From the IMG/VR virus record IMGVR_UViG_3300025131_009806, positions 1 to 58,364 of that record: 58,364 nt of DNA; one strand, written 5' to 3'. Position numbers and translations under genes: made by a program. This document shows, one piece after another, positions 1 to 58,364 of this stretch (within the stretch, counting starts at the first letter, position 1; each line of letters starts with the position of its first letter). The notes below the pieces were generated by a model. That model was not told the DNA's origin and ran no database searches. It saw nothing but the letters and a program-made list of their open reading frames with translations. Source of the stretch: a virus (Duplodnaviria > Caudoviricetes).

Positions 1-3000
1 AACGGAGCCACAGGTGTAACTATGTTCGGTGGAGATGTAGTCTTCTCTGGAACGATGTACGCTGATAAGATGGTCGTAGAGCTTGACATGTCAACCACCG
101 GAAGTGTGATGATATCAGGTTCACTCTTTGTATCAAGAAGTGCAACGATAAATCAGGGATTAGAAGTCAATAAGAGTAGTGGTCAAACTTCAGAGCATGA
201 TTTCTATGTGCATACTAACGGATCAGCTGGTGGGTCTTTCTTCAGGGTTGACGTCGACGATGCGGAATACGGATCAGTATTTTTTGGCGATTCAGCAAAG
301 GGTCTAAATGTTCTGCTATACGGCTCAGCCGGTCCGAATTATGTTTATTGGGATCAGAGTGATAATAAGTTTGAAGTTCATGGAGAGCTACTTCAGCAGA
401 GAGGCGATGCCACTTTTAATGAAGCGGCTGGAGACTATGACTTCCGAGCTGAGTCCCAGTCTATTCCAGGTACAATCGTTATCGATTCTGGTACAGACCA
501 GCTCCTTCTCCACTGCTCTGGAACAACAGCGGGAAAGGCGGGCGGTGATCACGCAGGCGCACCCTCTGCTGGATCTGATGTAGCAACATATATCAGCGGA
601 TCAGCTGGATCCAAAAATATAGCAAACACCAAGGGCACGACACTGGTCACTGGAGATCTTGTTATATCTGGCGGCATGGCATTACTCGGCGCCGGTGGGG
701 GCACACTTGAGTTAACTGCTTCAATGATGGATCTCGGCTGGAAACCATCAGATCCAAGTGCTCGAGTCTCTCCGATATTTAGGCTATCTAGTCATAATGA
801 TGAGCAGAAACTGGACGTGCCTCCTGTAGACGTTGGCACCATTGAATTCTGGGGTGGAGATAGTACATATAAAAATGTCGGAGCAAAAATAATAGCTACA
901 CCCGGTGCTTCGTGGATCGCCTCAGATAGATCACCAACAAATATTGAATTCTGGACAAATGATGATACCACGGGTCCCATTAAGCGAAGTATGGAGATCC
1001 ACTATGGTGGAGGAGTCGGAATAGGAGTTGAGGGATCAGGCCCGTCAGAAGTTCTCCATATCAGCGGTACAGCTGCTGGACAAAATGCAGCACTCAGGGT
1101 AGACAGTCCATTTGGAGAAAGTGGAAGAACTGCTTCAAGCAAATATTATGCATATTCTGATAAGTCAACAAATTCTAATAACTACTATGCTTATAAATCT
1201 ACTGGAGCTGTAACTGCCTCAGATATTTCACAATTCAAAAAGTTTGCATTTGATAGAGGTGCTGATGGCAATAACGGATTAGCTACACTCTCCTGGGATG
1301 CACCGTATAAGTCAGAAGGAACTAGCAACTTCGAGCATCTTGATCATCATATCACTTACATCGGTCAGCGAGGAGCTAGCATAGCATTTCTCTCAGCTTT
1401 AGCAGTTGTATCTTCATCATATGGTCTGGGGTATAACTACCCCACAGTAGATCCCGGTGCACAGGTATTAATACTATCTGGAACAACAGATTCTGGAACT
1501 GACATAGTTGATCCTAGAAGATTCACAGATACAAACTTCTTCGTATCTGGATCTCGAGGGACAAGAAATAGCACACTAAGAGGAACATCAGTATTTGGTG
1601 GAGACCTAGTGGTATCTGGAAACACAGAGCTTAAAAGCAGCGTTACTATTAATGAGTCTGCTGCTGATTTTGACTTCCGCGCTGAATCTCAGAATATCCC
1701 TGGAGCCATTGTCATAGATTCCGGTACTGATCAGCTCCTCCTTCACGCTTCAGGTACGATAGCTGCCACCGCAGGCGGTGCTATCGAGGGAGCGGCTGGC
1801 TCCGACGTAGCCACATATATCAGTGGAACAACAGAGTCCCGTGGAATTAGTCGCAGTAAGGGAACTACACTCATCACAGGCGACATGGCACTGAGTGGAA
1901 CAATGCATCTACTGTCAGGTGCAATATTCACAGTAAGTGAGGCACTATCGTGGAACACTGCAGAGAATGTATCTATATTCGGGACTGCTAATTCACTAAA
2001 TCTAAATTCAGATGCATTTCTATATGTCAATGCATCATCAGAAACTAATTTTCAGACAGGCGATGTTAATCTAAATACAACAAATGGTGACTATGACTTT
2101 ACTGTTAGGTCAGGTGAGTCAGGATTAGATGGAATGATCGTCGTAGACGGCGGCACAGATCAGCTTATTCTACATGCATCACAAAGTGTGGCAATATGGG
2201 CCGGCGGCCCAGGAATTCCTGCAGGCACAGATGTTGGCATCTACCTGAGCGGTGCCATCGGTTCAGCAGGTGCGGCAAATAGTAAGGGAGCTGCCTTATT
2301 CACAGGTGATGTCGTCGTGTCTGGATCTCTGTACGGAGGCTACGTCGCCCAGTACGATCAGGAGGTTTTAAAGATTGGCTCTATCCTTCAGATTCAAGGT
2401 TCTAGTTTTTACTTTGATGGAGGGGCAACCGACACCGACACCTCACCTGAAGGAGAAGACATCGTCTTCTCCGTGTCCGGAAGCATCGGTAATAAGGATC
2501 AGCCCTCCTTCGAGGCTAGTGGAGGAACAGCGGTATTCGGCGGTGATCTCGTCGTCTCTGGAAACACATACCTTGCACTACGACAGATAGAAGGCCATGG
2601 TTCTGACCTCGCTAATGTCGGAATAGATGTCAACTTCTTCGTATCCGGATCTGACGGAGGAAAGATAAGCGGTGAGGGCGTCGCAGTCTTCGGAGGAGAT
2701 CTCCAAGTATCGGGTGGTATCTATATAGGTGATCCTGCTGGTTCAGCAAATGCTTCACTTATAGAGACAGATGGCACCGGAAAATTAACAATAGACGGAG
2801 AAAATTACGTTCAGCTCTCTGCTGACTCCGAGGTCATGCTCTTCGCTGGCTACAAGGAGGTATTAACTGCTTATGGCACCGGTGTGGTAGTAAATGAGCT
2901 CGCCCAGGCTGCTGTGGACTTCAGGGTTGAGACTGCCACTAAGGATCACGCTCTCTTCGTTGATGCTGCTCATGATCGTATTTACTTTCTCTCAAGTAGC

Positions 3001-4026
3001 TCTGGAGCAGCTGTAGACATACGAGAAGAGGCCATACTGATACTGTCAGGAGGTAGTCATAATGATCCCATAGGAGATGCACAGAAATACACAGACACAA
3101 ACTTCTTCGTCTCTGGGTCGATCGGTTCAGTAGTTAATGGCTTTGGCGCTGAGCAGGTTGGCAATGGAGATCTGGGCGCAGCAGTCTTTGGCGGAGATGT
3201 GGTTATCTCTGGCACTTTGTTTACCCCGGCATCGACCATTTACGTGGGGGGAGCAAAGCTAGGTTCGACGCCCACCGGTGAGTTTCTCTTCCTCTCAGGC
3301 GGTGCAGCAACAGATCCAGATCCAGCAAATGCTAGTGATGCAAACTTCTTTGTCTCCGGCGCTATTAACTCGATAGGAGGCGAAAATGCTGGAACTGCTG
3401 TCTTTGGTGGTGACATGTTAGTTAGCGGTAACTTGCAGATTCCGGCCGGGCAGAGTATCGTATTCGACAACAAAAACTTCAGAATGGGAAGCAGTAACGG
3501 AAGTGACCTGATGATAACTGCCGGTGGCGAGTTCAGCCTAGAGGCAGATAATTCTAAGATGGCATTTGATGCCGGCTCTGGCCAAGGATTCGATTTTAGA
3601 GGATCATCACAAAACTTCCTAGAGCTCGCTCCTAGTGGTGCACTTAGCTACACATCAGCTGTTGGAACTTTGATGGTCCTATCGGGATCGCAGTCAGGTG
3701 CAACCTCTCCAGATGAGTCAACATATACAGACACATGCTTCTTCGTATCTGGTGCAGTTGGATCGTACGGAACTGGTAATAGAGGAACCGCACTCTTCGG
3801 CGGAGACGTGGTTGTGAGCGGATCATTTTTTCCCGGAGAAGATACTGCATCTAATCTTGGAAGTGAAGATAATCGCTGGGCAAACGTCTACACGGGTGAC
3901 CTTCATCTCAGAAATGAGAAGGGAAGCTGGACAATACAAGAGGATGTTGACAGATTGATAGTTATAAATAACATGACCGGAAAGAGGTACAAGATGGCGC
4001 TCGAGCCACTGGGAGATGAAGAGTAA
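1..4026 (+). CDS. Long repetitive tail-fibre/virion fibre protein (5'-truncated)
   Basis: Frame is open from base 1 (NGATGVT precedes the track's Met and belongs to a repeat). Recurrent DTNFFVSGSxG...GxAVFGGDxVVSG modules. C-terminal LGSEDNRWANVYTGDLHLRNE.GSWTIQE...LIVINNMTGKRYKM resembles the end of marine myophage fibres. Confidence 0.75.
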   Translation, partial: NGATGVTMFGGDVVFSGTMYADKMVVELDMSTTGSVMISGSLFVSRSATINQGLEVNKSSGQTSEHDFYVHTNGSAGGSFFRVDVDDAEYGSVFFGDSAKGLNVLLYGSAGPNYVYWDQSDNKFEVHGELLQQRGDATFNEAAGDYDFRAESQSIPGTIVIDSGTDQLLLHCSGTTAGKAGGDHAGAPSAGSDVATYISGSAGSKNIANTKGTTLVTGDLVISGGMALLGAGGGTLELTASMMDLGWKPSDPSARVSPIFRLSSHNDEQKLDVPPVDVGTIEFWGGDSTYKNVGAKIIATPGASWIASDRSPTNIEFWTNDDTTGPIKRSMEIHYGGGVGIGVEGSGPSEVLHISGTAAGQNAALRVDSPFGESGRTASSKYYAYSDKSTNSNNYYAYKSTGAVTASDISQFKKFAFDRGADGNNGLATLSWDAPYKSEGTSNFEHLDHHITYIGQRGASIAFLSALAVVSSSYGLGYNYPTVDPGAQVLILSGTTDSGTDIVDPRRFTDTNFFVSGSRGTRNSTLRGTSVFGGDLVVSGNTELKSSVTINESAADFDFRAESQNIPGAIVIDSGTDQLLLHASGTIAATAGGAIEGAAGSDVATYISGTTESRGISRSKGTTLITGDMALSGTMHLLSGAIFTVSEALSWNTAENVSIFGTANSLNLNSDAFLYVNASSETNFQTGDVNLNTTNGDYDFTVRSGESGLDGMIVVDGGTDQLILHASQSVAIWAGGPGIPAGTDVGIYLSGAIGSAGAANSKGAALFTGDVVVSGSLYGGYVAQYDQEVLKIGSILQIQGSSFYFDGGATDTDTSPEGEDIVFSVSGSIGNKDQPSFEASGGTAVFGGDLVVSGNTYLALRQIEGHGSDLANVGIDVNFFVSGSDGGKISGEGVAVFGGDLQVSGGIYIGDPAGSANASLIETDGTGKLTIDGENYVQLSADSEVMLFAGYKEVLTAYGTGVVVNELAQAAVDFRVETATKDHALFVDAAHDRIYFLSSSSGAAVDIREEAILILSGGSHNDPIGDAQKYTDTNFFVSGSIGSVVNGFGAEQVGNGDLGAAVFGGDVVISGTLFTPASTIYVGGAKLGSTPTGEFLFLSGGAATDPDPANASDANFFVSGAINSIGGENAGTAVFGGDMLVSGNLQIPAGQSIVFDNKNFRMGSSNGSDLMITAGGEFSLEADNSKMAFDAGSGQGFDFRGSSQNFLELAPSGALSYTSAVGTLMVLSGSQSGATSPDESTYTDTCFFVSGAVGSYGTGNRGTALFGGDVVVSGSFFPGEDTASNLGSEDNRWANVYTGDLHLRNEKGSWTIQEDVDRLIVINNMTGKRYKMALEPLGDEE

Positions 4027-6155
4027 TGGCATTTATAGGTCAATCATTATCGGGCTCTATCGGCCCGCTGTTAATTCAGTCCGGTAGCGGCACAGGCGGC
4101 CAGGTCCTAATACTTTCTGGAGGCGGCGGCGAATCTTATGATGAGTCTACATATACAGACATTAACTTCTTCGTCTCGGGGAGTGTTGGAAAAAAAGACT
4201 CACAGATAATGGGAGTATCTCTCTTCGGCGGAGACCTCCACATATCAGGCAACCTAACAGTAGACGGCACGTCGCCGGAGCCGCCACCGCCGCCGCCGCC
4301 ACCAGACGTGGGATGGTTCGGCATTGCCGATGGTATAATCTTCACAACTGGATCTCTCAATATAGGCACTGCTGGTGATGGAACAAATCCAGATATCAAA
4401 TTTTTCGACGGAGGCTCTGCTACTTTCAATAAGCAGGGCACAGTCGGTGCTTTCGTCGTCACATCACCAGATATACCAGGCTCGATACTGGTAGATGGCT
4501 CAACTAATCAGCTTTTTCTACACTCATCTGGAACAACAGCTACAGAGGCAGGTGGGCAAGATCATCCTGCTGGAACAGATGTAGCAACCTACATAAGTGG
4601 CACAGTTGGATCTGTCGGTGTATCAATGAGCAAGGGAGCAACTCTTATCACAGGAGATACAGTCCTCAGCGGAACTGTCCAGATGCAAGATGGAAAGTCT
4701 CTTGTCTTTAACGGTAGCACGAATACAGCTAAGATAACAAATAACGGATCCAATCTTGATATAAACGCTCCTAGTCTCCTTAATCTTAATGTTGGCTCAT
4801 CAGTAGCTATTGGGGAGCATTCAATAGGAACAGATATCATTCTGTCAGTATCCGGTGCCCTCGGAGGAAAGGCATCACGCAGGGGGGTTTCACTCTTCGC
4901 AGGTGACACATTTATCTCTGGAACACTCATAGTCTCTGGCGCTCAGAGACCAGGAAACGGATATTCTGGTGGGTCCATATCAGGATCAATCCATCACACA
5001 TCACTCGGCTTATCTTATCTAGCTGCTGGTTCTAATGTAACGATCACATCTGCATCTAATGGACAGGTCACGATCGACTCATCAGGAGGGGGAGGAGGAA
5101 TATCATGGTACGGCTCCACAGCTAACGGTGTCGCAACATTTAAGGACGCAGATGAGGCAACCGTAGAAGCAAATCTAACATTCGACGGAACAAACCTTCT
5201 GATCAAAGACCAGGGTCAGATCCAATTTCTTAATGGCGACCAGAGCATCAGTAATGCCGGAACTGATCTATCTATTTTATCTAGTGAAGGTGTGGCCATA
5301 GCAGCAGACGGCGGTGTTCTCAATCTGCAGGGTTCTAATCAAATAAAACTGACAACATCAGGTGGACCAGTTCTGATACTGACAGGTGTGGGTGCATCTA
5401 CAGCGATGTCACCGGACGAGTCAAATTACTCCGATCTAATCTTCTTCGTATCCGGTTCTGCTGGGTCTAAGGACACAGCTAACCCAGGAGTTTCGCTATT
5501 TGGCGGTGACCTCGTGGTCTCCGGTAACACTTACCTTGCGATGAAGAAATCAGGTCCCGGATCTGATCTCGTAGGTGTCGGAACAGACACAAACTTCTTT
5601 GTATCTGGCACAGTTGGATCGTACGGAACTAGCAATAAAGGAACCGCACTCTTCGGCGGAGATGTGGTCATGTCTGGAAGTCTATACGGCGGTGATTATT
5701 CTCAGCATCCGCAGAAGCCGGGAACACGGCTGACAATAAAGTCATCTGTCACCATTAATGCAGCATTATTTGAGTTCACAGGTAATGAAGATGAGGGTCC
5801 AGACGCTGGGAGAGACGCAAGCTTCCTTATCTCTGGTACAATGGATGGTAAGCAGAGTGGTGGCGGAGTAGCAGTTTTCGGAGGTGACACTGTTATCTCT
5901 GGAACCCTGTATGGCGGTGTAATAGATTACGGCGAGGGCGAAATAGAAGAGAAGCTCACAATTGGTACAGCTCTTGAGATTGCAGGTTCTAGATTCTTCT
6001 TTGACGGAGACGATCATGAAAATGAAGAAGCTGCCGCGCCTGACGGCGATGATATTGTATTCTCGGTCTCAGGAAGCATCGGTGGTAAGGGACAAGACGC
6101 ATTCGAGGGAGATGGCGGAGTAGCAGCCTTCGGCGGTGACATGGTGGTATCAGGA
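1..6155 (+). repeat. Dispersed intragenic module repeats shared by both fibre genes
   Basis: Short module near 1528, 2458, 2626, 3094, 3337, 3730, 4158, 4833, 5433, 5586, 5814 and 6051. Long module (NE..D.DFR.ES..IPG.IV.D.GTDQL.LH.SG...DVATYISG..KG.TL.TGD) near 409, 1642, 2065 and 4419. Confidence 0.85.
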
Positions 6156-6278
6156 AGCATCTATGTCTCACCAGAGGACACAGGTGAGGGTTTTGTCCTA
6201 ATCTCTCCAAGCGGAAAATTGTTCAGGATAAATGTAGCTGACAACGGAGATCTCAGCACAACGGATATAACACCATAA
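4026..6278 (+). CDS. Second repetitive tail-fibre protein, paralogue of the upstream fibre
   Basis: Same repeat modules, YLAAGSNVTITSASNGQVTI segment, Gly and Pro linkers, C-terminal VLISPSGKLFRINVADNGDLST; TAATG overlap with the upstream gene. Confidence 0.7.
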   Translation: MAFIGQSLSGSIGPLLIQSGSGTGGQVLILSGGGGESYDESTYTDINFFVSGSVGKKDSQIMGVSLFGGDLHISGNLTVDGTSPEPPPPPPPPDVGWFGIADGIIFTTGSLNIGTAGDGTNPDIKFFDGGSATFNKQGTVGAFVVTSPDIPGSILVDGSTNQLFLHSSGTTATEAGGQDHPAGTDVATYISGTVGSVGVSMSKGATLITGDTVLSGTVQMQDGKSLVFNGSTNTAKITNNGSNLDINAPSLLNLNVGSSVAIGEHSIGTDIILSVSGALGGKASRRGVSLFAGDTFISGTLIVSGAQRPGNGYSGGSISGSIHHTSLGLSYLAAGSNVTITSASNGQVTIDSSGGGGGISWYGSTANGVATFKDADEATVEANLTFDGTNLLIKDQGQIQFLNGDQSISNAGTDLSILSSEGVAIAADGGVLNLQGSNQIKLTTSGGPVLILTGVGASTAMSPDESNYSDLIFFVSGSAGSKDTANPGVSLFGGDLVVSGNTYLAMKKSGPGSDLVGVGTDTNFFVSGTVGSYGTSNKGTALFGGDVVMSGSLYGGDYSQHPQKPGTRLTIKSSVTINAALFEFTGNEDEGPDAGRDASFLISGTMDGKQSGGGVAVFGGDTVISGTLYGGVIDYGEGEIEEKLTIGTALEIAGSRFFFDGDDHENEEAAAPDGDDIVFSVSGSIGGKGQDAFEGDGGVAAFGGDMVVSGSIYVSPEDTGEGFVLISPSGKLFRINVADNGDLSTTDITP

Positions 6279-6287
6279 AATAAGAGG

Positions 6288-6316
6288 TGTACAGATATAG
6301 TCCTCCAGGGTAATAT
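6288..6316 (+). promoter_or_regulatory. Putative sigma70-like promoter at the head of the glycan cluster
   Basis: TGTACA-N17-TAATAT in the intergenic gap, followed by a GGAG RBS and a GTG start. Confidence 0.5.
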
Positions 6317-6343
6317 ACATAAAGATTATTCGGAGAAATTGTC

Positions 6344-8266
6344 GTGTTCACTAGTCCATTTAACACTAATGAGGTCTCTATTCCAGAGAACACTCAGATA
6401 GTTTTTGTATCTGACCTTTTTGTCGAGGATCTCCTCGGCGGAGCTGAGATGACCACTGAGGCCATCGTCAGTAGCTCACCATATAATGTCTTTAAATTGA
6501 GATCTAAGGATGTCAACATGAATACGCTTTCACAGGGACAGGGCTGCTACTGGATTTTTGGAAATTTTTCTGGAATGGACCAACGTCTGATTCCCACCGT
6601 CGTGGCTAACATGAAGTACTCTATAGTAGAGTATGACTATAAGTACTGTCAGCATAGGTCTACAGAAAAACATCTAGCAGTAGAAGGAGAGGCATGTAAC
6701 TGTCACAATGAGAATCACGGAAAGATGATATCTGCATTTTATCACGCAGCTGACTCACTCTGGTGGATGTCTGAGGGCCAGATGAAGAAGTATCACAGTG
6801 TTTTTCCGTTTCTAGCAAGAAATAAAAATACAGTTCTCTCATCTGTTTTTGACAATAGTTTTTTTGAAAAAATTGCATCGCTTTTTAGTAAAAATAATGA
6901 AAATAAAAATGATAAGTGGACAGTCATCGGGTCCACATCCTGGATAAAGGGAACAGATGATGCAGAGGCATACTGCAAGGAAAATGAGTTAGAATATGAT
7001 GTCGTATGGAACTTACCCTATGACGATCTACTTGAGAGACTTTCCCTTTCAAAGGGTCTTGTATTTTTACCTAAGGGAGGTGACACGTGTCCTAGGACTG
7101 TCATCGAGGCAAAGCTCTTAGGGTGCGACCTAATTCTTAATGAAAATGTTCAACACTCAAAAGAGACATGGTTCAACACACCTGACATAAAGGGGACACT
7201 TGATTATCTAATCAGCGCTAGAAAACGATTTTGGACGGGTGTGAGTGATGTCATAAATAAAGCACCAACAATAAGTGGGTACACAACTACAAAGGACTGC
7301 ATAGATCAAAAGTATCCATTTGTATCATCTATAAGATCCCTGATAGGGTTCTGTGACCAAGTCGTCGTCGTAGATGGTGGTTCAACAGATGGAACGTGGG
7401 AACGCCTTCTAGAGCTGCGAGAGACCTATCCAGAGCTGATTATACATCAACAGGGCAGGGACTGGGAGGAAAAAAGATTCGCAGTATTCGATGGGCTTCA
7501 AAAGGCTCTAGCAAGGACACTTTGCACAGGCGAGCTCTGCTGGCAACAGGACTCTGATGAAGTGGTTCATGAGGAAGACTATAAAAAAATTAAAAATTTA
7601 GCGAAGACTCTGACAAAAAATATAGATCTCGTTGCACTTCCAGTTATTGAATTCTGGGGCGGTCCTGAAAAAATTAGAGTGGACATAAATCCCTGGAAGT
7701 GGAGGCTCAGTAGAAATAGACCTCACATAACACACGGTATTCCTGCAGAGCTAAGAAAGTTTGATGATGAAGGAAGGCTTTACTCTAGCCCAGGATCAGA
7801 TGGATGTGATTACATAAGAAGTGACACCTTTGAAAGAATTCCATTTGCAGGATTTTATACAGAGGATGCACATAAGAATAGAGAGCTAGCACTCGCAGGT
7901 GACAATGATGCTCTAGAGAGATATAAGGCATGGTTCGAAGAAATTGCAAATAATCTCCCATCTGTTTATCACTATTCATGGTTTGATATAGATAGAAAGA
8001 TAAAGACATATAAGAACTATTGGTCAAGACACTGGCAGAGCCTATATGATATAGAGCAAGAAGACACAGCTGAAAATAATATGTTCTTTAATAAGCCGTG
8101 GAAGGATGTCACAGAACTAGATATAGAGAGCTTGTCTAAAAGATTATCAGATGATATGGGTGGATGGATTTTTCACCAAAAGATAGACTTTGACAAAAAA
8201 ACACCCTATATAAGATGCGCTACTAAAAACCACCCAGAGATAATAAAAGAGTGGATCAAAAAGTGA
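6344..8266 (+). CDS. Bifunctional glycosyltransferase (GT4-like GT-B + GT2 GT-A fusion)
   Basis: N-half has KG..D and DTCPRTVIEAKLLGC; C-half has VVVVDGGSTDGT and the DSDE DxD motif. Confidence 0.8.
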   Translation: MFTSPFNTNEVSIPENTQIVFVSDLFVEDLLGGAEMTTEAIVSSSPYNVFKLRSKDVNMNTLSQGQGCYWIFGNFSGMDQRLIPTVVANMKYSIVEYDYKYCQHRSTEKHLAVEGEACNCHNENHGKMISAFYHAADSLWWMSEGQMKKYHSVFPFLARNKNTVLSSVFDNSFFEKIASLFSKNNENKNDKWTVIGSTSWIKGTDDAEAYCKENELEYDVVWNLPYDDLLERLSLSKGLVFLPKGGDTCPRTVIEAKLLGCDLILNENVQHSKETWFNTPDIKGTLDYLISARKRFWTGVSDVINKAPTISGYTTTKDCIDQKYPFVSSIRSLIGFCDQVVVVDGGSTDGTWERLLELRETYPELIIHQQGRDWEEKRFAVFDGLQKALARTLCTGELCWQQDSDEVVHEEDYKKIKNLAKTLTKNIDLVALPVIEFWGGPEKIRVDINPWKWRLSRNRPHITHGIPAELRKFDDEGRLYSSPGSDGCDYIRSDTFERIPFAGFYTEDAHKNRELALAGDNDALERYKAWFEEIANNLPSVYHYSWFDIDRKIKTYKNYWSRHWQSLYDIEQEDTAENNMFFNKPWKDVTELDIESLSKRLSDDMGGWIFHQKIDFDKKTPYIRCATKNHPEIIKEWIKK

Positions 8267-8967
8267 AAGTGATTTTTATAGTTCCTTGCTTCAATGCTGA
8301 GAAAAATCTAGATAACTTATTTAAGTCCTTAATCTCTCAAGATGAAGAGGACTGGGTGTGTATTCTTATAGATGATATGTCAGAGGATCACACGGCCAAA
8401 AAAATAATAGAGCTCTCTAGAAATGATAAAAGGTTTCACTGTCACATAAATAGAAGTAAAAAATTTGCATTAAGAAATATTGTTGAAACATCAAGGCTGT
8501 TTCAAGGTATGAGTGATGTTATAATTGCTGTCATCGATGGCGATGATCAACTTTGTAATAATAAGACAATCAGCTTATTAAAGACCGAATATGAAAATGG
8601 TAAAGACGTCGTATGGACAGCCCACAGATGGGATATTAATGAATTAAATATATCAAAAGAGATGCCTATGAATGTAGATCCATATTCGTGGCCGTGGTGT
8701 TCATCACACCTAAGAACATTTTCTTCGACATTGCTTTCTCGCATATCTGATATAAACTTTAAAGATACACTTGGTAATTGGTTTAAAAGAGGGTATGATC
8801 AAGCACTTATGCTTCCCATTTTAAGCCTGACAAAAAATAGAGCGTATATAGATGAGGTTTGTTACAGGTATAATATAAACTCTGTCTCAATTAAAGATAG
8901 ATCATGGGAAGAGAAGGGACAGATTTCTACGATCAATACAGTTAGAGCTAGAGGATTTTTAGAATAG
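8263..8967 (+). CDS. GT2 glycosyltransferase
   Basis: IVPCFNAE, IDDMSED, IDGDD. The GTG at 8263 overlapping the upstream TGA is preferred to 8251. Confidence 0.88.
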   Translation: MKVIFIVPCFNAEKNLDNLFKSLISQDEEDWVCILIDDMSEDHTAKKIIELSRNDKRFHCHINRSKKFALRNIVETSRLFQGMSDVIIAVIDGDDQLCNNKTISLLKTEYENGKDVVWTAHRWDINELNISKEMPMNVDPYSWPWCSSHLRTFSSTLLSRISDINFKDTLGNWFKRGYDQALMLPILSLTKNRAYIDEVCYRYNINSVSIKDRSWEEKGQISTINTVRARGFLE

Positions 8968-8983
8968 ATGGCCAGGAGTTCAA

Positions 8984-9898
8984 GTGAGAATATTTCTTGA
9001 TAATGTAAACCTAGAGTCAACCTCAGGGCCTAATAGCTTTGCAAAGAAGATATCAGGTGAATTAAGAAAAGAACATGAGGTGTACACTTCAATTAATGAC
9101 CTAATAGATGAAAAGAAAAGACCCGAGGTTCAACTGTCTTTTATATCTTCTAACTATCAATTAGCACCCATTGTTCAAAGGCTAGACGGAATATACTTTA
9201 ACTCTGAGCAAGCCTTCAATGAATTAAACCTCCCAATCGAGGCAACATATCAGACAGCTAGTGCAGTAATCTTTCAGTCAGATTTCAATAAAAAATTAAC
9301 TGAAAAATATTTTGGAAAGAAAGAAAATTCTTTTGTAATCAGAAATGGTACATCATTAAAAAAAATATCTGATGCTCCAGAGATAAATCATCCCGTAATT
9401 GATGATTTTGAAGATGTTTGGATGTGTGCATCATCTTGGCGTCCCCACAAGCGACTACAAGAAAATATTAACTATTTTTTGGAATATTCCAAAAAAAAAG
9501 ACTGTCTAATCATTGCAGGAGAAAATCCAGACGTCAGAGTTGCTGATCCCAGAGTTTTCTATGCTGGACATCTTTCTTGGATTGACATGATATCATTAAT
9601 GAAGAGATCATCCTATTTTTTACATTTAGCGTGGCTTGATCATTGTCCAAATGTTGTAGTAGATGCAAGAGCAGCAGGATGTCACATCATCTGTTCTTCA
9701 ACAGGGGGAACTAAAGAGATAGCTGGATTAAGGTCTACTATAATTCTTGAAGATGACTGGGATTATTCACCAGTAAGACTATATGAGCCACCCAAGATGA
9801 ACTTTAATCAAAAAATAGAAAATACTTTTGAGTCTGATATCGAAATTAAAAATGTTACACAAGAATATATCAGCGTATTTGAGAGTGTTAAGCTATGA
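8984..9898 (+). CDS. GT4 glycosyltransferase
   Basis: SGPNSF, VIFQSDF, IRNG, RPHKR, DHCPNVVVDARAAG, GGTKEI. Confidence 0.85.
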   Translation: MRIFLDNVNLESTSGPNSFAKKISGELRKEHEVYTSINDLIDEKKRPEVQLSFISSNYQLAPIVQRLDGIYFNSEQAFNELNLPIEATYQTASAVIFQSDFNKKLTEKYFGKKENSFVIRNGTSLKKISDAPEINHPVIDDFEDVWMCASSWRPHKRLQENINYFLEYSKKKDCLIIAGENPDVRVADPRVFYAGHLSWIDMISLMKRSSYFLHLAWLDHCPNVVVDARAAGCHIICSSTGGTKEIAGLRSTIILEDDWDYSPVRLYEPPKMNFNQKIENTFESDIEIKNVTQEYISVFESVKL

Positions 9899-10938
9899 GA
9901 TTTTTAATCACTGGAGCTGGTGGACTTATCGGAAGTGAAGCAGCTAGATATTTTTTAAAAAATAATCTTGTCTGGGGAATTGATAATAATATGAGGGCCC
10001 AATTTTTTGGACCACAAGGAGATGTTACACCAGCAATAGACTCTCTAAATAATCTAGATGGATACACTCATTTCTGGGCAGACATAACAAAAGAGGATCA
10101 GATAGAAGATATTTTTAGAAAGATCATGCCAGATGTCATTATTCATTGCGCAGCCCAGCCCTCACATGATAAAGCTGCATCAATTCCACTATTAGATTTT
10201 GATGTGAATGCCAGAGGAACAATTCTTTTATTAGAGTCATTTAGAAAATATTGCAAAGAAGACTCAGTCTTTATACACATGAGTACAAATAAGGTTTATG
10301 GAGATGGACCAAATCATCTTTCTCTAGTAGAGCTAGAAAATAGATGGGAATATACTGATCCAGAGCTATTTGGTATCGGAATATCAGAAACATTTTCAAT
10401 TGATAGGTGCTTACATTCCTTATTTGGAGCTTCAAAGGTGTCTGCAGATATTATTGCACAAGAATATGGTAGATATTTTGGATTAAATGTAGGGATATTT
10501 AGAGGAGGATGTCTTACAGGTCCGCAGCACGCTGGCGTAGAGCTACACGGATTTTTGTCCTATATCATCAAGTGTGCATTAAACAAAAAACATTATACAA
10601 TATTTGGATATGGTGGAAAACAGGTGAGAGATCAAATTCACTCATTTGATGTGATAAGGGCTTTTGAATCTTTTATTCAGCACCCTAAAAAGGGAGAAGT
10701 CTATAATATCGGCGGAGGATATGAAAATAGTGCATCAGTTATTGAGATTATAGAGATTCTAAGAGAGAGATATGGGCTAGTTTTAAATTATTCACTTGAT
10801 GATAAAAATAGAATAGGGGATCATATTTGCTATTACACTGATTTATCAAAATTTAAAAAAGATTTCACTTCTTGGAATATATCTAGATCCCTAGATGATA
10901 TAATTAATGAAATTATATCTAATGAAAGTCAAGGATAA
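9895..10938 (+). CDS. NAD-dependent epimerase, CDP-paratose 2-epimerase (RfbE)-like subfamily
   Basis: ITGAGGLIG, HCAAQPSHD, STNKVYGD, SLFGASK, GKQVRDQIH. Confidence 0.85.
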   Translation: MRFLITGAGGLIGSEAARYFLKNNLVWGIDNNMRAQFFGPQGDVTPAIDSLNNLDGYTHFWADITKEDQIEDIFRKIMPDVIIHCAAQPSHDKAASIPLLDFDVNARGTILLLESFRKYCKEDSVFIHMSTNKVYGDGPNHLSLVELENRWEYTDPELFGIGISETFSIDRCLHSLFGASKVSADIIAQEYGRYFGLNVGIFRGGCLTGPQHAGVELHGFLSYIIKCALNKKHYTIFGYGGKQVRDQIHSFDVIRAFESFIQHPKKGEVYNIGGGYENSASVIEIIEILRERYGLVLNYSLDDKNRIGDHICYYTDLSKFKKDFTSWNISRSLDDIINEIISNESQG

Positions 10939-10943
10939 CACTA

Positions 10944-11864
10944 ATGGGAATAGAAGATATTAACAAAAATATTAATGAATTTCCTATTATTTTTAAAGAT
11001 CAAGAACTTTACATCAAAGATACACGCGTCACTTCTGTCATTAATCAAATAATTTGTAGTGGGCAACGACTAGATACTTCGACACTAAGTGATAACCAGC
11101 TAAAATTAATACGATCAGTTGAGAACTCTGTAAATAATGCTGAAATATTTAGGTCCAAATTGAATGATGATATTTTAAATATGAGAGGAGTGACTTCAAC
11201 ATCTCGTAAGATTAGACATTTTTTAAATAATATCTGCGAACTATCTCCAGATTATTTAGAAGTTGGATGTGCATCAGGATCTACATATATTTCTTCACAC
11301 TATTTAAATAATATGAATTCCTCCTATGTGTGTGATTTATTTGCTGAATCTAAAAATGGAGAAAATGGAAAGGATACTTTTTTAAATAATTGTCAAAAAT
11401 ATCTTGAAAAGGATCCAGAAAATTTATTTTCTGAAGATTGTTTTTCCCTTGATTTGTCAAAAATATCCAATAAAATAAATCTCTATTTATATGACGCTAG
11501 ACACAATGTAGATGATCAAGAAAAAGCTTTGACATATTTTGAAGAAGTTTTTGATGATGACGTTATCTTTATAGTTGATGACTGGAATGATAGCAGGGTC
11601 AAGATAGGAACAGTCTTGGGACTGGCAAAGATAGGTTATGATATCATATGGTGGAATAGCCCTCCAGCTCATAGTCAAATTACATATCTATTTAAAAATA
11701 TATTTGCACAAAGGGGACAAGTGAAATTTAGTAAGGATGATCCCTTTGGAGATGAATTTAGGTGGCACAACGGATTGATGATAATGATTCTATCCAAGAG
11801 GAAAAAAAATAAGGATGGTCTTGAAGATAATGAACAATATATTGATGAATGGCTGGAGGGCTAG
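10944..11864 (+). CDS. Class I SAM-dependent methyltransferase (Methyltransf_24-like)
   Basis: YLEVGCASGST, LYLYDARH, IVDDWN, WHNGL. Confidence 0.75.
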   Translation: MGIEDINKNINEFPIIFKDQELYIKDTRVTSVINQIICSGQRLDTSTLSDNQLKLIRSVENSVNNAEIFRSKLNDDILNMRGVTSTSRKIRHFLNNICELSPDYLEVGCASGSTYISSHYLNNMNSSYVCDLFAESKNGENGKDTFLNNCQKYLEKDPENLFSEDCFSLDLSKISNKINLYLYDARHNVDDQEKALTYFEEVFDDDVIFIVDDWNDSRVKIGTVLGLAKIGYDIIWWNSPPAHSQITYLFKNIFAQRGQVKFSKDDPFGDEFRWHNGLMIMILSKRKKNKDGLEDNEQYIDEWLEG

Positions 11865-11866
11865 CA

Positions 11867-12892
11867 GTGAGTAATTTACCTAAAGTCACATTTGGAATAG
11901 TAAACTGTAATAGACTGTATTATTTAAAGAGCTGCTTAGAATCTCTAATTTTTTGTACGAAGAGCTACGAAAACAAAGAGCTAATAGTTGTCGATAATGC
12001 GTCAATAGAAGAAGGAACCTCTGAATACCTAGATGAAATAGAAAAAAATGGAATAATCGTCGTACGGCAAAAGAAGAGAGATCCTAGTAATGAATTTGCA
12101 AAGGCACTTAACATAATATCAGAGATAGCAACAGGAGAGTATATCTGCCCACTACAGGGGGATATGCAATTTATAGTTAGAGGACCGTGGCTTGAAGAAT
12201 ATGTCAGATATTTTCAAAAACATGGAAATAATATAGGATGTATTTCTCTAGATGCTCAAAGAAAAATCACAATTCGTAGGCGTTCACCATATGGAGTTTT
12301 TGACAAAGATGAGCTAGATAACCACTTTAGATTTTTTATAGAGCCAAAAAGACCCCCAATAAGCGGCGCAGCTGATGTGATGTATAGTAAAGAAATAATA
12401 AAGAAAATATATCCGTGGAATGTTAACAATTCAAGCCATGAGGGCGGTGATGATTCAGAAACTGCTATGCTTAAAAAAATTGAAGACTTAGTTAGATCCA
12501 GTGACTTAAAGGATGTTTTCTTCATATCTCCACAAATTCCTGTTTCAGTTGCAATTCAAACTGACAGCCGAGGAACTAATGCAAGAGTTAGAGGGACTAA
12601 AAGATATGGAGACTATTGGCCAGCAAAAAAAGACTTTAGGTATTATGAGATATTTGAAATAGAAGATCTCATTTCTAGCTGTGATAAAAATAGTCCTCCA
12701 CTGGCAATAGACGATCTTGCCAAGGGGGTCGAGTGGAATGTTCCTAAAGACGAACTTGGAAATTGGCTAAAAAATCCAATTCAACCAGAAAGTGCATCTA
12801 TTAATGACTATGTTGACTTAGAAATATCTAATAAGCCCCCAGAAGATTCTTTGTCTCCAGACTACTTGTCTGAATGGTTAGATGATGAGTAA
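11867..12892 (+). CDS. GT2 glycosyltransferase
   Basis: VTFGIVNCNR..YLKSCLESL, LIVVDNAS, ALN, LQGDM; GTG start after GGAGG. Confidence 0.82.
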   Translation: MSNLPKVTFGIVNCNRLYYLKSCLESLIFCTKSYENKELIVVDNASIEEGTSEYLDEIEKNGIIVVRQKKRDPSNEFAKALNIISEIATGEYICPLQGDMQFIVRGPWLEEYVRYFQKHGNNIGCISLDAQRKITIRRRSPYGVFDKDELDNHFRFFIEPKRPPISGAADVMYSKEIIKKIYPWNVNNSSHEGGDDSETAMLKKIEDLVRSSDLKDVFFISPQIPVSVAIQTDSRGTNARVRGTKRYGDYWPAKKDFRYYEIFEIEDLISSCDKNSPPLAIDDLAKGVEWNVPKDELGNWLKNPIQPESASINDYVDLEISNKPPEDSLSPDYLSEWLDDE

Positions 12893-13802
12893 GATTTTTG
12901 TACTGCCTCCTAGAGAAAGCTGGATATGTGATAGAATTTCAGCTGAGTGGTATGAAAATTGTCAAGATATTTCAACAAAAAATATCATAGATGCAGACAT
13001 AATATGGCTATTAGCAGGCTGGTGCTGGAAGCAAGTTAATTTAGAGCTTTTAAAGACAAAAAGAGTTGTTGTCACAATTCATCATATTGTTCCAGAAAAG
13101 TTTACGCAAGAAAAATTTAATGACTTTATGTTAAGAGATAAGTTTGTTGATCTTTATCACGTGCCCAATGATAAAGCCTACAAGGCTGTCTCTAGATTAA
13201 CACAAAAACCAATTAAGGTAGTAGGCTACTGGTTTGATAAAAAAAAGTGGTTTCATGAAGAAAGGAGCACTTGTAGGGATAGGCTTGGGTTATCAAATAA
13301 TGATTTCATAGTTGGATCATTTCAAAGAGATACAGAGGGATCTGACCTAATAACACCAAAGCTTGAAAAAGGTCCAGATCAGTTTTGTGATTATGTTGGA
13401 AACATGCAAAGAGATAATTTACATGTTCTCCTCGGCGGATGGCGACGACAATATGTGATATCTAGACTAGAAAAAATGAAAATACCCTACACCTATTTTG
13501 AACTTGCAAACCTTGAAACTTTGCGTTTAATGTACTGTTCTCTAGACTTATATGCAATATCATCTAGATACGAGGGAGGCCCACAGTCAGCTCTAGAGGC
13601 CTCTGGAATGCACATCCCTATAGTATCTACAGATGTGGGTATGGTACCAGATATACTTCACAAAGATTGTATATTTGAAAAATTAGATTCTAATTTCTAT
13701 CCAAGTAAAAATCATGTAGAGTTCAACTTTGAACAAGCAATGAAATTTGAGATATTATTACATAAAGAAAGATATATTGAAATGTTTAAGGGAATATTGT
13801 GA
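12882..13802 (+). CDS. GT4 glycosyltransferase
   Basis: GSFQRD, EKGPD, SRYEGGPQSALEA, IVSTDVG. Confidence 0.85.
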   Translation: MMSKIFVLPPRESWICDRISAEWYENCQDISTKNIIDADIIWLLAGWCWKQVNLELLKTKRVVVTIHHIVPEKFTQEKFNDFMLRDKFVDLYHVPNDKAYKAVSRLTQKPIKVVGYWFDKKKWFHEERSTCRDRLGLSNNDFIVGSFQRDTEGSDLITPKLEKGPDQFCDYVGNMQRDNLHVLLGGWRRQYVISRLEKMKIPYTYFELANLETLRLMYCSLDLYAISSRYEGGPQSALEASGMHIPIVSTDVGMVPDILHKDCIFEKLDSNFYPSKNHVEFNFEQAMKFEILLHKERYIEMFKGIL

Positions 13803-14782
13803 AAAAAAAGGTAGCTTTGATAACAGGAATAAACGGGATGGACGGTAGCCATCTAGCAGACTTTCTTCTTGATAGAGACTATGAGATTTTCGGTGTTGAA
13901 AGAAGGTCTTCTGTTAAAAATAGAACAAATACAAAACATCTAGAAGGAAAGGTAACTTTTCTCACAGGCGATCTAACAGACCAAAATTCACTCTTTAGGT
14001 GTCTAAAGCAGAGCAATCCTGATGAGGTTTATAATTTAGCTGCGCAGTCTTTTGTAGGAGAAAGTTGGAATACACCAGAGCAAACATCTGATGTCACAGG
14101 TCTAGGGGCACTAAGAATGCTAGAGGCCCTCAGAGAATATAAAGAGACACGTAGTGATTTACGGTATTATCAAGCCAGTTCATCAGAAATGTTTGGTAGA
14201 ATGGTTGAAAATCCAGCAAGTGAAACTACACCGTTTTATCCTAGAAGTCCATATGGTGTCTCTAAACTATATGCACACTGGATCACTAAAAACTATAGAG
14301 AGTCATACGGTATGTTTAACTGCTCTGGTATACTCTTTAATCATGAGTCTGAAAGGAGAGGATTAGAATTTGTGACTAGAAAAATATCTAATGGTGTTGC
14401 AAAAATAAGTCTAGGAATAGCAGACCATATATCTTTAGGAAATCTTGATGCTAAGCGAGACTGGGGCTATGCACCTGACTATGTTGAATCAATGTGGCTA
14501 ATGCTTCAACAAGATGAACCTGATGATTATGTAGTTGCTACTGGAAAGTGTCACTCTATACGAGACTTTTTAAGTGAAGCATTCTCCTTAGTGGGAATCG
14601 AAGACTGGAAAGATTATATTATTCAAGATCCAAGATTTATGAGACCTGCTGAAGTAGATGTTCTCGTTGGAGATAGCTCAAGGGCGAAGAATAATTTGGG
14701 GTGGGAGCCTAAGACATCTTTTAAGGAATTAGTAAGCATCATGGTTAATAGTGATATTGAAATATTAAAAAAGAGCTTATAG
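13799..14782 (+). CDS. gmd: GDP-mannose 4,6-dehydratase
   Basis: ALITGINGMDGS, YNLAAQSFV, YQASSSEMFG, PRSPYGVSK, LFNHESERRG.EFVTRKI, RDWGYA, RPAEV. Confidence 0.96.
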   Translation: MKKKVALITGINGMDGSHLADFLLDRDYEIFGVERRSSVKNRTNTKHLEGKVTFLTGDLTDQNSLFRCLKQSNPDEVYNLAAQSFVGESWNTPEQTSDVTGLGALRMLEALREYKETRSDLRYYQASSSEMFGRMVENPASETTPFYPRSPYGVSKLYAHWITKNYRESYGMFNCSGILFNHESERRGLEFVTRKISNGVAKISLGIADHISLGNLDAKRDWGYAPDYVESMWLMLQQDEPDDYVVATGKCHSIRDFLSEAFSLVGIEDWKDYIIQDPRFMRPAEVDVLVGDSSRAKNNLGWEPKTSFKELVSIMVNSDIEILKKSL

Positions 14783-14826
14783 TCACTTTATTTAAATGTG
14801 TGATATGAAATACGAGGGAGTTTTTA

Positions 14827-16467
14827 ATGGTTTCTGAAAAAATGATAGCAGGCGTATGGTCAGGCCATGATTCATCTTATTGTATTCTAGATGGTGGACG
14901 ACCTATCATACACGATGAATATGAGAGATTTATAAGAGAAAAAGAGCCAGCCGGTGACTCTGTAAGATTTCTTTTAGATAACTTTAAAGACCACGGATCA
15001 TTAAAGTATGTAGCAACATGTACACCAACTAATAAGCTAACAGAGCACAAAGAGTCTCTTATAGAGATAAATTCAATAATTTCTAAAAACGGTGGAGGCA
15101 TATATTCAGTTGGACATCATCAAGCACATGCTGCAAATACATTCTTTTCTAGCAATTTCAAAGAATCACTAATCTTGACAATCGACGGCGGCGGAGTCGA
15201 GGATGATGGATTTGAGACAGCATTCACTGTGTGGACAGGCAAAGAAAATGAAATTAACTGTAAGTACAGACTTCCAATGAATGTCTTAAACATAGGTGGG
15301 CTCTGGACACGGGCCACAAGGTATATTTTTGAACTACAGTCAGGGTGGCCACGGGGTCACCAGGCAGGATCTGTGATGGCCATGGCAGCCTTGGGAGATA
15401 GGGAAAAATATGTAAAAGATTTTCATAAAATGCTTACAGAAGACATACAGATAGCTTCTTTTAAGCCTCCAAATCAGCCAAAGGGAGCTTTAATCTTAGG
15501 TAATGATCCAAAGCATCCCTATCTAGACAAATGGAATAAGATAGCAAGAAAAAGTGAGCAAGATAAGTTTGATCTAGCAGCAGGCCTACAATATGCCACA
15601 GAGATCTTCTTTAAAGCTCTTATGACACAAATTATAGGAGAAGTTCCTCAAAAAAATCTTTGTTTAGCTGGCGGCGTATCTCTAAATTGTGTTCTCATAG
15701 GAAAGATAAAAGAATGGTTTCCGCAGATAGAAAATATATTTGCAACAACAGTTCCACATGACGGCGGCATAGCTATAGGGGCAGCTCAGTATGTCTGGCA
15801 TCAAGTCTTAAGAAACGAAAGAATTAAGTGGAAGGATAATTTCACTCCATATCTAGGCAAAACATACTCAGAGCAAGAAGTGATGAAGTCGATATCAGAT
15901 AAAGATAGCGTCGAAATAAAAAAAGTTTCAGACAGCGATGTTATTGATCTTCTCGATCACCAGAAAATTATCTCGGTATTTGGACAAGGTTCAGAATCAG
16001 GTCGTCGTGCACTAGGAAATAGAAGCATATTAGCAGATCCCCGCTCATCTAAAATGAAAGAAATAATAAATGATAAGGTGAAGCACAGGCAGTGGTATAG
16101 ACCATTTGCTCCCTCAATCTTAGAGGAAGAGGGGAAAAATTGGTTTGAAAACTATCAAGAGAGTCCATATATGAGCTTTGCACTACACTTCAAAGAGGAA
16201 AAGAAGGAACTAGTTCCAGCTGTTGTTCACGTAGATGGAACAGCTAGATTGCAGACAGTTACAAGTAATGATAATAATTGGTATCATAATTTTTTAAAGA
16301 TGTGGCACAAAAAATCTGGTGTTCCTATTTTACTTAATACGAGCTTTAATGATAGAGAGCCAATATGTGAAACACCAGACCATGCAATTAATTGTTTTTT
16401 AGGTACAGATATTGACTATCTATACTTTTATGATTATGGATTTTTGCTTTCAAAGGTAGACAAATGA
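14827..16467 (+). CDS. NodU/CmcH-family O-carbamoyltransferase
   Basis: GHDSS, HHQAHAA, IDGGG, LAGGVSLN, HDGGIAIGAA, GRRALGNRSILADP, RQWYRPFAPS, VHVDGTARLQTV, LLNTSFN. Confidence 0.93.
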   Translation: MVSEKMIAGVWSGHDSSYCILDGGRPIIHDEYERFIREKEPAGDSVRFLLDNFKDHGSLKYVATCTPTNKLTEHKESLIEINSIISKNGGGIYSVGHHQAHAANTFFSSNFKESLILTIDGGGVEDDGFETAFTVWTGKENEINCKYRLPMNVLNIGGLWTRATRYIFELQSGWPRGHQAGSVMAMAALGDREKYVKDFHKMLTEDIQIASFKPPNQPKGALILGNDPKHPYLDKWNKIARKSEQDKFDLAAGLQYATEIFFKALMTQIIGEVPQKNLCLAGGVSLNCVLIGKIKEWFPQIENIFATTVPHDGGIAIGAAQYVWHQVLRNERIKWKDNFTPYLGKTYSEQEVMKSISDKDSVEIKKVSDSDVIDLLDHQKIISVFGQGSESGRRALGNRSILADPRSSKMKEIINDKVKHRQWYRPFAPSILEEEGKNWFENYQESPYMSFALHFKEEKKELVPAVVHVDGTARLQTVTSNDNNWYHNFLKMWHKKSGVPILLNTSFNDREPICETPDHAINCFLGTDIDYLYFYDYGFLLSKVDK

Positions 16468-17057
16468 AAGTATGCATAGTTGGAAATTCACCTAATCTTT
16501 TAGATAAAGACTTAGGTGATAAAATAGACATGTGTGACCATGTCATTAGAATTAATGATTTTGTAATAGAGGGATTTGAAAAACAGATAGGCTCTAAAAC
16601 AACTATTATTGCAGCAGGTTTTAGTTCTATTTCTAAGATGCTAAAGGGTGATTACACAACAAGTCATCTTATGAATACGTGTGATATATGGGTTCTTCAT
16701 CCAGAACCAGGAAGGATTAGCAGTGTTGTCAACTATGGAGTGAGTAAAGATAGAATATTTGTAATAGATGGAGATGCTTATAGCTTTTTAAAAAATGTCA
16801 TTTATGAAAATTTTTGGAGAAAGATACCTTCTTGTGGAATAGCAACTATTCAAATGTCACTTAATCACTTTAAAAGTGATGAAATATTTATCGTGGGATT
16901 TGATGAAAATACTGGAAAAGAAGGAAAAGGTCACTATTATGAAAAAGACTTTCTTGATATAGACCTTCCAGGTGACCCAGTAGGTCATGATTTCGCATCC
17001 GAAAATTCTTACATACAGAGACTTGTCGATAAAGAAAGAATTAAAAGGCTTGAATAA
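16464..17057 (+). CDS. GT29 (eukaryote-type) sialyltransferase-like protein, soluble minimal form
   Basis: Sialylmotif L (CIVGNS..L...LG..ID.CD.VIRIN....GFEK.IGSKTT), S (PSCG...IVGFD), III (HYYE) and VS (HDFASE). Confidence 0.82.
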   Translation: MKVCIVGNSPNLLDKDLGDKIDMCDHVIRINDFVIEGFEKQIGSKTTIIAAGFSSISKMLKGDYTTSHLMNTCDIWVLHPEPGRISSVVNYGVSKDRIFVIDGDAYSFLKNVIYENFWRKIPSCGIATIQMSLNHFKSDEIFIVGFDENTGKEGKGHYYEKDFLDIDLPGDPVGHDFASENSYIQRLVDKERIKRLE

Positions 17058-17069
17058 AAGAGCTTTGTA

Positions 17070-17099
17070 TTGAAAATCTTTATTAATTTTAAATATAAT
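17070..17099 (+). promoter_or_regulatory. Putative sigma70-like promoter
   Basis: TTGAAA-N18-TATAAT, then a GGAGG RBS. Confidence 0.5.
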
Positions 17100-17119
17100 T
17101 CTATTGTTCGGAGGCTTGA

Positions 17120-18358
17120 ATGAATACGTGGTATGTCATACCTGCACGCAAGGGTTCTAAGGGGCTCAAGTTTAAAAATAGAAGACTGTTGCCAATAACA
17201 GTAAATCAGATACCTGATCATGAAAAAGATAATATCATAGTATCTACTGATGACGAAGCTCTAATTGATTTCTGTAAAGAGAAAAATATTTTATTTAGAG
17301 ATAGGCCTCGCCATCTATCTAGTGATGAAGCATCTTTAAAGGATGTGATTTTAGATACTGTACAGTATTTTAAAATGGATTCAGATGATATAGTTGTAAT
17401 TCTTTTTCCAACATTTCCACAAAGAACATTTGATGATATCAGAGAAGCCTTAGCTTTTCTAGATAAAAATAACTTAAAGTCTTGCACAGGAAAAAGAGTC
17501 ATAGAAGATAATCATCCGTATCTGTGCTTTGAAAAGTCTGGGAGCATACTGGGAAAAAAGGTCGTAGATCATCCACACTATAGAAGACAAGACTATCCAG
17601 ACTGTTTTGGACTTTGTCATCTTGTATGTGTTGCAAAGGCATCAGAGGTATCAAGGCTTGATGATCTTTTGGTAAATTCTGAAACAGGCTACATGTGGTG
17701 TAGAGATGATCTCATAGATGTTGATTATGAAGAAGATTTTTTAAAGTATTCTGAAAAAATGACATCTGGAATTGAAAGATTTAATCCTAGGGCTTTTGAA
17801 ATAGAATTTTCTCCATTTATAAGACACTTTGATAGATACTTTGATGCAATAAAGCTTTTGGGAAAAACAGGAGATAGAGAGTCTTGGCTAGACTGTGCCT
17901 GTGGCAGTGGATATGGAACATCTTTTTTAACAAATTTTACTAGTAATGTATGGGGGTATGATAGAGATAAAGAGGCTATCATGCATGCTAACTGCTTCTA
18001 TAAGAATAGATTTTGCAATTTTACTTCTAGTATAAATGACCTTAGTGATAAAAGATTTGATATAATTTTTTCAATTGAAACCATAGAGCACATGCCTATA
18101 GAGGAAGCAAAAGTCTTTTTAAGGCAGTGCAATGATATGCTTGTAGATGATGGGCACCTATTAATCACAACACCAATTGTTGAAAAAACAAATTTAAATC
18201 CTACTAATGAATTTCATTTTTTTGAATGTTCACTGAGTGATTTTGTTAGTCTCTTAGCTGATGGTGGATTTAATGTGGTCGATACATTATTAAAAGAAAC
18301 AACTTTTACAGATGGTGAAACAAAAGACCAGGGATATTTTAAGTGTCAAAAATCGTAG
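17120..18358 (+). CDS. neuA: CMP-nonulosonate synthetase (NeuA-like cytidylyltransferase) fused to a C-terminal SAM methyltransferase
   Basis: IPARKGSKGLKFKN, VSTDD, PTFPQR, RRQD, IDVD; then LDCACGSGYG, IETIEH, ITTP, NEFHFFE. Confidence 0.85.
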   Translation: MNTWYVIPARKGSKGLKFKNRRLLPITVNQIPDHEKDNIIVSTDDEALIDFCKEKNILFRDRPRHLSSDEASLKDVILDTVQYFKMDSDDIVVILFPTFPQRTFDDIREALAFLDKNNLKSCTGKRVIEDNHPYLCFEKSGSILGKKVVDHPHYRRQDYPDCFGLCHLVCVAKASEVSRLDDLLVNSETGYMWCRDDLIDVDYEEDFLKYSEKMTSGIERFNPRAFEIEFSPFIRHFDRYFDAIKLLGKTGDRESWLDCACGSGYGTSFLTNFTSNVWGYDRDKEAIMHANCFYKNRFCNFTSSINDLSDKRFDIIFSIETIEHMPIEEAKVFLRQCNDMLVDDGHLLITTPIVEKTNLNPTNEFHFFECSLSDFVSLLADGGFNVVDTLLKETTFTDGETKDQGYFKCQKS

Positions 18359-18366
18359 TAAATTTT

Positions 18367-18395
18367 TATAAATCTTAAAGCTTATAACTTATAAT
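18367..18395 (+). promoter_or_regulatory. Putative promoter
   Basis: TATAAA-N17-TATAAT, then an AGGAG RBS. Confidence 0.5.
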
Positions 18396-18415
18396 TCATA
18401 TAGTAGGAGACAAAA

Positions 18416-19285
18416 GTGAAAAGCAATAGAAAAAATGTGTTTGTTATCGCAGAAATTGGTATCAATCACAATGGTGATCTCGAAATAGCAAAGCGATTAA
18501 TAGATGAAGCTAATAAGGCAGGATTCAATGCTGTAAAATTTCAAAAGAGAACAGTAGAAGATGTGTATGCTCCTGAAGAGCTTGACAGACTACGAGAAAG
18601 TCCATTTGGAACAACAAATAGAGAACAAAAAAACGGACTAGAGTTTAGAGAAGCAGACTATGATGAAATTGATAGATACTGTAAGACTCTATGTATTGAA
18701 TGGTTTGCATCTTCTTGGGATATTAAGAGTCAAGAATTTATTAGGAAGTATGACTTAAAGTACAATAAAGTTGCTTCTGCAATGTTAACCGTAACACCTC
18801 TTCTTCATAAGATCGCTGAAGAAAGAAAGCACACATTTATATCTACTGGAATGAGTACTCTTAGAGAAATTGATGAAGCTGTAAGAGTTTTTAGAAAATA
18901 TGACTGTCCATTTGAATTGATGCACTGTAACTCATCTTATCCCATGAAGGATGAAGAAGCAAATCTTTTAGTTATTAAAACTCTAAGAAACAGATACAGT
19001 TGTGATGTTGGGTATAGCGGACATGAAAGGGGTGTTAGTGTGACTCTAGCTGCAACAGCAATTGGAGCTACTAGCATTGAAAGACATATAACTCTAGATA
19101 GAACGATGTATGGGTCTGATCAAGCTGCATCTCTTGGACTTCCAGCAGTAAGAAAGCTTGTGAGAGATATTAGGGTTATTGAATCTGCTATGGGTGATGG
19201 TGAAAAAAGAATATATGAGAGCGAGAAATCTTGTAGAGAGAAGCTATCAAATCCTTACTGGTTGAAGAAAATGCGAGGTGAATAG
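18416..19285 (+). CDS. neuB: NeuB-family nonulosonic acid synthase (short form lacking the C-terminal SAF domain)
   Basis: IAEIGINHNGD, AVKFQKR, KVASA, ISTGMS, MHCNSSYP, GYSGHE, IERHITLDR, GSDQAASL. Confidence 0.93.
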   Translation: MKSNRKNVFVIAEIGINHNGDLEIAKRLIDEANKAGFNAVKFQKRTVEDVYAPEELDRLRESPFGTTNREQKNGLEFREADYDEIDRYCKTLCIEWFASSWDIKSQEFIRKYDLKYNKVASAMLTVTPLLHKIAEERKHTFISTGMSTLREIDEAVRVFRKYDCPFELMHCNSSYPMKDEEANLLVIKTLRNRYSCDVGYSGHERGVSVTLAATAIGATSIERHITLDRTMYGSDQAASLGLPAVRKLVRDIRVIESAMGDGEKRIYESEKSCREKLSNPYWLKKMRGE

Positions 19286-20466
19286 TGATGGGTGATCCGA
19301 AGTGGACCTCGGGAAATGAATTAAAGTATTTAAAAGAAGTTCTTAGTAATGAGCACAAGTCAAATCCATTTACTGACAGGCTTGAATCATCTTTTTGTGA
19401 GCTTTATAGCACAAAGTATGCCATAGCGATGAACTCTGCAACTAGTGCAATTCATACAGCCCTGGTTGCAGCAGGTGTTGGTCCCGGTGATGAAGTTATT
19501 ACAACTCCATACACTGTTCTTGTAGATAGTAGCATGGCGATGATAGTTGGAGCAACTCCTGTTTTTGCAGATATTGACTATAACACTCATAATATTTGCC
19601 CAAAGTCTATTTCTGAAAGAATTACTGATAAGACAAAGGCAATTATTGCTGTTTCTTATCATGGTCTTCCCACTGATATTGATCCAATTATGGACCTAGT
19701 AAAGGGAACAGATATAGTTGTAATTGAAGACAATGCTCAAACACAATGTGCACTATATAAGAATAGAAATATTGGAAATACTGCTCATTTTTCTCTTTGG
19801 TCTTTTGAGAGAACAAAACATCTTTCAACCGGCGAGGGAGGAATTCTGTGTACAAATGATGAAAATCTGGCCACAGAAGCAAGAAAGTTTGCAGGAATGG
19901 GATTTAAGAATCTAACAGCTGGAAAAAGTAAAATGGTAGCAATCACACCAAAAGATTTTCAGAGACCAGATTATACACGTCATGATCGAATTGGATTAAA
20001 CTATCGCTACAATGAATTTTGTGCAGCAGTAGCACTTGCACAATTTGAAAGGCTAGAAGAGATTGTCAGGCTAAGGCAAGATGTAGCAAAGCTTTATGAT
20101 GATGCATTTGCTGACACAGACTTCGAACCTCAGCTTGTTCCTGAAGGGTATACTAGTGCATACTTTACATATTGTGCTAAGTCTCCATTTAATAATACAC
20201 GAGAGTGGTTAGCATTTTATAACTATCATCATAATAATTGTGGAGATGATTTTTATGGGATGATGCAGCCTTCTTATTTTGAACCGATCATGGTTGAAAA
20301 AGGTTTCGCTGAAAAGTATGGGGGTACCTGTCCTGTAGCAGAAGAAGTTCAAAGAAGAAGTATGTTATTTAAGACAAATTATAGAAGTCTTGAAGAGGCA
20401 AATCGATATATTGATATTCTTAAACTGACCCTCTGTGCACATATGGAGGGAAAAATAAGAGCATGA
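19285..20466 (+). CDS. DegT/DnrJ/EryC1/StrS sugar aminotransferase
   Basis: NSATSAIH, GVGPGDEVI, IEDNAQ, SFERTKHLSTGEGG, GLNYR. Confidence 0.93.
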   Translation: MMGDPKWTSGNELKYLKEVLSNEHKSNPFTDRLESSFCELYSTKYAIAMNSATSAIHTALVAAGVGPGDEVITTPYTVLVDSSMAMIVGATPVFADIDYNTHNICPKSISERITDKTKAIIAVSYHGLPTDIDPIMDLVKGTDIVVIEDNAQTQCALYKNRNIGNTAHFSLWSFERTKHLSTGEGGILCTNDENLATEARKFAGMGFKNLTAGKSKMVAITPKDFQRPDYTRHDRIGLNYRYNEFCAAVALAQFERLEEIVRLRQDVAKLYDDAFADTDFEPQLVPEGYTSAYFTYCAKSPFNNTREWLAFYNYHHNNCGDDFYGMMQPSYFEPIMVEKGFAEKYGGTCPVAEEVQRRSMLFKTNYRSLEEANRYIDILKLTLCAHMEGKIRA

Positions 20467-21284
20467 AATTATTTGATCTATCAGGCAAAAAATGTTTAAT
20501 TACAGGAGCTGGGGGACTTCTAGGAAGGTATCATGCAGAAGCTATTATTGAGGCTGGAGGGTCTGTTATTTTAACTGATATTGATCGTAATAGTGTAGTA
20601 TCATTAGCAGAAGATCTAAAAGAAGGATATGAAAAAGAGTGTGCATCCTGGGCAGTTATGGATGTGACAGATCACAAGTCAATTTCTGGGGTATTAAATC
20701 GTATGGGACCTATTGATATTTTAATTAATAATGCTGCCAAAGATCCAAAAGTAGATAGCACTGGATTAAATGATTCAATTCCACAGTCAAGATTTGAAGT
20801 CATGTCTCTTAAATCATGGAAGGAAGGATTAGATGTATCTTTAAATGGTACATTTTTGGTGACACAAGCTGTTATTAATAAAATGATAAAGAATAATACA
20901 GCTGGAGTTATACTGAATATCTCGTCAGATCTTAGTGTTATAGCACCTGATCAAAGAATATATAAGAATTTATCTGAATCATTTTCTGAACAAAATGTTA
21001 AGCCTATATTTTATTCTGCTTCAAAGTGGGCTATTGTTGGGATGACTAAATATCTTGCCACATATTTTGCATCAAAAAATATAAGAGTTAACTCTATAAG
21101 CCCTGGCGGAGTATTCAATGATCACCCAAAAGGTTTTGTAGAAAAAATATCTAATTTGATACCTATGTCACGAATGGCAAATGTTGATGAGTATAAGGGA
21201 GCAGTTATCTTTGCTTGTTCTGACGCTAGTTCGTATATGACTGGCCATAATCTTATTTTAGATGGTGGAAGAAGCCTATGGTAG
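20463..21284 (+). CDS. SDR oxidoreductase (PtmA-like, as found in nonulosonate loci)
   Basis: TGAGGLLG, DILINNAA, YSASK, IRVNSISPGGV, YMTGHNLILDGG. Confidence 0.88.
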   Translation: MKLFDLSGKKCLITGAGGLLGRYHAEAIIEAGGSVILTDIDRNSVVSLAEDLKEGYEKECASWAVMDVTDHKSISGVLNRMGPIDILINNAAKDPKVDSTGLNDSIPQSRFEVMSLKSWKEGLDVSLNGTFLVTQAVINKMIKNNTAGVILNISSDLSVIAPDQRIYKNLSESFSEQNVKPIFYSASKWAIVGMTKYLATYFASKNIRVNSISPGGVFNDHPKGFVEKISNLIPMSRMANVDEYKGAVIFACSDASSYMTGHNLILDGGRSLW

Positions 21285-21610
21285 TCTATGTAGACATTGA
21301 TGAAACAATTTGTAGATATGCTGGAGAGAGAGTCTATCATCTTGCAATTCCAATTTTAGAAAGAATAGAAAAGATTAATTTTTTATATGATGAGGGTAAC
21401 ACTATTGTTTATTGGACAGCTCGCGGCGCCACCACAAAAATTGATTGGACAGAGCTGACAAAAAAACAGCTTAGTGAGTGGGGTGCAAAGTACACTGATC
21501 TCAAAATGAATCATAAGCCACACTATGATCTTTTAATATGTGATAAAGCAATAAATTCTACCGTTTTTTTTAGTGATGTTGAGGAGGTAAAAAATGAAAT
21601 CTCTTCCTAA
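21278..21610 (+). CDS. Small capless HAD-family phosphatase
   Basis: VDIDETIC (DxDxT), YWTARG, KP.YD..ICDKA. Confidence 0.8.
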   Translation: MVVYVDIDETICRYAGERVYHLAIPILERIEKINFLYDEGNTIVYWTARGATTKIDWTELTKKQLSEWGAKYTDLKMNHKPHYDLLICDKAINSTVFFSDVEEVKNEISS

Positions 21611-21968
21611 AAAAATTGATTTAGAAATGAAGTTTGTACCCAAGGGATGGGGTTTTGAAAAGTGGATTGTCAATTGTGAGGAATACTGTGGAAAATTACT
21701 TTACTTTGTTAAGGGAAAAAGATGTTCCTGGCATTACCACAAATTAAAAGACGAAGTATTCTACATTCAGTCTGGAAAGATATTAGTAAAGTATTCTGAC
21801 AGAGATGACCTCAATTGTTCAAGTGAAAAAACATTGTCAAGAGGCGATAGCTTTCATGTGTATAGGGGTTTACGTCATCAGATGATAGCACTAGAAGATA
21901 CAGAGCTATTTGAGTTTTCTACAACTCACTATGATTCAGATAGTCATAGGATCAAAAAAGGAGATTAG
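21594..21968 (+). CDS. Cupin, sugar-phosphate isomerase-like
   Basis: VPKGWGFE, CSWHYHKLKDEVFY, LRHQM, LFEFST. Confidence 0.8.
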   Translation: MKSLPKKIDLEMKFVPKGWGFEKWIVNCEEYCGKLLYFVKGKRCSWHYHKLKDEVFYIQSGKILVKYSDRDDLNCSSEKTLSRGDSFHVYRGLRHQMIALEDTELFEFSTTHYDSDSHRIKKGD

Positions 21969-21971
21969 TTT

Positions 21972-22877
21972 TTGAAAGCTTTGGTCAATAGAGAACCCTT
22001 AAGAGATAGACCGTGGGGCGGCGGAAATCTATTTCTTATCGCTCTATGCGATAGTCTTTTAAAGAATAACATAGAAGTAACACACAGGCTAGATGAGGAT
22101 ATAGACATAATTTTTATGCAAGATCCAAGATACAGTGATCTACAAATATCAGTAAATGAAATAGCATCATATAAAACTTTTAAGCCTGATACCAAGATAA
22201 TACATCGAGTAAATGAATGTGATGCGAGAAAGAATACAGATGATATGGATAATCTCTTAAGAGAGTGTAGCAGAATAACTGACCATACAGTTTTTGTTTC
22301 TGACTGGATGAGAGAGTATCACATCGCACGAGGGTGGAATTGTCTAAGAACTAGTGTGATACATAATGGAGTAGACCTGAACCATTTCTCTCCGCGTGAC
22401 AAGATTGATAATGGAAAAATTAATATTGTCACACATCACTGGTCTAATAATAGGATGAAGGGTTTTGATATCTATGAAAAACTAGATAGATTTGTTAAAG
22501 ACAGTGAGTTATTTACTTTTACTTATATTGGACGTCACAATAACACGTTTAAGAACACAAAGACTATAGATCCGCTATGTGGAATTGATCTTGGTAAAGA
22601 GCTATCTAAGTACAGTGTTTATATAAGCGGATCTGTATATGATCCCGGCCCTAATCATATTTTAGAAAGTATCGCTTGCAAAATTCCAACATATGTTATT
22701 TCTACAGGCGGCGGTGCTGTTGAGTTTGCAGGCCAAGATCACACCTACGATACTTTTGAAGAGTTGATAGAGATTTTAAAATCTAGAGTGTATAAAGCAA
22801 ATGATTATAATGCTAGATCATGGAGTGAATGCATAGATGACTACATGTCGATTATAGAACAGTGTAGAGGAAAATAA
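21972..22877 (+). CDS. GT4-like glycosyltransferase
   Basis: PWGGGN, VFVSDW, IHNGVD, MKGFD, DPGPNHILESIAC; TTG start. Confidence 0.85.
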   Translation: MKALVNREPLRDRPWGGGNLFLIALCDSLLKNNIEVTHRLDEDIDIIFMQDPRYSDLQISVNEIASYKTFKPDTKIIHRVNECDARKNTDDMDNLLRECSRITDHTVFVSDWMREYHIARGWNCLRTSVIHNGVDLNHFSPRDKIDNGKINIVTHHWSNNRMKGFDIYEKLDRFVKDSELFTFTYIGRHNNTFKNTKTIDPLCGIDLGKELSKYSVYISGSVYDPGPNHILESIACKIPTYVISTGGGAVEFAGQDHTYDTFEELIEILKSRVYKANDYNARSWSECIDDYMSIIEQCRGK

Positions 22878-24058
22878 TGGCAAAAATAAATTTTTTAGAT
22901 CTGGGAATGCAGCCCATAGCAAATAACTTCTTATCAGATAAGTCTGAAATAGATGATGAATATAAGTTCCACTTAACTGTTGTATTTGATGACGAGAGCA
23001 AGCTAGTATCATTGTCAGACTTTGTCCCCCCTGATCTAATGTTCAATGATTCTTATGTGTATCACTCTTCTCTCTCTAAAACGATGAGAGATCATTTCAA
23101 AGAGATAGCTACTAGTCTAACTAAAGAATTTTCACCCAAAAAGATTCTTGAGATAGGCAGCAATGATGGCGTGTTTTTGAAAAATTTTAATAAAAATGAT
23201 GCAATATCAGTTGAACCATGTGGAAATTTTGCTAAGATGACATGTGCTATGGGATATAGCACATATCAAAAATTTTGGAATGCACAGCTAGCAGAAGATA
23301 TAGTGGAAAATCATGGAAAGCAAGATCTCATTTTTTCAGCAAATTGTATATGTCATATTCACAATTTAGAAGAGGCATTTGAATCAATATCCAGGGTGAT
23401 GTCAGAAAGAGGAACTTTTATATTTGAAGATCCCTCTCTTTTAAAGATGATGAGTAGAAGATCTTATGATCAGATATATGATGAACATGCACATATTTTT
23501 TCTGTACTAGCATTAAAGAACCTTCTTTTAAAGCACAGTCTTGAAATATTTAGAGTAGAAAATTTAAATGTTCACGGTGGATCAAATAGAATATTTGTAT
23601 GTCACTCTAATTCTAGATCTATCGAATATAGTGTTCAAGAAAATTTATTTAGAGAGAGAGAAGCAGGTCTTGATACGATAGATGCATATAAAAGATTTTC
23701 ATATGATGTTGAAAAATCAAAAAATCAGCTAGTTGATCTATTAAATGAGCTAAAAAGAAAAGATTATAAAATTATAAGCTACGGTGCGACCTCTAAGTCG
23801 ACAACTGTATTTAATTATTGTGAAATAGACACTAGTATTATTGATTATATTGTAGATACAACACCTGCAAAACAAGGAAAGCTATCTCCTGGCATGCATA
23901 TTCCTGTTAAGTCACCCGAGCCAGGGTTTGATGAAACTGTCGACTATGCTTTTTTAGGAGCATGGAACTATGAAAAAGAAATAGCAGATAAAGAAAAAGA
24001 ATTTTTAAAAAATAAAAGGTTTATAACTCATGTGCCCTACGTCAGATTTATCAAGTAA
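22877..24058 (+). CDS. NDP-hexose C3-methyltransferase (TylC3/EryBIII family)
   Basis: LDLGMQPIANNF, LEIGSNDG, YDQIYDEH, HGGSNR, YGATSKS, KQGKLSPGMHIP, AWNY. Confidence 0.9.
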   Translation: MAKINFLDLGMQPIANNFLSDKSEIDDEYKFHLTVVFDDESKLVSLSDFVPPDLMFNDSYVYHSSLSKTMRDHFKEIATSLTKEFSPKKILEIGSNDGVFLKNFNKNDAISVEPCGNFAKMTCAMGYSTYQKFWNAQLAEDIVENHGKQDLIFSANCICHIHNLEEAFESISRVMSERGTFIFEDPSLLKMMSRRSYDQIYDEHAHIFSVLALKNLLLKHSLEIFRVENLNVHGGSNRIFVCHSNSRSIEYSVQENLFREREAGLDTIDAYKRFSYDVEKSKNQLVDLLNELKRKDYKIISYGATSKSTTVFNYCEIDTSIIDYIVDTTPAKQGKLSPGMHIPVKSPEPGFDETVDYAFLGAWNYEKEIADKEKEFLKNKRFITHVPYVRFIK

Positions 24059-24470
24059 AGTAGAGCAACTCAGTGTTGATTATCACGAAGATGACAGGGC
24101 TCAAAGAATATTTGACCTATTCAATCTAGAAAATGGTCAAATAAACATATCTCATGTAAATTCTACATCTCACATAGTAGCGTGGCACGTTCATAAAATA
24201 CAGACAGACTATTGGTTTTGTCCAAAGGGTTCATTTAAGGTGGGTCTAGCCGAGCCCCAGCCAGACGGAGGTCACAAAGTTAGGTGGGAATATCTCTCAG
24301 ATAAGAACTTAAAAGCGCTAAGAATACCTCCGGGAACATATCATGGCTATAGGGCGTTACAGCCTGAATCCATAATGCTATATTTTTTAACTGAGAAATA
24401 TGATCCAGAAGATGAAGAGAAAGTGTCTCCAGGAACGTTTGGTGAATCGTGGGAGATAGAAGATAAATGA
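24030..24470 (+). CDS. RmlC-like dTDP-sugar 3,5-epimerase cupin
   Basis: HEDDR, AWHVHKIQTDYW, LRIPPGTYHGY, YDPEDEE. Confidence 0.78.
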   Translation: MCPTSDLSSKVEQLSVDYHEDDRAQRIFDLFNLENGQINISHVNSTSHIVAWHVHKIQTDYWFCPKGSFKVGLAEPQPDGGHKVRWEYLSDKNLKALRIPPGTYHGYRALQPESIMLYFLTEKYDPEDEEKVSPGTFGESWEIEDK

Positions 24471-24880
24471 ATACGACAGTTGAGGATTTAAAGATTATAA
24501 ATCTATTGAGACACTGTGACAGTAGTGGAGACCTTGTAGCAATTGAGTCATTAAAAGATATTCCGATCAATATATCTAGAATTTTTTATGTGTTTGGATC
24601 TGATGGAGAAAATAGAGGAAACCATGCGCACTTTAAAACAAGACAAGTTTTAATATGTGTAAATGGATCTGTTATTGTGACTTGTAAAGATGGCACCAAT
24701 ACAATATCATTTAATCTAGACAGTAAAGATAAAGCTCTCTTTATACCGGAAATGATATGGGACTCAGTAAGCTATACTGGAAAGAATACAATTTTACTAG
24801 TTCTTTCTGATTCACAGTATGATAGAGATGACTATATAGAAGACTTTGATATATTCAAGAATATAAAGTCTCAGCTTTGA
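24467..24880 (+). CDS. FdtA/QdtA-like dTDP-6-deoxy-3,4-ketoisomerase
   Basis: DSSGDLVAIE, RIFY, RGNHAH, LFIPEMIW, LLVLSD..YDRDDYI. Confidence 0.88.
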   Translation: MNTTVEDLKIINLLRHCDSSGDLVAIESLKDIPINISRIFYVFGSDGENRGNHAHFKTRQVLICVNGSVIVTCKDGTNTISFNLDSKDKALFIPEMIWDSVSYTGKNTILLVLSDSQYDRDDYIEDFDIFKNIKSQL

Positions 24881-24889
24881 CAGTATAAT
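24862..24889 (+). promoter_or_regulatory. Putative promoter
   Basis: TATAAA-N16-TATAAT spanning the upstream stop codon. Confidence 0.4.
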
Positions 24890-24915
24890 ATAAAGTAGAA
24901 TAGTGAGATAGCATT

Positions 24916-25803
24916 ATGAAAATCATGATAACTGGAGGTCTTGGACACATAGGCTCAGCTCTTGTAGAAAGCATTAAAAAAGATCTTGATCTAACAGTTG
25001 TCGATGACATGCACTCTCAAAGATACTGTTCATTATTTAATAGAGATAGAAAATTTAATTTTTGGGAGAGAGATTTTTCAACAATATCAGTTGATGAATT
25101 AAAAAAGTTTGATGTGATTGTTCACCTAGCAGCGATAACTGATGCGGCAAAAAGCATGAGTGAAAAAGAAAAAGTTTTTGACGTGAATGTGACAAAAACT
25201 ACATCTTTTATCAAGGCTGCAAAGCTAGCAGGCATTAGTCTTTTTATTTTTCCATCTTCAACTAGTGTATACGGAAAGGGTCAAGATGTCATGTATGAAA
25301 AAGATGACAACGTGCTTCCCCAAAGCCCATATGCAGAATCTAAGGCAATTATTGAAAACAAACTCAGAGAATTATCAGTTCCTCACGTAATATTAAGATT
25401 TGGAACAATCTTCGGTTGTAGCAAAGGAATGAGATTTCACACAGCTATTAATAAGTTTAGTTTTCAATCTTCGGTGGGCCAAAGTATAACTGTATGGAAG
25501 CAAAACTATGAATATTTTCGCCCATACTTGGGAATAAATGATGCAATTCTTTCAATTAATTTAGCCATATCTAATCTGCTAAAAATCAATGAGACATACA
25601 ATGTATTAACAGATAACTTTCGTCTCTCTGAAATTGTAAAAATGATTCAGAATATAAAAGAGACAAAAGTTAGATTTGTTGACACGCCGCTTCTAAATCA
25701 GAACACATACTTTGTAAACGACGAAAAAATCAAATCAATGGGCTTTTCACCATCAGACTCTTTAGAGTCAGAAATTTTAAAAACAATGGAGATGTTAGGA
25801 TGA
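24916..25803 (+). CDS. Extended SDR NAD-dependent sugar epimerase/reductase
   Basis: ITGGLGHIG, HLAA, SSTSVYG, PYAESK, LRFGTIFG. Confidence 0.88.
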   Translation: MKIMITGGLGHIGSALVESIKKDLDLTVVDDMHSQRYCSLFNRDRKFNFWERDFSTISVDELKKFDVIVHLAAITDAAKSMSEKEKVFDVNVTKTTSFIKAAKLAGISLFIFPSSTSVYGKGQDVMYEKDDNVLPQSPYAESKAIIENKLRELSVPHVILRFGTIFGCSKGMRFHTAINKFSFQSSVGQSITVWKQNYEYFRPYLGINDAILSINLAISNLLKINETYNVLTDNFRLSEIVKMIQNIKETKVRFVDTPLLNQNTYFVNDEKIKSMGFSPSDSLESEILKTMEMLG

Positions 25804-26459
25804 AAATAACAAGGATACATTCACCATTCCCAGCAATATCAATAGATGATTTCACACCATCAGTAGCAATTGTGAGAGCAGCTGCTGAAAGCTTTAATGA
25901 TGTCAACGATTGGGTAAGCTATTCTGCAGAAAATAATCAAATACAGCATTGCTCAAAATTAGGAAGAGAAAATATTCCCCCACCGGCATTAATTCTCTTA
26001 GATTACATAGCTACTCACTTTGATCCGAATAGTGCATTTAATGGACTAACTGACAATGCTTTTCCAGATACTTCTCACTATGGTGGTGGGATGATGGTTA
26101 CACCCAATTCTAGCGGTGAAGGTGGATATCTTGGAATGCATGTTGACGCAACATCACACGGATTAAATCACAGATGGAGAAGAGAGTATAGTGCAATTTT
26201 ATGTCTGTCTGAAGAGTATGATTCATCTTTTGATCTTTTGATACATGACGGAAATGATTCTCATGCCAGAATTCCATATAAGTTTAATAGACTTAATGTG
26301 TTTAAGTGCTCAGATAGTTCTTGGCACGGCTTTCCTGAAATCACAAAGGGAATGGATAGAAAAACTTTAGGTGTAATGTATTGGTCAATTATGTCAGAAG
26401 AGGAACAAAAAGTTGCAAGAGTTAAAGCAAAATTTAATAATTCATTAGAATTTTTATAA
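25800..26459 (+). CDS. 2OG-Fe(II) oxygenase
   Basis: GGYLGMHVD (HxD), FNRLNVF, SWHG, RKTL. Confidence 0.78.
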   Translation: MKITRIHSPFPAISIDDFTPSVAIVRAAAESFNDVNDWVSYSAENNQIQHCSKLGRENIPPPALILLDYIATHFDPNSAFNGLTDNAFPDTSHYGGGMMVTPNSSGEGGYLGMHVDATSHGLNHRWRREYSAILCLSEEYDSSFDLLIHDGNDSHARIPYKFNRLNVFKCSDSSWHGFPEITKGMDRKTLGVMYWSIMSEEEQKVARVKAKFNNSLEFL

Positions 26460-26462
26460 AGT

Positions 26463-27182
26463 ATGAGTATTAAAAAAATATTAATTTCTGGAGGGGAAGG
26501 AGATTTTGCAAATCAACTCTGTGATTTAAATGATAGCAAATTTATAATTTTTTCCATTAAAAAAGATGAAATGGACGTCACAGATATTTCTCAAATTGAT
26601 AAAGTGATAGAAAAGATAAATCCTGACTATTTTATTCATGCAGCTGCTCTAACAAGACCGATGGAAATTCATGAAAGTCATCCAGATAAAAGTATTCTTA
26701 ATAATATTATTGGAACAGCAAATGTTGTTCTCTCGTGTATGAAAAAGAACATAAAGCTTATTTATCTTTCAACTGATCATGTCTATCCAGGGACAAATGG
26801 AAATTATTCTGAAGAAGATCCAGTCATGCCTATTAATAACTATGCATGGTCAAAGCTAGGGGGAGAATGCTCTGTGACACTCTATAAGAATTCTTGTATT
26901 CTTCGTCTTGCAATGATAAAGTATCCATTTCCTCACAAGTCAGCAATTGTAGACTCTTATAAGAGCTCTATTTTTATTAATGATGTTGCAAAAATAACAT
27001 TTAAATTTCTTGATATGACTGGAACATATAATGTAGGGGGAGACAAGATGTCAATCTATGATTTTGTAAAGAAGATAAATCCAGACATTAAAAAAATATT
27101 CTTAAAAGAAATTAAAGATGTCAAAATGCCAGCTGATGTCAGCATGAATTTAGAAAAAATGAAAAGAGTTGTGAGCAAGTGA
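26463..27182 (+). CDS. RmlD-like 4-keto sugar reductase
   Basis: IHAAALT, LSTDHVYPG, PINNYAWSKLGGE. Confidence 0.85.
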   Translation: MSIKKILISGGEGDFANQLCDLNDSKFIIFSIKKDEMDVTDISQIDKVIEKINPDYFIHAAALTRPMEIHESHPDKSILNNIIGTANVVLSCMKKNIKLIYLSTDHVYPGTNGNYSEEDPVMPINNYAWSKLGGECSVTLYKNSCILRLAMIKYPFPHKSAIVDSYKSSIFINDVAKITFKFLDMTGTYNVGGDKMSIYDFVKKINPDIKKIFLKEIKDVKMPADVSMNLEKMKRVVSK

Positions 27183-28093
27183 TTAATCTATTTAATATTA
27201 ATCATTATACACTAAATACAGCGACATTTGATAATGTTTTAAACGGTGCTGTAGTTAAAGAATTTGAGAAAGATTTTGCAGAATATGTAGGAGCAAATCA
27301 TGCATGCGGAGTTAATAGTGCAACTAATGCAATTTTTTTATCACTTTTAGGCAAGAATGTAGACGTCACCGTTCCTAGCATTATACCGCCAGTTGTTTTA
27401 AATGCAATAATACTGTCAGGAAATAGAATATTGTTTAAAGATGACACAGATTGGGTGGGAGGATCTTATACCCTTCACAACTTTAAAAGCTACAAGATCA
27501 TAGATTCTGCACAAAAAGTAGAGAGAGATCAGTTTAGAAGAGAAGCAAATCCAGAAGATTTGATGATATTTAGCTTTTATCCCACAAAACCAATAGGCTC
27601 TATCGATGGTGGAATGATTGTGTCTAATGATCTAGAAAAAATAGAGTGGTTCCAAAAAGCAGTTTTAAATGGTACTAGTATGTCTCAAGAAAGCTGGAAA
27701 AGAGAAATTCATTTTCCTGGATGGAAGTCTTATCTTAGTTCATGTCAAGCACAAATAGCTTCAAAAAATTTAAAGAAGCTAGATTTTAAAAATAGACGAC
27801 TAGATGAAATAAGAAAGTATTATAATGAGTCACTTAATTATCGTAATACAAGCGGCCACTTATATAGAATATCTGTAGGGGAGAGACCCACTTTTATTTC
27901 TGAGATGAAAAAAAGAAAGATATCTTGTGGAATTCACTATAGAGCGACCCACCTACATAGGGTGTATAAACAAAATATTTCTCTTCCTAATTCTGAAAAG
28001 ATAGATAGGGAAACAGTCAGTCTCCCCTTTCATGAAATGTTAACTGATGATCAAGTCGAGTATATAGTTGAGTGTTGCAAGGAGCTCAATTGA
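27179..28093 (+). CDS. DegT-family sugar aminotransferase (compact)
   Basis: FEKDFAEYVGA, NSATNAI, IDSAQ, SFYPTKPIGSIDGG, GIHY, VSLPFH. Confidence 0.88.
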   Translation: MINLFNINHYTLNTATFDNVLNGAVVKEFEKDFAEYVGANHACGVNSATNAIFLSLLGKNVDVTVPSIIPPVVLNAIILSGNRILFKDDTDWVGGSYTLHNFKSYKIIDSAQKVERDQFRREANPEDLMIFSFYPTKPIGSIDGGMIVSNDLEKIEWFQKAVLNGTSMSQESWKREIHFPGWKSYLSSCQAQIASKNLKKLDFKNRRLDEIRKYYNESLNYRNTSGHLYRISVGERPTFISEMKKRKISCGIHYRATHLHRVYKQNISLPNSEKIDRETVSLPFHEMLTDDQVEYIVECCKELN

Positions 28094-29007
28094 ATATTTT
28101 GGTAACAGGTTGCGCAGGATTTATTGGAAGTCATGCCGTTGACTTATTTCTAAGTATGGGATATTCTGTTACGGGTGTAGATTGTTTGACATATGCTGGA
28201 TCAATTAAAAATATTGAAAAAGCGATATCTCATAAAAATTTTAGGTGGTATAAAAATGATATATGTGACACTAAAAGTGTTATAGATCACTGTCTGAAAC
28301 ATGAAGTTGAATGGATTATTAATTTTGCAGCCGAGACACATGTTGATAATTCCATTGAGTCATGTGAAAGATTTATTCACTCTAATATAGTCGGAGTTCA
28401 GTCTCTTTTAGAGTGCTGCAGAAGACTCAATATAAGTCTTTTTCATGTATCAACTGATGAAGTCTATGGCTCTATACTAGAGGGGTCATTTTGTGAGACA
28501 TCTAAGCTAAATCCCAAAAATCCATATTCGGCGACCAAGGCTGCTGCAGAGCATCTTATAACTGCTTATTCTAATACATACGGAGTAAATTATATCATTG
28601 TGAGACCAAGCAATAATTTTGGACCGAGACAGCACGTTGAAAAATTGTTACCTACAGTCCTAAGAAGCCTTAGAGCCGGGGAAAAAATTCCTGTGTATGG
28701 AGATGGAAAAAATATAAGAGACTGGCTATATGTTAAAAATAATGTAAAAATGATGGAAATAATTCTTAGGAAAAGTGACGTAAATCAGGTTTATAATATT
28801 ACAAATGGCAATGAATTTGAAAATATCGAAATAATTCGTAAAATTATAGATATTCTTAAAATAGACTTCGAATCAAGTGTGAAGTTTACAAAAGATAGAC
28901 TTGGGCATGATTTTAGATATTCTATTTCTGATAGAAAAATAAAAGGTTTAAATTTTCAGGTGAATTCAAATTTTAATGATGATTTAAAAGAAACAATAAG
29001 AGGGTAA
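28090..29007 (+). CDS. rmlB: dTDP-glucose 4,6-dehydratase
   Basis: VTGCAGFIGS, LTYAG, NFAAETHVDNSI, VSTDEVYG, NPYSATKA, NNFGPRQH.EK, DRLGHDFRY; TTG start after GGAG. Confidence 0.94.
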   Translation: MNILVTGCAGFIGSHAVDLFLSMGYSVTGVDCLTYAGSIKNIEKAISHKNFRWYKNDICDTKSVIDHCLKHEVEWIINFAAETHVDNSIESCERFIHSNIVGVQSLLECCRRLNISLFHVSTDEVYGSILEGSFCETSKLNPKNPYSATKAAAEHLITAYSNTYGVNYIIVRPSNNFGPRQHVEKLLPTVLRSLRAGEKIPVYGDGKNIRDWLYVKNNVKMMEIILRKSDVNQVYNITNGNEFENIEIIRKIIDILKIDFESSVKFTKDRLGHDFRYSISDRKIKGLNFQVNSNFNDDLKETIRG

Positions 29008-29008
29008 A

Positions 29009-29842
29009 GTGGATAAATTGTGTATAGGACTTTTAACTTATTGCAACAGTGATACACATCCAGAAAGATATGAGATATTTAAAATGTGCTTATCTAGTCT
29101 TAGGAATATAGCGTGTGAAAATGTTTATATCTATGCTTTAGATAATGGCTCGTCACAGAATGTGATTGATGACTTAAATAGTTCTTCATATATAGATGCT
29201 GTATATTTGTCAAGAAATAATTTATATGATTTTCTAGCGGTAAACTTTTTAGTGAAAAAAGCAAACAGCATAGATGCCAAGTATGTAATGCATCTAGAAG
29301 ATGATTTTTTATTTTATAAAGGTGATTTTTTAGATAGCTGCATTAATTTTTTGAAAAAAAATAATGACTGTGGGTATCTAAGAATACTAAAATATGACTT
29401 TAATAATAAGCTAGTATATGACAAGATAGGAAATCATAAGAATAAGGACATGCAGAATTGTCAACGACACTATAATAATATTTCTAAAGATCCACTAATG
29501 TGGTCAGAAAAGCAGCGAATAGCTTCGTTTGATTTTTATAAAACTAACTGGCACTGGTATAATTTTGCAAATATATGCAGACTGTCTGTATTTGAAAAGA
29601 TAGTACCACAATATGACTGTTATCCGCTTCAGCTGCTTGAATTAGAAATGATGAAAAATTATCATCGCTTAAGTCTATTATCTGGTGTAATGGATGTGGG
29701 TGTAGTAAGTCATATGGGAAGATTCAATAAAAAAACTTCAACAAGGTTGTCTTTTAGGAATGAGTCACCTCATGAACCTAAAAAAGAATTTCCGCTTTTA
29801 AAGATACAGGATATACTAGATGAAATAGAGTATCTCTTATGA
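29009..29842 (+). CDS. GT2-like glycosyltransferase
   Basis: IGLLTY, LDNGS, MHLEDDF, SHMG. Confidence 0.75.
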   Translation: MDKLCIGLLTYCNSDTHPERYEIFKMCLSSLRNIACENVYIYALDNGSSQNVIDDLNSSSYIDAVYLSRNNLYDFLAVNFLVKKANSIDAKYVMHLEDDFLFYKGDFLDSCINFLKKNNDCGYLRILKYDFNNKLVYDKIGNHKNKDMQNCQRHYNNISKDPLMWSEKQRIASFDFYKTNWHWYNFANICRLSVFEKIVPQYDCYPLQLLELEMMKNYHRLSLLSGVMDVGVVSHMGRFNKKTSTRLSFRNESPHEPKKEFPLLKIQDILDEIEYLL

Positions 29843-31911
29843 AAATATGGATGGCAGACTTAACGTATACTCAGCAAACACTTTCTTCAGATGTGTTTCC
29901 AGCTGCAGTTGCAGGAATGATTGAGTATGTGAAAAACTCACTTATTTTTGAAATAGATGCAAAAGTTTTTAAATTTCCAGAAAATTTATCTAAAGCATTA
30001 GATACTGATACACCAGATATAATTGGATTTTCAAACTATATCTGGAATTGTAATCTGGGCTTAAGTTTTGCAAAGATAATTAAGCAAACATATCCTGATA
30101 TTCCAATTGTGATGGGCGGTCCTAATTTTCCAGTGACAGCTGATCGCCAAGAAAGATTTTTAAAAGATAATCCCCAGATAGACTTTTATGTCTATAAGGA
30201 GGGAGAAGATGGCTGGCTCAAGATAATAGAATTACTTAATGAAAATATTAAAAGAGAAGATAGGATTTTAAAAATTCAAGAAAGGTCTTCTGAGCTAATA
30301 AATACATTATTTATTGACAAAGAAGATAATTTTGTTATCTCTCAAACAACTTCTAGGCTATCTAGTCTGGCACAAATGACATCACCCTATGTTAATGGCC
30401 GCTTAGATAAGTTCTTTGGAGGAAGATTATTACCGATCATTCAGACTAATAGGGGTTGTCCATTTACTTGTACATTTTGTACAGAGGGACAGTCATATTG
30501 GAGCAAAGTAAGAAAAAAATCTCAAGATGTCATTAACTCTGAAATTGAATATATTTCAAAAAAAATTAGTGAATTTCCTGATGATCAAAAAAGATATGAA
30601 CTTTATATTTCTGATTCTAATTTTGGAATGTTTAAAGAGGACTTAAGCACTTGCTTATTTATTTCTCAAATGCAAGAAAAGTATAGCTATCCAAAGTATA
30701 TTAATGTTACAACAGGTAAGAATAATAAGGAAAGAGTATTAGATGCTGCAAAACTAGTCAATGGTGCAATGCGAGTAAATGGATCTGTTCAAAGTCTAGA
30801 TGAAGAAGTTTTAATTAATATAAAAAGAAATAATATCTCTACAGATAAGCTACTTGATGTGGCAAAGCAAGCACAAAAGGTTAATTCTAATGTGACATCA
30901 GAGGTAATACTGGGATTACCCACAGACTCTAGAGAGAAGCATTTTGAAACATTAAGGAAATTAGTTGATAGTAGATTTAATACAATAGCAATGTATCAGT
31001 TGATGATGCTCCCCGGAACAGAAATGAATATTCTAGAATCTAGAGAAAAATTCAAGCTTGAGACAAAGTTTAGAGTTCTTCCAAGATGTTTTGGATATTT
31101 TAATGTGCTAGGGGAGGAAATAGTTTCAGCAGAAATAGAAGAGATAGCAGTTCAAAATTCCACTCTAAGCTTTCAGCATTACTTAGAATGCAGAAGGATG
31201 AATCTTATAATTAATATTTTTTATAATGAAGGAATTTTTGAGGAAGTAGTCAAGCTTTTAGAAAATCTAAATATTTCACCCTTTTTGTGGCTTGAGAAAA
31301 TATATGAAAATAGACAGATTGAGAGATTCAATGGGCTAATAGAACAATTTACTGATGAATCAGTAAGTGAATTATGGGAATCTAGGAAAGATCTTTCACT
31401 ATTTACCCATGATAAGGAAAATATCCAAAAATATATCTCAGGAGATTATGGTAATAATCTATTAGCAAAGTACAAAGTATTATCTCTAACACATTATTTA
31501 GATGTTATCTGTAAAGTAGCTGTGATGTCAATTAAAGATATAATAAGTGAAAGAGATGAAATAGACAGTGAAATAATTGATTTGATGTCTGAAATTATAA
31601 GATTTAAATCGCTTCGTATTTCTAACATATTTGATTTGAGCTTTGATGAGTGCAGGGATGAATTTAAATATGATATAATGAATGATTCATTAAAGATATC
31701 AGAAGATGCAGATGAGAAGTTTAATGTCAAAAATATAAAATATGATAATGCTGTATTGTTTTCTTTTACACTAAATAAAGAGCAGAAGTCAATGATTAAA
31801 AGCTATGTTGATCTATTTGGAAATGATCTTGCTGGACTTTCAAAGATACTTTCTCGCGTGTATCTCAGACAATTTTTTAGAGATGTAAGCATACTATCGA
31901 GGGATACATGA
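29839..31911 (+). CDS. Cobalamin-binding radical SAM enzyme (class B methylase-like)
   Basis: B12 domain (DIIGFSNYIWN, VMGGPN, EGE) plus TNRGCPFTCTFC, DSNFG, ILGLP. Confidence 0.9.
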   Translation: MKIWMADLTYTQQTLSSDVFPAAVAGMIEYVKNSLIFEIDAKVFKFPENLSKALDTDTPDIIGFSNYIWNCNLGLSFAKIIKQTYPDIPIVMGGPNFPVTADRQERFLKDNPQIDFYVYKEGEDGWLKIIELLNENIKREDRILKIQERSSELINTLFIDKEDNFVISQTTSRLSSLAQMTSPYVNGRLDKFFGGRLLPIIQTNRGCPFTCTFCTEGQSYWSKVRKKSQDVINSEIEYISKKISEFPDDQKRYELYISDSNFGMFKEDLSTCLFISQMQEKYSYPKYINVTTGKNNKERVLDAAKLVNGAMRVNGSVQSLDEEVLINIKRNNISTDKLLDVAKQAQKVNSNVTSEVILGLPTDSREKHFETLRKLVDSRFNTIAMYQLMMLPGTEMNILESREKFKLETKFRVLPRCFGYFNVLGEEIVSAEIEEIAVQNSTLSFQHYLECRRMNLIINIFYNEGIFEEVVKLLENLNISPFLWLEKIYENRQIERFNGLIEQFTDESVSELWESRKDLSLFTHDKENIQKYISGDYGNNLLAKYKVLSLTHYLDVICKVAVMSIKDIISERDEIDSEIIDLMSEIIRFKSLRISNIFDLSFDECRDEFKYDIMNDSLKISEDADEKFNVKNIKYDNAVLFSFTLNKEQKSMIKSYVDLFGNDLAGLSKILSRVYLRQFFRDVSILSRDT

Positions 31912-32495
31912 ACTCACTAGAGATAATCAATAATCTATATAAGGGAGTAAAGTCTTCATACTCAGAAAATGACTTGGGTATTTCAATATACAACTATGTC
32001 ATAAGCACAAAGCCAGAAATAGTAGTAGAGTTAGGAACACTTCACGGATATTCAGCTATTTGTATAGGCCTAGCCCTTAGAGACAACGGCTTCGGAAAAT
32101 TAACCTGTTATGATCTGTGGGAGGATTATGAATTCACACATACAACTATGAATAGCACAATGGAAACTATAAGAAGACATGGCTTAGATGACATTATATC
32201 ATTAAATAAGAGCAGTGCATTTAGATGGTGTGAAAAGGTTGAAAAATTTGATCTTCTTCATGTAGACATATCAAATGATGGAGAAAAGATTAAAAAAATA
32301 TTTAACCTTTTATCTTCTAGGGTAAGGGAGGGATCAGAGATATTATTTGAAGGAGGGACAAGAGAGAGAGATGAAAATAGCTGGATTAATACTTTTGGTT
32401 TCATGCCTATAGAATCTGTTAGGGAAGAGACAGGATATCATGTTTTAGATGAGAGGTGGCCCGGTCTTTCATTAATTTCAATAAGGAATAAATAA
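31908..32495 (+). CDS. Class I SAM methyltransferase (Methyltransf_24-like)
   Basis: VVELGTLHGYSA, CYDLW, FDLLHVD. Confidence 0.82.
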   Translation: MNSLEIINNLYKGVKSSYSENDLGISIYNYVISTKPEIVVELGTLHGYSAICIGLALRDNGFGKLTCYDLWEDYEFTHTTMNSTMETIRRHGLDDIISLNKSSAFRWCEKVEKFDLLHVDISNDGEKIKKIFNLLSSRVREGSEILFEGGTRERDENSWINTFGFMPIESVREETGYHVLDERWPGLSLISIRNK

Positions 32496-33409
32496 TGAAA
32501 GGAATAATACTTGCTGCCGGGTCCGGATCACGACTTTTTCCCATAACACATTCTTCCTCAAAGGCATTATTGCCAGTGTATAATAAGCCAATGATTTACT
32601 ATCCGTTGTCTACACTAATGCTAGCAGGAATTACTGATATATTGATTATTTGCTCTGATAGATTTTTAGAACTATATAAAAATCTTTTAGGCGACGGCAC
32701 TAGTTTTGGGATATCAATAAAATATGATGTACAAGAAAAGCCAGACGGAATTGCTCAGGCACTTCAGATCGGAAAAGACTTTATAGGAGATGATAGTGTA
32801 TGCTTGATTCTTGGTGATAATTTATTTTATGGTCATGCATTACCTGAGCTCCTGGTGGGTGCGAAAAGAAAAATTGAAATATCTGGTGGAGCCATGGTTT
32901 TTGGCTATTACGTTTCTGATCCTACAAAATATGGTGTTGCAGAAATAGTTAAAGAAAATATAGTTGGATTAGTTGAAAAACCAAGCATTCCAAAGTCTAA
33001 CTGGGCTGTGACTGGCCTCTATATGTATGATAATTTAGCTGTAGATATCGTAAATTCTATAAAGCCCTCTAAACGGGGAGAGCTAGAGATCACAGATGTA
33101 AACATCGTATACTTGAATAATGATAGTTTATCAATAACAACTATGGGAAGAGGCTTTACGTGGTTTGACACAGGAAATTCAGAGGATCTTTTTTGCGCGT
33201 CATCATTTGTTAGAATGGTTGAAAATAGACAGAGCTTAAAGATCGCATGTCTAGAAGAGATAGCATACTATATGGGATATATTGACAGAAAAGAGCTTGC
33301 CATACTAGCAAAAGGCTTATCTAATACTTCTTATGGGCAATATTTACAACAATTAGTTGAGTATGAAAATAAAACAAAAGAGGATATTTTTAGATATGAG
33401 CAAAGATAA
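32495..33409 (+). CDS. rmlA: Glucose-1-phosphate thymidylyltransferase
   Basis: GIILAAGSGSRLFP, LLPVYNKPMIYYPLS, LILGDNLFYG, EKP, RGELEITD, WFDTG. Confidence 0.96.
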   Translation: MKGIILAAGSGSRLFPITHSSSKALLPVYNKPMIYYPLSTLMLAGITDILIICSDRFLELYKNLLGDGTSFGISIKYDVQEKPDGIAQALQIGKDFIGDDSVCLILGDNLFYGHALPELLVGAKRKIEISGGAMVFGYYVSDPTKYGVAEIVKENIVGLVEKPSIPKSNWAVTGLYMYDNLAVDIVNSIKPSKRGELEITDVNIVYLNNDSLSITTMGRGFTWFDTGNSEDLFCASSFVRMVENRQSLKIACLEEIAYYMGYIDRKELAILAKGLSNTSYGQYLQQLVEYENKTKEDIFRYEQR

Positions 33410-34244
33410 ACTTACAGTTGGTATAATAGGCCAGGGCTTTGTAGGCTCATCAATCTATGAAGGGTTGAAGAATTTTTATGAGATTCTGACTTATGACATC
33501 GATAAAACAAAGTGCAATAGTTCCCACGCAGAAGTGTGTAAAGAGTCAGATATAATTTTTGTATGCATACCCACACCCATGAGGCTATCCGGTGAGTGTG
33601 ATACCAGACTACTTGAGAGCGTTGTAGACAAACTTCAGAAAGAATGTATCTCTTCGGGAGCATTTCCAACGATAGTAATAAAATCGACAGTTCCTCCTGG
33701 TACAACAACAAGAATACATAATAAGGGGCATCTTGACGTGTGTTTCAGCCCAGAATTTTTGACAGAAGCAAATTCATTTGAAGACTTTAGGAATCAAGAT
33801 CGTATTATTATCGGTGGTACTGGAGCTAAGAAAGTCAAAAGGATGTTCCGTAAACCATTTCCCGGGATACCGATTGTTGTAACTAAGTCTGAGACAGCTG
33901 AGATGATTAAGTACTTTACAAATTGCTTTCTTGCAACCAAGGTAACATTTGCAAATGAACTATATGATATATGTCAGTCTTCAGGTGTCGATTATGATAA
34001 GGTATGTGAATATGCTCTTTATGATATGAGAATAGGAAAAAGTCATCTTGCAGTACCGGGACCAGACGGAGATAGAGGGTTTGGCGGTCACTGCTTTCCA
34101 AAAGATCTAGCAGCAATGATTTATTTTTCAGAAACAAATGATTGTGAAGCTTCACTATTAAGGGAGGTTTTTGATAAAAATAATAAGATAAGAGAAAACA
34201 GAGACTGGGAAAGAATGAAAGGCAGGGCTGTAAGTGATGATTAA
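33396..34244 (+). CDS. UDP-glucose/GDP-mannose dehydrogenase family, lacking the C-terminal domain
   Basis: GIIGQGFVG, CIPTP, IKSTVPPGTT, SPEFL, AEMIKY, GFGGHCFPKD; about 282 aa from the ATG at 33396. Confidence 0.88.
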   Translation: MSKDKLTVGIIGQGFVGSSIYEGLKNFYEILTYDIDKTKCNSSHAEVCKESDIIFVCIPTPMRLSGECDTRLLESVVDKLQKECISSGAFPTIVIKSTVPPGTTTRIHNKGHLDVCFSPEFLTEANSFEDFRNQDRIIIGGTGAKKVKRMFRKPFPGIPIVVTKSETAEMIKYFTNCFLATKVTFANELYDICQSSGVDYDKVCEYALYDMRIGKSHLAVPGPDGDRGFGGHCFPKDLAAMIYFSETNDCEASLLREVFDKNNKIRENRDWERMKGRAVSDD

Positions 34245-35079
34245 AGATATTTCTGAAAAAACTAAACAAAAGCTTAGAAAGAGCTATATTGATCGTTATA
34301 TAGAAGAATTCAATAATGATAATTGGGCCGGGTATAGAGATAAAGGAGGTAAAAGAAAAAGATTTCAAATTCAAGAAAAGTTAATACAGTTTATTGGAAA
34401 TAAGAAGGTTTTTATCCCAATAGAAAGTGAATATTACCTAAACTTACAAGAGTCTCGGGGAATTGGCATAACCAAAGATACAACCATTGACAAGATAATA
34501 GATGAATCTATGAAATCGATAAATGAACTCATCGAGAGTGATATAGTAAGATTAGATGAATTAGATAAGCTCATAAGAGAATTATCCGCCAGTCAGCCCA
34601 GAAAGAATTTTTTAGAAATAGGCTTTAGAATACCAAAAATTCAATCTTACTATAAGAATACATTTGAAATGGAAGCATATGGAGTCGATATAAACACTTT
34701 TAATGTAGATCTTTTTTCAGAGATGGGCTTTAATTGTTTTTCACTTGACCTAATGAAAAATGAAAGCATTAGTGAGAAGCTTAATAAAAAATTTGATGTA
34801 GTCGTCTGTTACCATGTTTTAGAGCACATCACAAATCCAGATGAGGCTGTTAAAAATATTTTTGATAGTATGAACTCTAATGGAATTTTTCATGTAGAGG
34901 TTCCAATTGAACCAGGGCAGCCAAGACTAGAATATGGTCATCTCATCTCATATGATCCCTATGATATGTCTAATCTATTGTCAGGAGTTGGATTCAAGAT
35001 AGTTCATGCAACTAATAAGACACACTCCGATGGACCATGGATAGAAAGATATATTGCTATAAAGCCTTTTGGATTGTAA
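34234..35079 (+). CDS. Class I SAM methyltransferase
   Basis: FLEIG, YGVDIN, FDVVVCYHVLEHI.NP, VEVP. Confidence 0.8.
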   Translation: MMIKDISEKTKQKLRKSYIDRYIEEFNNDNWAGYRDKGGKRKRFQIQEKLIQFIGNKKVFIPIESEYYLNLQESRGIGITKDTTIDKIIDESMKSINELIESDIVRLDELDKLIRELSASQPRKNFLEIGFRIPKIQSYYKNTFEMEAYGVDINTFNVDLFSEMGFNCFSLDLMKNESISEKLNKKFDVVVCYHVLEHITNPDEAVKNIFDSMNSNGIFHVEVPIEPGQPRLEYGHLISYDPYDMSNLLSGVGFKIVHATNKTHSDGPWIERYIAIKPFGL

Positions 35080-35107
35080 TGTATGCGCTGTATTTGATAT
35101 AATTAAT
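35075..35107 (+). promoter_or_regulatory. Putative promoter overlapping an ATAATTAAT motif
   Basis: TGTAAT-N17-TATAAT; 35093-35107 (TTTGATATAATTAAT) is identical to 46064-46078. Confidence 0.55.
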
Positions 35108-35130
35108 ATATTCATATTTAAGACCTTAAA

Positions 35131-36153
35131 ATGACTCATTCACCTATTAAAAATTCCAAAATTCTTATATTTGGGGGAACCGGCTCTCTTGGAAAGGTTC
35201 TCATCAAGAAATATATTGATAATAATTCTGTATGTGTGTATTCTAGAGATGAGTCTAAGCATTGGACCATAAGAAATGAGATGTCGCATGATAATCTATC
35301 ATTTATCATAGGTGACATAAGAGATAAACAGAGATGTAAAGATGCGATACTTCAATTTAAGCCAAAACACATAATATTGGCTTCTGCTCTCAAACATGTT
35401 GATGTTTGTGAGATATCTCCTGAAGAGAGTATAAAGACAAATATCGAAGGGATATCTAATGTTATAAGTGTTATCAAAGATAATTTTAGAATTTTAGAGA
35501 ATTTAAAAACTGTCTTGATGGTGAGCACAGACAAGGCATGCTCTCCTATTAATGTATATGGAATGTGTAAATCAATTGCAGAAAGAGTTGTGACATCTGC
35601 TGCTGAGCTGTCTATTCCAGTAAAATTTATCGCAGTAAGATACGGAAATGTTCTAGAGTCTAGAGGGAGCATAATACCACTGTTTAAGTATCAATCAGAA
35701 AATTGTAACGAAATTACTGTTACAGATAGAAGAATGACACGATTCGTTATGACACTTGATGAGAGTGCTAGACTAATTGATGCAACGATACAAAATGGAG
35801 ATTCGGGACAGACATGGGTGCCAAGGCTTCCTGCAATGAAAGTATTAGATCTAGCAGAAATATATTCAGAAATGTCAGGTAAGCCCATAAAGATAATTGG
35901 AATGCGCCCTGGTGAAAAGCTTCATGAAGACCTAATCAATATTTCTGAGTCGATGAGAACAAGACAGATTGAAAAATACTTTGCAATTAGCTCTTCTTTT
36001 ACGACGCCTTTTCAAAGTGATGACTATGTTATGAAAAGTAATATGAACCTAATGACAAAAGAAGGGCTAAGAAATCACTTAGAGTCACTAGATATCTTGC
36101 ACAAGCCTCTTTCACAATTTTTAGGAAAGTCTATTGAGGAGTTAAAAAAATAA
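35131..36153 (+). CDS. UDP-GlcNAc 4,6-dehydratase (PseB/FnlA/CapD, Polysacc_synt_2 family)
   Basis: GGTGSLG, YSRDESK, GDIRD, ALKHV, STDKAC.P.NVYGMCK, VRYGNVLESRGS, MTRF, RPGEKLHE. Confidence 0.92.
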   Translation: MTHSPIKNSKILIFGGTGSLGKVLIKKYIDNNSVCVYSRDESKHWTIRNEMSHDNLSFIIGDIRDKQRCKDAILQFKPKHIILASALKHVDVCEISPEESIKTNIEGISNVISVIKDNFRILENLKTVLMVSTDKACSPINVYGMCKSIAERVVTSAAELSIPVKFIAVRYGNVLESRGSIIPLFKYQSENCNEITVTDRRMTRFVMTLDESARLIDATIQNGDSGQTWVPRLPAMKVLDLAEIYSEMSGKPIKIIGMRPGEKLHEDLINISESMRTRQIEKYFAISSSFTTPFQSDDYVMKSNMNLMTKEGLRNHLESLDILHKPLSQFLGKSIEELKK

Positions 36154-36174
36154 AGCGGAAGTTATGGAATAATT

Positions 36175-36987
36175 GTGATGAAAATAATGATTGTTGGAAG
36201 CACGGGAATGCTTGGAAATGCCGTTGGTAGTTACTTTTTAAATAATTGTTTTGACGTAACACTAACATATAGAAAAGAAAATCTCAAATACGGTAAAAAT
36301 AATATCAAATTTGATATTTTATATGATGACATCGAAAATCTATTTAGTGAACCGCATGATTATTATATTAATTGTGCAGGATCGATTAAGCAAAAAATCA
36401 TCAAAGAGAACAAGGAAGACATATTAATTAACGCCATATTTCCGTGGAAGCTTTCAGAGATGTGTGAAAAATTTGGAAGCAGATTAATACACATAACAAC
36501 TGACTGTGTTTTTTCAGGTCAAAATGGAAAATATATAGAAGAAGATATTCATGACTGTTTAGATTTTTATGGAAGGACTAAATCATTAGGAGAGCCAACA
36601 AACGCTATGGTGCTTAGGACAAGCATCATTGGTGAAGAGCTCGAGGGCAGTTCTAGCCTTATAGAATGGGCAAAATCAAATTCTAGACAGAAGGTAAGGG
36701 GATTCACAAATCACATGTGGAATGGTATAACTACATCACAATATGCTAAAATTTGTCGAACTATCATAGAAGACGATAGCTATCAAAAAAATAAGTTTCA
36801 TATTTTTTCTCCAGGAGATGTTTCTAAGTATAGTTTATTGAAGATGATAAATAATAAATTTAATCTAGACTTAGATATTCAGCCCTTTAGAGCACAAACA
36901 AGTGTAGATAGAACACTTAGGTCAAATAAGAGTCTTGTTGAAAAATTAAAAATAGATCCAATAGACATTCAGTTAAGGGATTTTTAA
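36175..36987 (+). CDS. RmlD-family reductase (QnlA-like)
   Basis: GSTGMLG, INCAG, HITTDCVFSG, YGRTKSLGE, RTSIIG. Confidence 0.88.
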   Translation: MMKIMIVGSTGMLGNAVGSYFLNNCFDVTLTYRKENLKYGKNNIKFDILYDDIENLFSEPHDYYINCAGSIKQKIIKENKEDILINAIFPWKLSEMCEKFGSRLIHITTDCVFSGQNGKYIEEDIHDCLDFYGRTKSLGEPTNAMVLRTSIIGEELEGSSSLIEWAKSNSRQKVRGFTNHMWNGITTSQYAKICRTIIEDDSYQKNKFHIFSPGDVSKYSLLKMINNKFNLDLDIQPFRAQTSVDRTLRSNKSLVEKLKIDPIDIQLRDF

Positions 36988-37038
36988 TAATGGCTAGAGG
37001 AAAGACGATAAATTGAATTTTTTATTGTGTGTGCATAA

Positions 37039-37674
37039 ATGATTAACAAGATTATAATTTCTCCTCATGTAGATGATGAAGTTTTGGGCTGCGGGGGAGT
37101 AATTGATGATAAAACACTAGTTCTTCATTGCGGTCTAGCGAAGTTGCAGAATCATGGAAATAGTATTTTTTCTAAAGAGGCGAGATTAAAAGAGTTTGAA
37201 AAAATTAAGATAGAGACTGGATGTAGTTCTATTCTTTTAGATAATGCTGTTAATCAATATTGTGCAGCTGACTTGATTTCTGACATAGAGAAAGTACTTA
37301 ATGAGTATAAGCCTAGGACTGTGTTTATTCCAACACCATCATATAATCAAGACCACAAGGAGGTATACAAAGCGTCAATCATTGCATTAAGACCGCATGA
37401 CATCAATTACTTTGTGTCGAGAGTATTGATGTATGAGCAACCTCAAGATTTGTGGGCAGGAGTGGATGATCAATTCAATCCTAGCTTTTTTGTCAGGATT
37501 GATATTGATAGAAAGCTGAGACTCTATTCACTTCTTGAGTCTCAAGTTCGGGATCATAGAAGCATAGACCTCTTAAGGAATATTGCTGCTATAAGAGGAA
37601 GTCAATCATGCTGTGAATATGCAGAGGCATTTCAAGTAATAAGGTGGGTAGCATATTCAGGTGATGAGATATAA
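37039..37674 (+). CDS. PIG-L/LmbE-family N-deacetylase
   Basis: SPHVDDEVLGCGG, R.KE, NQDH, YAEAF. Confidence 0.88.
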   Translation: MINKIIISPHVDDEVLGCGGVIDDKTLVLHCGLAKLQNHGNSIFSKEARLKEFEKIKIETGCSSILLDNAVNQYCAADLISDIEKVLNEYKPRTVFIPTPSYNQDHKEVYKASIIALRPHDINYFVSRVLMYEQPQDLWAGVDDQFNPSFFVRIDIDRKLRLYSLLESQVRDHRSIDLLRNIAAIRGSQSCCEYAEAFQVIRWVAYSGDEI

Positions 37675-37699
37675 ACATCAAAATAAGTAAGAATATAAT
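37670..37699 (+). promoter_or_regulatory. Putative promoter
   Basis: TATAAA-N18-TATAAT. Confidence 0.4.
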
Positions 37700-37704
37700 A
37701 GAGC

Positions 37705-38490
37705 ATGAGATACAATAAAAGTATGAGGGGATGTATAGTAATTCCCGTTTTTTTTGGGTACAGATCAAGACGACCTGATAATCATTTTAAAAATATCGAT
37801 AGCGTGGTAGAGCTGACAAAATATCTCATAGCGCATTATCGTCAATTAGATACAGGAATTCACACAGATATTATTTTTGTCAATAACTCACCCGATGAAC
37901 CAATTGCAAATTCGTTATTTGCATCAATCAATAACACTCCTGTTATAAATGGCATATTTAAAGTGATCGATGGTGACAATATTGGAATGTCATTTGGAGC
38001 CTATAACAAGGCATTCCAGGCATTTCAAAACGATTATGACATCTGGTGTTTTACAGAAGATGATACAATTTATAGCTTGCCAAATTTTCTTAATGGTGTA
38101 ATCAAACAGTTTGAAAGTGATTCATCTCTAGGCTTTGCAGCTCTAATTGGTGTCGGAAGTGAGAATAATCTAAATTCGGCTCATTCTCATGGAGGCTGCG
38201 GCGTGACAACACGAGAAAAATTATCAGAGGTGTTCGATAAGCTGGGTGAGCTACCTCACGGTCATGAGATTCCCACTTTAGAGGCAGATAAATATGACCA
38301 TGCACACTTTAAAAAAATTCACATGATCGGTGGTGAGGTTGCTTTTACTAATTGTTATTGTCAGCTAGGATATAAAATAGCCAAAATGAACTGTCCAGAT
38401 AAGCCCTATACAAGATGGCATCACGATTATCAGGAATTAGACATCGAATCATGGGGCTCTTATAGCTATATAAAAAAGGTAATTTCATGA
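37705..38490 (+). CDS. Putative GT-A fold glycosyltransferase
   Basis: IIFVNN, DNIGMSFGAYN, WCFTEDD, GGEVAFTN. Confidence 0.6.
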   Translation: MRYNKSMRGCIVIPVFFGYRSRRPDNHFKNIDSVVELTKYLIAHYRQLDTGIHTDIIFVNNSPDEPIANSLFASINNTPVINGIFKVIDGDNIGMSFGAYNKAFQAFQNDYDIWCFTEDDTIYSLPNFLNGVIKQFESDSSLGFAALIGVGSENNLNSAHSHGGCGVTTREKLSEVFDKLGELPHGHEIPTLEADKYDHAHFKKIHMIGGEVAFTNCYCQLGYKIAKMNCPDKPYTRWHHDYQELDIESWGSYSYIKKVIS

Positions 38491-39242
38491 AAAAGAAACA
38501 TATATTTATTGGAGGACACCATAATAGTTGTACCACAATAGTACGTAAGCTCATTCTTTGCAAAGATTACATGGAAGCCGATAGATATCCTGACTATATG
38601 GGAAAATATTTTCATAGTGAATTTTTTAAACGATGGCATGCTAAGAAAGATAATTTTGAATTTTTTGAAAATAAAGTTCGAAGAGACACAGGTGGCCTCG
38701 AATACTGGGTTATCAAGCACAACCACTTGATGTTGATGATACCTGAGCTTAAAAAGGCATTTCCAGGCTCAGTATTTATAATGTGTATCAGAAATCCAAT
38801 TGATCAATTACGAAAACCACAAATGAATTATGAGTGGTACGGAAATGCTAGAAGTTGGGATCCACCGCTTGTAGAAAAATTTGGACTCTATGGGGAGTGG
38901 GTAGATGAGGGAATAAAAAATGCTGACCATATTATTCGACTTGAAGATCTCTTATTTGATACAAAAGATACAATTAAAAAGCTATATCAATTTTTAAAAT
39001 GTGATGATAGAGTAGATGATGATATTTTACAAATGATTCTTCCTCCATCCTCAACTGTTTTAGATGGGCATAGACCCGCTAAGAGCACTGGGAGTGACCC
39101 ATTAAGCATCCTAAAGGTCACTGAGGCAGAATTAGATAATTACATTATAGATTCGTCTGGGACAATACTGCGTGATGCACTCAAAGAGTATTGTATCCGT
39201 TTAGGCTATGATATGCCCGAATACTTGAAAAGAAAAAAATAA
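38487..39242 (+). CDS. Sulfotransferase-like (P-loop/PAPS fold) protein
   Basis: IFIGGHHNSCTT (5'-PSB-like), WVIK, FPGSVFIMCIRNPID (3'-PB-like), IRLEDL. Confidence 0.68.
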   Translation: MKKKHIFIGGHHNSCTTIVRKLILCKDYMEADRYPDYMGKYFHSEFFKRWHAKKDNFEFFENKVRRDTGGLEYWVIKHNHLMLMIPELKKAFPGSVFIMCIRNPIDQLRKPQMNYEWYGNARSWDPPLVEKFGLYGEWVDEGIKNADHIIRLEDLLFDTKDTIKKLYQFLKCDDRVDDDILQMILPPSSTVLDGHRPAKSTGSDPLSILKVTEAELDNYIIDSSGTILRDALKEYCIRLGYDMPEYLKRKK

Positions 39243-39253
39243 ATGAAAGCATG

Positions 39254-39282
39254 TGTAATTCTATGCTTTTTTTGTTTATAAT
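39254..39282 (+). promoter_or_regulatory. Putative promoter with a straddling inverted repeat
   Basis: TGTAAT-N17-TATAAT. AAAGCAT (39246-52) pairs with ATGCTTT (39263-69), followed by a T-run: weak terminator or operator. Confidence 0.55.
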
Positions 39283-39288
39283 AGAGGT

Positions 39289-40128
39289 ATGAGTAAAATA
39301 GAAAAAACTTTCCCAACAGGAAAGCAACATGTATCATTTTCTGAGATCAAATGCTGGAAAGAGTGCACATGGCGACATAAGCTAGTTCATATAGACAAAG
39401 TTGATATTTTTGAGCCCTCTCCTTACTTAGATTTTGGAACTGCCGTTCACTCTGGATGTGAGGTCCTTTTAGAAAAGAATGATCTTGATTATGATAGCCT
39501 CTTAAAAGATATTGTGGATGCTTGGGATAAGCATGGGTTTGGAAAGCCAGAGTGGTATGAAAAAATGCCTGGCTGGTACAAGCATGTTCCTGTAGAAGAG
39601 TGGTGTACATGGGCATCTAATATGTGGAGCGAGATTCCAAAATTTTTAGATGAGACGTTTCCAGGCTGGGAGTTTGTATCTGCTGAGGAAATGTTATATG
39701 AGCCTGTTGAAAATAAGGATATTAACTTCAAAGGATACATAGACGGGATTATAAGAGTTCCTAATAAAGCTGGCAATGGGTACAAGTACTGGATCATTGA
39801 CTGGAAAACAGCGCAGTCTTATGGGTGGAGAAGGTCTAAAAAGCAAGATATTTTAATGACTGCACAGTTAATGCTATATAAGCACTTTTGGTCTAAGAAG
39901 CACTCTGTTGAACTTAAAGACATAAGATGTGGTTTTATATTATTAAAGCGCGGCGGTAAGCCAGGCAAGGTCTGTGAGCTTGTGACAGTATCTGTGGGAC
40001 CTAAGTCTCTAGAAAAAGCCCTAAAGATAATGAATAATATGATAACATCTGTTAGAAGAAAAATGTTTCTAAAGAATAGAGATTCTTGCAGGTACTGTCA
40101 GTTTAAAGACACAGAACACTGTACGTAA
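39289..40128 (+). CDS. PD-(D/E)XK RecB/Cas4-like exonuclease with a probable Fe-S cluster
   Basis: SFSEI..WKEC, FGTAVH, GYIDG, IIDWKT, QLMLY, C-terminal CRYCQFKDTEHC. Confidence 0.88.
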   Translation: MSKIEKTFPTGKQHVSFSEIKCWKECTWRHKLVHIDKVDIFEPSPYLDFGTAVHSGCEVLLEKNDLDYDSLLKDIVDAWDKHGFGKPEWYEKMPGWYKHVPVEEWCTWASNMWSEIPKFLDETFPGWEFVSAEEMLYEPVENKDINFKGYIDGIIRVPNKAGNGYKYWIIDWKTAQSYGWRRSKKQDILMTAQLMLYKHFWSKKHSVELKDIRCGFILLKRGGKPGKVCELVTVSVGPKSLEKALKIMNNMITSVRRKMFLKNRDSCRYCQFKDTEHCT

Positions 40129-40174
40129 TTTACTAGTTTTTTTTACCACAGTAATATTTTAGAGAAGGCAATCT

Positions 40175-41425
40175 ATGACCCAAAAGAAAAAAATTCTTGT
40201 TCTATCTGATCATGCACTATCAACTTCTGGAGTTGGCTGTCAGACAAGACACTTAATTAACGGACTGTTAAATAAAGATGGACACTGGACATTTCGACAG
40301 TTTGGTGCGGCTCTCAAGCACATAGATTATGAAACTGTTGTTGTCAATGAAGATTTTATCATCAAGCCCATTGATGGATTTGGAGATAGAAATCTTATAA
40401 GGATCACTTTAGCAGCTGAGAAGCCTGACATACTATTAATCTTCACTGATCCTAGATTTTTTATATGGTTGTTTGAGATGGAAGACGAAATACACCAGAT
40501 TTGTCCAATTGTTTGGTGGCATGTGTGGGATAACTATCCTTATCCAAAATTTAATGAATCTCTCTATGAGGCAACTGACTCAATTAACTGTCACTCTCAC
40601 CTGACATATGAAATGGTTAGCAACGTTTTTCCAGAAAAGACAAACTTCATACCTCACACACTGCCCGACGAGATCTTTCACCCCATCAGTGAAAAAGAGA
40701 AGAGAGAATTTAAGGGTAATGTTCTAGGTGAATCTAGAAAAGATCACTTCATTGCGTTTTGGGTTAATAGAAATGCAAAGAGAAAAAGACCAAATGATGT
40801 ACTTTTTTCGTGGAAGCTATTTTTAGACATGCTAGAAGAAAATCATGGGCATAGAAATGCAACACTTATAATGCACACTGATCCCTATGATCAAGAGGGC
40901 CCAAATCTAATCACAACAGCTGAGATGTTTAAAATACATGAAAATGTATTTTTCTCAACAGATAGACTAGAATTTGAGAAAATGAATATACTTTACAATA
41001 TATCAGATGTGACATTAAATGTGAGTTATGCTGAAGGATTTGGTCTTTCTACACTAGAATCAATGCAGTCTGGGACACCTATAATTGCTGTTAAAACAGG
41101 TGGGCTAACTAGGCAGGTCGTTGATCACAGAGACGGAACAGAAAACGGTGTAGCCCTAGATGTCGAGTGTAAGACACTTGTGGGTTCACAACAGGTGCCT
41201 TACATATATGAGGACTACTCACGTCCAGAAAGTATAGCAGGTGCTATTTTAAAGATCTATAATCTTTCTCCCGAAGAATCAATAAGTCTATCTAACAAAG
41301 TAAGAGAATATGCATTAAGTGAATTCTCTCACCAAGACATGATAGATAAGTGGCATGATACACTTTTAGATGTGTCTGATAATTGGGAGAAGAGATATAA
41401 AAGATGGGAATATTTTTCTCTATAA
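40175..41425 (+). CDS. GT4 glycosyltransferase
   Basis: LSDHALSTSGVG, NRNAKRKR, EGFGLSTLESMQSGTPII. Confidence 0.9.
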   Translation: MTQKKKILVLSDHALSTSGVGCQTRHLINGLLNKDGHWTFRQFGAALKHIDYETVVVNEDFIIKPIDGFGDRNLIRITLAAEKPDILLIFTDPRFFIWLFEMEDEIHQICPIVWWHVWDNYPYPKFNESLYEATDSINCHSHLTYEMVSNVFPEKTNFIPHTLPDEIFHPISEKEKREFKGNVLGESRKDHFIAFWVNRNAKRKRPNDVLFSWKLFLDMLEENHGHRNATLIMHTDPYDQEGPNLITTAEMFKIHENVFFSTDRLEFEKMNILYNISDVTLNVSYAEGFGLSTLESMQSGTPIIAVKTGGLTRQVVDHRDGTENGVALDVECKTLVGSQQVPYIYEDYSRPESIAGAILKIYNLSPEESISLSNKVREYALSEFSHQDMIDKWHDTLLDVSDNWEKRYKRWEYFSL

Positions 41426-41443
41426 GAAGGGAGTTTTAAAAGA

Positions 41444-42631
41444 ATGATTGAAAATTCTTTTGTAGTAAAGAAAAAGGTAATAATCAGAGCTCCGCTGCTA
41501 TCAATAAGTGGCTATGGAGTTCATTCAAGACAGATATTCAAGTGGCTTGAAACAAGAGATGACCTTGATGTTCGAACACAGATAGTCCAGTGGGGAAATA
41601 CAAGCTGGATGATTAATTCAGAATTTGAATCAGGAGCCGTTGGTAAGATAATGAGCTTATCATCAAATCATGATTCTCAGCCTGACATATCATTTCAGGT
41701 TCAGTTGCCTGACGAGTGGGATACTGAACTAGCAAAGCTCAATATAGGAATTTCTGCTGTTGTTGAAACTGATAGGTGTAACCCTGCATGGATAGAAAAT
41801 ATAAATAAGATGGATCACGTCATTGTTCCGTCTGAGCACATAAAAAATACTATTTTATCGACAGGAACCGTCACAACACCGTTACACGTGATACCAGAGT
41901 GGTACATAGAAGAAATAGATAAAGACAGTGTAGCCGAATTAGACATAGAGGTTAGTACATCATTTAACTTTATATCAATTGCTCAATTTACTGGAAATGA
42001 TCCTGAAAATGATAGAAAAAATCTCTTCTATACAGTTAAGTGGTTTTGTGAGGCATTTAAAGGTGACGAGGATGTGGGACTCATACTAAAAATAAATCAC
42101 GGAAGAGGAACCACAATTGATAGACACATAACAAGAAATAAAATGAGACAGCTTGTGTCTGAGGTGAGGGATGGAGAATTTCCAAAGATTCATATAATCC
42201 ACGGAAATTTATCATCTGAAGAGATGTCATCACTATACAGATTGCCAACTATCAAAGGCTTGATAAGTCTAACAAGAGGTGAGGGATTTGGCCTCCCTCT
42301 TCTTGAGGCAGCAGCGTCTGGAATTCCTGTCATCGCAACTAATTGGTCAGCTCATCTTGATTTTCTAAATCTTGGAAAATTTATACCTATTGACTATAGC
42401 ATGGTAGAAATACCAGAGTCTCGAATTGATAATAGAATATTTTTAAAGGGCATGTGCTGGGCTGAGCCAATTGAGGCTGATTTTAAAAAGAAGATTATTA
42501 AGCTGAGACATAAGCATGACATACCAAAGCGCTGGGCACTAGATCTGTCTAGTCGAGTGAGAGATATTTTTTGTTCAAAGTCTATAATTTCACAATATGA
42601 CAGCATGATAAATGCCATCTTAGAAGATTAA
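41444..42631 (+). CDS. GT4 glycosyltransferase
   Basis: SGYGVHSR, VIVPSEH, DRKN, RGEGFGLPLLEAAASGIPVIATNWS. Confidence 0.9.
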   Translation: MIENSFVVKKKVIIRAPLLSISGYGVHSRQIFKWLETRDDLDVRTQIVQWGNTSWMINSEFESGAVGKIMSLSSNHDSQPDISFQVQLPDEWDTELAKLNIGISAVVETDRCNPAWIENINKMDHVIVPSEHIKNTILSTGTVTTPLHVIPEWYIEEIDKDSVAELDIEVSTSFNFISIAQFTGNDPENDRKNLFYTVKWFCEAFKGDEDVGLILKINHGRGTTIDRHITRNKMRQLVSEVRDGEFPKIHIIHGNLSSEEMSSLYRLPTIKGLISLTRGEGFGLPLLEAAASGIPVIATNWSAHLDFLNLGKFIPIDYSMVEIPESRIDNRIFLKGMCWAEPIEADFKKKIIKLRHKHDIPKRWALDLSSRVRDIFCSKSIISQYDSMINAILED

Positions 42632-42964
42632 ATGCTTTCTCTTTCTGTCTTGACCTCTAGCTTATGCGTTTTTTTAACACTTATTCTATCTGCGTCTATT
42701 TATTTTAACATTAAGCATGCATTGTTGATAATAAAAATGCAAGAAGCAATAGAGGAATCTCTGGACATATTAGATAAAAAATATGAGAAAATAGATGCAA
42801 TTCTTAAAACTCCTGTTTTTTTTGATTCTATTGAAATAAGACAGGTCATAACTGAAATTAGATCATCTCGAGACTCTATACTCTATCTTGCTAATATTCT
42901 TGCTGCTGTTACACAGGATGAAAATTATGATGAACAGCCGGAGAAAGAAATTAATGAGAGGTAA
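42632..42964 (+). CDS. Small protein with an N-terminal transmembrane helix and a coiled coil
   Basis: Hydrophobic N-terminus (LCVFLTLILSASIYF) followed by a helical soluble part. Confidence 0.6.
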   Translation: MLSLSVLTSSLCVFLTLILSASIYFNIKHALLIIKMQEAIEESLDILDKKYEKIDAILKTPVFFDSIEIRQVITEIRSSRDSILYLANILAAVTQDENYDEQPEKEINER

Positions 42965-43682
42965 AAGAGTTAAGAGAGTTGGTAGAAAAAAGGGAAGCAA
43001 GAATCTTTATTTTAATAAAGATACACATGACGCAATAGTTCGATACCAGATAGAGACCGACACATCAGCTAGAGAAAAAATATATGTAAGTGAAATCTTG
43101 CCAGCATTTGATAAGTTGGCAGAAAATCTTATCTTTATTCATGGTTTTGCAAAAAATGCTGACTCTTATGAGTCACTAAAGAGTGACTGTGTCGCATTTC
43201 TATATGAAACTTTAGAAAAGTTTGACCCATCAAGGGGAACAAAAGCATTCTCTTATTTCAATGTAGTTGCAAAAAACTGGCTAATTATACAGAGTAAAAA
43301 GAGGACTAAGAGCAATCAGCGTCTCGTAAGTATTGATGATTCAACTCGCCTTAGTAGTCATGACGTAGAGAAAATTGAAAACTTTTCGGTATCTCCCCCT
43401 CAAGATTTTTTTATGATCAAGAAAGAATCTATAGCAGAGTTATTTTCTCTAATGGAGATAATAAGGCTAAGGCTTAAAAGTGAAAATGAGATAGCATGCA
43501 TGGATGCTATAATTACGCTATTTAAGAAAATAGATGATCTTGATCTTTTAAATAAGCGCGCAGTGTTTGTTTATATGAGAAGTCTTTCTAATTTAAATCC
43601 AAAACAATTATCAGTTGCAATGTCAACAATCAGAAAACACTACAGAGACCTAATTAAAGATGGGGAGTTTGATATATTTTAA
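42954..43682 (+). CDS. Phage late sigma factor (T4 gp55-like)
   Basis: Basic N-terminus, NLYF, KLAENLI, LEKFDPSRGTKAFSYFNVVAKN (sigma region 2-like); ATG at 42954 preferred. Confidence 0.65.
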   Translation: MRGKRVKRVGRKKGSKNLYFNKDTHDAIVRYQIETDTSAREKIYVSEILPAFDKLAENLIFIHGFAKNADSYESLKSDCVAFLYETLEKFDPSRGTKAFSYFNVVAKNWLIIQSKKRTKSNQRLVSIDDSTRLSSHDVEKIENFSVSPPQDFFMIKKESIAELFSLMEIIRLRLKSENEIACMDAIITLFKKIDDLDLLNKRAVFVYMRSLSNLNPKQLSVAMSTIRKHYRDLIKDGEFDIF

Positions 43683-43691
43683 GGAGGGATC

Positions 43692-44063
43692 ATGTCAAAG
43701 GTAGTTGAAAAACTTATAGACAGAGCTGCAGCTAAAGAGATAAAAATAGAAAAATTTTCTGATCTATTAGAGTCTTTAGAGAACACAGAAGATAAAAAGA
43801 AGATGCTATGGAAAGAGATATATGAAAACTCTCTTAATGATAGAGAGAGTGCTGGAATATTATTCACTGACCTCTTAGCACAGTCAAAAGGAAATGCAGC
43901 TAATCACGCAATGTTTGGCCAGATTATGTCTAAATATCTGGAGAGAATGTGTAAGTCAAATGATCAAATATTAAAGCTAGCAGAGCTAATAGCTAAAGAA
44001 GACACTAATAGCGATGTTCTCACGCCCGATGACATATTTAATCAGATAGACAAGAAAGAATAA
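43692..44063 (+). CDS. Hypothetical helical phage protein (possibly terminase-small-subunit-like)
   Basis: AGGAGG RBS, helical and charged sequence. The function is a guess from size and context. Confidence 0.4.
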   Translation: MSKVVEKLIDRAAAKEIKIEKFSDLLESLENTEDKKKMLWKEIYENSLNDRESAGILFTDLLAQSKGNAANHAMFGQIMSKYLERMCKSNDQILKLAELIAKEDTNSDVLTPDDIFNQIDKKE

Positions 44064-45781
44064 TGGGAATAACAGGCCTAGGACAGCTATATACTCCTGG
44101 AGGATTGGGTGATAACACTCACGGTGTAAATGTTGGAAAAAGACCTGCTAATTTTTTCTATACAGCTGTTGTTATAAACTATATATCAAATCCAGTACTA
44201 GATCTAGAGCAAGTGGCACCCAATCAAGAGCCTAATTCAGAAACAGGAGAGTTTGCAACCTATAGGTCATCCCTGAAGAATGGCAAAAATAGAGTCTTGA
44301 ATGTGAGTCGTGTAGATAAGATGCCGAGAAATAGCATCATTGCACAGATCGTCACCGGCGGTGAGGGAAGATATGGGATGGCTGAGATATTTTATCCCTT
44401 CTTCTCTCCTCACCTCTCTCTTCCCCTCAAGGCAGGAGAGCAAGTCTGGGTTTTTTATGAGGAAGTTGGACGAGGTACAAGAAGATCTGATACAGTTGGG
44501 TACTGGATAAGCAGAAAGTCATCAGATATACAGGTAGATGACATAAACTATACTCACCAAGATAGAGTTACACTAGGCTTGCCAAACCAGGGAGCGTCCT
44601 CTTCAGCTAGATCAAATCAAGAAGGAGAGTCTACATCTGGTGTTGATGCATATGGCTTTCCTCTTGGCGGGCGAAGAGATAGTGGGTCTAATACACTAGG
44701 TGGGACAGCCCCCTATGATTCCATAATAGATAATTCGTATTCTTACGTGGGAGACTTCACACCTGAGCCAGTTCCCAGGTATAGTAAGCGTTCGTCTGAG
44801 CTAGCTATCCAGGGGTCTAATAATACGCTCATATCTCTGGGAGAGGATCTTGGATTCAATGAAGATAGGCTTCTCGTAGGAGATAGGCTAGTAAGTCAGG
44901 ATGGAGCTGGAAAGTTAATATTTAGCCAGCCTGTCATGGGCCGCGGCACCATTGATATGGTCGTCGGACGTGGAGTTACTCTGTCTGACGGGACTACTAT
45001 ATTTGATAAGGACCCAGAGGAGTCCAAGTCAGATGCACTAGATCCGTCTACAGGTAGCTCTGGAGACCCACCGGGAGTTCCTATAGGAATTGCCAAAAAT
45101 ACAAGAGAGTATATAGAGGTTGATAAGACACCAGATATAAGTGAGGTCGCTCAAAAAAGTAATTATTATGAGGGAACTCCAGACTTTATCAACGACTTAT
45201 CTAGAGCATACATTTCTATGAAAACGAGTGGAGATGAGAACTTTGCGATAGACAGCATAACAAATGTCGGATCCTCTACTGAAAATTCATCTGTTGACAC
45301 CGATCCGCGTTCAGAGGAGCCCTACATCATATTAAAGTCAACAAATCCTAGGATCATAGCAAGAGATGACGGAAGCATCAAGATAGTCCATGAGGCTGGA
45401 TCATCTATCGTGATGGATGACAGCGGAAGGATACAGATACAGGGTGGCAGCATATGTATAGGTTCAGATACTGCAGATCAGCCCTACATCAGATATGATG
45501 AGTGGAAGCAGGTGATGAAGAATGTCATAGAGGACATAAATGAGCTTGCCCTAGCTGTGATGCAGATCAACTTAATGCTATATACTTGCTCACAGGTCGG
45601 AGGCGCCAATTCATTTTCTGGAATGGCTGCGTGGAAAGCACTTAATGGAATGATATCAGCTCTTCAGGATACCACTGCTAGCGATATGTATATATACGAA
45701 CTATTTGCAAATACAATAGGTGAACAAGTCCGAGAATATGACATAAAGAATGTTCAGTCCGAAATAATATCAGGAGAATAA
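44063..45781 (+). CDS. Baseplate hub/central spike protein (gp5/gpV-like)
   Basis: YPFF..HLSLPLKAGEQVWV OB-fold-like segment, IQGSNNTLISLG, GSIKIVHEAGSSIVMDDSGRIQIQG beta repeats; lies upstream of gp25/gp6. Confidence 0.6.
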   Translation: MGITGLGQLYTPGGLGDNTHGVNVGKRPANFFYTAVVINYISNPVLDLEQVAPNQEPNSETGEFATYRSSLKNGKNRVLNVSRVDKMPRNSIIAQIVTGGEGRYGMAEIFYPFFSPHLSLPLKAGEQVWVFYEEVGRGTRRSDTVGYWISRKSSDIQVDDINYTHQDRVTLGLPNQGASSSARSNQEGESTSGVDAYGFPLGGRRDSGSNTLGGTAPYDSIIDNSYSYVGDFTPEPVPRYSKRSSELAIQGSNNTLISLGEDLGFNEDRLLVGDRLVSQDGAGKLIFSQPVMGRGTIDMVVGRGVTLSDGTTIFDKDPEESKSDALDPSTGSSGDPPGVPIGIAKNTREYIEVDKTPDISEVAQKSNYYEGTPDFINDLSRAYISMKTSGDENFAIDSITNVGSSTENSSVDTDPRSEEPYIILKSTNPRIIARDDGSIKIVHEAGSSIVMDDSGRIQIQGGSICIGSDTADQPYIRYDEWKQVMKNVIEDINELALAVMQINLMLYTCSQVGGANSFSGMAAWKALNGMISALQDTTASDMYIYELFANTIGEQVREYDIKNVQSEIISGE

Positions 45782-45782
45782 C

Positions 45783-46013
45783 ATGGTAGTAGAGACAGAA
45801 ACATCAGGAACAAACGAGGATCTTGAGCCAGAAGAGCAGCTTTATAATGACATAAAAATAGCATTTGGATATCCCGAAACAAGTGATATGCCAACAACAG
45901 TTGAAGGAACAGATGATAATCCCAAGCAACAGGCACGAGATAGCATCGAAGATATCTCAGAAAAACTAAGAGATGCTATAGTTGCGTATGTAGAGACACA
46001 GTTAGACGAATAA
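45783..46013 (+). CDS. Small acidic hypothetical protein
   Basis: AGGAG RBS; fills the gap between baseplate genes. Confidence 0.55.
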   Translation: MVVETETSGTNEDLEPEEQLYNDIKIAFGYPETSDMPTTVEGTDDNPKQQARDSIEDISEKLRDAIVAYVETQLDE

Positions 46014-46029
46014 TTATGTCCCGTGTGAG

Positions 46030-46078
46030 ATAATTAATATAATATCACCTTACAGCTCTCGTTTTTGATATAATTAAT
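46030..46078 (+). promoter_or_regulatory. Putative late promoter motif(s) ATAATTAAT
   Basis: Two copies (46030-38 and 46070-78) with no -35 box, before the baseplate wedge operon; AGGAG RBS. Confidence 0.5.
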
Positions 46079-46089
46079 CTTAGGAGTGT

Positions 46090-46581
46090 GTGATGTCAGA
46101 AGAGCTCAGCTTTAAAAGTGTTGGAATCAAGTCTAACGATCCTGATCTATTTAGAGCAGTACAGATAAAGCCTGTCGGGATTAAGACACCGCTAGAGGTG
46201 GGCACTGGAAGATCAGGGATTTTTCAGATGCACTTTGATGTTGCTAATCAATTGATGGATAATCTTAGAAACCTAATACTAACAAATCATGGCGAGAGGC
46301 TTGGTGTCTATGACTACGGTGCAAATCTTCGACCTCTAACATTTGACGTGACAGCAAAAGATGACTGGGATGCAGAGGCGATGCTAAGGATTAATACAGC
46401 TGTGTCTAAGTTTATGCCACAAATGGATCTAGAGACATTTTCGTCGTCACTTTCTTCGAGAAGCGAATCAAACATAATTGGCGAGTGGCTAGCACATGTT
46501 AGACTAGTCTTAAAATTTAATATACCCATGCTTGGTGTCACAAATAGAACGATGGCAGTTGACCTGTGGTGCGTAGGATAA
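46090..46581 (+). CDS. Baseplate wedge subunit, gp25/GPW-like
   Basis: QLMDNLRNLILTNHGERL...DYGANLR, AVSKFMPQM. Confidence 0.85.
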   Translation: MMSEELSFKSVGIKSNDPDLFRAVQIKPVGIKTPLEVGTGRSGIFQMHFDVANQLMDNLRNLILTNHGERLGVYDYGANLRPLTFDVTAKDDWDAEAMLRINTAVSKFMPQMDLETFSSSLSSRSESNIIGEWLAHVRLVLKFNIPMLGVTNRTMAVDLWCVG

Positions 46582-46585
46582 CAAT

Positions 46586-48445
46586 ATGGCACAATCAAAA
46601 AAAATAAAAAATGTGAGATCTAACCAGAGAACATACCTTGCAAGAGATTTTGACTCTTTAAGGGCTGAGCTAACTCAATACGCAAAGATATATTTCAGTG
46701 ATCAGATGACAGACTTTTCTGAAAACGGTGTAGGGGGACTGCTCATTGAGATGGCAGCGTTTGTGGGTGATACACTATCTTATTACCTAGATCATCAATT
46801 TAATGAGTTAGACATACAGACTGCTGTTGAAAGTCAAAACATAGAGAAACTCATAAGAGCATCAGGTGTGAAAATAACTGGAGCATCTCCCGCAACTGCA
46901 ACTATAAATTTTTATCTAGAGGCTCCAGCAGCCTATTCAAATAATGAGTATGTTCCGGATGTAATAGCTCTTCCCATAGTCAAGGCGGGCACACTTTTAA
47001 CATCGACATCTGGTGTGCTTTTTGAGCTTGGAAAAGATATTAACTTTGCTGAAACTGATGCAGCTGGAAAGACTGTTGCAACATATCAGCAGATGAAGAC
47101 CTCAACTGATTCGTCTGGAAATATAGTACCAGTAACTTTTTCTGTCATGCTATCTGGAGAGTGTAAGTCTGGAATATTAAAGACTCAGTCATTTATAATT
47201 CCAGACACATTTTCTCCGTTCATGACAGTCATGCTCAATGATGTTGATGTGACCGAAATCATCTCAGTCAGAGACTCAGATGGAAATACTTATCACGAGG
47301 TTAGTGCTCTGACACAGGATGTAGTCTATAAGCGAGTATTAAATGTTGCTTCAGACAGTGATCTAGCACCTGAGAATCTAGAGCTTGTGCCTGCACCGTA
47401 TAGGTTTATTTCGACTATGAGTAGAAGATCAGGAAAAACAACAATTAGATTTGGTGGGGGCAGTGCTAGCTCTACAGATGATGATATCATTCCTGATCCT
47501 AGTGAAGTTGCTATCTCACTTTTTGGAGAGAGAAAGACATTTTCAAGATTCACAATAGATCCAAACTCACTTCTAGAGACAAGAACACTTGGAATTGCTC
47601 CCAGAAATACAACAATAACAGTAAAGTATAGGGCTGGCGGAGGTCTATCACATAATGTCCCAGCAGGATCAATTAATACTATTTCTACACTCTTTACACG
47701 GTTTTCATCAGGTGCTCCATCTAGCACGATTTCTTCAGTTAGATCCTCCATTGAGTGTTCAAATATAAACCCCTCAGCTGGAGGTGAGGCTCCATTGACG
47801 CTAAATGAGATGAGATCTACAGCACTAGCTTACAGAAATTCTCAAGCAAGAATTGTGACTAGAGAAGATCTTATTGCAAGAGTCTATGCAATGCCATCTA
47901 ACTTTGGAAGAGTTTTTAGAGTAGGAGTTCATACAAACCCAAATAATCCTCAAGCAGTGACAATGTGCATTATAAGCAGAAACTCAAGTGGAAATCTAGT
48001 CACCTCACCAGATGCTTTAAAACAAAGTCTGAGGCTATATATCAATCAATACAGGCTGATATCAGATGCAATTGATATATGTGAGGCACGAGTAATTAAT
48101 GTGGGAATAGATTACGGTGTTGTAATAGACGAAGTATCTAACAAAAATCTAACAATACAAAATATCAATAAGTCATTACAAGACTATATGGTAATTGAAA
48201 ATTTTCAAATTGATCAACCAATAATCACATCTGATCTTGTATCTTTAATAATAAACACTGTAGGTGTTGTGTCACTGGTGAACTTTAAAGTTAAAAACAC
48301 ATCTGGAGTAGTTGACGGCAGAAGGTATAGTCAGGAATTATTTTCTATTCCGTACAATACAGACAGGGGTATTATCATGCCCACTCCAGGTTCAATTTTT
48401 GAGTTAAAATATCCTAAAGATGATATTGTTGGTTTTGCGAGATAA
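46586..48445 (+). CDS. Baseplate wedge subunit, T4 gp6/J-like
   Basis: YLARDFDSLRAEL, LIEMAAFVGDTLSYYLDHQFNE, IRFGGG, VKYRAGGG..HNV, SQARIVTREDL, FELKYP. Confidence 0.88.
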   Translation: MAQSKKIKNVRSNQRTYLARDFDSLRAELTQYAKIYFSDQMTDFSENGVGGLLIEMAAFVGDTLSYYLDHQFNELDIQTAVESQNIEKLIRASGVKITGASPATATINFYLEAPAAYSNNEYVPDVIALPIVKAGTLLTSTSGVLFELGKDINFAETDAAGKTVATYQQMKTSTDSSGNIVPVTFSVMLSGECKSGILKTQSFIIPDTFSPFMTVMLNDVDVTEIISVRDSDGNTYHEVSALTQDVVYKRVLNVASDSDLAPENLELVPAPYRFISTMSRRSGKTTIRFGGGSASSTDDDIIPDPSEVAISLFGERKTFSRFTIDPNSLLETRTLGIAPRNTTITVKYRAGGGLSHNVPAGSINTISTLFTRFSSGAPSSTISSVRSSIECSNINPSAGGEAPLTLNEMRSTALAYRNSQARIVTREDLIARVYAMPSNFGRVFRVGVHTNPNNPQAVTMCIISRNSSGNLVTSPDALKQSLRLYINQYRLISDAIDICEARVINVGIDYGVVIDEVSNKNLTIQNINKSLQDYMVIENFQIDQPIITSDLVSLIINTVGVVSLVNFKVKNTSGVVDGRRYSQELFSIPYNTDRGIIMPTPGSIFELKYPKDDIVGFAR

Positions 48446-48447
48446 AG

Positions 48448-50028
48448 ATGTATAGAATATTAACTGCTAGTAAAGATACATACATTACAGATAAAATCAT
48501 TGACAACAGTTTCAGAGCAACTGATGCAAATGTAGGGCAAGCTGCAACTCTAGATTTATTTAAGCTCTACGCTGAATCAACATCAGGATCAGTCACATCT
48601 CCTATGGAGATAAGTCGGGCACTGATAAAATTCGACCTGGATCCTCTGAGAAGATTGACAGGCTCTTTTCTAGACATCAGCCACTCTTCTTTTAGGTGCA
48701 CATTAAATCTGTCTGATGTGTATGGTGGCCAAACTTGTCCTTCAAATTTTAAACTAATTGTTTTCCCACTTTCCCAGTCATTTGATGAGGGAATGGGTAG
48801 AGATATTGTTAGCTTTTCTGATTTAGATTCTTGCAACTTCATAACAGCTTCTACTAATGGCGGAACAGCAGTTCCGTGGTTTGTTTCAGGAGCTAATAAA
48901 CAGGGCCTTCTACATTCAGACAATATTGATATTATATCTAGCGGAAATCTTCTTGATGGAAATGGAGTTGTTAACTTGTGGAGACAAAAAACTTTTTCAA
49001 CAGGGGAGGAAAATCTATCTGTTGATGTCACAACAATTATTTCTGCAACTCTTGCAAATAGAATGCCAGACCATGGATTCAGAATCTCATATTCAGGATC
49101 TCAAGAAACTGACACTATCACTAGATTTGTTAAGAGATTTGGTTCTCGAAATAATACATCATTTTTTAATAGACCTCAGCTTATTGTTAAATTTAATGAT
49201 TCAATTCAGGACAATCATAGCTCATTTCTTTTTAATGTATCTGGATCACTTTTCTTAAATAATTTTCACAGAGGCAGGTACGCAAATATTTTAACAGGAA
49301 CCCGAGGAAAGATGCATGGTGTTTCTGGAAGTAATTCTCTACTTCTCAGGCTCACATCAGGGTCAATTGGAGCTTCAGGGACATTTTTTCAAAAGATAAT
49401 AACAGCATCCCAGCATCAGATAGGACAAAACTATATTACAGGAATTTATTCTGCATCTTTTTGTGTATCACAATTCACAGGAACAAATCCGCCAAATCGA
49501 GGAGAAATTAGATTCAATAGTGCCCTAGCTAATGAGATTAAAAATGCAGGATCTGCAACATTCACACAGATCTGGTCATCTTTAGATCAAACTGTTGCAT
49601 TTTTAACAGGAAGCTTAGTTATTAATACTGTCAATAGAAACTCATTTAGCAATCGAGCAAAGAGGCTTTTAACATCTATAACAAATATGAAAGATGAGTT
49701 TGGAATAGATGATAAATACAGATTTAGAGTTTTTGTAGAAGATATAGACAGGCCAGTCAGATATAAAAAAGTACCATTTGAAACTAAAAGCTCAATCTTT
49801 GATAGAATGTTTTATCAGATAAAAGACTTCAAGTCAGGAAAAATTGTTATTCCATTTGATACAACATATAACTCTACACTTCTTTCAACTGATAAGGATG
49901 GAATGTATTTTGATATTTATATGGACACGCTTTTTAAGGGAACCGTGTTCACTGTAGATTTTCTTATCAAGGCAGAGGGGTCAGATCTAATTTTTACTGA
50001 TGTTGCAGCAAAGTTTAGAGTTGTCTGA
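48448..50028 (+). CDS. Virion structural protein (baseplate-associated)
   Basis: ASKDTYI, SRALIKFDL, RPQLIVKFND (DNRLRE-like features); position in the baseplate operon. Confidence 0.55.
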   Translation: MYRILTASKDTYITDKIIDNSFRATDANVGQAATLDLFKLYAESTSGSVTSPMEISRALIKFDLDPLRRLTGSFLDISHSSFRCTLNLSDVYGGQTCPSNFKLIVFPLSQSFDEGMGRDIVSFSDLDSCNFITASTNGGTAVPWFVSGANKQGLLHSDNIDIISSGNLLDGNGVVNLWRQKTFSTGEENLSVDVTTIISATLANRMPDHGFRISYSGSQETDTITRFVKRFGSRNNTSFFNRPQLIVKFNDSIQDNHSSFLFNVSGSLFLNNFHRGRYANILTGTRGKMHGVSGSNSLLLRLTSGSIGASGTFFQKIITASQHQIGQNYITGIYSASFCVSQFTGTNPPNRGEIRFNSALANEIKNAGSATFTQIWSSLDQTVAFLTGSLVINTVNRNSFSNRAKRLLTSITNMKDEFGIDDKYRFRVFVEDIDRPVRYKKVPFETKSSIFDRMFYQIKDFKSGKIVIPFDTTYNSTLLSTDKDGMYFDIYMDTLFKGTVFTVDFLIKAEGSDLIFTDVAAKFRVV

Positions 50029-50036
50029 GGTGGTCG

Positions 50037-53000
50037 GTGTCGAATTTTAAAATAAACTCAAGACCTAGACTATTCAACCCATCAGTTGTCCGTGGTCAGT
50101 TCAAAGTTGCTAAGCCTTCAAAAATATCTCTATCTCAGCTAGGAGATACAAATTTTCAAAGCACATCATCTTTTAGATATGACACTGCTCGCTCACCCCT
50201 CAAGTCTACGCAAGAGATCTCGCTAGACTGGTCAAGATTTGAAAATCACACATTTTTTAACTCAGCAGAATCAAAAGTCAACATAGCTTTTCAGAGAATT
50301 ATAAATGAATATCCCTTTGATGGAACTTTGAAAGAGGTAGAGGCATTTGAAGACTCTCTCACCGGATATGAAAAATATATCTTGGATATATTTCCTAAGT
50401 CTGCTGGATTTCTAAATTTTTCTGGAACATCAGAAAGTGAAAATCCAGCATCTGGATATGGTGAAAAATTAGGAACATACATATCAGTTCAAGACAGAGC
50501 GGGAGTTCTATTTCCAGATTTTTCTAAGAATAGAACAGCAGAATCAATTCTTGATTTCGGAAAAGATAGCTTTTCTATCGAGCTAGAGCTATATCCGGCC
50601 CCCAGAGAAAATGAAAATCAAATAATCTGTCAAAAGAGATCAAATTCTAATGACTCAATAACTGTTGCGCTATCAGAATCTTCTTCGACATCTAAGTGTG
50701 ATCTCATATTTTCAGTGACATCAGGATCTGCAACATTATTTGCAAGCTCTTCAATAGAAAAGGGAAGATTCAATCATATCTGTACAACATTTGACAGATC
50801 TCCCGGTCAAGGTATCTTAAAGATATTTGTAAGTGAATCTCTCAGGGTGACATCTTCAATGGCTTTTGAAATGGGAAGTCTTTCTTTTGGCAGAGCAAAT
50901 TTTATAATAGGCTCTGGTTCTTCTGTAAAGACCCCAGAGTGGAGCACTCCCCACGGAGAAAAAGAATTTATTCCCAAGGTAACATTTTCTGGATCGATGG
51001 ATGAGGTTCGAGTTTTTCACTCTACTAGAAGTGATATTGATCAAAAAAGAGATTCACGCCGTGGAATATATGCCAGCAATGACCTCAAGCTATATTTTAA
51101 ATTTAATGAACCCACTGGATCTTTTAATCTGAAGTCTGTTGTCCTAGATAGTTCTGGAAACTCTCTTCATAGTGAGATTAAAAATTTTGAGATAGGGCTA
51201 AGAATTTCAGGATCTATTTCTAACCCTCTGTCTTCTGAAAATCTAAAGAGAAATCCTATTCTCTTTCCCTCCTACTATAAAATTTCTAACCTCAATAGAA
51301 AACTTTTAGTATCTGCTAGCTTATATGATAGAGAAAATCCAAATTTAATCACTAGTTTGATTCCTATGCACTTCTTACTAGAGGGACAGTATAATCAAGG
51401 ATTAGATAGTGAGAAGGGTGACATAGGCTCACCTATTTCTGGAAAATCTATTCCTGGATCTGCTAGGATCGGGTCAGCTCAATACCTAACAGCATTTCTT
51501 CTCATATGGGCTAAGTTTTATGATGAGATGAAGATATTTGTTGATCATTTTTCACGAGTGCTCTCAGTTGACTATGATGATAATCTTTCAATCACTGATA
51601 AATTTTTACCGTTTGTTGCGGATTATTATGGATTTACGTTGCCGTCACTTTTTTCAAATGTTGATCCAGTACAGTTTATTAACGGTGATGACATACAAAA
51701 GACATATTCTCAATCAACTAATTCTATAAAGTATGTTCAAAGTCAAATCTGGAAAAGAATTCTAATAAACCTTAATGATATAACTACGTCGAAAGGAACA
51801 ACTTACAGCATACGGTCTCTTTTAAGATCAGCAGGAATTAATCCAGATAATATATTCAATATTCGAGAATATGGTGGTCCAACTAAAAGATCTCTAGCGG
51901 GTCGTAGGCAGACCAAGTCTGAAACTGCAACAAGCCTTGATTTCTCAGGTAGCCTTAACCCATCTTCTTTCACTCCAGATACCCAGGGATTTTCTAGTGA
52001 TATTCCACACCTGGTGTCACCATTTCTATCTGCCTCTAGGGTAGAGGTGGGATATCCAGAACAGGTTGGTACGATGGTCTCTAAAGTTAGATATCCGCCA
52101 CATGGAATATCTAGTGATCCCAGTGATGGGCTATTAACATCAGGATCATTTACATATGAGGCAATCTATCAGTTTGAAAAAAATAAGGATCATCCCGGAG
52201 AACAAAGTCTTGTACGATTCCATGTAACTGGTACTTCATCTCCGTCTAATGTAAACGGTGTCCTGGCAAACGTGACTGTTGTTTCTGGAGCTCAGAATTC
52301 AATGACATCTAGTGGTGATGATTTAAAACTATTTGTCAGGTCTGACTCTAATTCTTCAACTTCACCAACACTAGCACTTATATTGACCGGACTTAATATT
52401 TTTGATGGAAACCTGTGGAATGTATCTTTTGGACGAACACGGTCTGATGATAGACCCGAAACAGATTCACAAACATATCTTACTAAGAGGTCATCAGCTG
52501 TTCAGTCTTCTTCTTATTTTTTAAGATGTGCAAGACAATCTTACGGAAGCGTGAGTCAAATATTTATGACATCGTCATATTTTATGTCTGCACCAGTTGT
52601 AGCATCATCAGATGATTCATTTCAAAAGATCTCGACAGCATATAATGTTTCTGGTGCATTTATTGCAATAGGCTCTCAGTCACTAGGCGGAGCAGCTTCT
52701 GGTCGCTTTCTTAATTCTGTAGATGATTCTGGCCAATATAGAAATGCCCTATTTACTAAATTTTCAGGACAGGTGTCTCAAATAAGATTTTGGTCTAACG
52801 CCCTCAGTGAAAGATCATGGATAGAACATGTCCGAAGCTTCAAGTCACTCGGAGTAGAAAATCCTCTTATTAATTTTAACTTTAATGATTTCTCAACAGG
52901 TTCATTTGGGAGACTCCGTGTCAATGCATCAACAGATCAGAGAATTTTAACTGCAGGATCAGATAGAAAGATAAGAATATTTGATTTCTCACAAAACGGA

Positions 53001-53639
53001 TATCACCTTAGCGGCTCTGGATTTGAAAAAAATACAGATGCAATAGGATCTGAAACATTTTATTTTAGTTATCTATCACCTGCATTTGACATCTCTCAGA
53101 CAGACAATAAGGTCAGAGTGAGAAGTTACCAAGATCCAGAGCTGATATCTCTCAGTGAATATGCAACATCTACACCTACATATGAGGTGAGAAAAAGTGA
53201 GGAACCTGATGACGATGCAAGATTTAGAATAGAGATGTCATCAGTTAGTGGCCTTAATGAGGATATCATGAGAATATTTGGCTCGCTAGACTTTTTTGAT
53301 GATGCTCTCGGAAGGCCTAATCTTTTATTTGATGAGTTCTACCCTGACCTCGACCAGATCAGAAAGATCTACTTTAATAGACTCAAAGAGAAGCCTGACT
53401 TACAAATCTTTTTTGACATGTTTAAATGGTTCAGTTCAGCATATGGTGATCTTTTAGGCCAGCTTATACCAAAGAGAACAAAATTTTTAGGCGTAAACTT
53501 TGTAATAGAGTCGCATGTAATAGAAAGAAGTAAGTTTAGATACTTATTTGATGAAATTTATCTAAAAGCACTCTTCAGAGACAATGATAGGGGAAATCTA
53601 TTACTTTCTCAGATTGTTGGACACTTATGTAAATTTTAG
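50037..53639 (+). CDS. Large baseplate/tail protein with LamG domain(s) and a gp7/tail-I-like segment
   Basis: FSIELEL, FNHICTTFD, FSGSMDEVRVFH, LYFKFNE; FLPFVADYYG...KGTTYSIRSLL..AGI; FSGQVSQIRFWS. Confidence 0.7.
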   Translation: MSNFKINSRPRLFNPSVVRGQFKVAKPSKISLSQLGDTNFQSTSSFRYDTARSPLKSTQEISLDWSRFENHTFFNSAESKVNIAFQRIINEYPFDGTLKEVEAFEDSLTGYEKYILDIFPKSAGFLNFSGTSESENPASGYGEKLGTYISVQDRAGVLFPDFSKNRTAESILDFGKDSFSIELELYPAPRENENQIICQKRSNSNDSITVALSESSSTSKCDLIFSVTSGSATLFASSSIEKGRFNHICTTFDRSPGQGILKIFVSESLRVTSSMAFEMGSLSFGRANFIIGSGSSVKTPEWSTPHGEKEFIPKVTFSGSMDEVRVFHSTRSDIDQKRDSRRGIYASNDLKLYFKFNEPTGSFNLKSVVLDSSGNSLHSEIKNFEIGLRISGSISNPLSSENLKRNPILFPSYYKISNLNRKLLVSASLYDRENPNLITSLIPMHFLLEGQYNQGLDSEKGDIGSPISGKSIPGSARIGSAQYLTAFLLIWAKFYDEMKIFVDHFSRVLSVDYDDNLSITDKFLPFVADYYGFTLPSLFSNVDPVQFINGDDIQKTYSQSTNSIKYVQSQIWKRILINLNDITTSKGTTYSIRSLLRSAGINPDNIFNIREYGGPTKRSLAGRRQTKSETATSLDFSGSLNPSSFTPDTQGFSSDIPHLVSPFLSASRVEVGYPEQVGTMVSKVRYPPHGISSDPSDGLLTSGSFTYEAIYQFEKNKDHPGEQSLVRFHVTGTSSPSNVNGVLANVTVVSGAQNSMTSSGDDLKLFVRSDSNSSTSPTLALILTGLNIFDGNLWNVSFGRTRSDDRPETDSQTYLTKRSSAVQSSSYFLRCARQSYGSVSQIFMTSSYFMSAPVVASSDDSFQKISTAYNVSGAFIAIGSQSLGGAASGRFLNSVDDSGQYRNALFTKFSGQVSQIRFWSNALSERSWIEHVRSFKSLGVENPLINFNFNDFSTGSFGRLRVNASTDQRILTAGSDRKIRIFDFSQNGYHLSGSGFEKNTDAIGSETFYFSYLSPAFDISQTDNKVRVRSYQDPELISLSEYATSTPTYEVRKSEEPDDDARFRIEMSSVSGLNEDIMRIFGSLDFFDDALGRPNLLFDEFYPDLDQIRKIYFNRLKEKPDLQIFFDMFKWFSSAYGDLLGQLIPKRTKFLGVNFVIESHVIERSKFRYLFDEIYLKALFRDNDRGNLLLSQIVGHLCKF

Positions 53640-53647
53640 GATCAGAT

Positions 53648-54571
53648 ATGTCAATAAAACCATTTGTAGATAGACCAAAAGTTGATATAGGCCAGGATGT
53701 CACTATTCTGCCTGCCTCTGGCGGGATGAATACTAGTGAGATAGATAGATTTAGGCAGGGAGTCAGCATGCGGCACTGGCGTGACTTTAAGTGCTCTCTA
53801 GTTCCAATGATCACGTCTAAGGGGTTTATACACAATGCTAGTGCAAGGATGGATTTTTCGCTCAACAAGTCAGACTACGGTCAGCCAAAACTATTTGAAG
53901 ATCTAGGAAACAACGGTGTATTCAATGGAATCTTCTCTCCTTTTGATGACATAGTAGGTGTATTCAGCGGAAAAGACTTCATAGAGGATCCAGGGACTCA
54001 GATGTATCCTAATGTTATGGTCAGCCCAAATTGGCTAGATCCTGCTATGATGGACGGAGTATTAGACCCACTTCAGATAAGACATCAGATGAGCAATACT
54101 AATGCTGAAGGACCGTTTTCAGCTCATGGCATAAGAGGTGCCCTGATGCCGAATATTGGAAATGAGATACTTGGCAGGGGAACCTTTATATGGTCTGTTA
54201 TTCCATTTGAACCAGAAGCTAAGAATCCACCGTATTATGACTCACAGGATGTACCTATGGAAATTACGTCTCCGACAGGAGATAAATTTGTATTATCATT
54301 TCCTGGATTTGACTATCCTGAGGAGACACAAGTCGAGCCATTTGATGACACTGTTCTCTCTGAGAAGATAGAAAGTCAGCAATTTAATATACTTAACACA
54401 CTATCTGGCTCTGTATTAGGAGCCGGCGAGTTCGGAATATATCAGAAGTCTGCAACAGTCGGGTTTATCTATAGGGACGGAAACTATATCATAAAGAAAG
54501 GCCAGATAGAGACTGGTGTGAAACGAGTCATGGGAACTGACTCTATAGCATTTGGAGGGTTCCTTAAGTAA
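53648..54571 (+). CDS. Hypothetical virion-associated protein
   Basis: Coupled within the structural operon; ends GTDSIAFGGFLK. Confidence 0.55.
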   Translation: MSIKPFVDRPKVDIGQDVTILPASGGMNTSEIDRFRQGVSMRHWRDFKCSLVPMITSKGFIHNASARMDFSLNKSDYGQPKLFEDLGNNGVFNGIFSPFDDIVGVFSGKDFIEDPGTQMYPNVMVSPNWLDPAMMDGVLDPLQIRHQMSNTNAEGPFSAHGIRGALMPNIGNEILGRGTFIWSVIPFEPEAKNPPYYDSQDVPMEITSPTGDKFVLSFPGFDYPEETQVEPFDDTVLSEKIESQQFNILNTLSGSVLGAGEFGIYQKSATVGFIYRDGNYIIKKGQIETGVKRVMGTDSIAFGGFLK

Positions 54572-57500
54572 TGCCACGATTACAATTAGCCTCATATGAC
54601 CTAAGTGATACGTTTCAAGACTCGAGTGGAAATGTCTACTCATACCATAGCGGACAGGATCTAAAAGTCTGGATTCGTCCCGCTCCTGACGAACCAAAAG
54701 ATCTGAGTAGAAATAATCTATCTTGCGAGTACGATGATGATCCGCCTATCTCTGATGCAACAATTGGTAGTAAGTCTTATCCTGTGATAGGTGATCAGGC
54801 CAGCAGCCCTGGTGTTATAGAAGTCTCGAACTCGACCGGAGACCTCTCATTTACCAGCCTGCCAAGCGCGGGAACGCCAACGACATCTTCAGATAGACCA
54901 TTTTCAATAAGTATGTGGGTGAAAGTAGATTCGCCGCACGCTTCGGGCACAGGATATATAGCCTGGAAGCCAAGCTTATCATACGGAGAGTATGGGCTCA
55001 TCATAGCCACCGACGACTCGCTGCGATTCCAGCTCTACGACGACGATAACGATGCCTCCCAGTTCGTGCTCACCACCGGGGAAATCCCATTAGGTCAGTG
55101 GAATCACATAGTTGTAACATATGACGGTCGAGGGGGAACCGGTGCAGCGACCGTCACCGCTGCCCTGGGCCTGAAAATCTATATGAATGGATCAGACTAC
55201 TCTGGGTCCCGGACCTACGCCGGCAGCTACAAAGGAATGCAGCCTAATTGGGGTGCTGATCTAGTCATACGAAATTTCGCGCCCGCGAACTCGGCTGTTT
55301 TTAAGGGTGAGATTGCAGAGATCGCTCTGTGGAATAGAGAGCTACCTGAAGTAGATATTCTCACAATATATAACGCAACACGAAACGGTGCCTATGATCT
55401 ATTTACCGGATATCTCAATAATCCAGTTAGAACAATCGTAAGAAGCAGAGACAATGCGACAGGATCATACCCATCAGTTCTAAGAACCACTGGATTTAAG
55501 CAGAGCACACCAGATCCATTTGATGATAACAGGACAGTTGTATTTCACACGATAAAAAAGTTTAGAAAGTTGGGCGCTAATAGGCAGGCGGTCTTCACAG
55601 ATCCGCTCATGGATGTCCACTATCCGGTCATGCTCACAAAGGTAGATCACGACAAGTACTATAGGAACTGGGTATCAACACCTAACACATCTGGGTCAAT
55701 CATCGCATCAGGTAGTGTGGGACCATTCATATCTCTACAGGGACTAGAGCCATCAATAAATCAGCACAGAGACTTCACACCGTTTAATGAGAGCAGGGTC
55801 TACATAGACCCAGGAAGCACATTTTACATGACAGGAACGAAGAGGACAACCTATCCTGGCTTCACATCTCCACTAGAGGACAAGGTCCAGATAGTGATAC
55901 CCCTTCCAAATGTAAGTGATAAGATCTGTAGCAGGTGGAATAGTGACTTCGGCGGTGATGCGGTTGCCGGCACAAACTTTATTGAGCCAGGTGTGACAGA
56001 TTCAACAGATGTAGAGGTCACACCGACATCACAGTATAGTGGATTTAGCTACTACAACTGGATTAATGGAAGATGGGAGGACATAGGCCTCTATGATCCT
56101 GCGACTGGGATAGCACGCAAGACACACATGTTCTATCTAGCTGCTGAGAAAAGACAGGGCAGCACTTATCTATATCCAGAGTTTCTTCCATATGCGAGTG
56201 ATGGGAAGCACAAGCAGCCGTGGCACATCCAGCCACCGTCTTATCAGTTTAAGATGTCACATCACACAATGTACATGACAAGGACATATAATGACTTAAT
56301 CATGACAGGTGCCTATGGAAAGATAGGCGCGCCCACAATTGCAGCCGCCGCTCCGCAGCATCCTAGGTATCACGCAACTTCATCACAAGCCCTGTCTCTC
56401 TCTAGTTACATAAAGCATCCATTCCTGCTTGAGAAGGCAGTTATTGAGATACCGGTCATCGTCAGAAGAAAGAATGGTGCGTCATACCCACCTGGGGGTT
56501 CATATAAGGTCGACGGCGGTGACAGAGACATAGATAATTACACATTTTTCATGTACAGACAGCAGAGAAGACCGTCATTTAAGATCAATATGCCGACTAG
56601 TCCCTCTGATCAGCAGAACTATATAGAAAGAGATAGCGCAGCAGATGTAAGCGGTAGCACAAGGTTTCTAGTCATGAGTGCTTCAGCTGCTTTTTATAAT
56701 AGCCCCTCGATAAGATCGTCAGCCCTACAAAGTGAAATATCATCTCTAGGGCTACCACACACACCATCCTTTGAATATGACTTTAACCTAGAGGTAGACA
56801 GTGACAGCATCCCGAGCGAAGGTGCTGAAGCAGCATTCACAGGATCTATTCGTCTAGAGTTTATTCCAGCAGTTGCAAATAGAGGAGACTGGGGAGGATC
56901 CCGATTCGCAATCAGGAGCGGTACAGTTCCGGGTGAAGCCACCAAATTCCCCAGCACGTCGTGGCAGCCGATCTCAGCATATACCTCAGCGGTCATACAA
57001 GATTTCTGGCCAGGCGGCACCACAGACACCTCCCAGATGCAATTACACTCGAGCTCCTGGGCATACATGCAAGCTGCAGGAGAATGGCGAGTAGCAGGGC
57101 CCATCCCGACAACGAATGATGCCGGGCCTTATTCTCTATCTCCCTTCGAGGCTAGGTGGGGGAATCTAATTCAGGTGACCCAGCACTCGACAGAGAATAC
57201 AGACCCTGAAATTATTATCTCAGAACCGGGTGCTAACAGACCGTTCACGGGTCGTGCAGGCTTCAGCACTGATGAGCGGTCCACAGGCTCATTGGGCTAT
57301 TACCCCGAGACTGGGGCTGGTGCTGGCGACAACTTCCCGAGGACAGGGTACATATGCCGAGGAATCAAGGTTGATCAGATATCTCCAAATACACCCTCTC
57401 CATACCTGCTACTTCCTGAGGATGAGATAGTCATTGGGATCGATGCAAGCATATCATCTACGATGGTGTCTGGGACACAGGACCAGCTTGGATTTGATAA

Positions 57501-58364
57501 GAGTAACCATGACATGACCCACGCGGCCGGAAAGACCAGGTGCAATGCTCTTAACATCATGTCTGGATCATTCATGAAGATCATGGCTGGAGAGGCAAAG
57601 CTCACGCTCTTTGGCTCGCTCATAAAGGAGGACAAGGAGCACATGTCGAGCCTCGACCAGAACCTCACGTCAGATGCCATTCACCATGACATCCATCAGG
57701 TCGGTCCGCTTGATCAGTACATGATAGGGTCAGCTAAAGACTATCGAGGTACTTACATCGATAGATACATAACTGGATCAATGAGCGTTCGAGGGAGACC
57801 TCTCGCTGACGGAAGAGCTGGAACACGTGGTGTCAGCATGCTTTTTTCGTCAGAGGATGATATCGTGCCCAATTTCAAGGGTCCCGTTTCAAGACTGTCA
57901 AGGGGAGGTCTCAATTACCTAACTTCACAAAATTTATCTGGAAGTCTTCTTCGAGGTGTCAAGCTAGTTGACAAGTCTGAGAGATTTTATGACACACTTC
58001 TTCCAGACTATGTTGAGTATGCTAGTCTTCACAACGTCGACAGCGACGGTGACAAGACCGCGCTCGGAGTCTTCTATGTATCTAATAATTTATCTAGAGG
58101 AGTAACTAAGGTAAACAGACAGGGACATACGGTAATATATGCGTTTAGTAGCATGTGGGAGGGACTCTGGGGTAGGCCAGTTATCGAAGACACCGGTCAA
58201 GATCCTTATACCGCACAACCGACCCTAAGATCATATGATGATGGGAGGATCCTCCGGTACAGATCAGGCAGAGAGCTTCCATATGCCACCAACCCTACAA
58301 GAATGTCTTCAGATAGATTTATATCTATAGGTGCGAGATATGATGATGCGATCTGGGAGGCACC
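54571..58364 (+). CDS. Large LamG/concanavalin-A-like domain virion protein, 3'-truncated (absent from the ORF track)
   Basis: TAATG-coupled ATG at 54571. Reads MPRLQLASYDLSD...PFSISMWVK...QWNHIVVTYDG...LKIYMNG...FKGEIAEIALWNREL; no in-frame stop seen to the window end. Confidence 0.8.
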   Translation, partial: MPRLQLASYDLSDTFQDSSGNVYSYHSGQDLKVWIRPAPDEPKDLSRNNLSCEYDDDPPISDATIGSKSYPVIGDQASSPGVIEVSNSTGDLSFTSLPSAGTPTTSSDRPFSISMWVKVDSPHASGTGYIAWKPSLSYGEYGLIIATDDSLRFQLYDDDNDASQFVLTTGEIPLGQWNHIVVTYDGRGGTGAATVTAALGLKIYMNGSDYSGSRTYAGSYKGMQPNWGADLVIRNFAPANSAVFKGEIAEIALWNRELPEVDILTIYNATRNGAYDLFTGYLNNPVRTIVRSRDNATGSYPSVLRTTGFKQSTPDPFDDNRTVVFHTIKKFRKLGANRQAVFTDPLMDVHYPVMLTKVDHDKYYRNWVSTPNTSGSIIASGSVGPFISLQGLEPSINQHRDFTPFNESRVYIDPGSTFYMTGTKRTTYPGFTSPLEDKVQIVIPLPNVSDKICSRWNSDFGGDAVAGTNFIEPGVTDSTDVEVTPTSQYSGFSYYNWINGRWEDIGLYDPATGIARKTHMFYLAAEKRQGSTYLYPEFLPYASDGKHKQPWHIQPPSYQFKMSHHTMYMTRTYNDLIMTGAYGKIGAPTIAAAAPQHPRYHATSSQALSLSSYIKHPFLLEKAVIEIPVIVRRKNGASYPPGGSYKVDGGDRDIDNYTFFMYRQQRRPSFKINMPTSPSDQQNYIERDSAADVSGSTRFLVMSASAAFYNSPSIRSSALQSEISSLGLPHTPSFEYDFNLEVDSDSIPSEGAEAAFTGSIRLEFIPAVANRGDWGGSRFAIRSGTVPGEATKFPSTSWQPISAYTSAVIQDFWPGGTTDTSQMQLHSSSWAYMQAAGEWRVAGPIPTTNDAGPYSLSPFEARWGNLIQVTQHSTENTDPEIIISEPGANRPFTGRAGFSTDERSTGSLGYYPETGAGAGDNFPRTGYICRGIKVDQISPNTPSPYLLLPEDEIVIGIDASISSTMVSGTQDQLGFDKSNHDMTHAAGKTRCNALNIMSGSFMKIMAGEAKLTLFGSLIKEDKEHMSSLDQNLTSDAIHHDIHQVGPLDQYMIGSAKDYRGTYIDRYITGSMSVRGRPLADGRAGTRGVSMLFSSEDDIVPNFKGPVSRLSRGGLNYLTSQNLSGSLLRGVKLVDKSERFYDTLLPDYVEYASLHNVDSDGDKTALGVFYVSNNLSRGVTKVNRQGHTVIYAFSSMWEGLWGRPVIEDTGQDPYTAQPTLRSYDDGRILRYRSGRELPYATNPTRMSSDRFISIGARYDDAIWEA

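Follow-up and report, generated by a model that had tools for sequence, protein, structure and literature searches.

A Ser/Thr-Gly-Ser/Thr motif conserved in the outer tail proteins of a lineage of large aquatic phages, and the roles it might play

Why should phage tail proteins that share no detectable homology carry the same short hydroxy-amino-acid motif, in a genome that also keeps a large set of sugar genes within its tail module? The question is raised by a window of 58,364 nucleotides (positions 1 to 58,364 of IMG/VR virus record IMGVR_UViG_3300025131_009806; Duplodnaviria, Caudoviricetes), the whole of which was analysed here. An earlier note on this DNA had pointed to [ST]-[GA]-[ST] tripeptides recurring in unrelated virion proteins, and had proposed that they are acceptor sites for the neighboring glycosylation cluster. 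The enrichment is real, and it is stronger than that note stated.

The motif excess and its exact form

We counted [ST][GA][ST] in every ORF against 2000 single-residue, composition-preserving shuffles, the comparison the earlier note had proposed, and five ORFs exceed expectation. The baseplate and fibre genes of the window are listed here with the sites observed and, in brackets, the values given by the shuffles.

1..4026, + strand: fibre-like ORF, open at its 5′ end; 27 sites (11.5 expected, z 4.8), 16 of them in three recurring repeat-unit types
4026..6278, + strand: fibre-like ORF; 20 sites (7.7 expected, z 4.6), 12 of them in the same repeat-unit types as in 1..4026
46090..46581, + strand: gp25-like baseplate wedge protein (PF04965, E 0.0011, below cut-off); 0 sites (0.4 expected)
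46586..48445, + strand: gp6/Baseplate_J-like wedge protein (Baseplate_J, E 2.3e-4, just below the curated cut-off; phrog_219, 5.9e-12); 2 sites (2.9 expected)
48448..50028, + strand: p526, outer baseplate protein with jelly-roll/CBM-like plus Ig-like beta-sandwiches; 16 sites (2.6 expected, z 8.7), 10 of the Gly form and 6 of the Ala form
50037..53639, + strand: p1200, large baseplate protein with a LamG/pentraxin-like domain; 15 sites (5.3 expected, z 4.3), 11 of the Gly form
53648..54571, + strand: p307, adjoining structural protein; 2 sites (0.6 expected), no clear enrichment
54571..58362, + strand: terminal ORF, open at its 3′ end, 1264 aa seen, with a LamG domain; 15 sites (6.5 expected, z 3.5)

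The gp25-like and gp6/J-like wedge proteins stand side by side, as they do in T4-type contractile-tail baseplates; no capsid or tail-tube gene was found in the 58-kb window. The AF2 model of p526 (pLDDT 81.8, pTM 0.81) is matched in Foldseek by 8wab (TMt 0.67-0.69) and 7vbo (0.61), and the p1200 model, of moderate quality (pLDDT 64.3), has LamG/pentraxin fold matches. Neither p526, the fibre nor the terminal ORF has a DNA or protein match among deposited phages, and our search found no solved structure with sequence kinship to the fibre or to p1200.

Every tetrapeptide that the earlier note named is present in the proteins, although its list for p526 gave 12 of the 16 sites and missed the rest; 10 of the 16 cluster in residues 265-390. 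The note was also right that the motif is rarer elsewhere. It is flat in 39 enzymes and other proteins of the window (10 sites against 10.3 expected), it does not occur in the gp25-like ORF, and the ORF it had called a sigma factor (42888..43682, with Sigma70_r2 only at E 0.085) has none against 0.3 expected. Among the other 46 ORFs the single outlier, 38487..39242, involves tiny counts (2 against 0.1).

The form of the motif was refined on the pooled counts of p526, p1200 and the terminal ORF. The Gly form, [ST]G[ST], is strongly enriched (35 against 8.2 expected, z 9.3), SGS being the most frequent exact tripeptide (18 against 3.5), whereas the Ala form, [ST]A[ST], is marginal (11 against 6.0, z 2.1). 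One-sided [ST]G[^ST] shows no excess (34 against 35.2), nor does the ordinary amphipathic [ST][VIL][ST] (19 against 21.4). A hydrophobic residue (Phi) usually precedes the motif, as had been noticed (59 of 93 sites, against a background of 31%), and hydrophobics are enriched at +1 as well. Phi[ST]G[ST] occurs 21 times against 2.6 expected and Phi[ST]G[ST]Phi 10 times against 0.8; the true motif is Phi-[ST]-G-[ST]-Phi.

All five proteins have high contents of Ser, Thr and Gly, and 28 of the 47 fibre sites fall in the three recurring repeat units and are for that reason not mutually independent; composition, low complexity, internal repeats or a bias in the DNA might on these grounds be thought to produce the excess. 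We regard such an artefact as very improbable. The excess survives not only the global shuffles but also shuffles within blocks of 30 and of 12 residues (p <= 0.002 each), and it holds given the dipeptide margins (35 against 21.1, odds ratio 3.7, p 1.7e-5). Of the eight possible arrangements of the two residue classes, [ST][GA][ST] is the only one enriched in all five proteins, and its codons differ from site to site, which disfavors a DNA-level repeat or codon bias. An effect of GC content can be rejected, since relatives spanning 29% to 52% GC retain the motif, and a single repeated domain carrying it can be rejected too: of 403 pairs of motif segments, none reaches an hhalign probability of 50, and the proteins are, as the earlier note had it, without detectable homology in this respect. 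For p526, p1200 and the terminal ORF an origin in composition or low complexity can thus be dismissed; for the fibres it holds only in part.

Conservation and loss among relatives

At least 580 relatives of this phage are found in IMG/VR, and the cultured ones infect Flavobacterium and Microcystis. The motif is enriched in 98 of 104 homologues of p526 and in 64 of 65 homologues of p1200, and the p526-like and p1200-like proteins of the cultured relatives immuto and Mel-JY01 carry the same enrichment. Family ratios of observed to expected sites are 5.1, 4.8 and 3.2 for the enriched distal tail proteins, the last being that of the terminal ORF (z>3 in 31 of 42 members), against 0.65 for the gp6-like family and 1.0 for p572; the p307 family has a ratio of 2.0, with z>3 in 3 of 21. 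The downstream tail proteins of the relatives, many of them non-homologous, exceed z 3 in 26 of 77 cases. The IMG/VR profile search returned close relatives only.

The positions of the motif are inherited. Some 29 sites are conserved, in 14 motif columns of p526 (36 distinct homologues) and 15 of p1200, and these conserved sites are mutually non-homologous by the segment comparison given above. The canonical residue class is kept in 72-73% of motif cells in p526 and 84-87% in p1200, and some columns are near invariant among proteins about 40% identical (for example S in 26, G in 26 and S in 27 of 27). Where a conserved triplet changes, Ser appears at the center and Ala at the flanks, and Ser and Thr interchange strictly; the Ser and Ala replacements indicate that residue size is conserved. 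Flank positions are also often swapped for polar or charged residues, and the sites lie in or near strands and loops. The signature of a classic turn (D or N at the flanks, N or D in place of Gly) is not enriched among the replacements. With the conserved columns masked, the remaining motif count, 49 against 38.7, is near expectation, so there has been little turnover of sites.

This is not a generic property of phage tail proteins. No protein exceeds z 3 in T4 (0 of 37), P2 (0 of 11) or Corndog (0 of 8); lambda shows only a mild tendency (4 of 10 proteins at z 2.5-2.9), and Che8 a modest one in 3 of 14 (gp6, gp15 and gp21). The motif is instead a trait of one lineage of large aquatic phages, occurring at about five times chance in outer tail proteins.

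One clade of the lineage (L042/L064) possesses both p526 and p1200 and has largely lost the motif in both, and its two downstream proteins show no motif enrichment. The loss is preferential: the triplets are kept less often than other conserved Gly columns (10 of 29 against 37 of 52, p 0.0021) and less often than other conserved Ser/Thr columns (18 of 58 against 41 of 69, p 0.0023). A concerted and preferential loss in two proteins suggests a shared requirement lying outside either of them.

The sugar island and its glycosyltransferases

The sugar genes lie within the tail module and on the same strand, with fibre genes on one side and baseplate genes on the other, a placement repeated in the closest relative checked.

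6344..8266, + strand: 640-aa protein, an N-terminal part of about 330 aa followed by a GT2 domain (Pfam, residues 337-433)
8251..39242, + strand: variable sugar island with GT2, GT4/GT1 and GT29-like transferases and a nonulosonic-acid pathway, all soluble
39289..40128, + strand: PD-(D/E)XK nuclease, always beside the GT4 pair, present also in Flavobacterium phage immuto
40175..41425, + strand: GT4a, a core glycosyltransferase of the lineage, GT-B fold, generic GT4
41444..42631, + strand: GT4b, the second core glycosyltransferase, kept in the motif-poor clade

Pfam glycosyltransferase matches were obtained for 11 window proteins, of which 8 reach the gathering score and three (6344.., 8984.. 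and 21972..) lie at or below it. The nonulosonic-acid pathway is made up of matches that all fall below the equivalog cut-offs: PseB-like (1.2e-80), PseC-like (1.7e-59), NeuB (3.9e-74) or PseI (2.3e-51), and PseF-like (1.8e-9). A GDP-mannose dehydratase, carbamoyl-, methyl- and sulfotransferases and a B12/radical-SAM enzyme are also encoded in the island. No window protein has more than one candidate membrane segment, and polytopic membrane proteins are absent from the window, which therefore lacks a flippase, polymerase or lipid-carrier transferase of its own.

The borders of the island are constant and its interior is not. The 640-aa protein forms a conserved outer boundary, with homologues 49-55% identical at the edge in all three relatives examined; its N-terminal part has no Pfam match at E<=1 and resembles viral hypothetical clusters only. 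At the other border, GT4a and GT4b are present in all 44 loci that have at least 8 kb upstream, the variable island adjoins the pair in 4 of 5 long relatives, and gene content differs between relatives. Motif and glycosyltransferases accordingly occur together throughout the lineage (44/44 loci) and are both absent in T4 and P2, but the motif-poor clade keeps GT4b, and no relative free of glycosyltransferases exists among the 44 loci. Phages immuto, Mel-JY01 and LR756508, considered as controls of that kind, had to be rejected, since each has glycosyltransferases including orthologues of the GT4 pair, GT4a among them.

IMG/VR yielded no further contigs of the motif-poor clade, and one metagenome contig ends inside GT4b; the GT4b homologue of L064 lies at the syntenic place (33% identical, E 3.6e-54), keeps the E-x7-E region, and is unusually divergent, with 8 of 48 invariant positions changed as against 7 of 115 in four adjoining proteins (p 0.041).

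What the motif might do

That the triplet is an acceptor or recognition surface for cytoplasmic O-glycosylation of the outer tail proteins by phage enzymes is possible, if rather improbable. On this view GT4a, GT4b and the 640-aa GT2 protein would attach the initial sugars, after which the variable island would build up the glycan and bring in a nonulosonic acid, much as happens on flagellin. The idea draws on a soluble island lodged inside the tail module, with three conserved glycosyltransferases around a variable interior and a PseB/PseC/NeuB/PseF-like pathway; on the confinement of the motif to peripheral virion proteins, with strict exchange of Ser and Thr; and on the clade whose motif vanished from two proteins together and whose GT4b is divergent. 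Yet GT4b, E-x7-E region included, is retained by that same clade, sites turn over little, and the motif is conserved despite the varying content of the island. The pair is moreover tied more tightly to the nuclease than to the tail genes, a linkage that fits DNA glycosylation. The glycosyltransferases match no known protein-O-glycosyltransferase family above threshold: GT4a and GT4b are generic GT4 enzymes that match GtfA and SdgA only at E ~3e-3, far below cut-off (the GtfA equivalog TIGR02918 at E 0.003 and 0.0025, with 16-17 bits against a cut-off of 574.6), and a Pfam scan of the 51 proteins found no Maf, FlmG or BAHT-type enzyme. We consider doubtful the fuller proposal, in which each outer baseplate and fibre protein of the lineage would be O-glycosylated at about 15 conserved Phi-[ST]-G-[ST]-Phi positions, with three conserved soluble glycosyltransferases starting a glycan that a hypervariable island, its nonulosonic-acid pathway included, diversifies.

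Known systems resemble this one in part. The GtfA/GtfB system, which adds O-GlcNAc to serine-rich repeat adhesins, also employs an adjacent GT4-fold pair, and its substrates carry Ser-small-Ser repeats, but these are long and of low complexity whereas the phage substrates would be folded beta-domains. Flagellin glycosylation by FlmG or Maf likewise pairs a soluble NeuB-type pathway with an extracellular structure that assembles itself and is modified at many Ser/Thr. FlmG (596 aa) is a modular glycosyltransferase with an N-terminal substrate-binding part, recalling the 640-aa protein with its N-terminal part and glycosyltransferase domain. The domains themselves differ: TPR repeats and GT-B in FlmG, no detectable TPR and GT2 (GT-A) in the phage protein. 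Flagellin acceptors reportedly share no linear consensus (PMC7591256), unlike the phage motif. TibC and AAH are described as heptosylating many serines in the repetitive beta-structure of autotransporters in the cytoplasm, at serines that precede small residues (Ser-Gly-Gly, Ser-Ala-Ala) and become accessible as the local strand loops out (PMC4358343). In that system the Gly need not lie between two hydroxyl residues, unlike in the phage motif, and the window encodes no GT9/BAHT-type heptosyltransferase by Pfam scan.

Mycobacteriophages provide a precedent for virion glycosylation: Che8, Corndog and Myrna are reported to decorate virion proteins with their own glycosyltransferases (Freeman et al. 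2023, as described in PMC12619734, PMC12363180 and PMC11256854). The likeness extends to a Gly-Ser context at the targets, four reported C-termini ending ...TGS, ...DGS, ...VGS and ...GDS, with a final Ser and a Gly 1-2 residues before it. As described in those sources, however, the glycans sit on the C-terminal tails of capsid and tail-tube subunits, whereas here there are about 15 internal candidate sites per protein in baseplate and fibres, and Corndog and Che8 have no comparable internal enrichment. Our literature search turned up no account of a phage acceptor motif of the S-G-S type, nor of virions decorated through a phage nonulosonic-acid pathway. Were the proposal correct, phage virion glycosylation would have its first linear acceptor motif and its first example outside actinobacteriophages; it would reach beyond mycobacteriophages into abundant environmental phages and acquire a rule for predicting its sites from sequence, and the islands of sugar genes within tail modules would make sense as a means by which the phage diversifies its own surface.

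It seems unlikely that the triplet is instead recognized by some other shared partner, or serves some other surface function, such as binding a distal-tail assembly chaperone, receiving a different Ser/Thr modification, or forming hydroxyl-rich faces that bind host glycans. The concerted loss in p526 and p1200 does suggest a genome-wide requirement that can be lost, the enrichment extends in relatives to many tail proteins downstream that are not homologous, and p526 and p1200 have folds of carbohydrate-binding type; but no candidate gene for a partner was found, and one would expect a face that binds a receptor to differ from host to host, whereas the sites are conserved from 29% to 52% GC and in phages of both Flavobacterium and Microcystis.

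We lean, at somewhat less than an even chance, towards Phi-[ST]-G-[ST]-Phi being an intrinsic element of structure or assembly in the beta-rich modules of the outer baseplate and fibres (jelly-roll/LamG, CBM-like and Ig-like sandwiches, fibre repeats). The triplet would set very small residues between the hydrophobic residues of a strand; glycine might leave the backbone flexible or allow its surroundings to pack closely, and the pair of hydroxyls, facing the same side, might cap main-chain hydrogen bonds or make contacts between subunits in the baseplate. The sugar island would then serve another target, whether DNA, the host surface or other sites on the virion. Fixed, inherited positions flanked by hydrophobics on both sides are consistent with such an element, as is a motif found only in distal tail proteins that stays constant while island content varies, in a lineage whose motif-poor clade still keeps GT4b. 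In p1200, motif residues are helical in 4 of 45 cases although 25% of the protein is helix, and 8 of the 11 Gly-form sites cap the end of a strand, compared with 30% of positions (p 0.004). The model of p526 argues the other way: its motif residues (22 strand, 20 coil, 6 helix, against 220, 270 and 36 overall) favor no single context, and strand ends are capped at 6 of 10 sites against a background of 54%. The L042/L064 clade has p526 and p1200 but lost the triplets preferentially from both, T4 and P2 baseplate and fibre proteins manage without the motif, and the flat count of [ST][VIL][ST] and the lack of enrichment in D/N turn-type replacements likewise speak against a structural role. A structural motif would amount to a short and strongly conserved mark of outer-baseplate and fibre modules in a very common aquatic phage lineage, one that helps to recognize proteins otherwise beyond annotation. 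The lineage consists of abundant, mostly uncultured large aquatic myoviruses, and the two cultured relatives with the same enrichment make the question testable.

A parallel to a purely structural element exists in antibodies. Light-chain variable domains have an F-S-G-S strand in an unmodified beta-sandwich, sharing the hydrophobic-Ser-Gly-Ser pattern of the phage motif, and a purely structural role is therefore possible; the antibody has one site per domain, however, whereas the phage proteins show a 4-5-fold excess over many unrelated positions within one lineage. Many scFv chains appear among the Foldseek alignments of p526, all of them poor (TMt 0.25-0.30).

Triplet excess in the tail proteins

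The window spans an entire record, a single 58,364-base virus contig, and all its sizeable ORFs lie on the + strand.

Gene order of the window
1..4026, +, fibre-like ORF 1, 5' open
4026..6278, +, fibre-like ORF 2
6344..8266, +, 640-aa protein with a GT2 domain
~31 kb following the 640-aa protein, +, sugar-nucleotide and glycosyltransferase genes
17120.., +, PseF-like/methyltransferase fusion, nonulosonic-acid pathway
18416.., +, NeuB, nonulosonic-acid pathway
19285.., +, PseC-like, nonulosonic-acid pathway
35131.., +, PseB-like, nonulosonic-acid pathway
39289.., +, PD-(D/E)XK nuclease, 3' of the sugar genes
40175.., +, GT4-type transferase GT4a
41444.., +, GT4-type transferase GT4b
between GT4b and the gp25-like ORF, +, four proteins, small or unknown
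46090.., +, gp25-like protein
46586.., +, gp6/Baseplate_J-like protein
48448..50028, +, p526, outer baseplate protein
50037..53639, +, p1200, large baseplate protein
last genes, +, p307, then a 1264-aa terminal ORF, 3' open

The earlier note proposed that [ST][GA][ST] recurs in unrelated virion proteins as an O-glycosylation sequon. Measured against 2000 composition-preserving shuffles per ORF, the recurrence exceeds composition in p526 (16 observed, 2.6 expected, z 8.7), p1200 (15 versus 5.3, z 4.3), the terminal ORF (15 versus 6.5, z 3.5) and both fibre ORFs (27 versus 11.5 and 20 versus 7.7), the fibre counts being inflated through duplication, since 28 of 47 fibre sites fall in three recurring repeat units. 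Among the other 46 ORFs, 38487..39242 alone stands out (2 versus 0.1). This sulfotransferase-like protein is the sole non-structural one with a nominal excess, and with numbers so tiny it is probably there by chance.

We regard the excess as genuine, specific and conserved. It holds after shuffling within 30- and 12-residue blocks (p <= 0.002), which rules out local composition as its cause, and hydroxyl-small-hydroxyl is the only one of eight class arrangements enriched across all five proteins; given both results, we attach almost no weight to the idea of an artefact. Codon usage at the sites is variable, so selection acts on the protein.

Pooling p526, p1200 and the terminal ORF sharpens the definition. 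In this pool the Gly form, [ST]G[ST], carries the signal (35 versus 8.2, z 9.3), led by the exact tripeptide SGS (18 versus 3.5), the Ala form reaching just 11 versus 6.0; one-sided patterns match expectation (34 versus 35.2), and there is no enrichment with S, T, N, D, P, V/I/L or a charged residue in the centre. Hydrophobic residues (Phi) are favoured on both sides (Phi[ST]G[ST] 21 versus 2.6; Phi[ST]G[ST]Phi 10 versus 0.8). The preceding hydrophobic residue that the earlier note remarked on is found at 59 of 93 sites, against a background of 31%. Conditioned on dipeptide margins, the both-flank class remains in excess (35 versus 21.1, odds ratio 3.7, p 1.7e-5), the corresponding odds ratio in 46 other proteins being 0.77.

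Conservation within one phage lineage

No close deposited relatives of the window were found; its baseplate protein is 31-33% identical to counterparts in Flavobacterium phage immuto, Microcystis phage Mel-JY01 and an uncultured 484-kb phage. At least 580 relatives of p526 are present in IMG/VR. Records of relatives extend up to 324 kb, with completeness estimated at 86%, and include others of 160-162 kb at 45-58% (L026, L008, L035), so the window probably derives from a jumbo phage. In a 2025 paper (PMC12619734), large phages of aquatic habitats, termed 'moraphages', are described as having four core GT orthogroups and hosts among the Bacteroidota.

We scored [ST]G[ST] across 123 loci, whose GC content ranges from 29 to 52%. 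Of 104 distinct full-length homologues of p526, 98 have z>3 (median 8 versus 1.5), as do 64 of 65 p1200 homologues; among p1200 homologues of at least 900 aa after de-duplication the figure is 64/64, because de-duplication had removed the p1200 of a motif-poor clade (2 versus 1.6). Observed/expected ratios are 5.1 for p526, 4.8 for p1200, 3.2 for the terminal-ORF family and 2.4 for downstream unknown proteins, with no excess in p572 (1.0), the gp6-like protein (0.65) or the two GT4 proteins (0.6-0.8). The gp6-like protein (46586-48445 and 104 homologues) is thus depleted, 71 versus 109.2, the opposite of its neighbours. In immuto and Mel-JY01 the p526-like, p1200-like and fibre proteins all show the excess (z 3-7). 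Elsewhere it is absent or weak: none of 37 T4 proteins passed z 2.5 (gp6-12, wac and gp34-37 included), nor did any of 11 P2 or 8 Corndog proteins show an excess; lambda is mild (4/10 proteins at z 2.5-2.9) and Che8 gives modest signals in 3 of 14. The excess is a lineage trait.

Fourteen triplets are conserved in the p526 family and 15 in the p1200 family. The canonical residue class is retained in 72-73% of cells in the former and in 84-87% in the latter, where several columns are near invariant despite ~40% identity. Substitutions mostly bring Ser into the centre and Ala onto the flanks, and not the D/N that would mark classic turns. Once conserved columns are masked, 49 instances remain versus 38.7 expected, so the excess stems from inherited positions and not from sites that keep arising anew. 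When 61-residue family segments around each site were compared profile against profile, none of 403 motif pairs reached probability 50 (controls 0/113), and the sites are accordingly independent of one another, as the earlier note had supposed.

Glycosyltransferases and the meaning of the triplet

The nuclease-GT4a-GT4b trio, followed by baseplate genes, is syntenic among relatives; both GT4 genes occur in all 44 loci having 8 kb of upstream sequence and in Mel-JY01, and LR756508 carries at least GT4a. In immuto the trio lies elsewhere in the genome (~48.5-51.7 kb), away from the baseplate genes. That these genes (39289-42631 in the window) stay together even apart from baseplate genes, as in immuto, may point to a shared function, perhaps the modification of DNA. 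Both GT4 proteins are generic: solved relatives align over the nucleotide-sugar region only, and GtfA and SdgA models match at just E ~3e-3.

Four of five long relatives carry further GT2, GT1 and epimerase genes at most ~25 kb from the GT4 pair, the fifth contig ending too early. The 640-aa GT2 protein forms the far edge of the sugar island in all three relatives examined (49-55% identity), and in the closest of the three it follows fibre genes; since the edges are conserved and the contents differ, the island is a variable interior between three conserved glycosyltransferases. NCBIfam assigns it a pseudaminic/legionaminic-type pathway (PseB-, PseC-, NeuB/PseI- and PseF-like), every match below the equivalog cut-off. 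Adjoining this pathway, a 197-aa protein (16464-17057) matches the eukaryote-type sialyltransferase family GT29, unusual in phage (PF00777, E 6.8e-20, two stretches). Candidate membrane segments number at most one in any protein of the window, so the pathway is soluble, with no flippase, polymerase or lipid-carrier transferase of its own. A single protein makes a convincing candidate for a membrane anchor, a 110-aa protein (42632-42964) with a strongly hydrophobic N-terminal stretch of 19 residues (mean Kyte-Doolittle 2.22), which adjoins GT4b in relatives too. GC content is 31-38% in the island (8000-44000) versus 42-49% in the fibre genes and terminal ORF (1-8000, 54000-58364), and the island may therefore differ in origin or constraint. 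Fibre ORF 2 (4026-6278) contains a run of at least eight prolines at residues ~80-100, which produced its sole, spurious PDB match.

What the triplet does can be weighed against a natural experiment. In the motif-poor clade (L041, L042, L045 and metagenome contig L064) counts fall to expectation in p526 (1 versus 1.1), p1200 (2 versus 2.7) and two downstream proteins (0 versus 1.2 and 0 versus 0.9). GT4b is retained there in its syntenic position (33% identity, E 3.6e-54; the contig ends within the gene), its E-x7-E region included, which counts against a simple enzyme-sequon link; that the triplet is an O-glycosylation acceptor seems to us rather unlikely. In both p526 and p1200 the clade kept triplet Gly positions less than other conserved Gly columns (10/29 versus 37/52, p 0.0021) and triplet Ser/Thr less than other conserved Ser/Thr columns (18/58 versus 41/69, p 0.0023), a comparison that represents one evolutionary event on the family's longest branch, in an imperfect alignment at ~30% identity. 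Of 48 GT4b positions that are invariant elsewhere, 8 differ in this clade; for four neighbouring proteins the figure is 7 of 115 (p 0.041). Preferential triplet loss and a divergent GT4b are consistent with some requirement from outside, shared by these proteins, having disappeared. Service to some other shared partner or surface function is a reading we consider less probable still than glycosylation.

We tentatively favour, as the likeliest reading, a small-residue triplet acting as a structural or assembly element of beta-rich distal tail modules. For p526 the model is of good quality (pLDDT 81.8, pTM 0.81) and predicts a CBM-like jelly-roll with Ig-like sandwiches; its motif residues divide among strand, coil and helix (22/20/6) much as the whole protein does (220/270/36), Gly forms falling mostly at loops or strand edges and the six Ala forms all within regular elements. 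The model of p1200, of moderate quality (pLDDT 64.3), contains a LamG/pentraxin domain and places 4 of 45 motif residues in helix versus 25% overall. In the models, Gly-form sites cap a strand end at 8 of 11 positions in p1200, versus 30% of all positions (p 0.004), and at 6 of 10 in p526, versus 54%.

Literature searches returned no description of this motif. Three systems come nearest: the glycosylation of mycobacteriophage virions, as described in papers that cite it, the cytoplasmic glycosylation of flagellin with nonulosonic acids, and serine heptosylation of autotransporters; none of them employs Phi-[ST]-G-[ST]-Phi. The two cultured relatives, immuto and Mel-JY01, allow a direct test of the motif's role. 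Capsid and tail-tube proteins of Che8 and Corndog are reported to be glycosylated at their C-termini. In Che8 (5051-5872, 7613-8422) and Corndog (548-1780, 4317-5132) the last residue of each of these proteins is Ser, and a Gly stands one or two positions earlier (...TGS, ...DGS, ...VGS, ...GDS).
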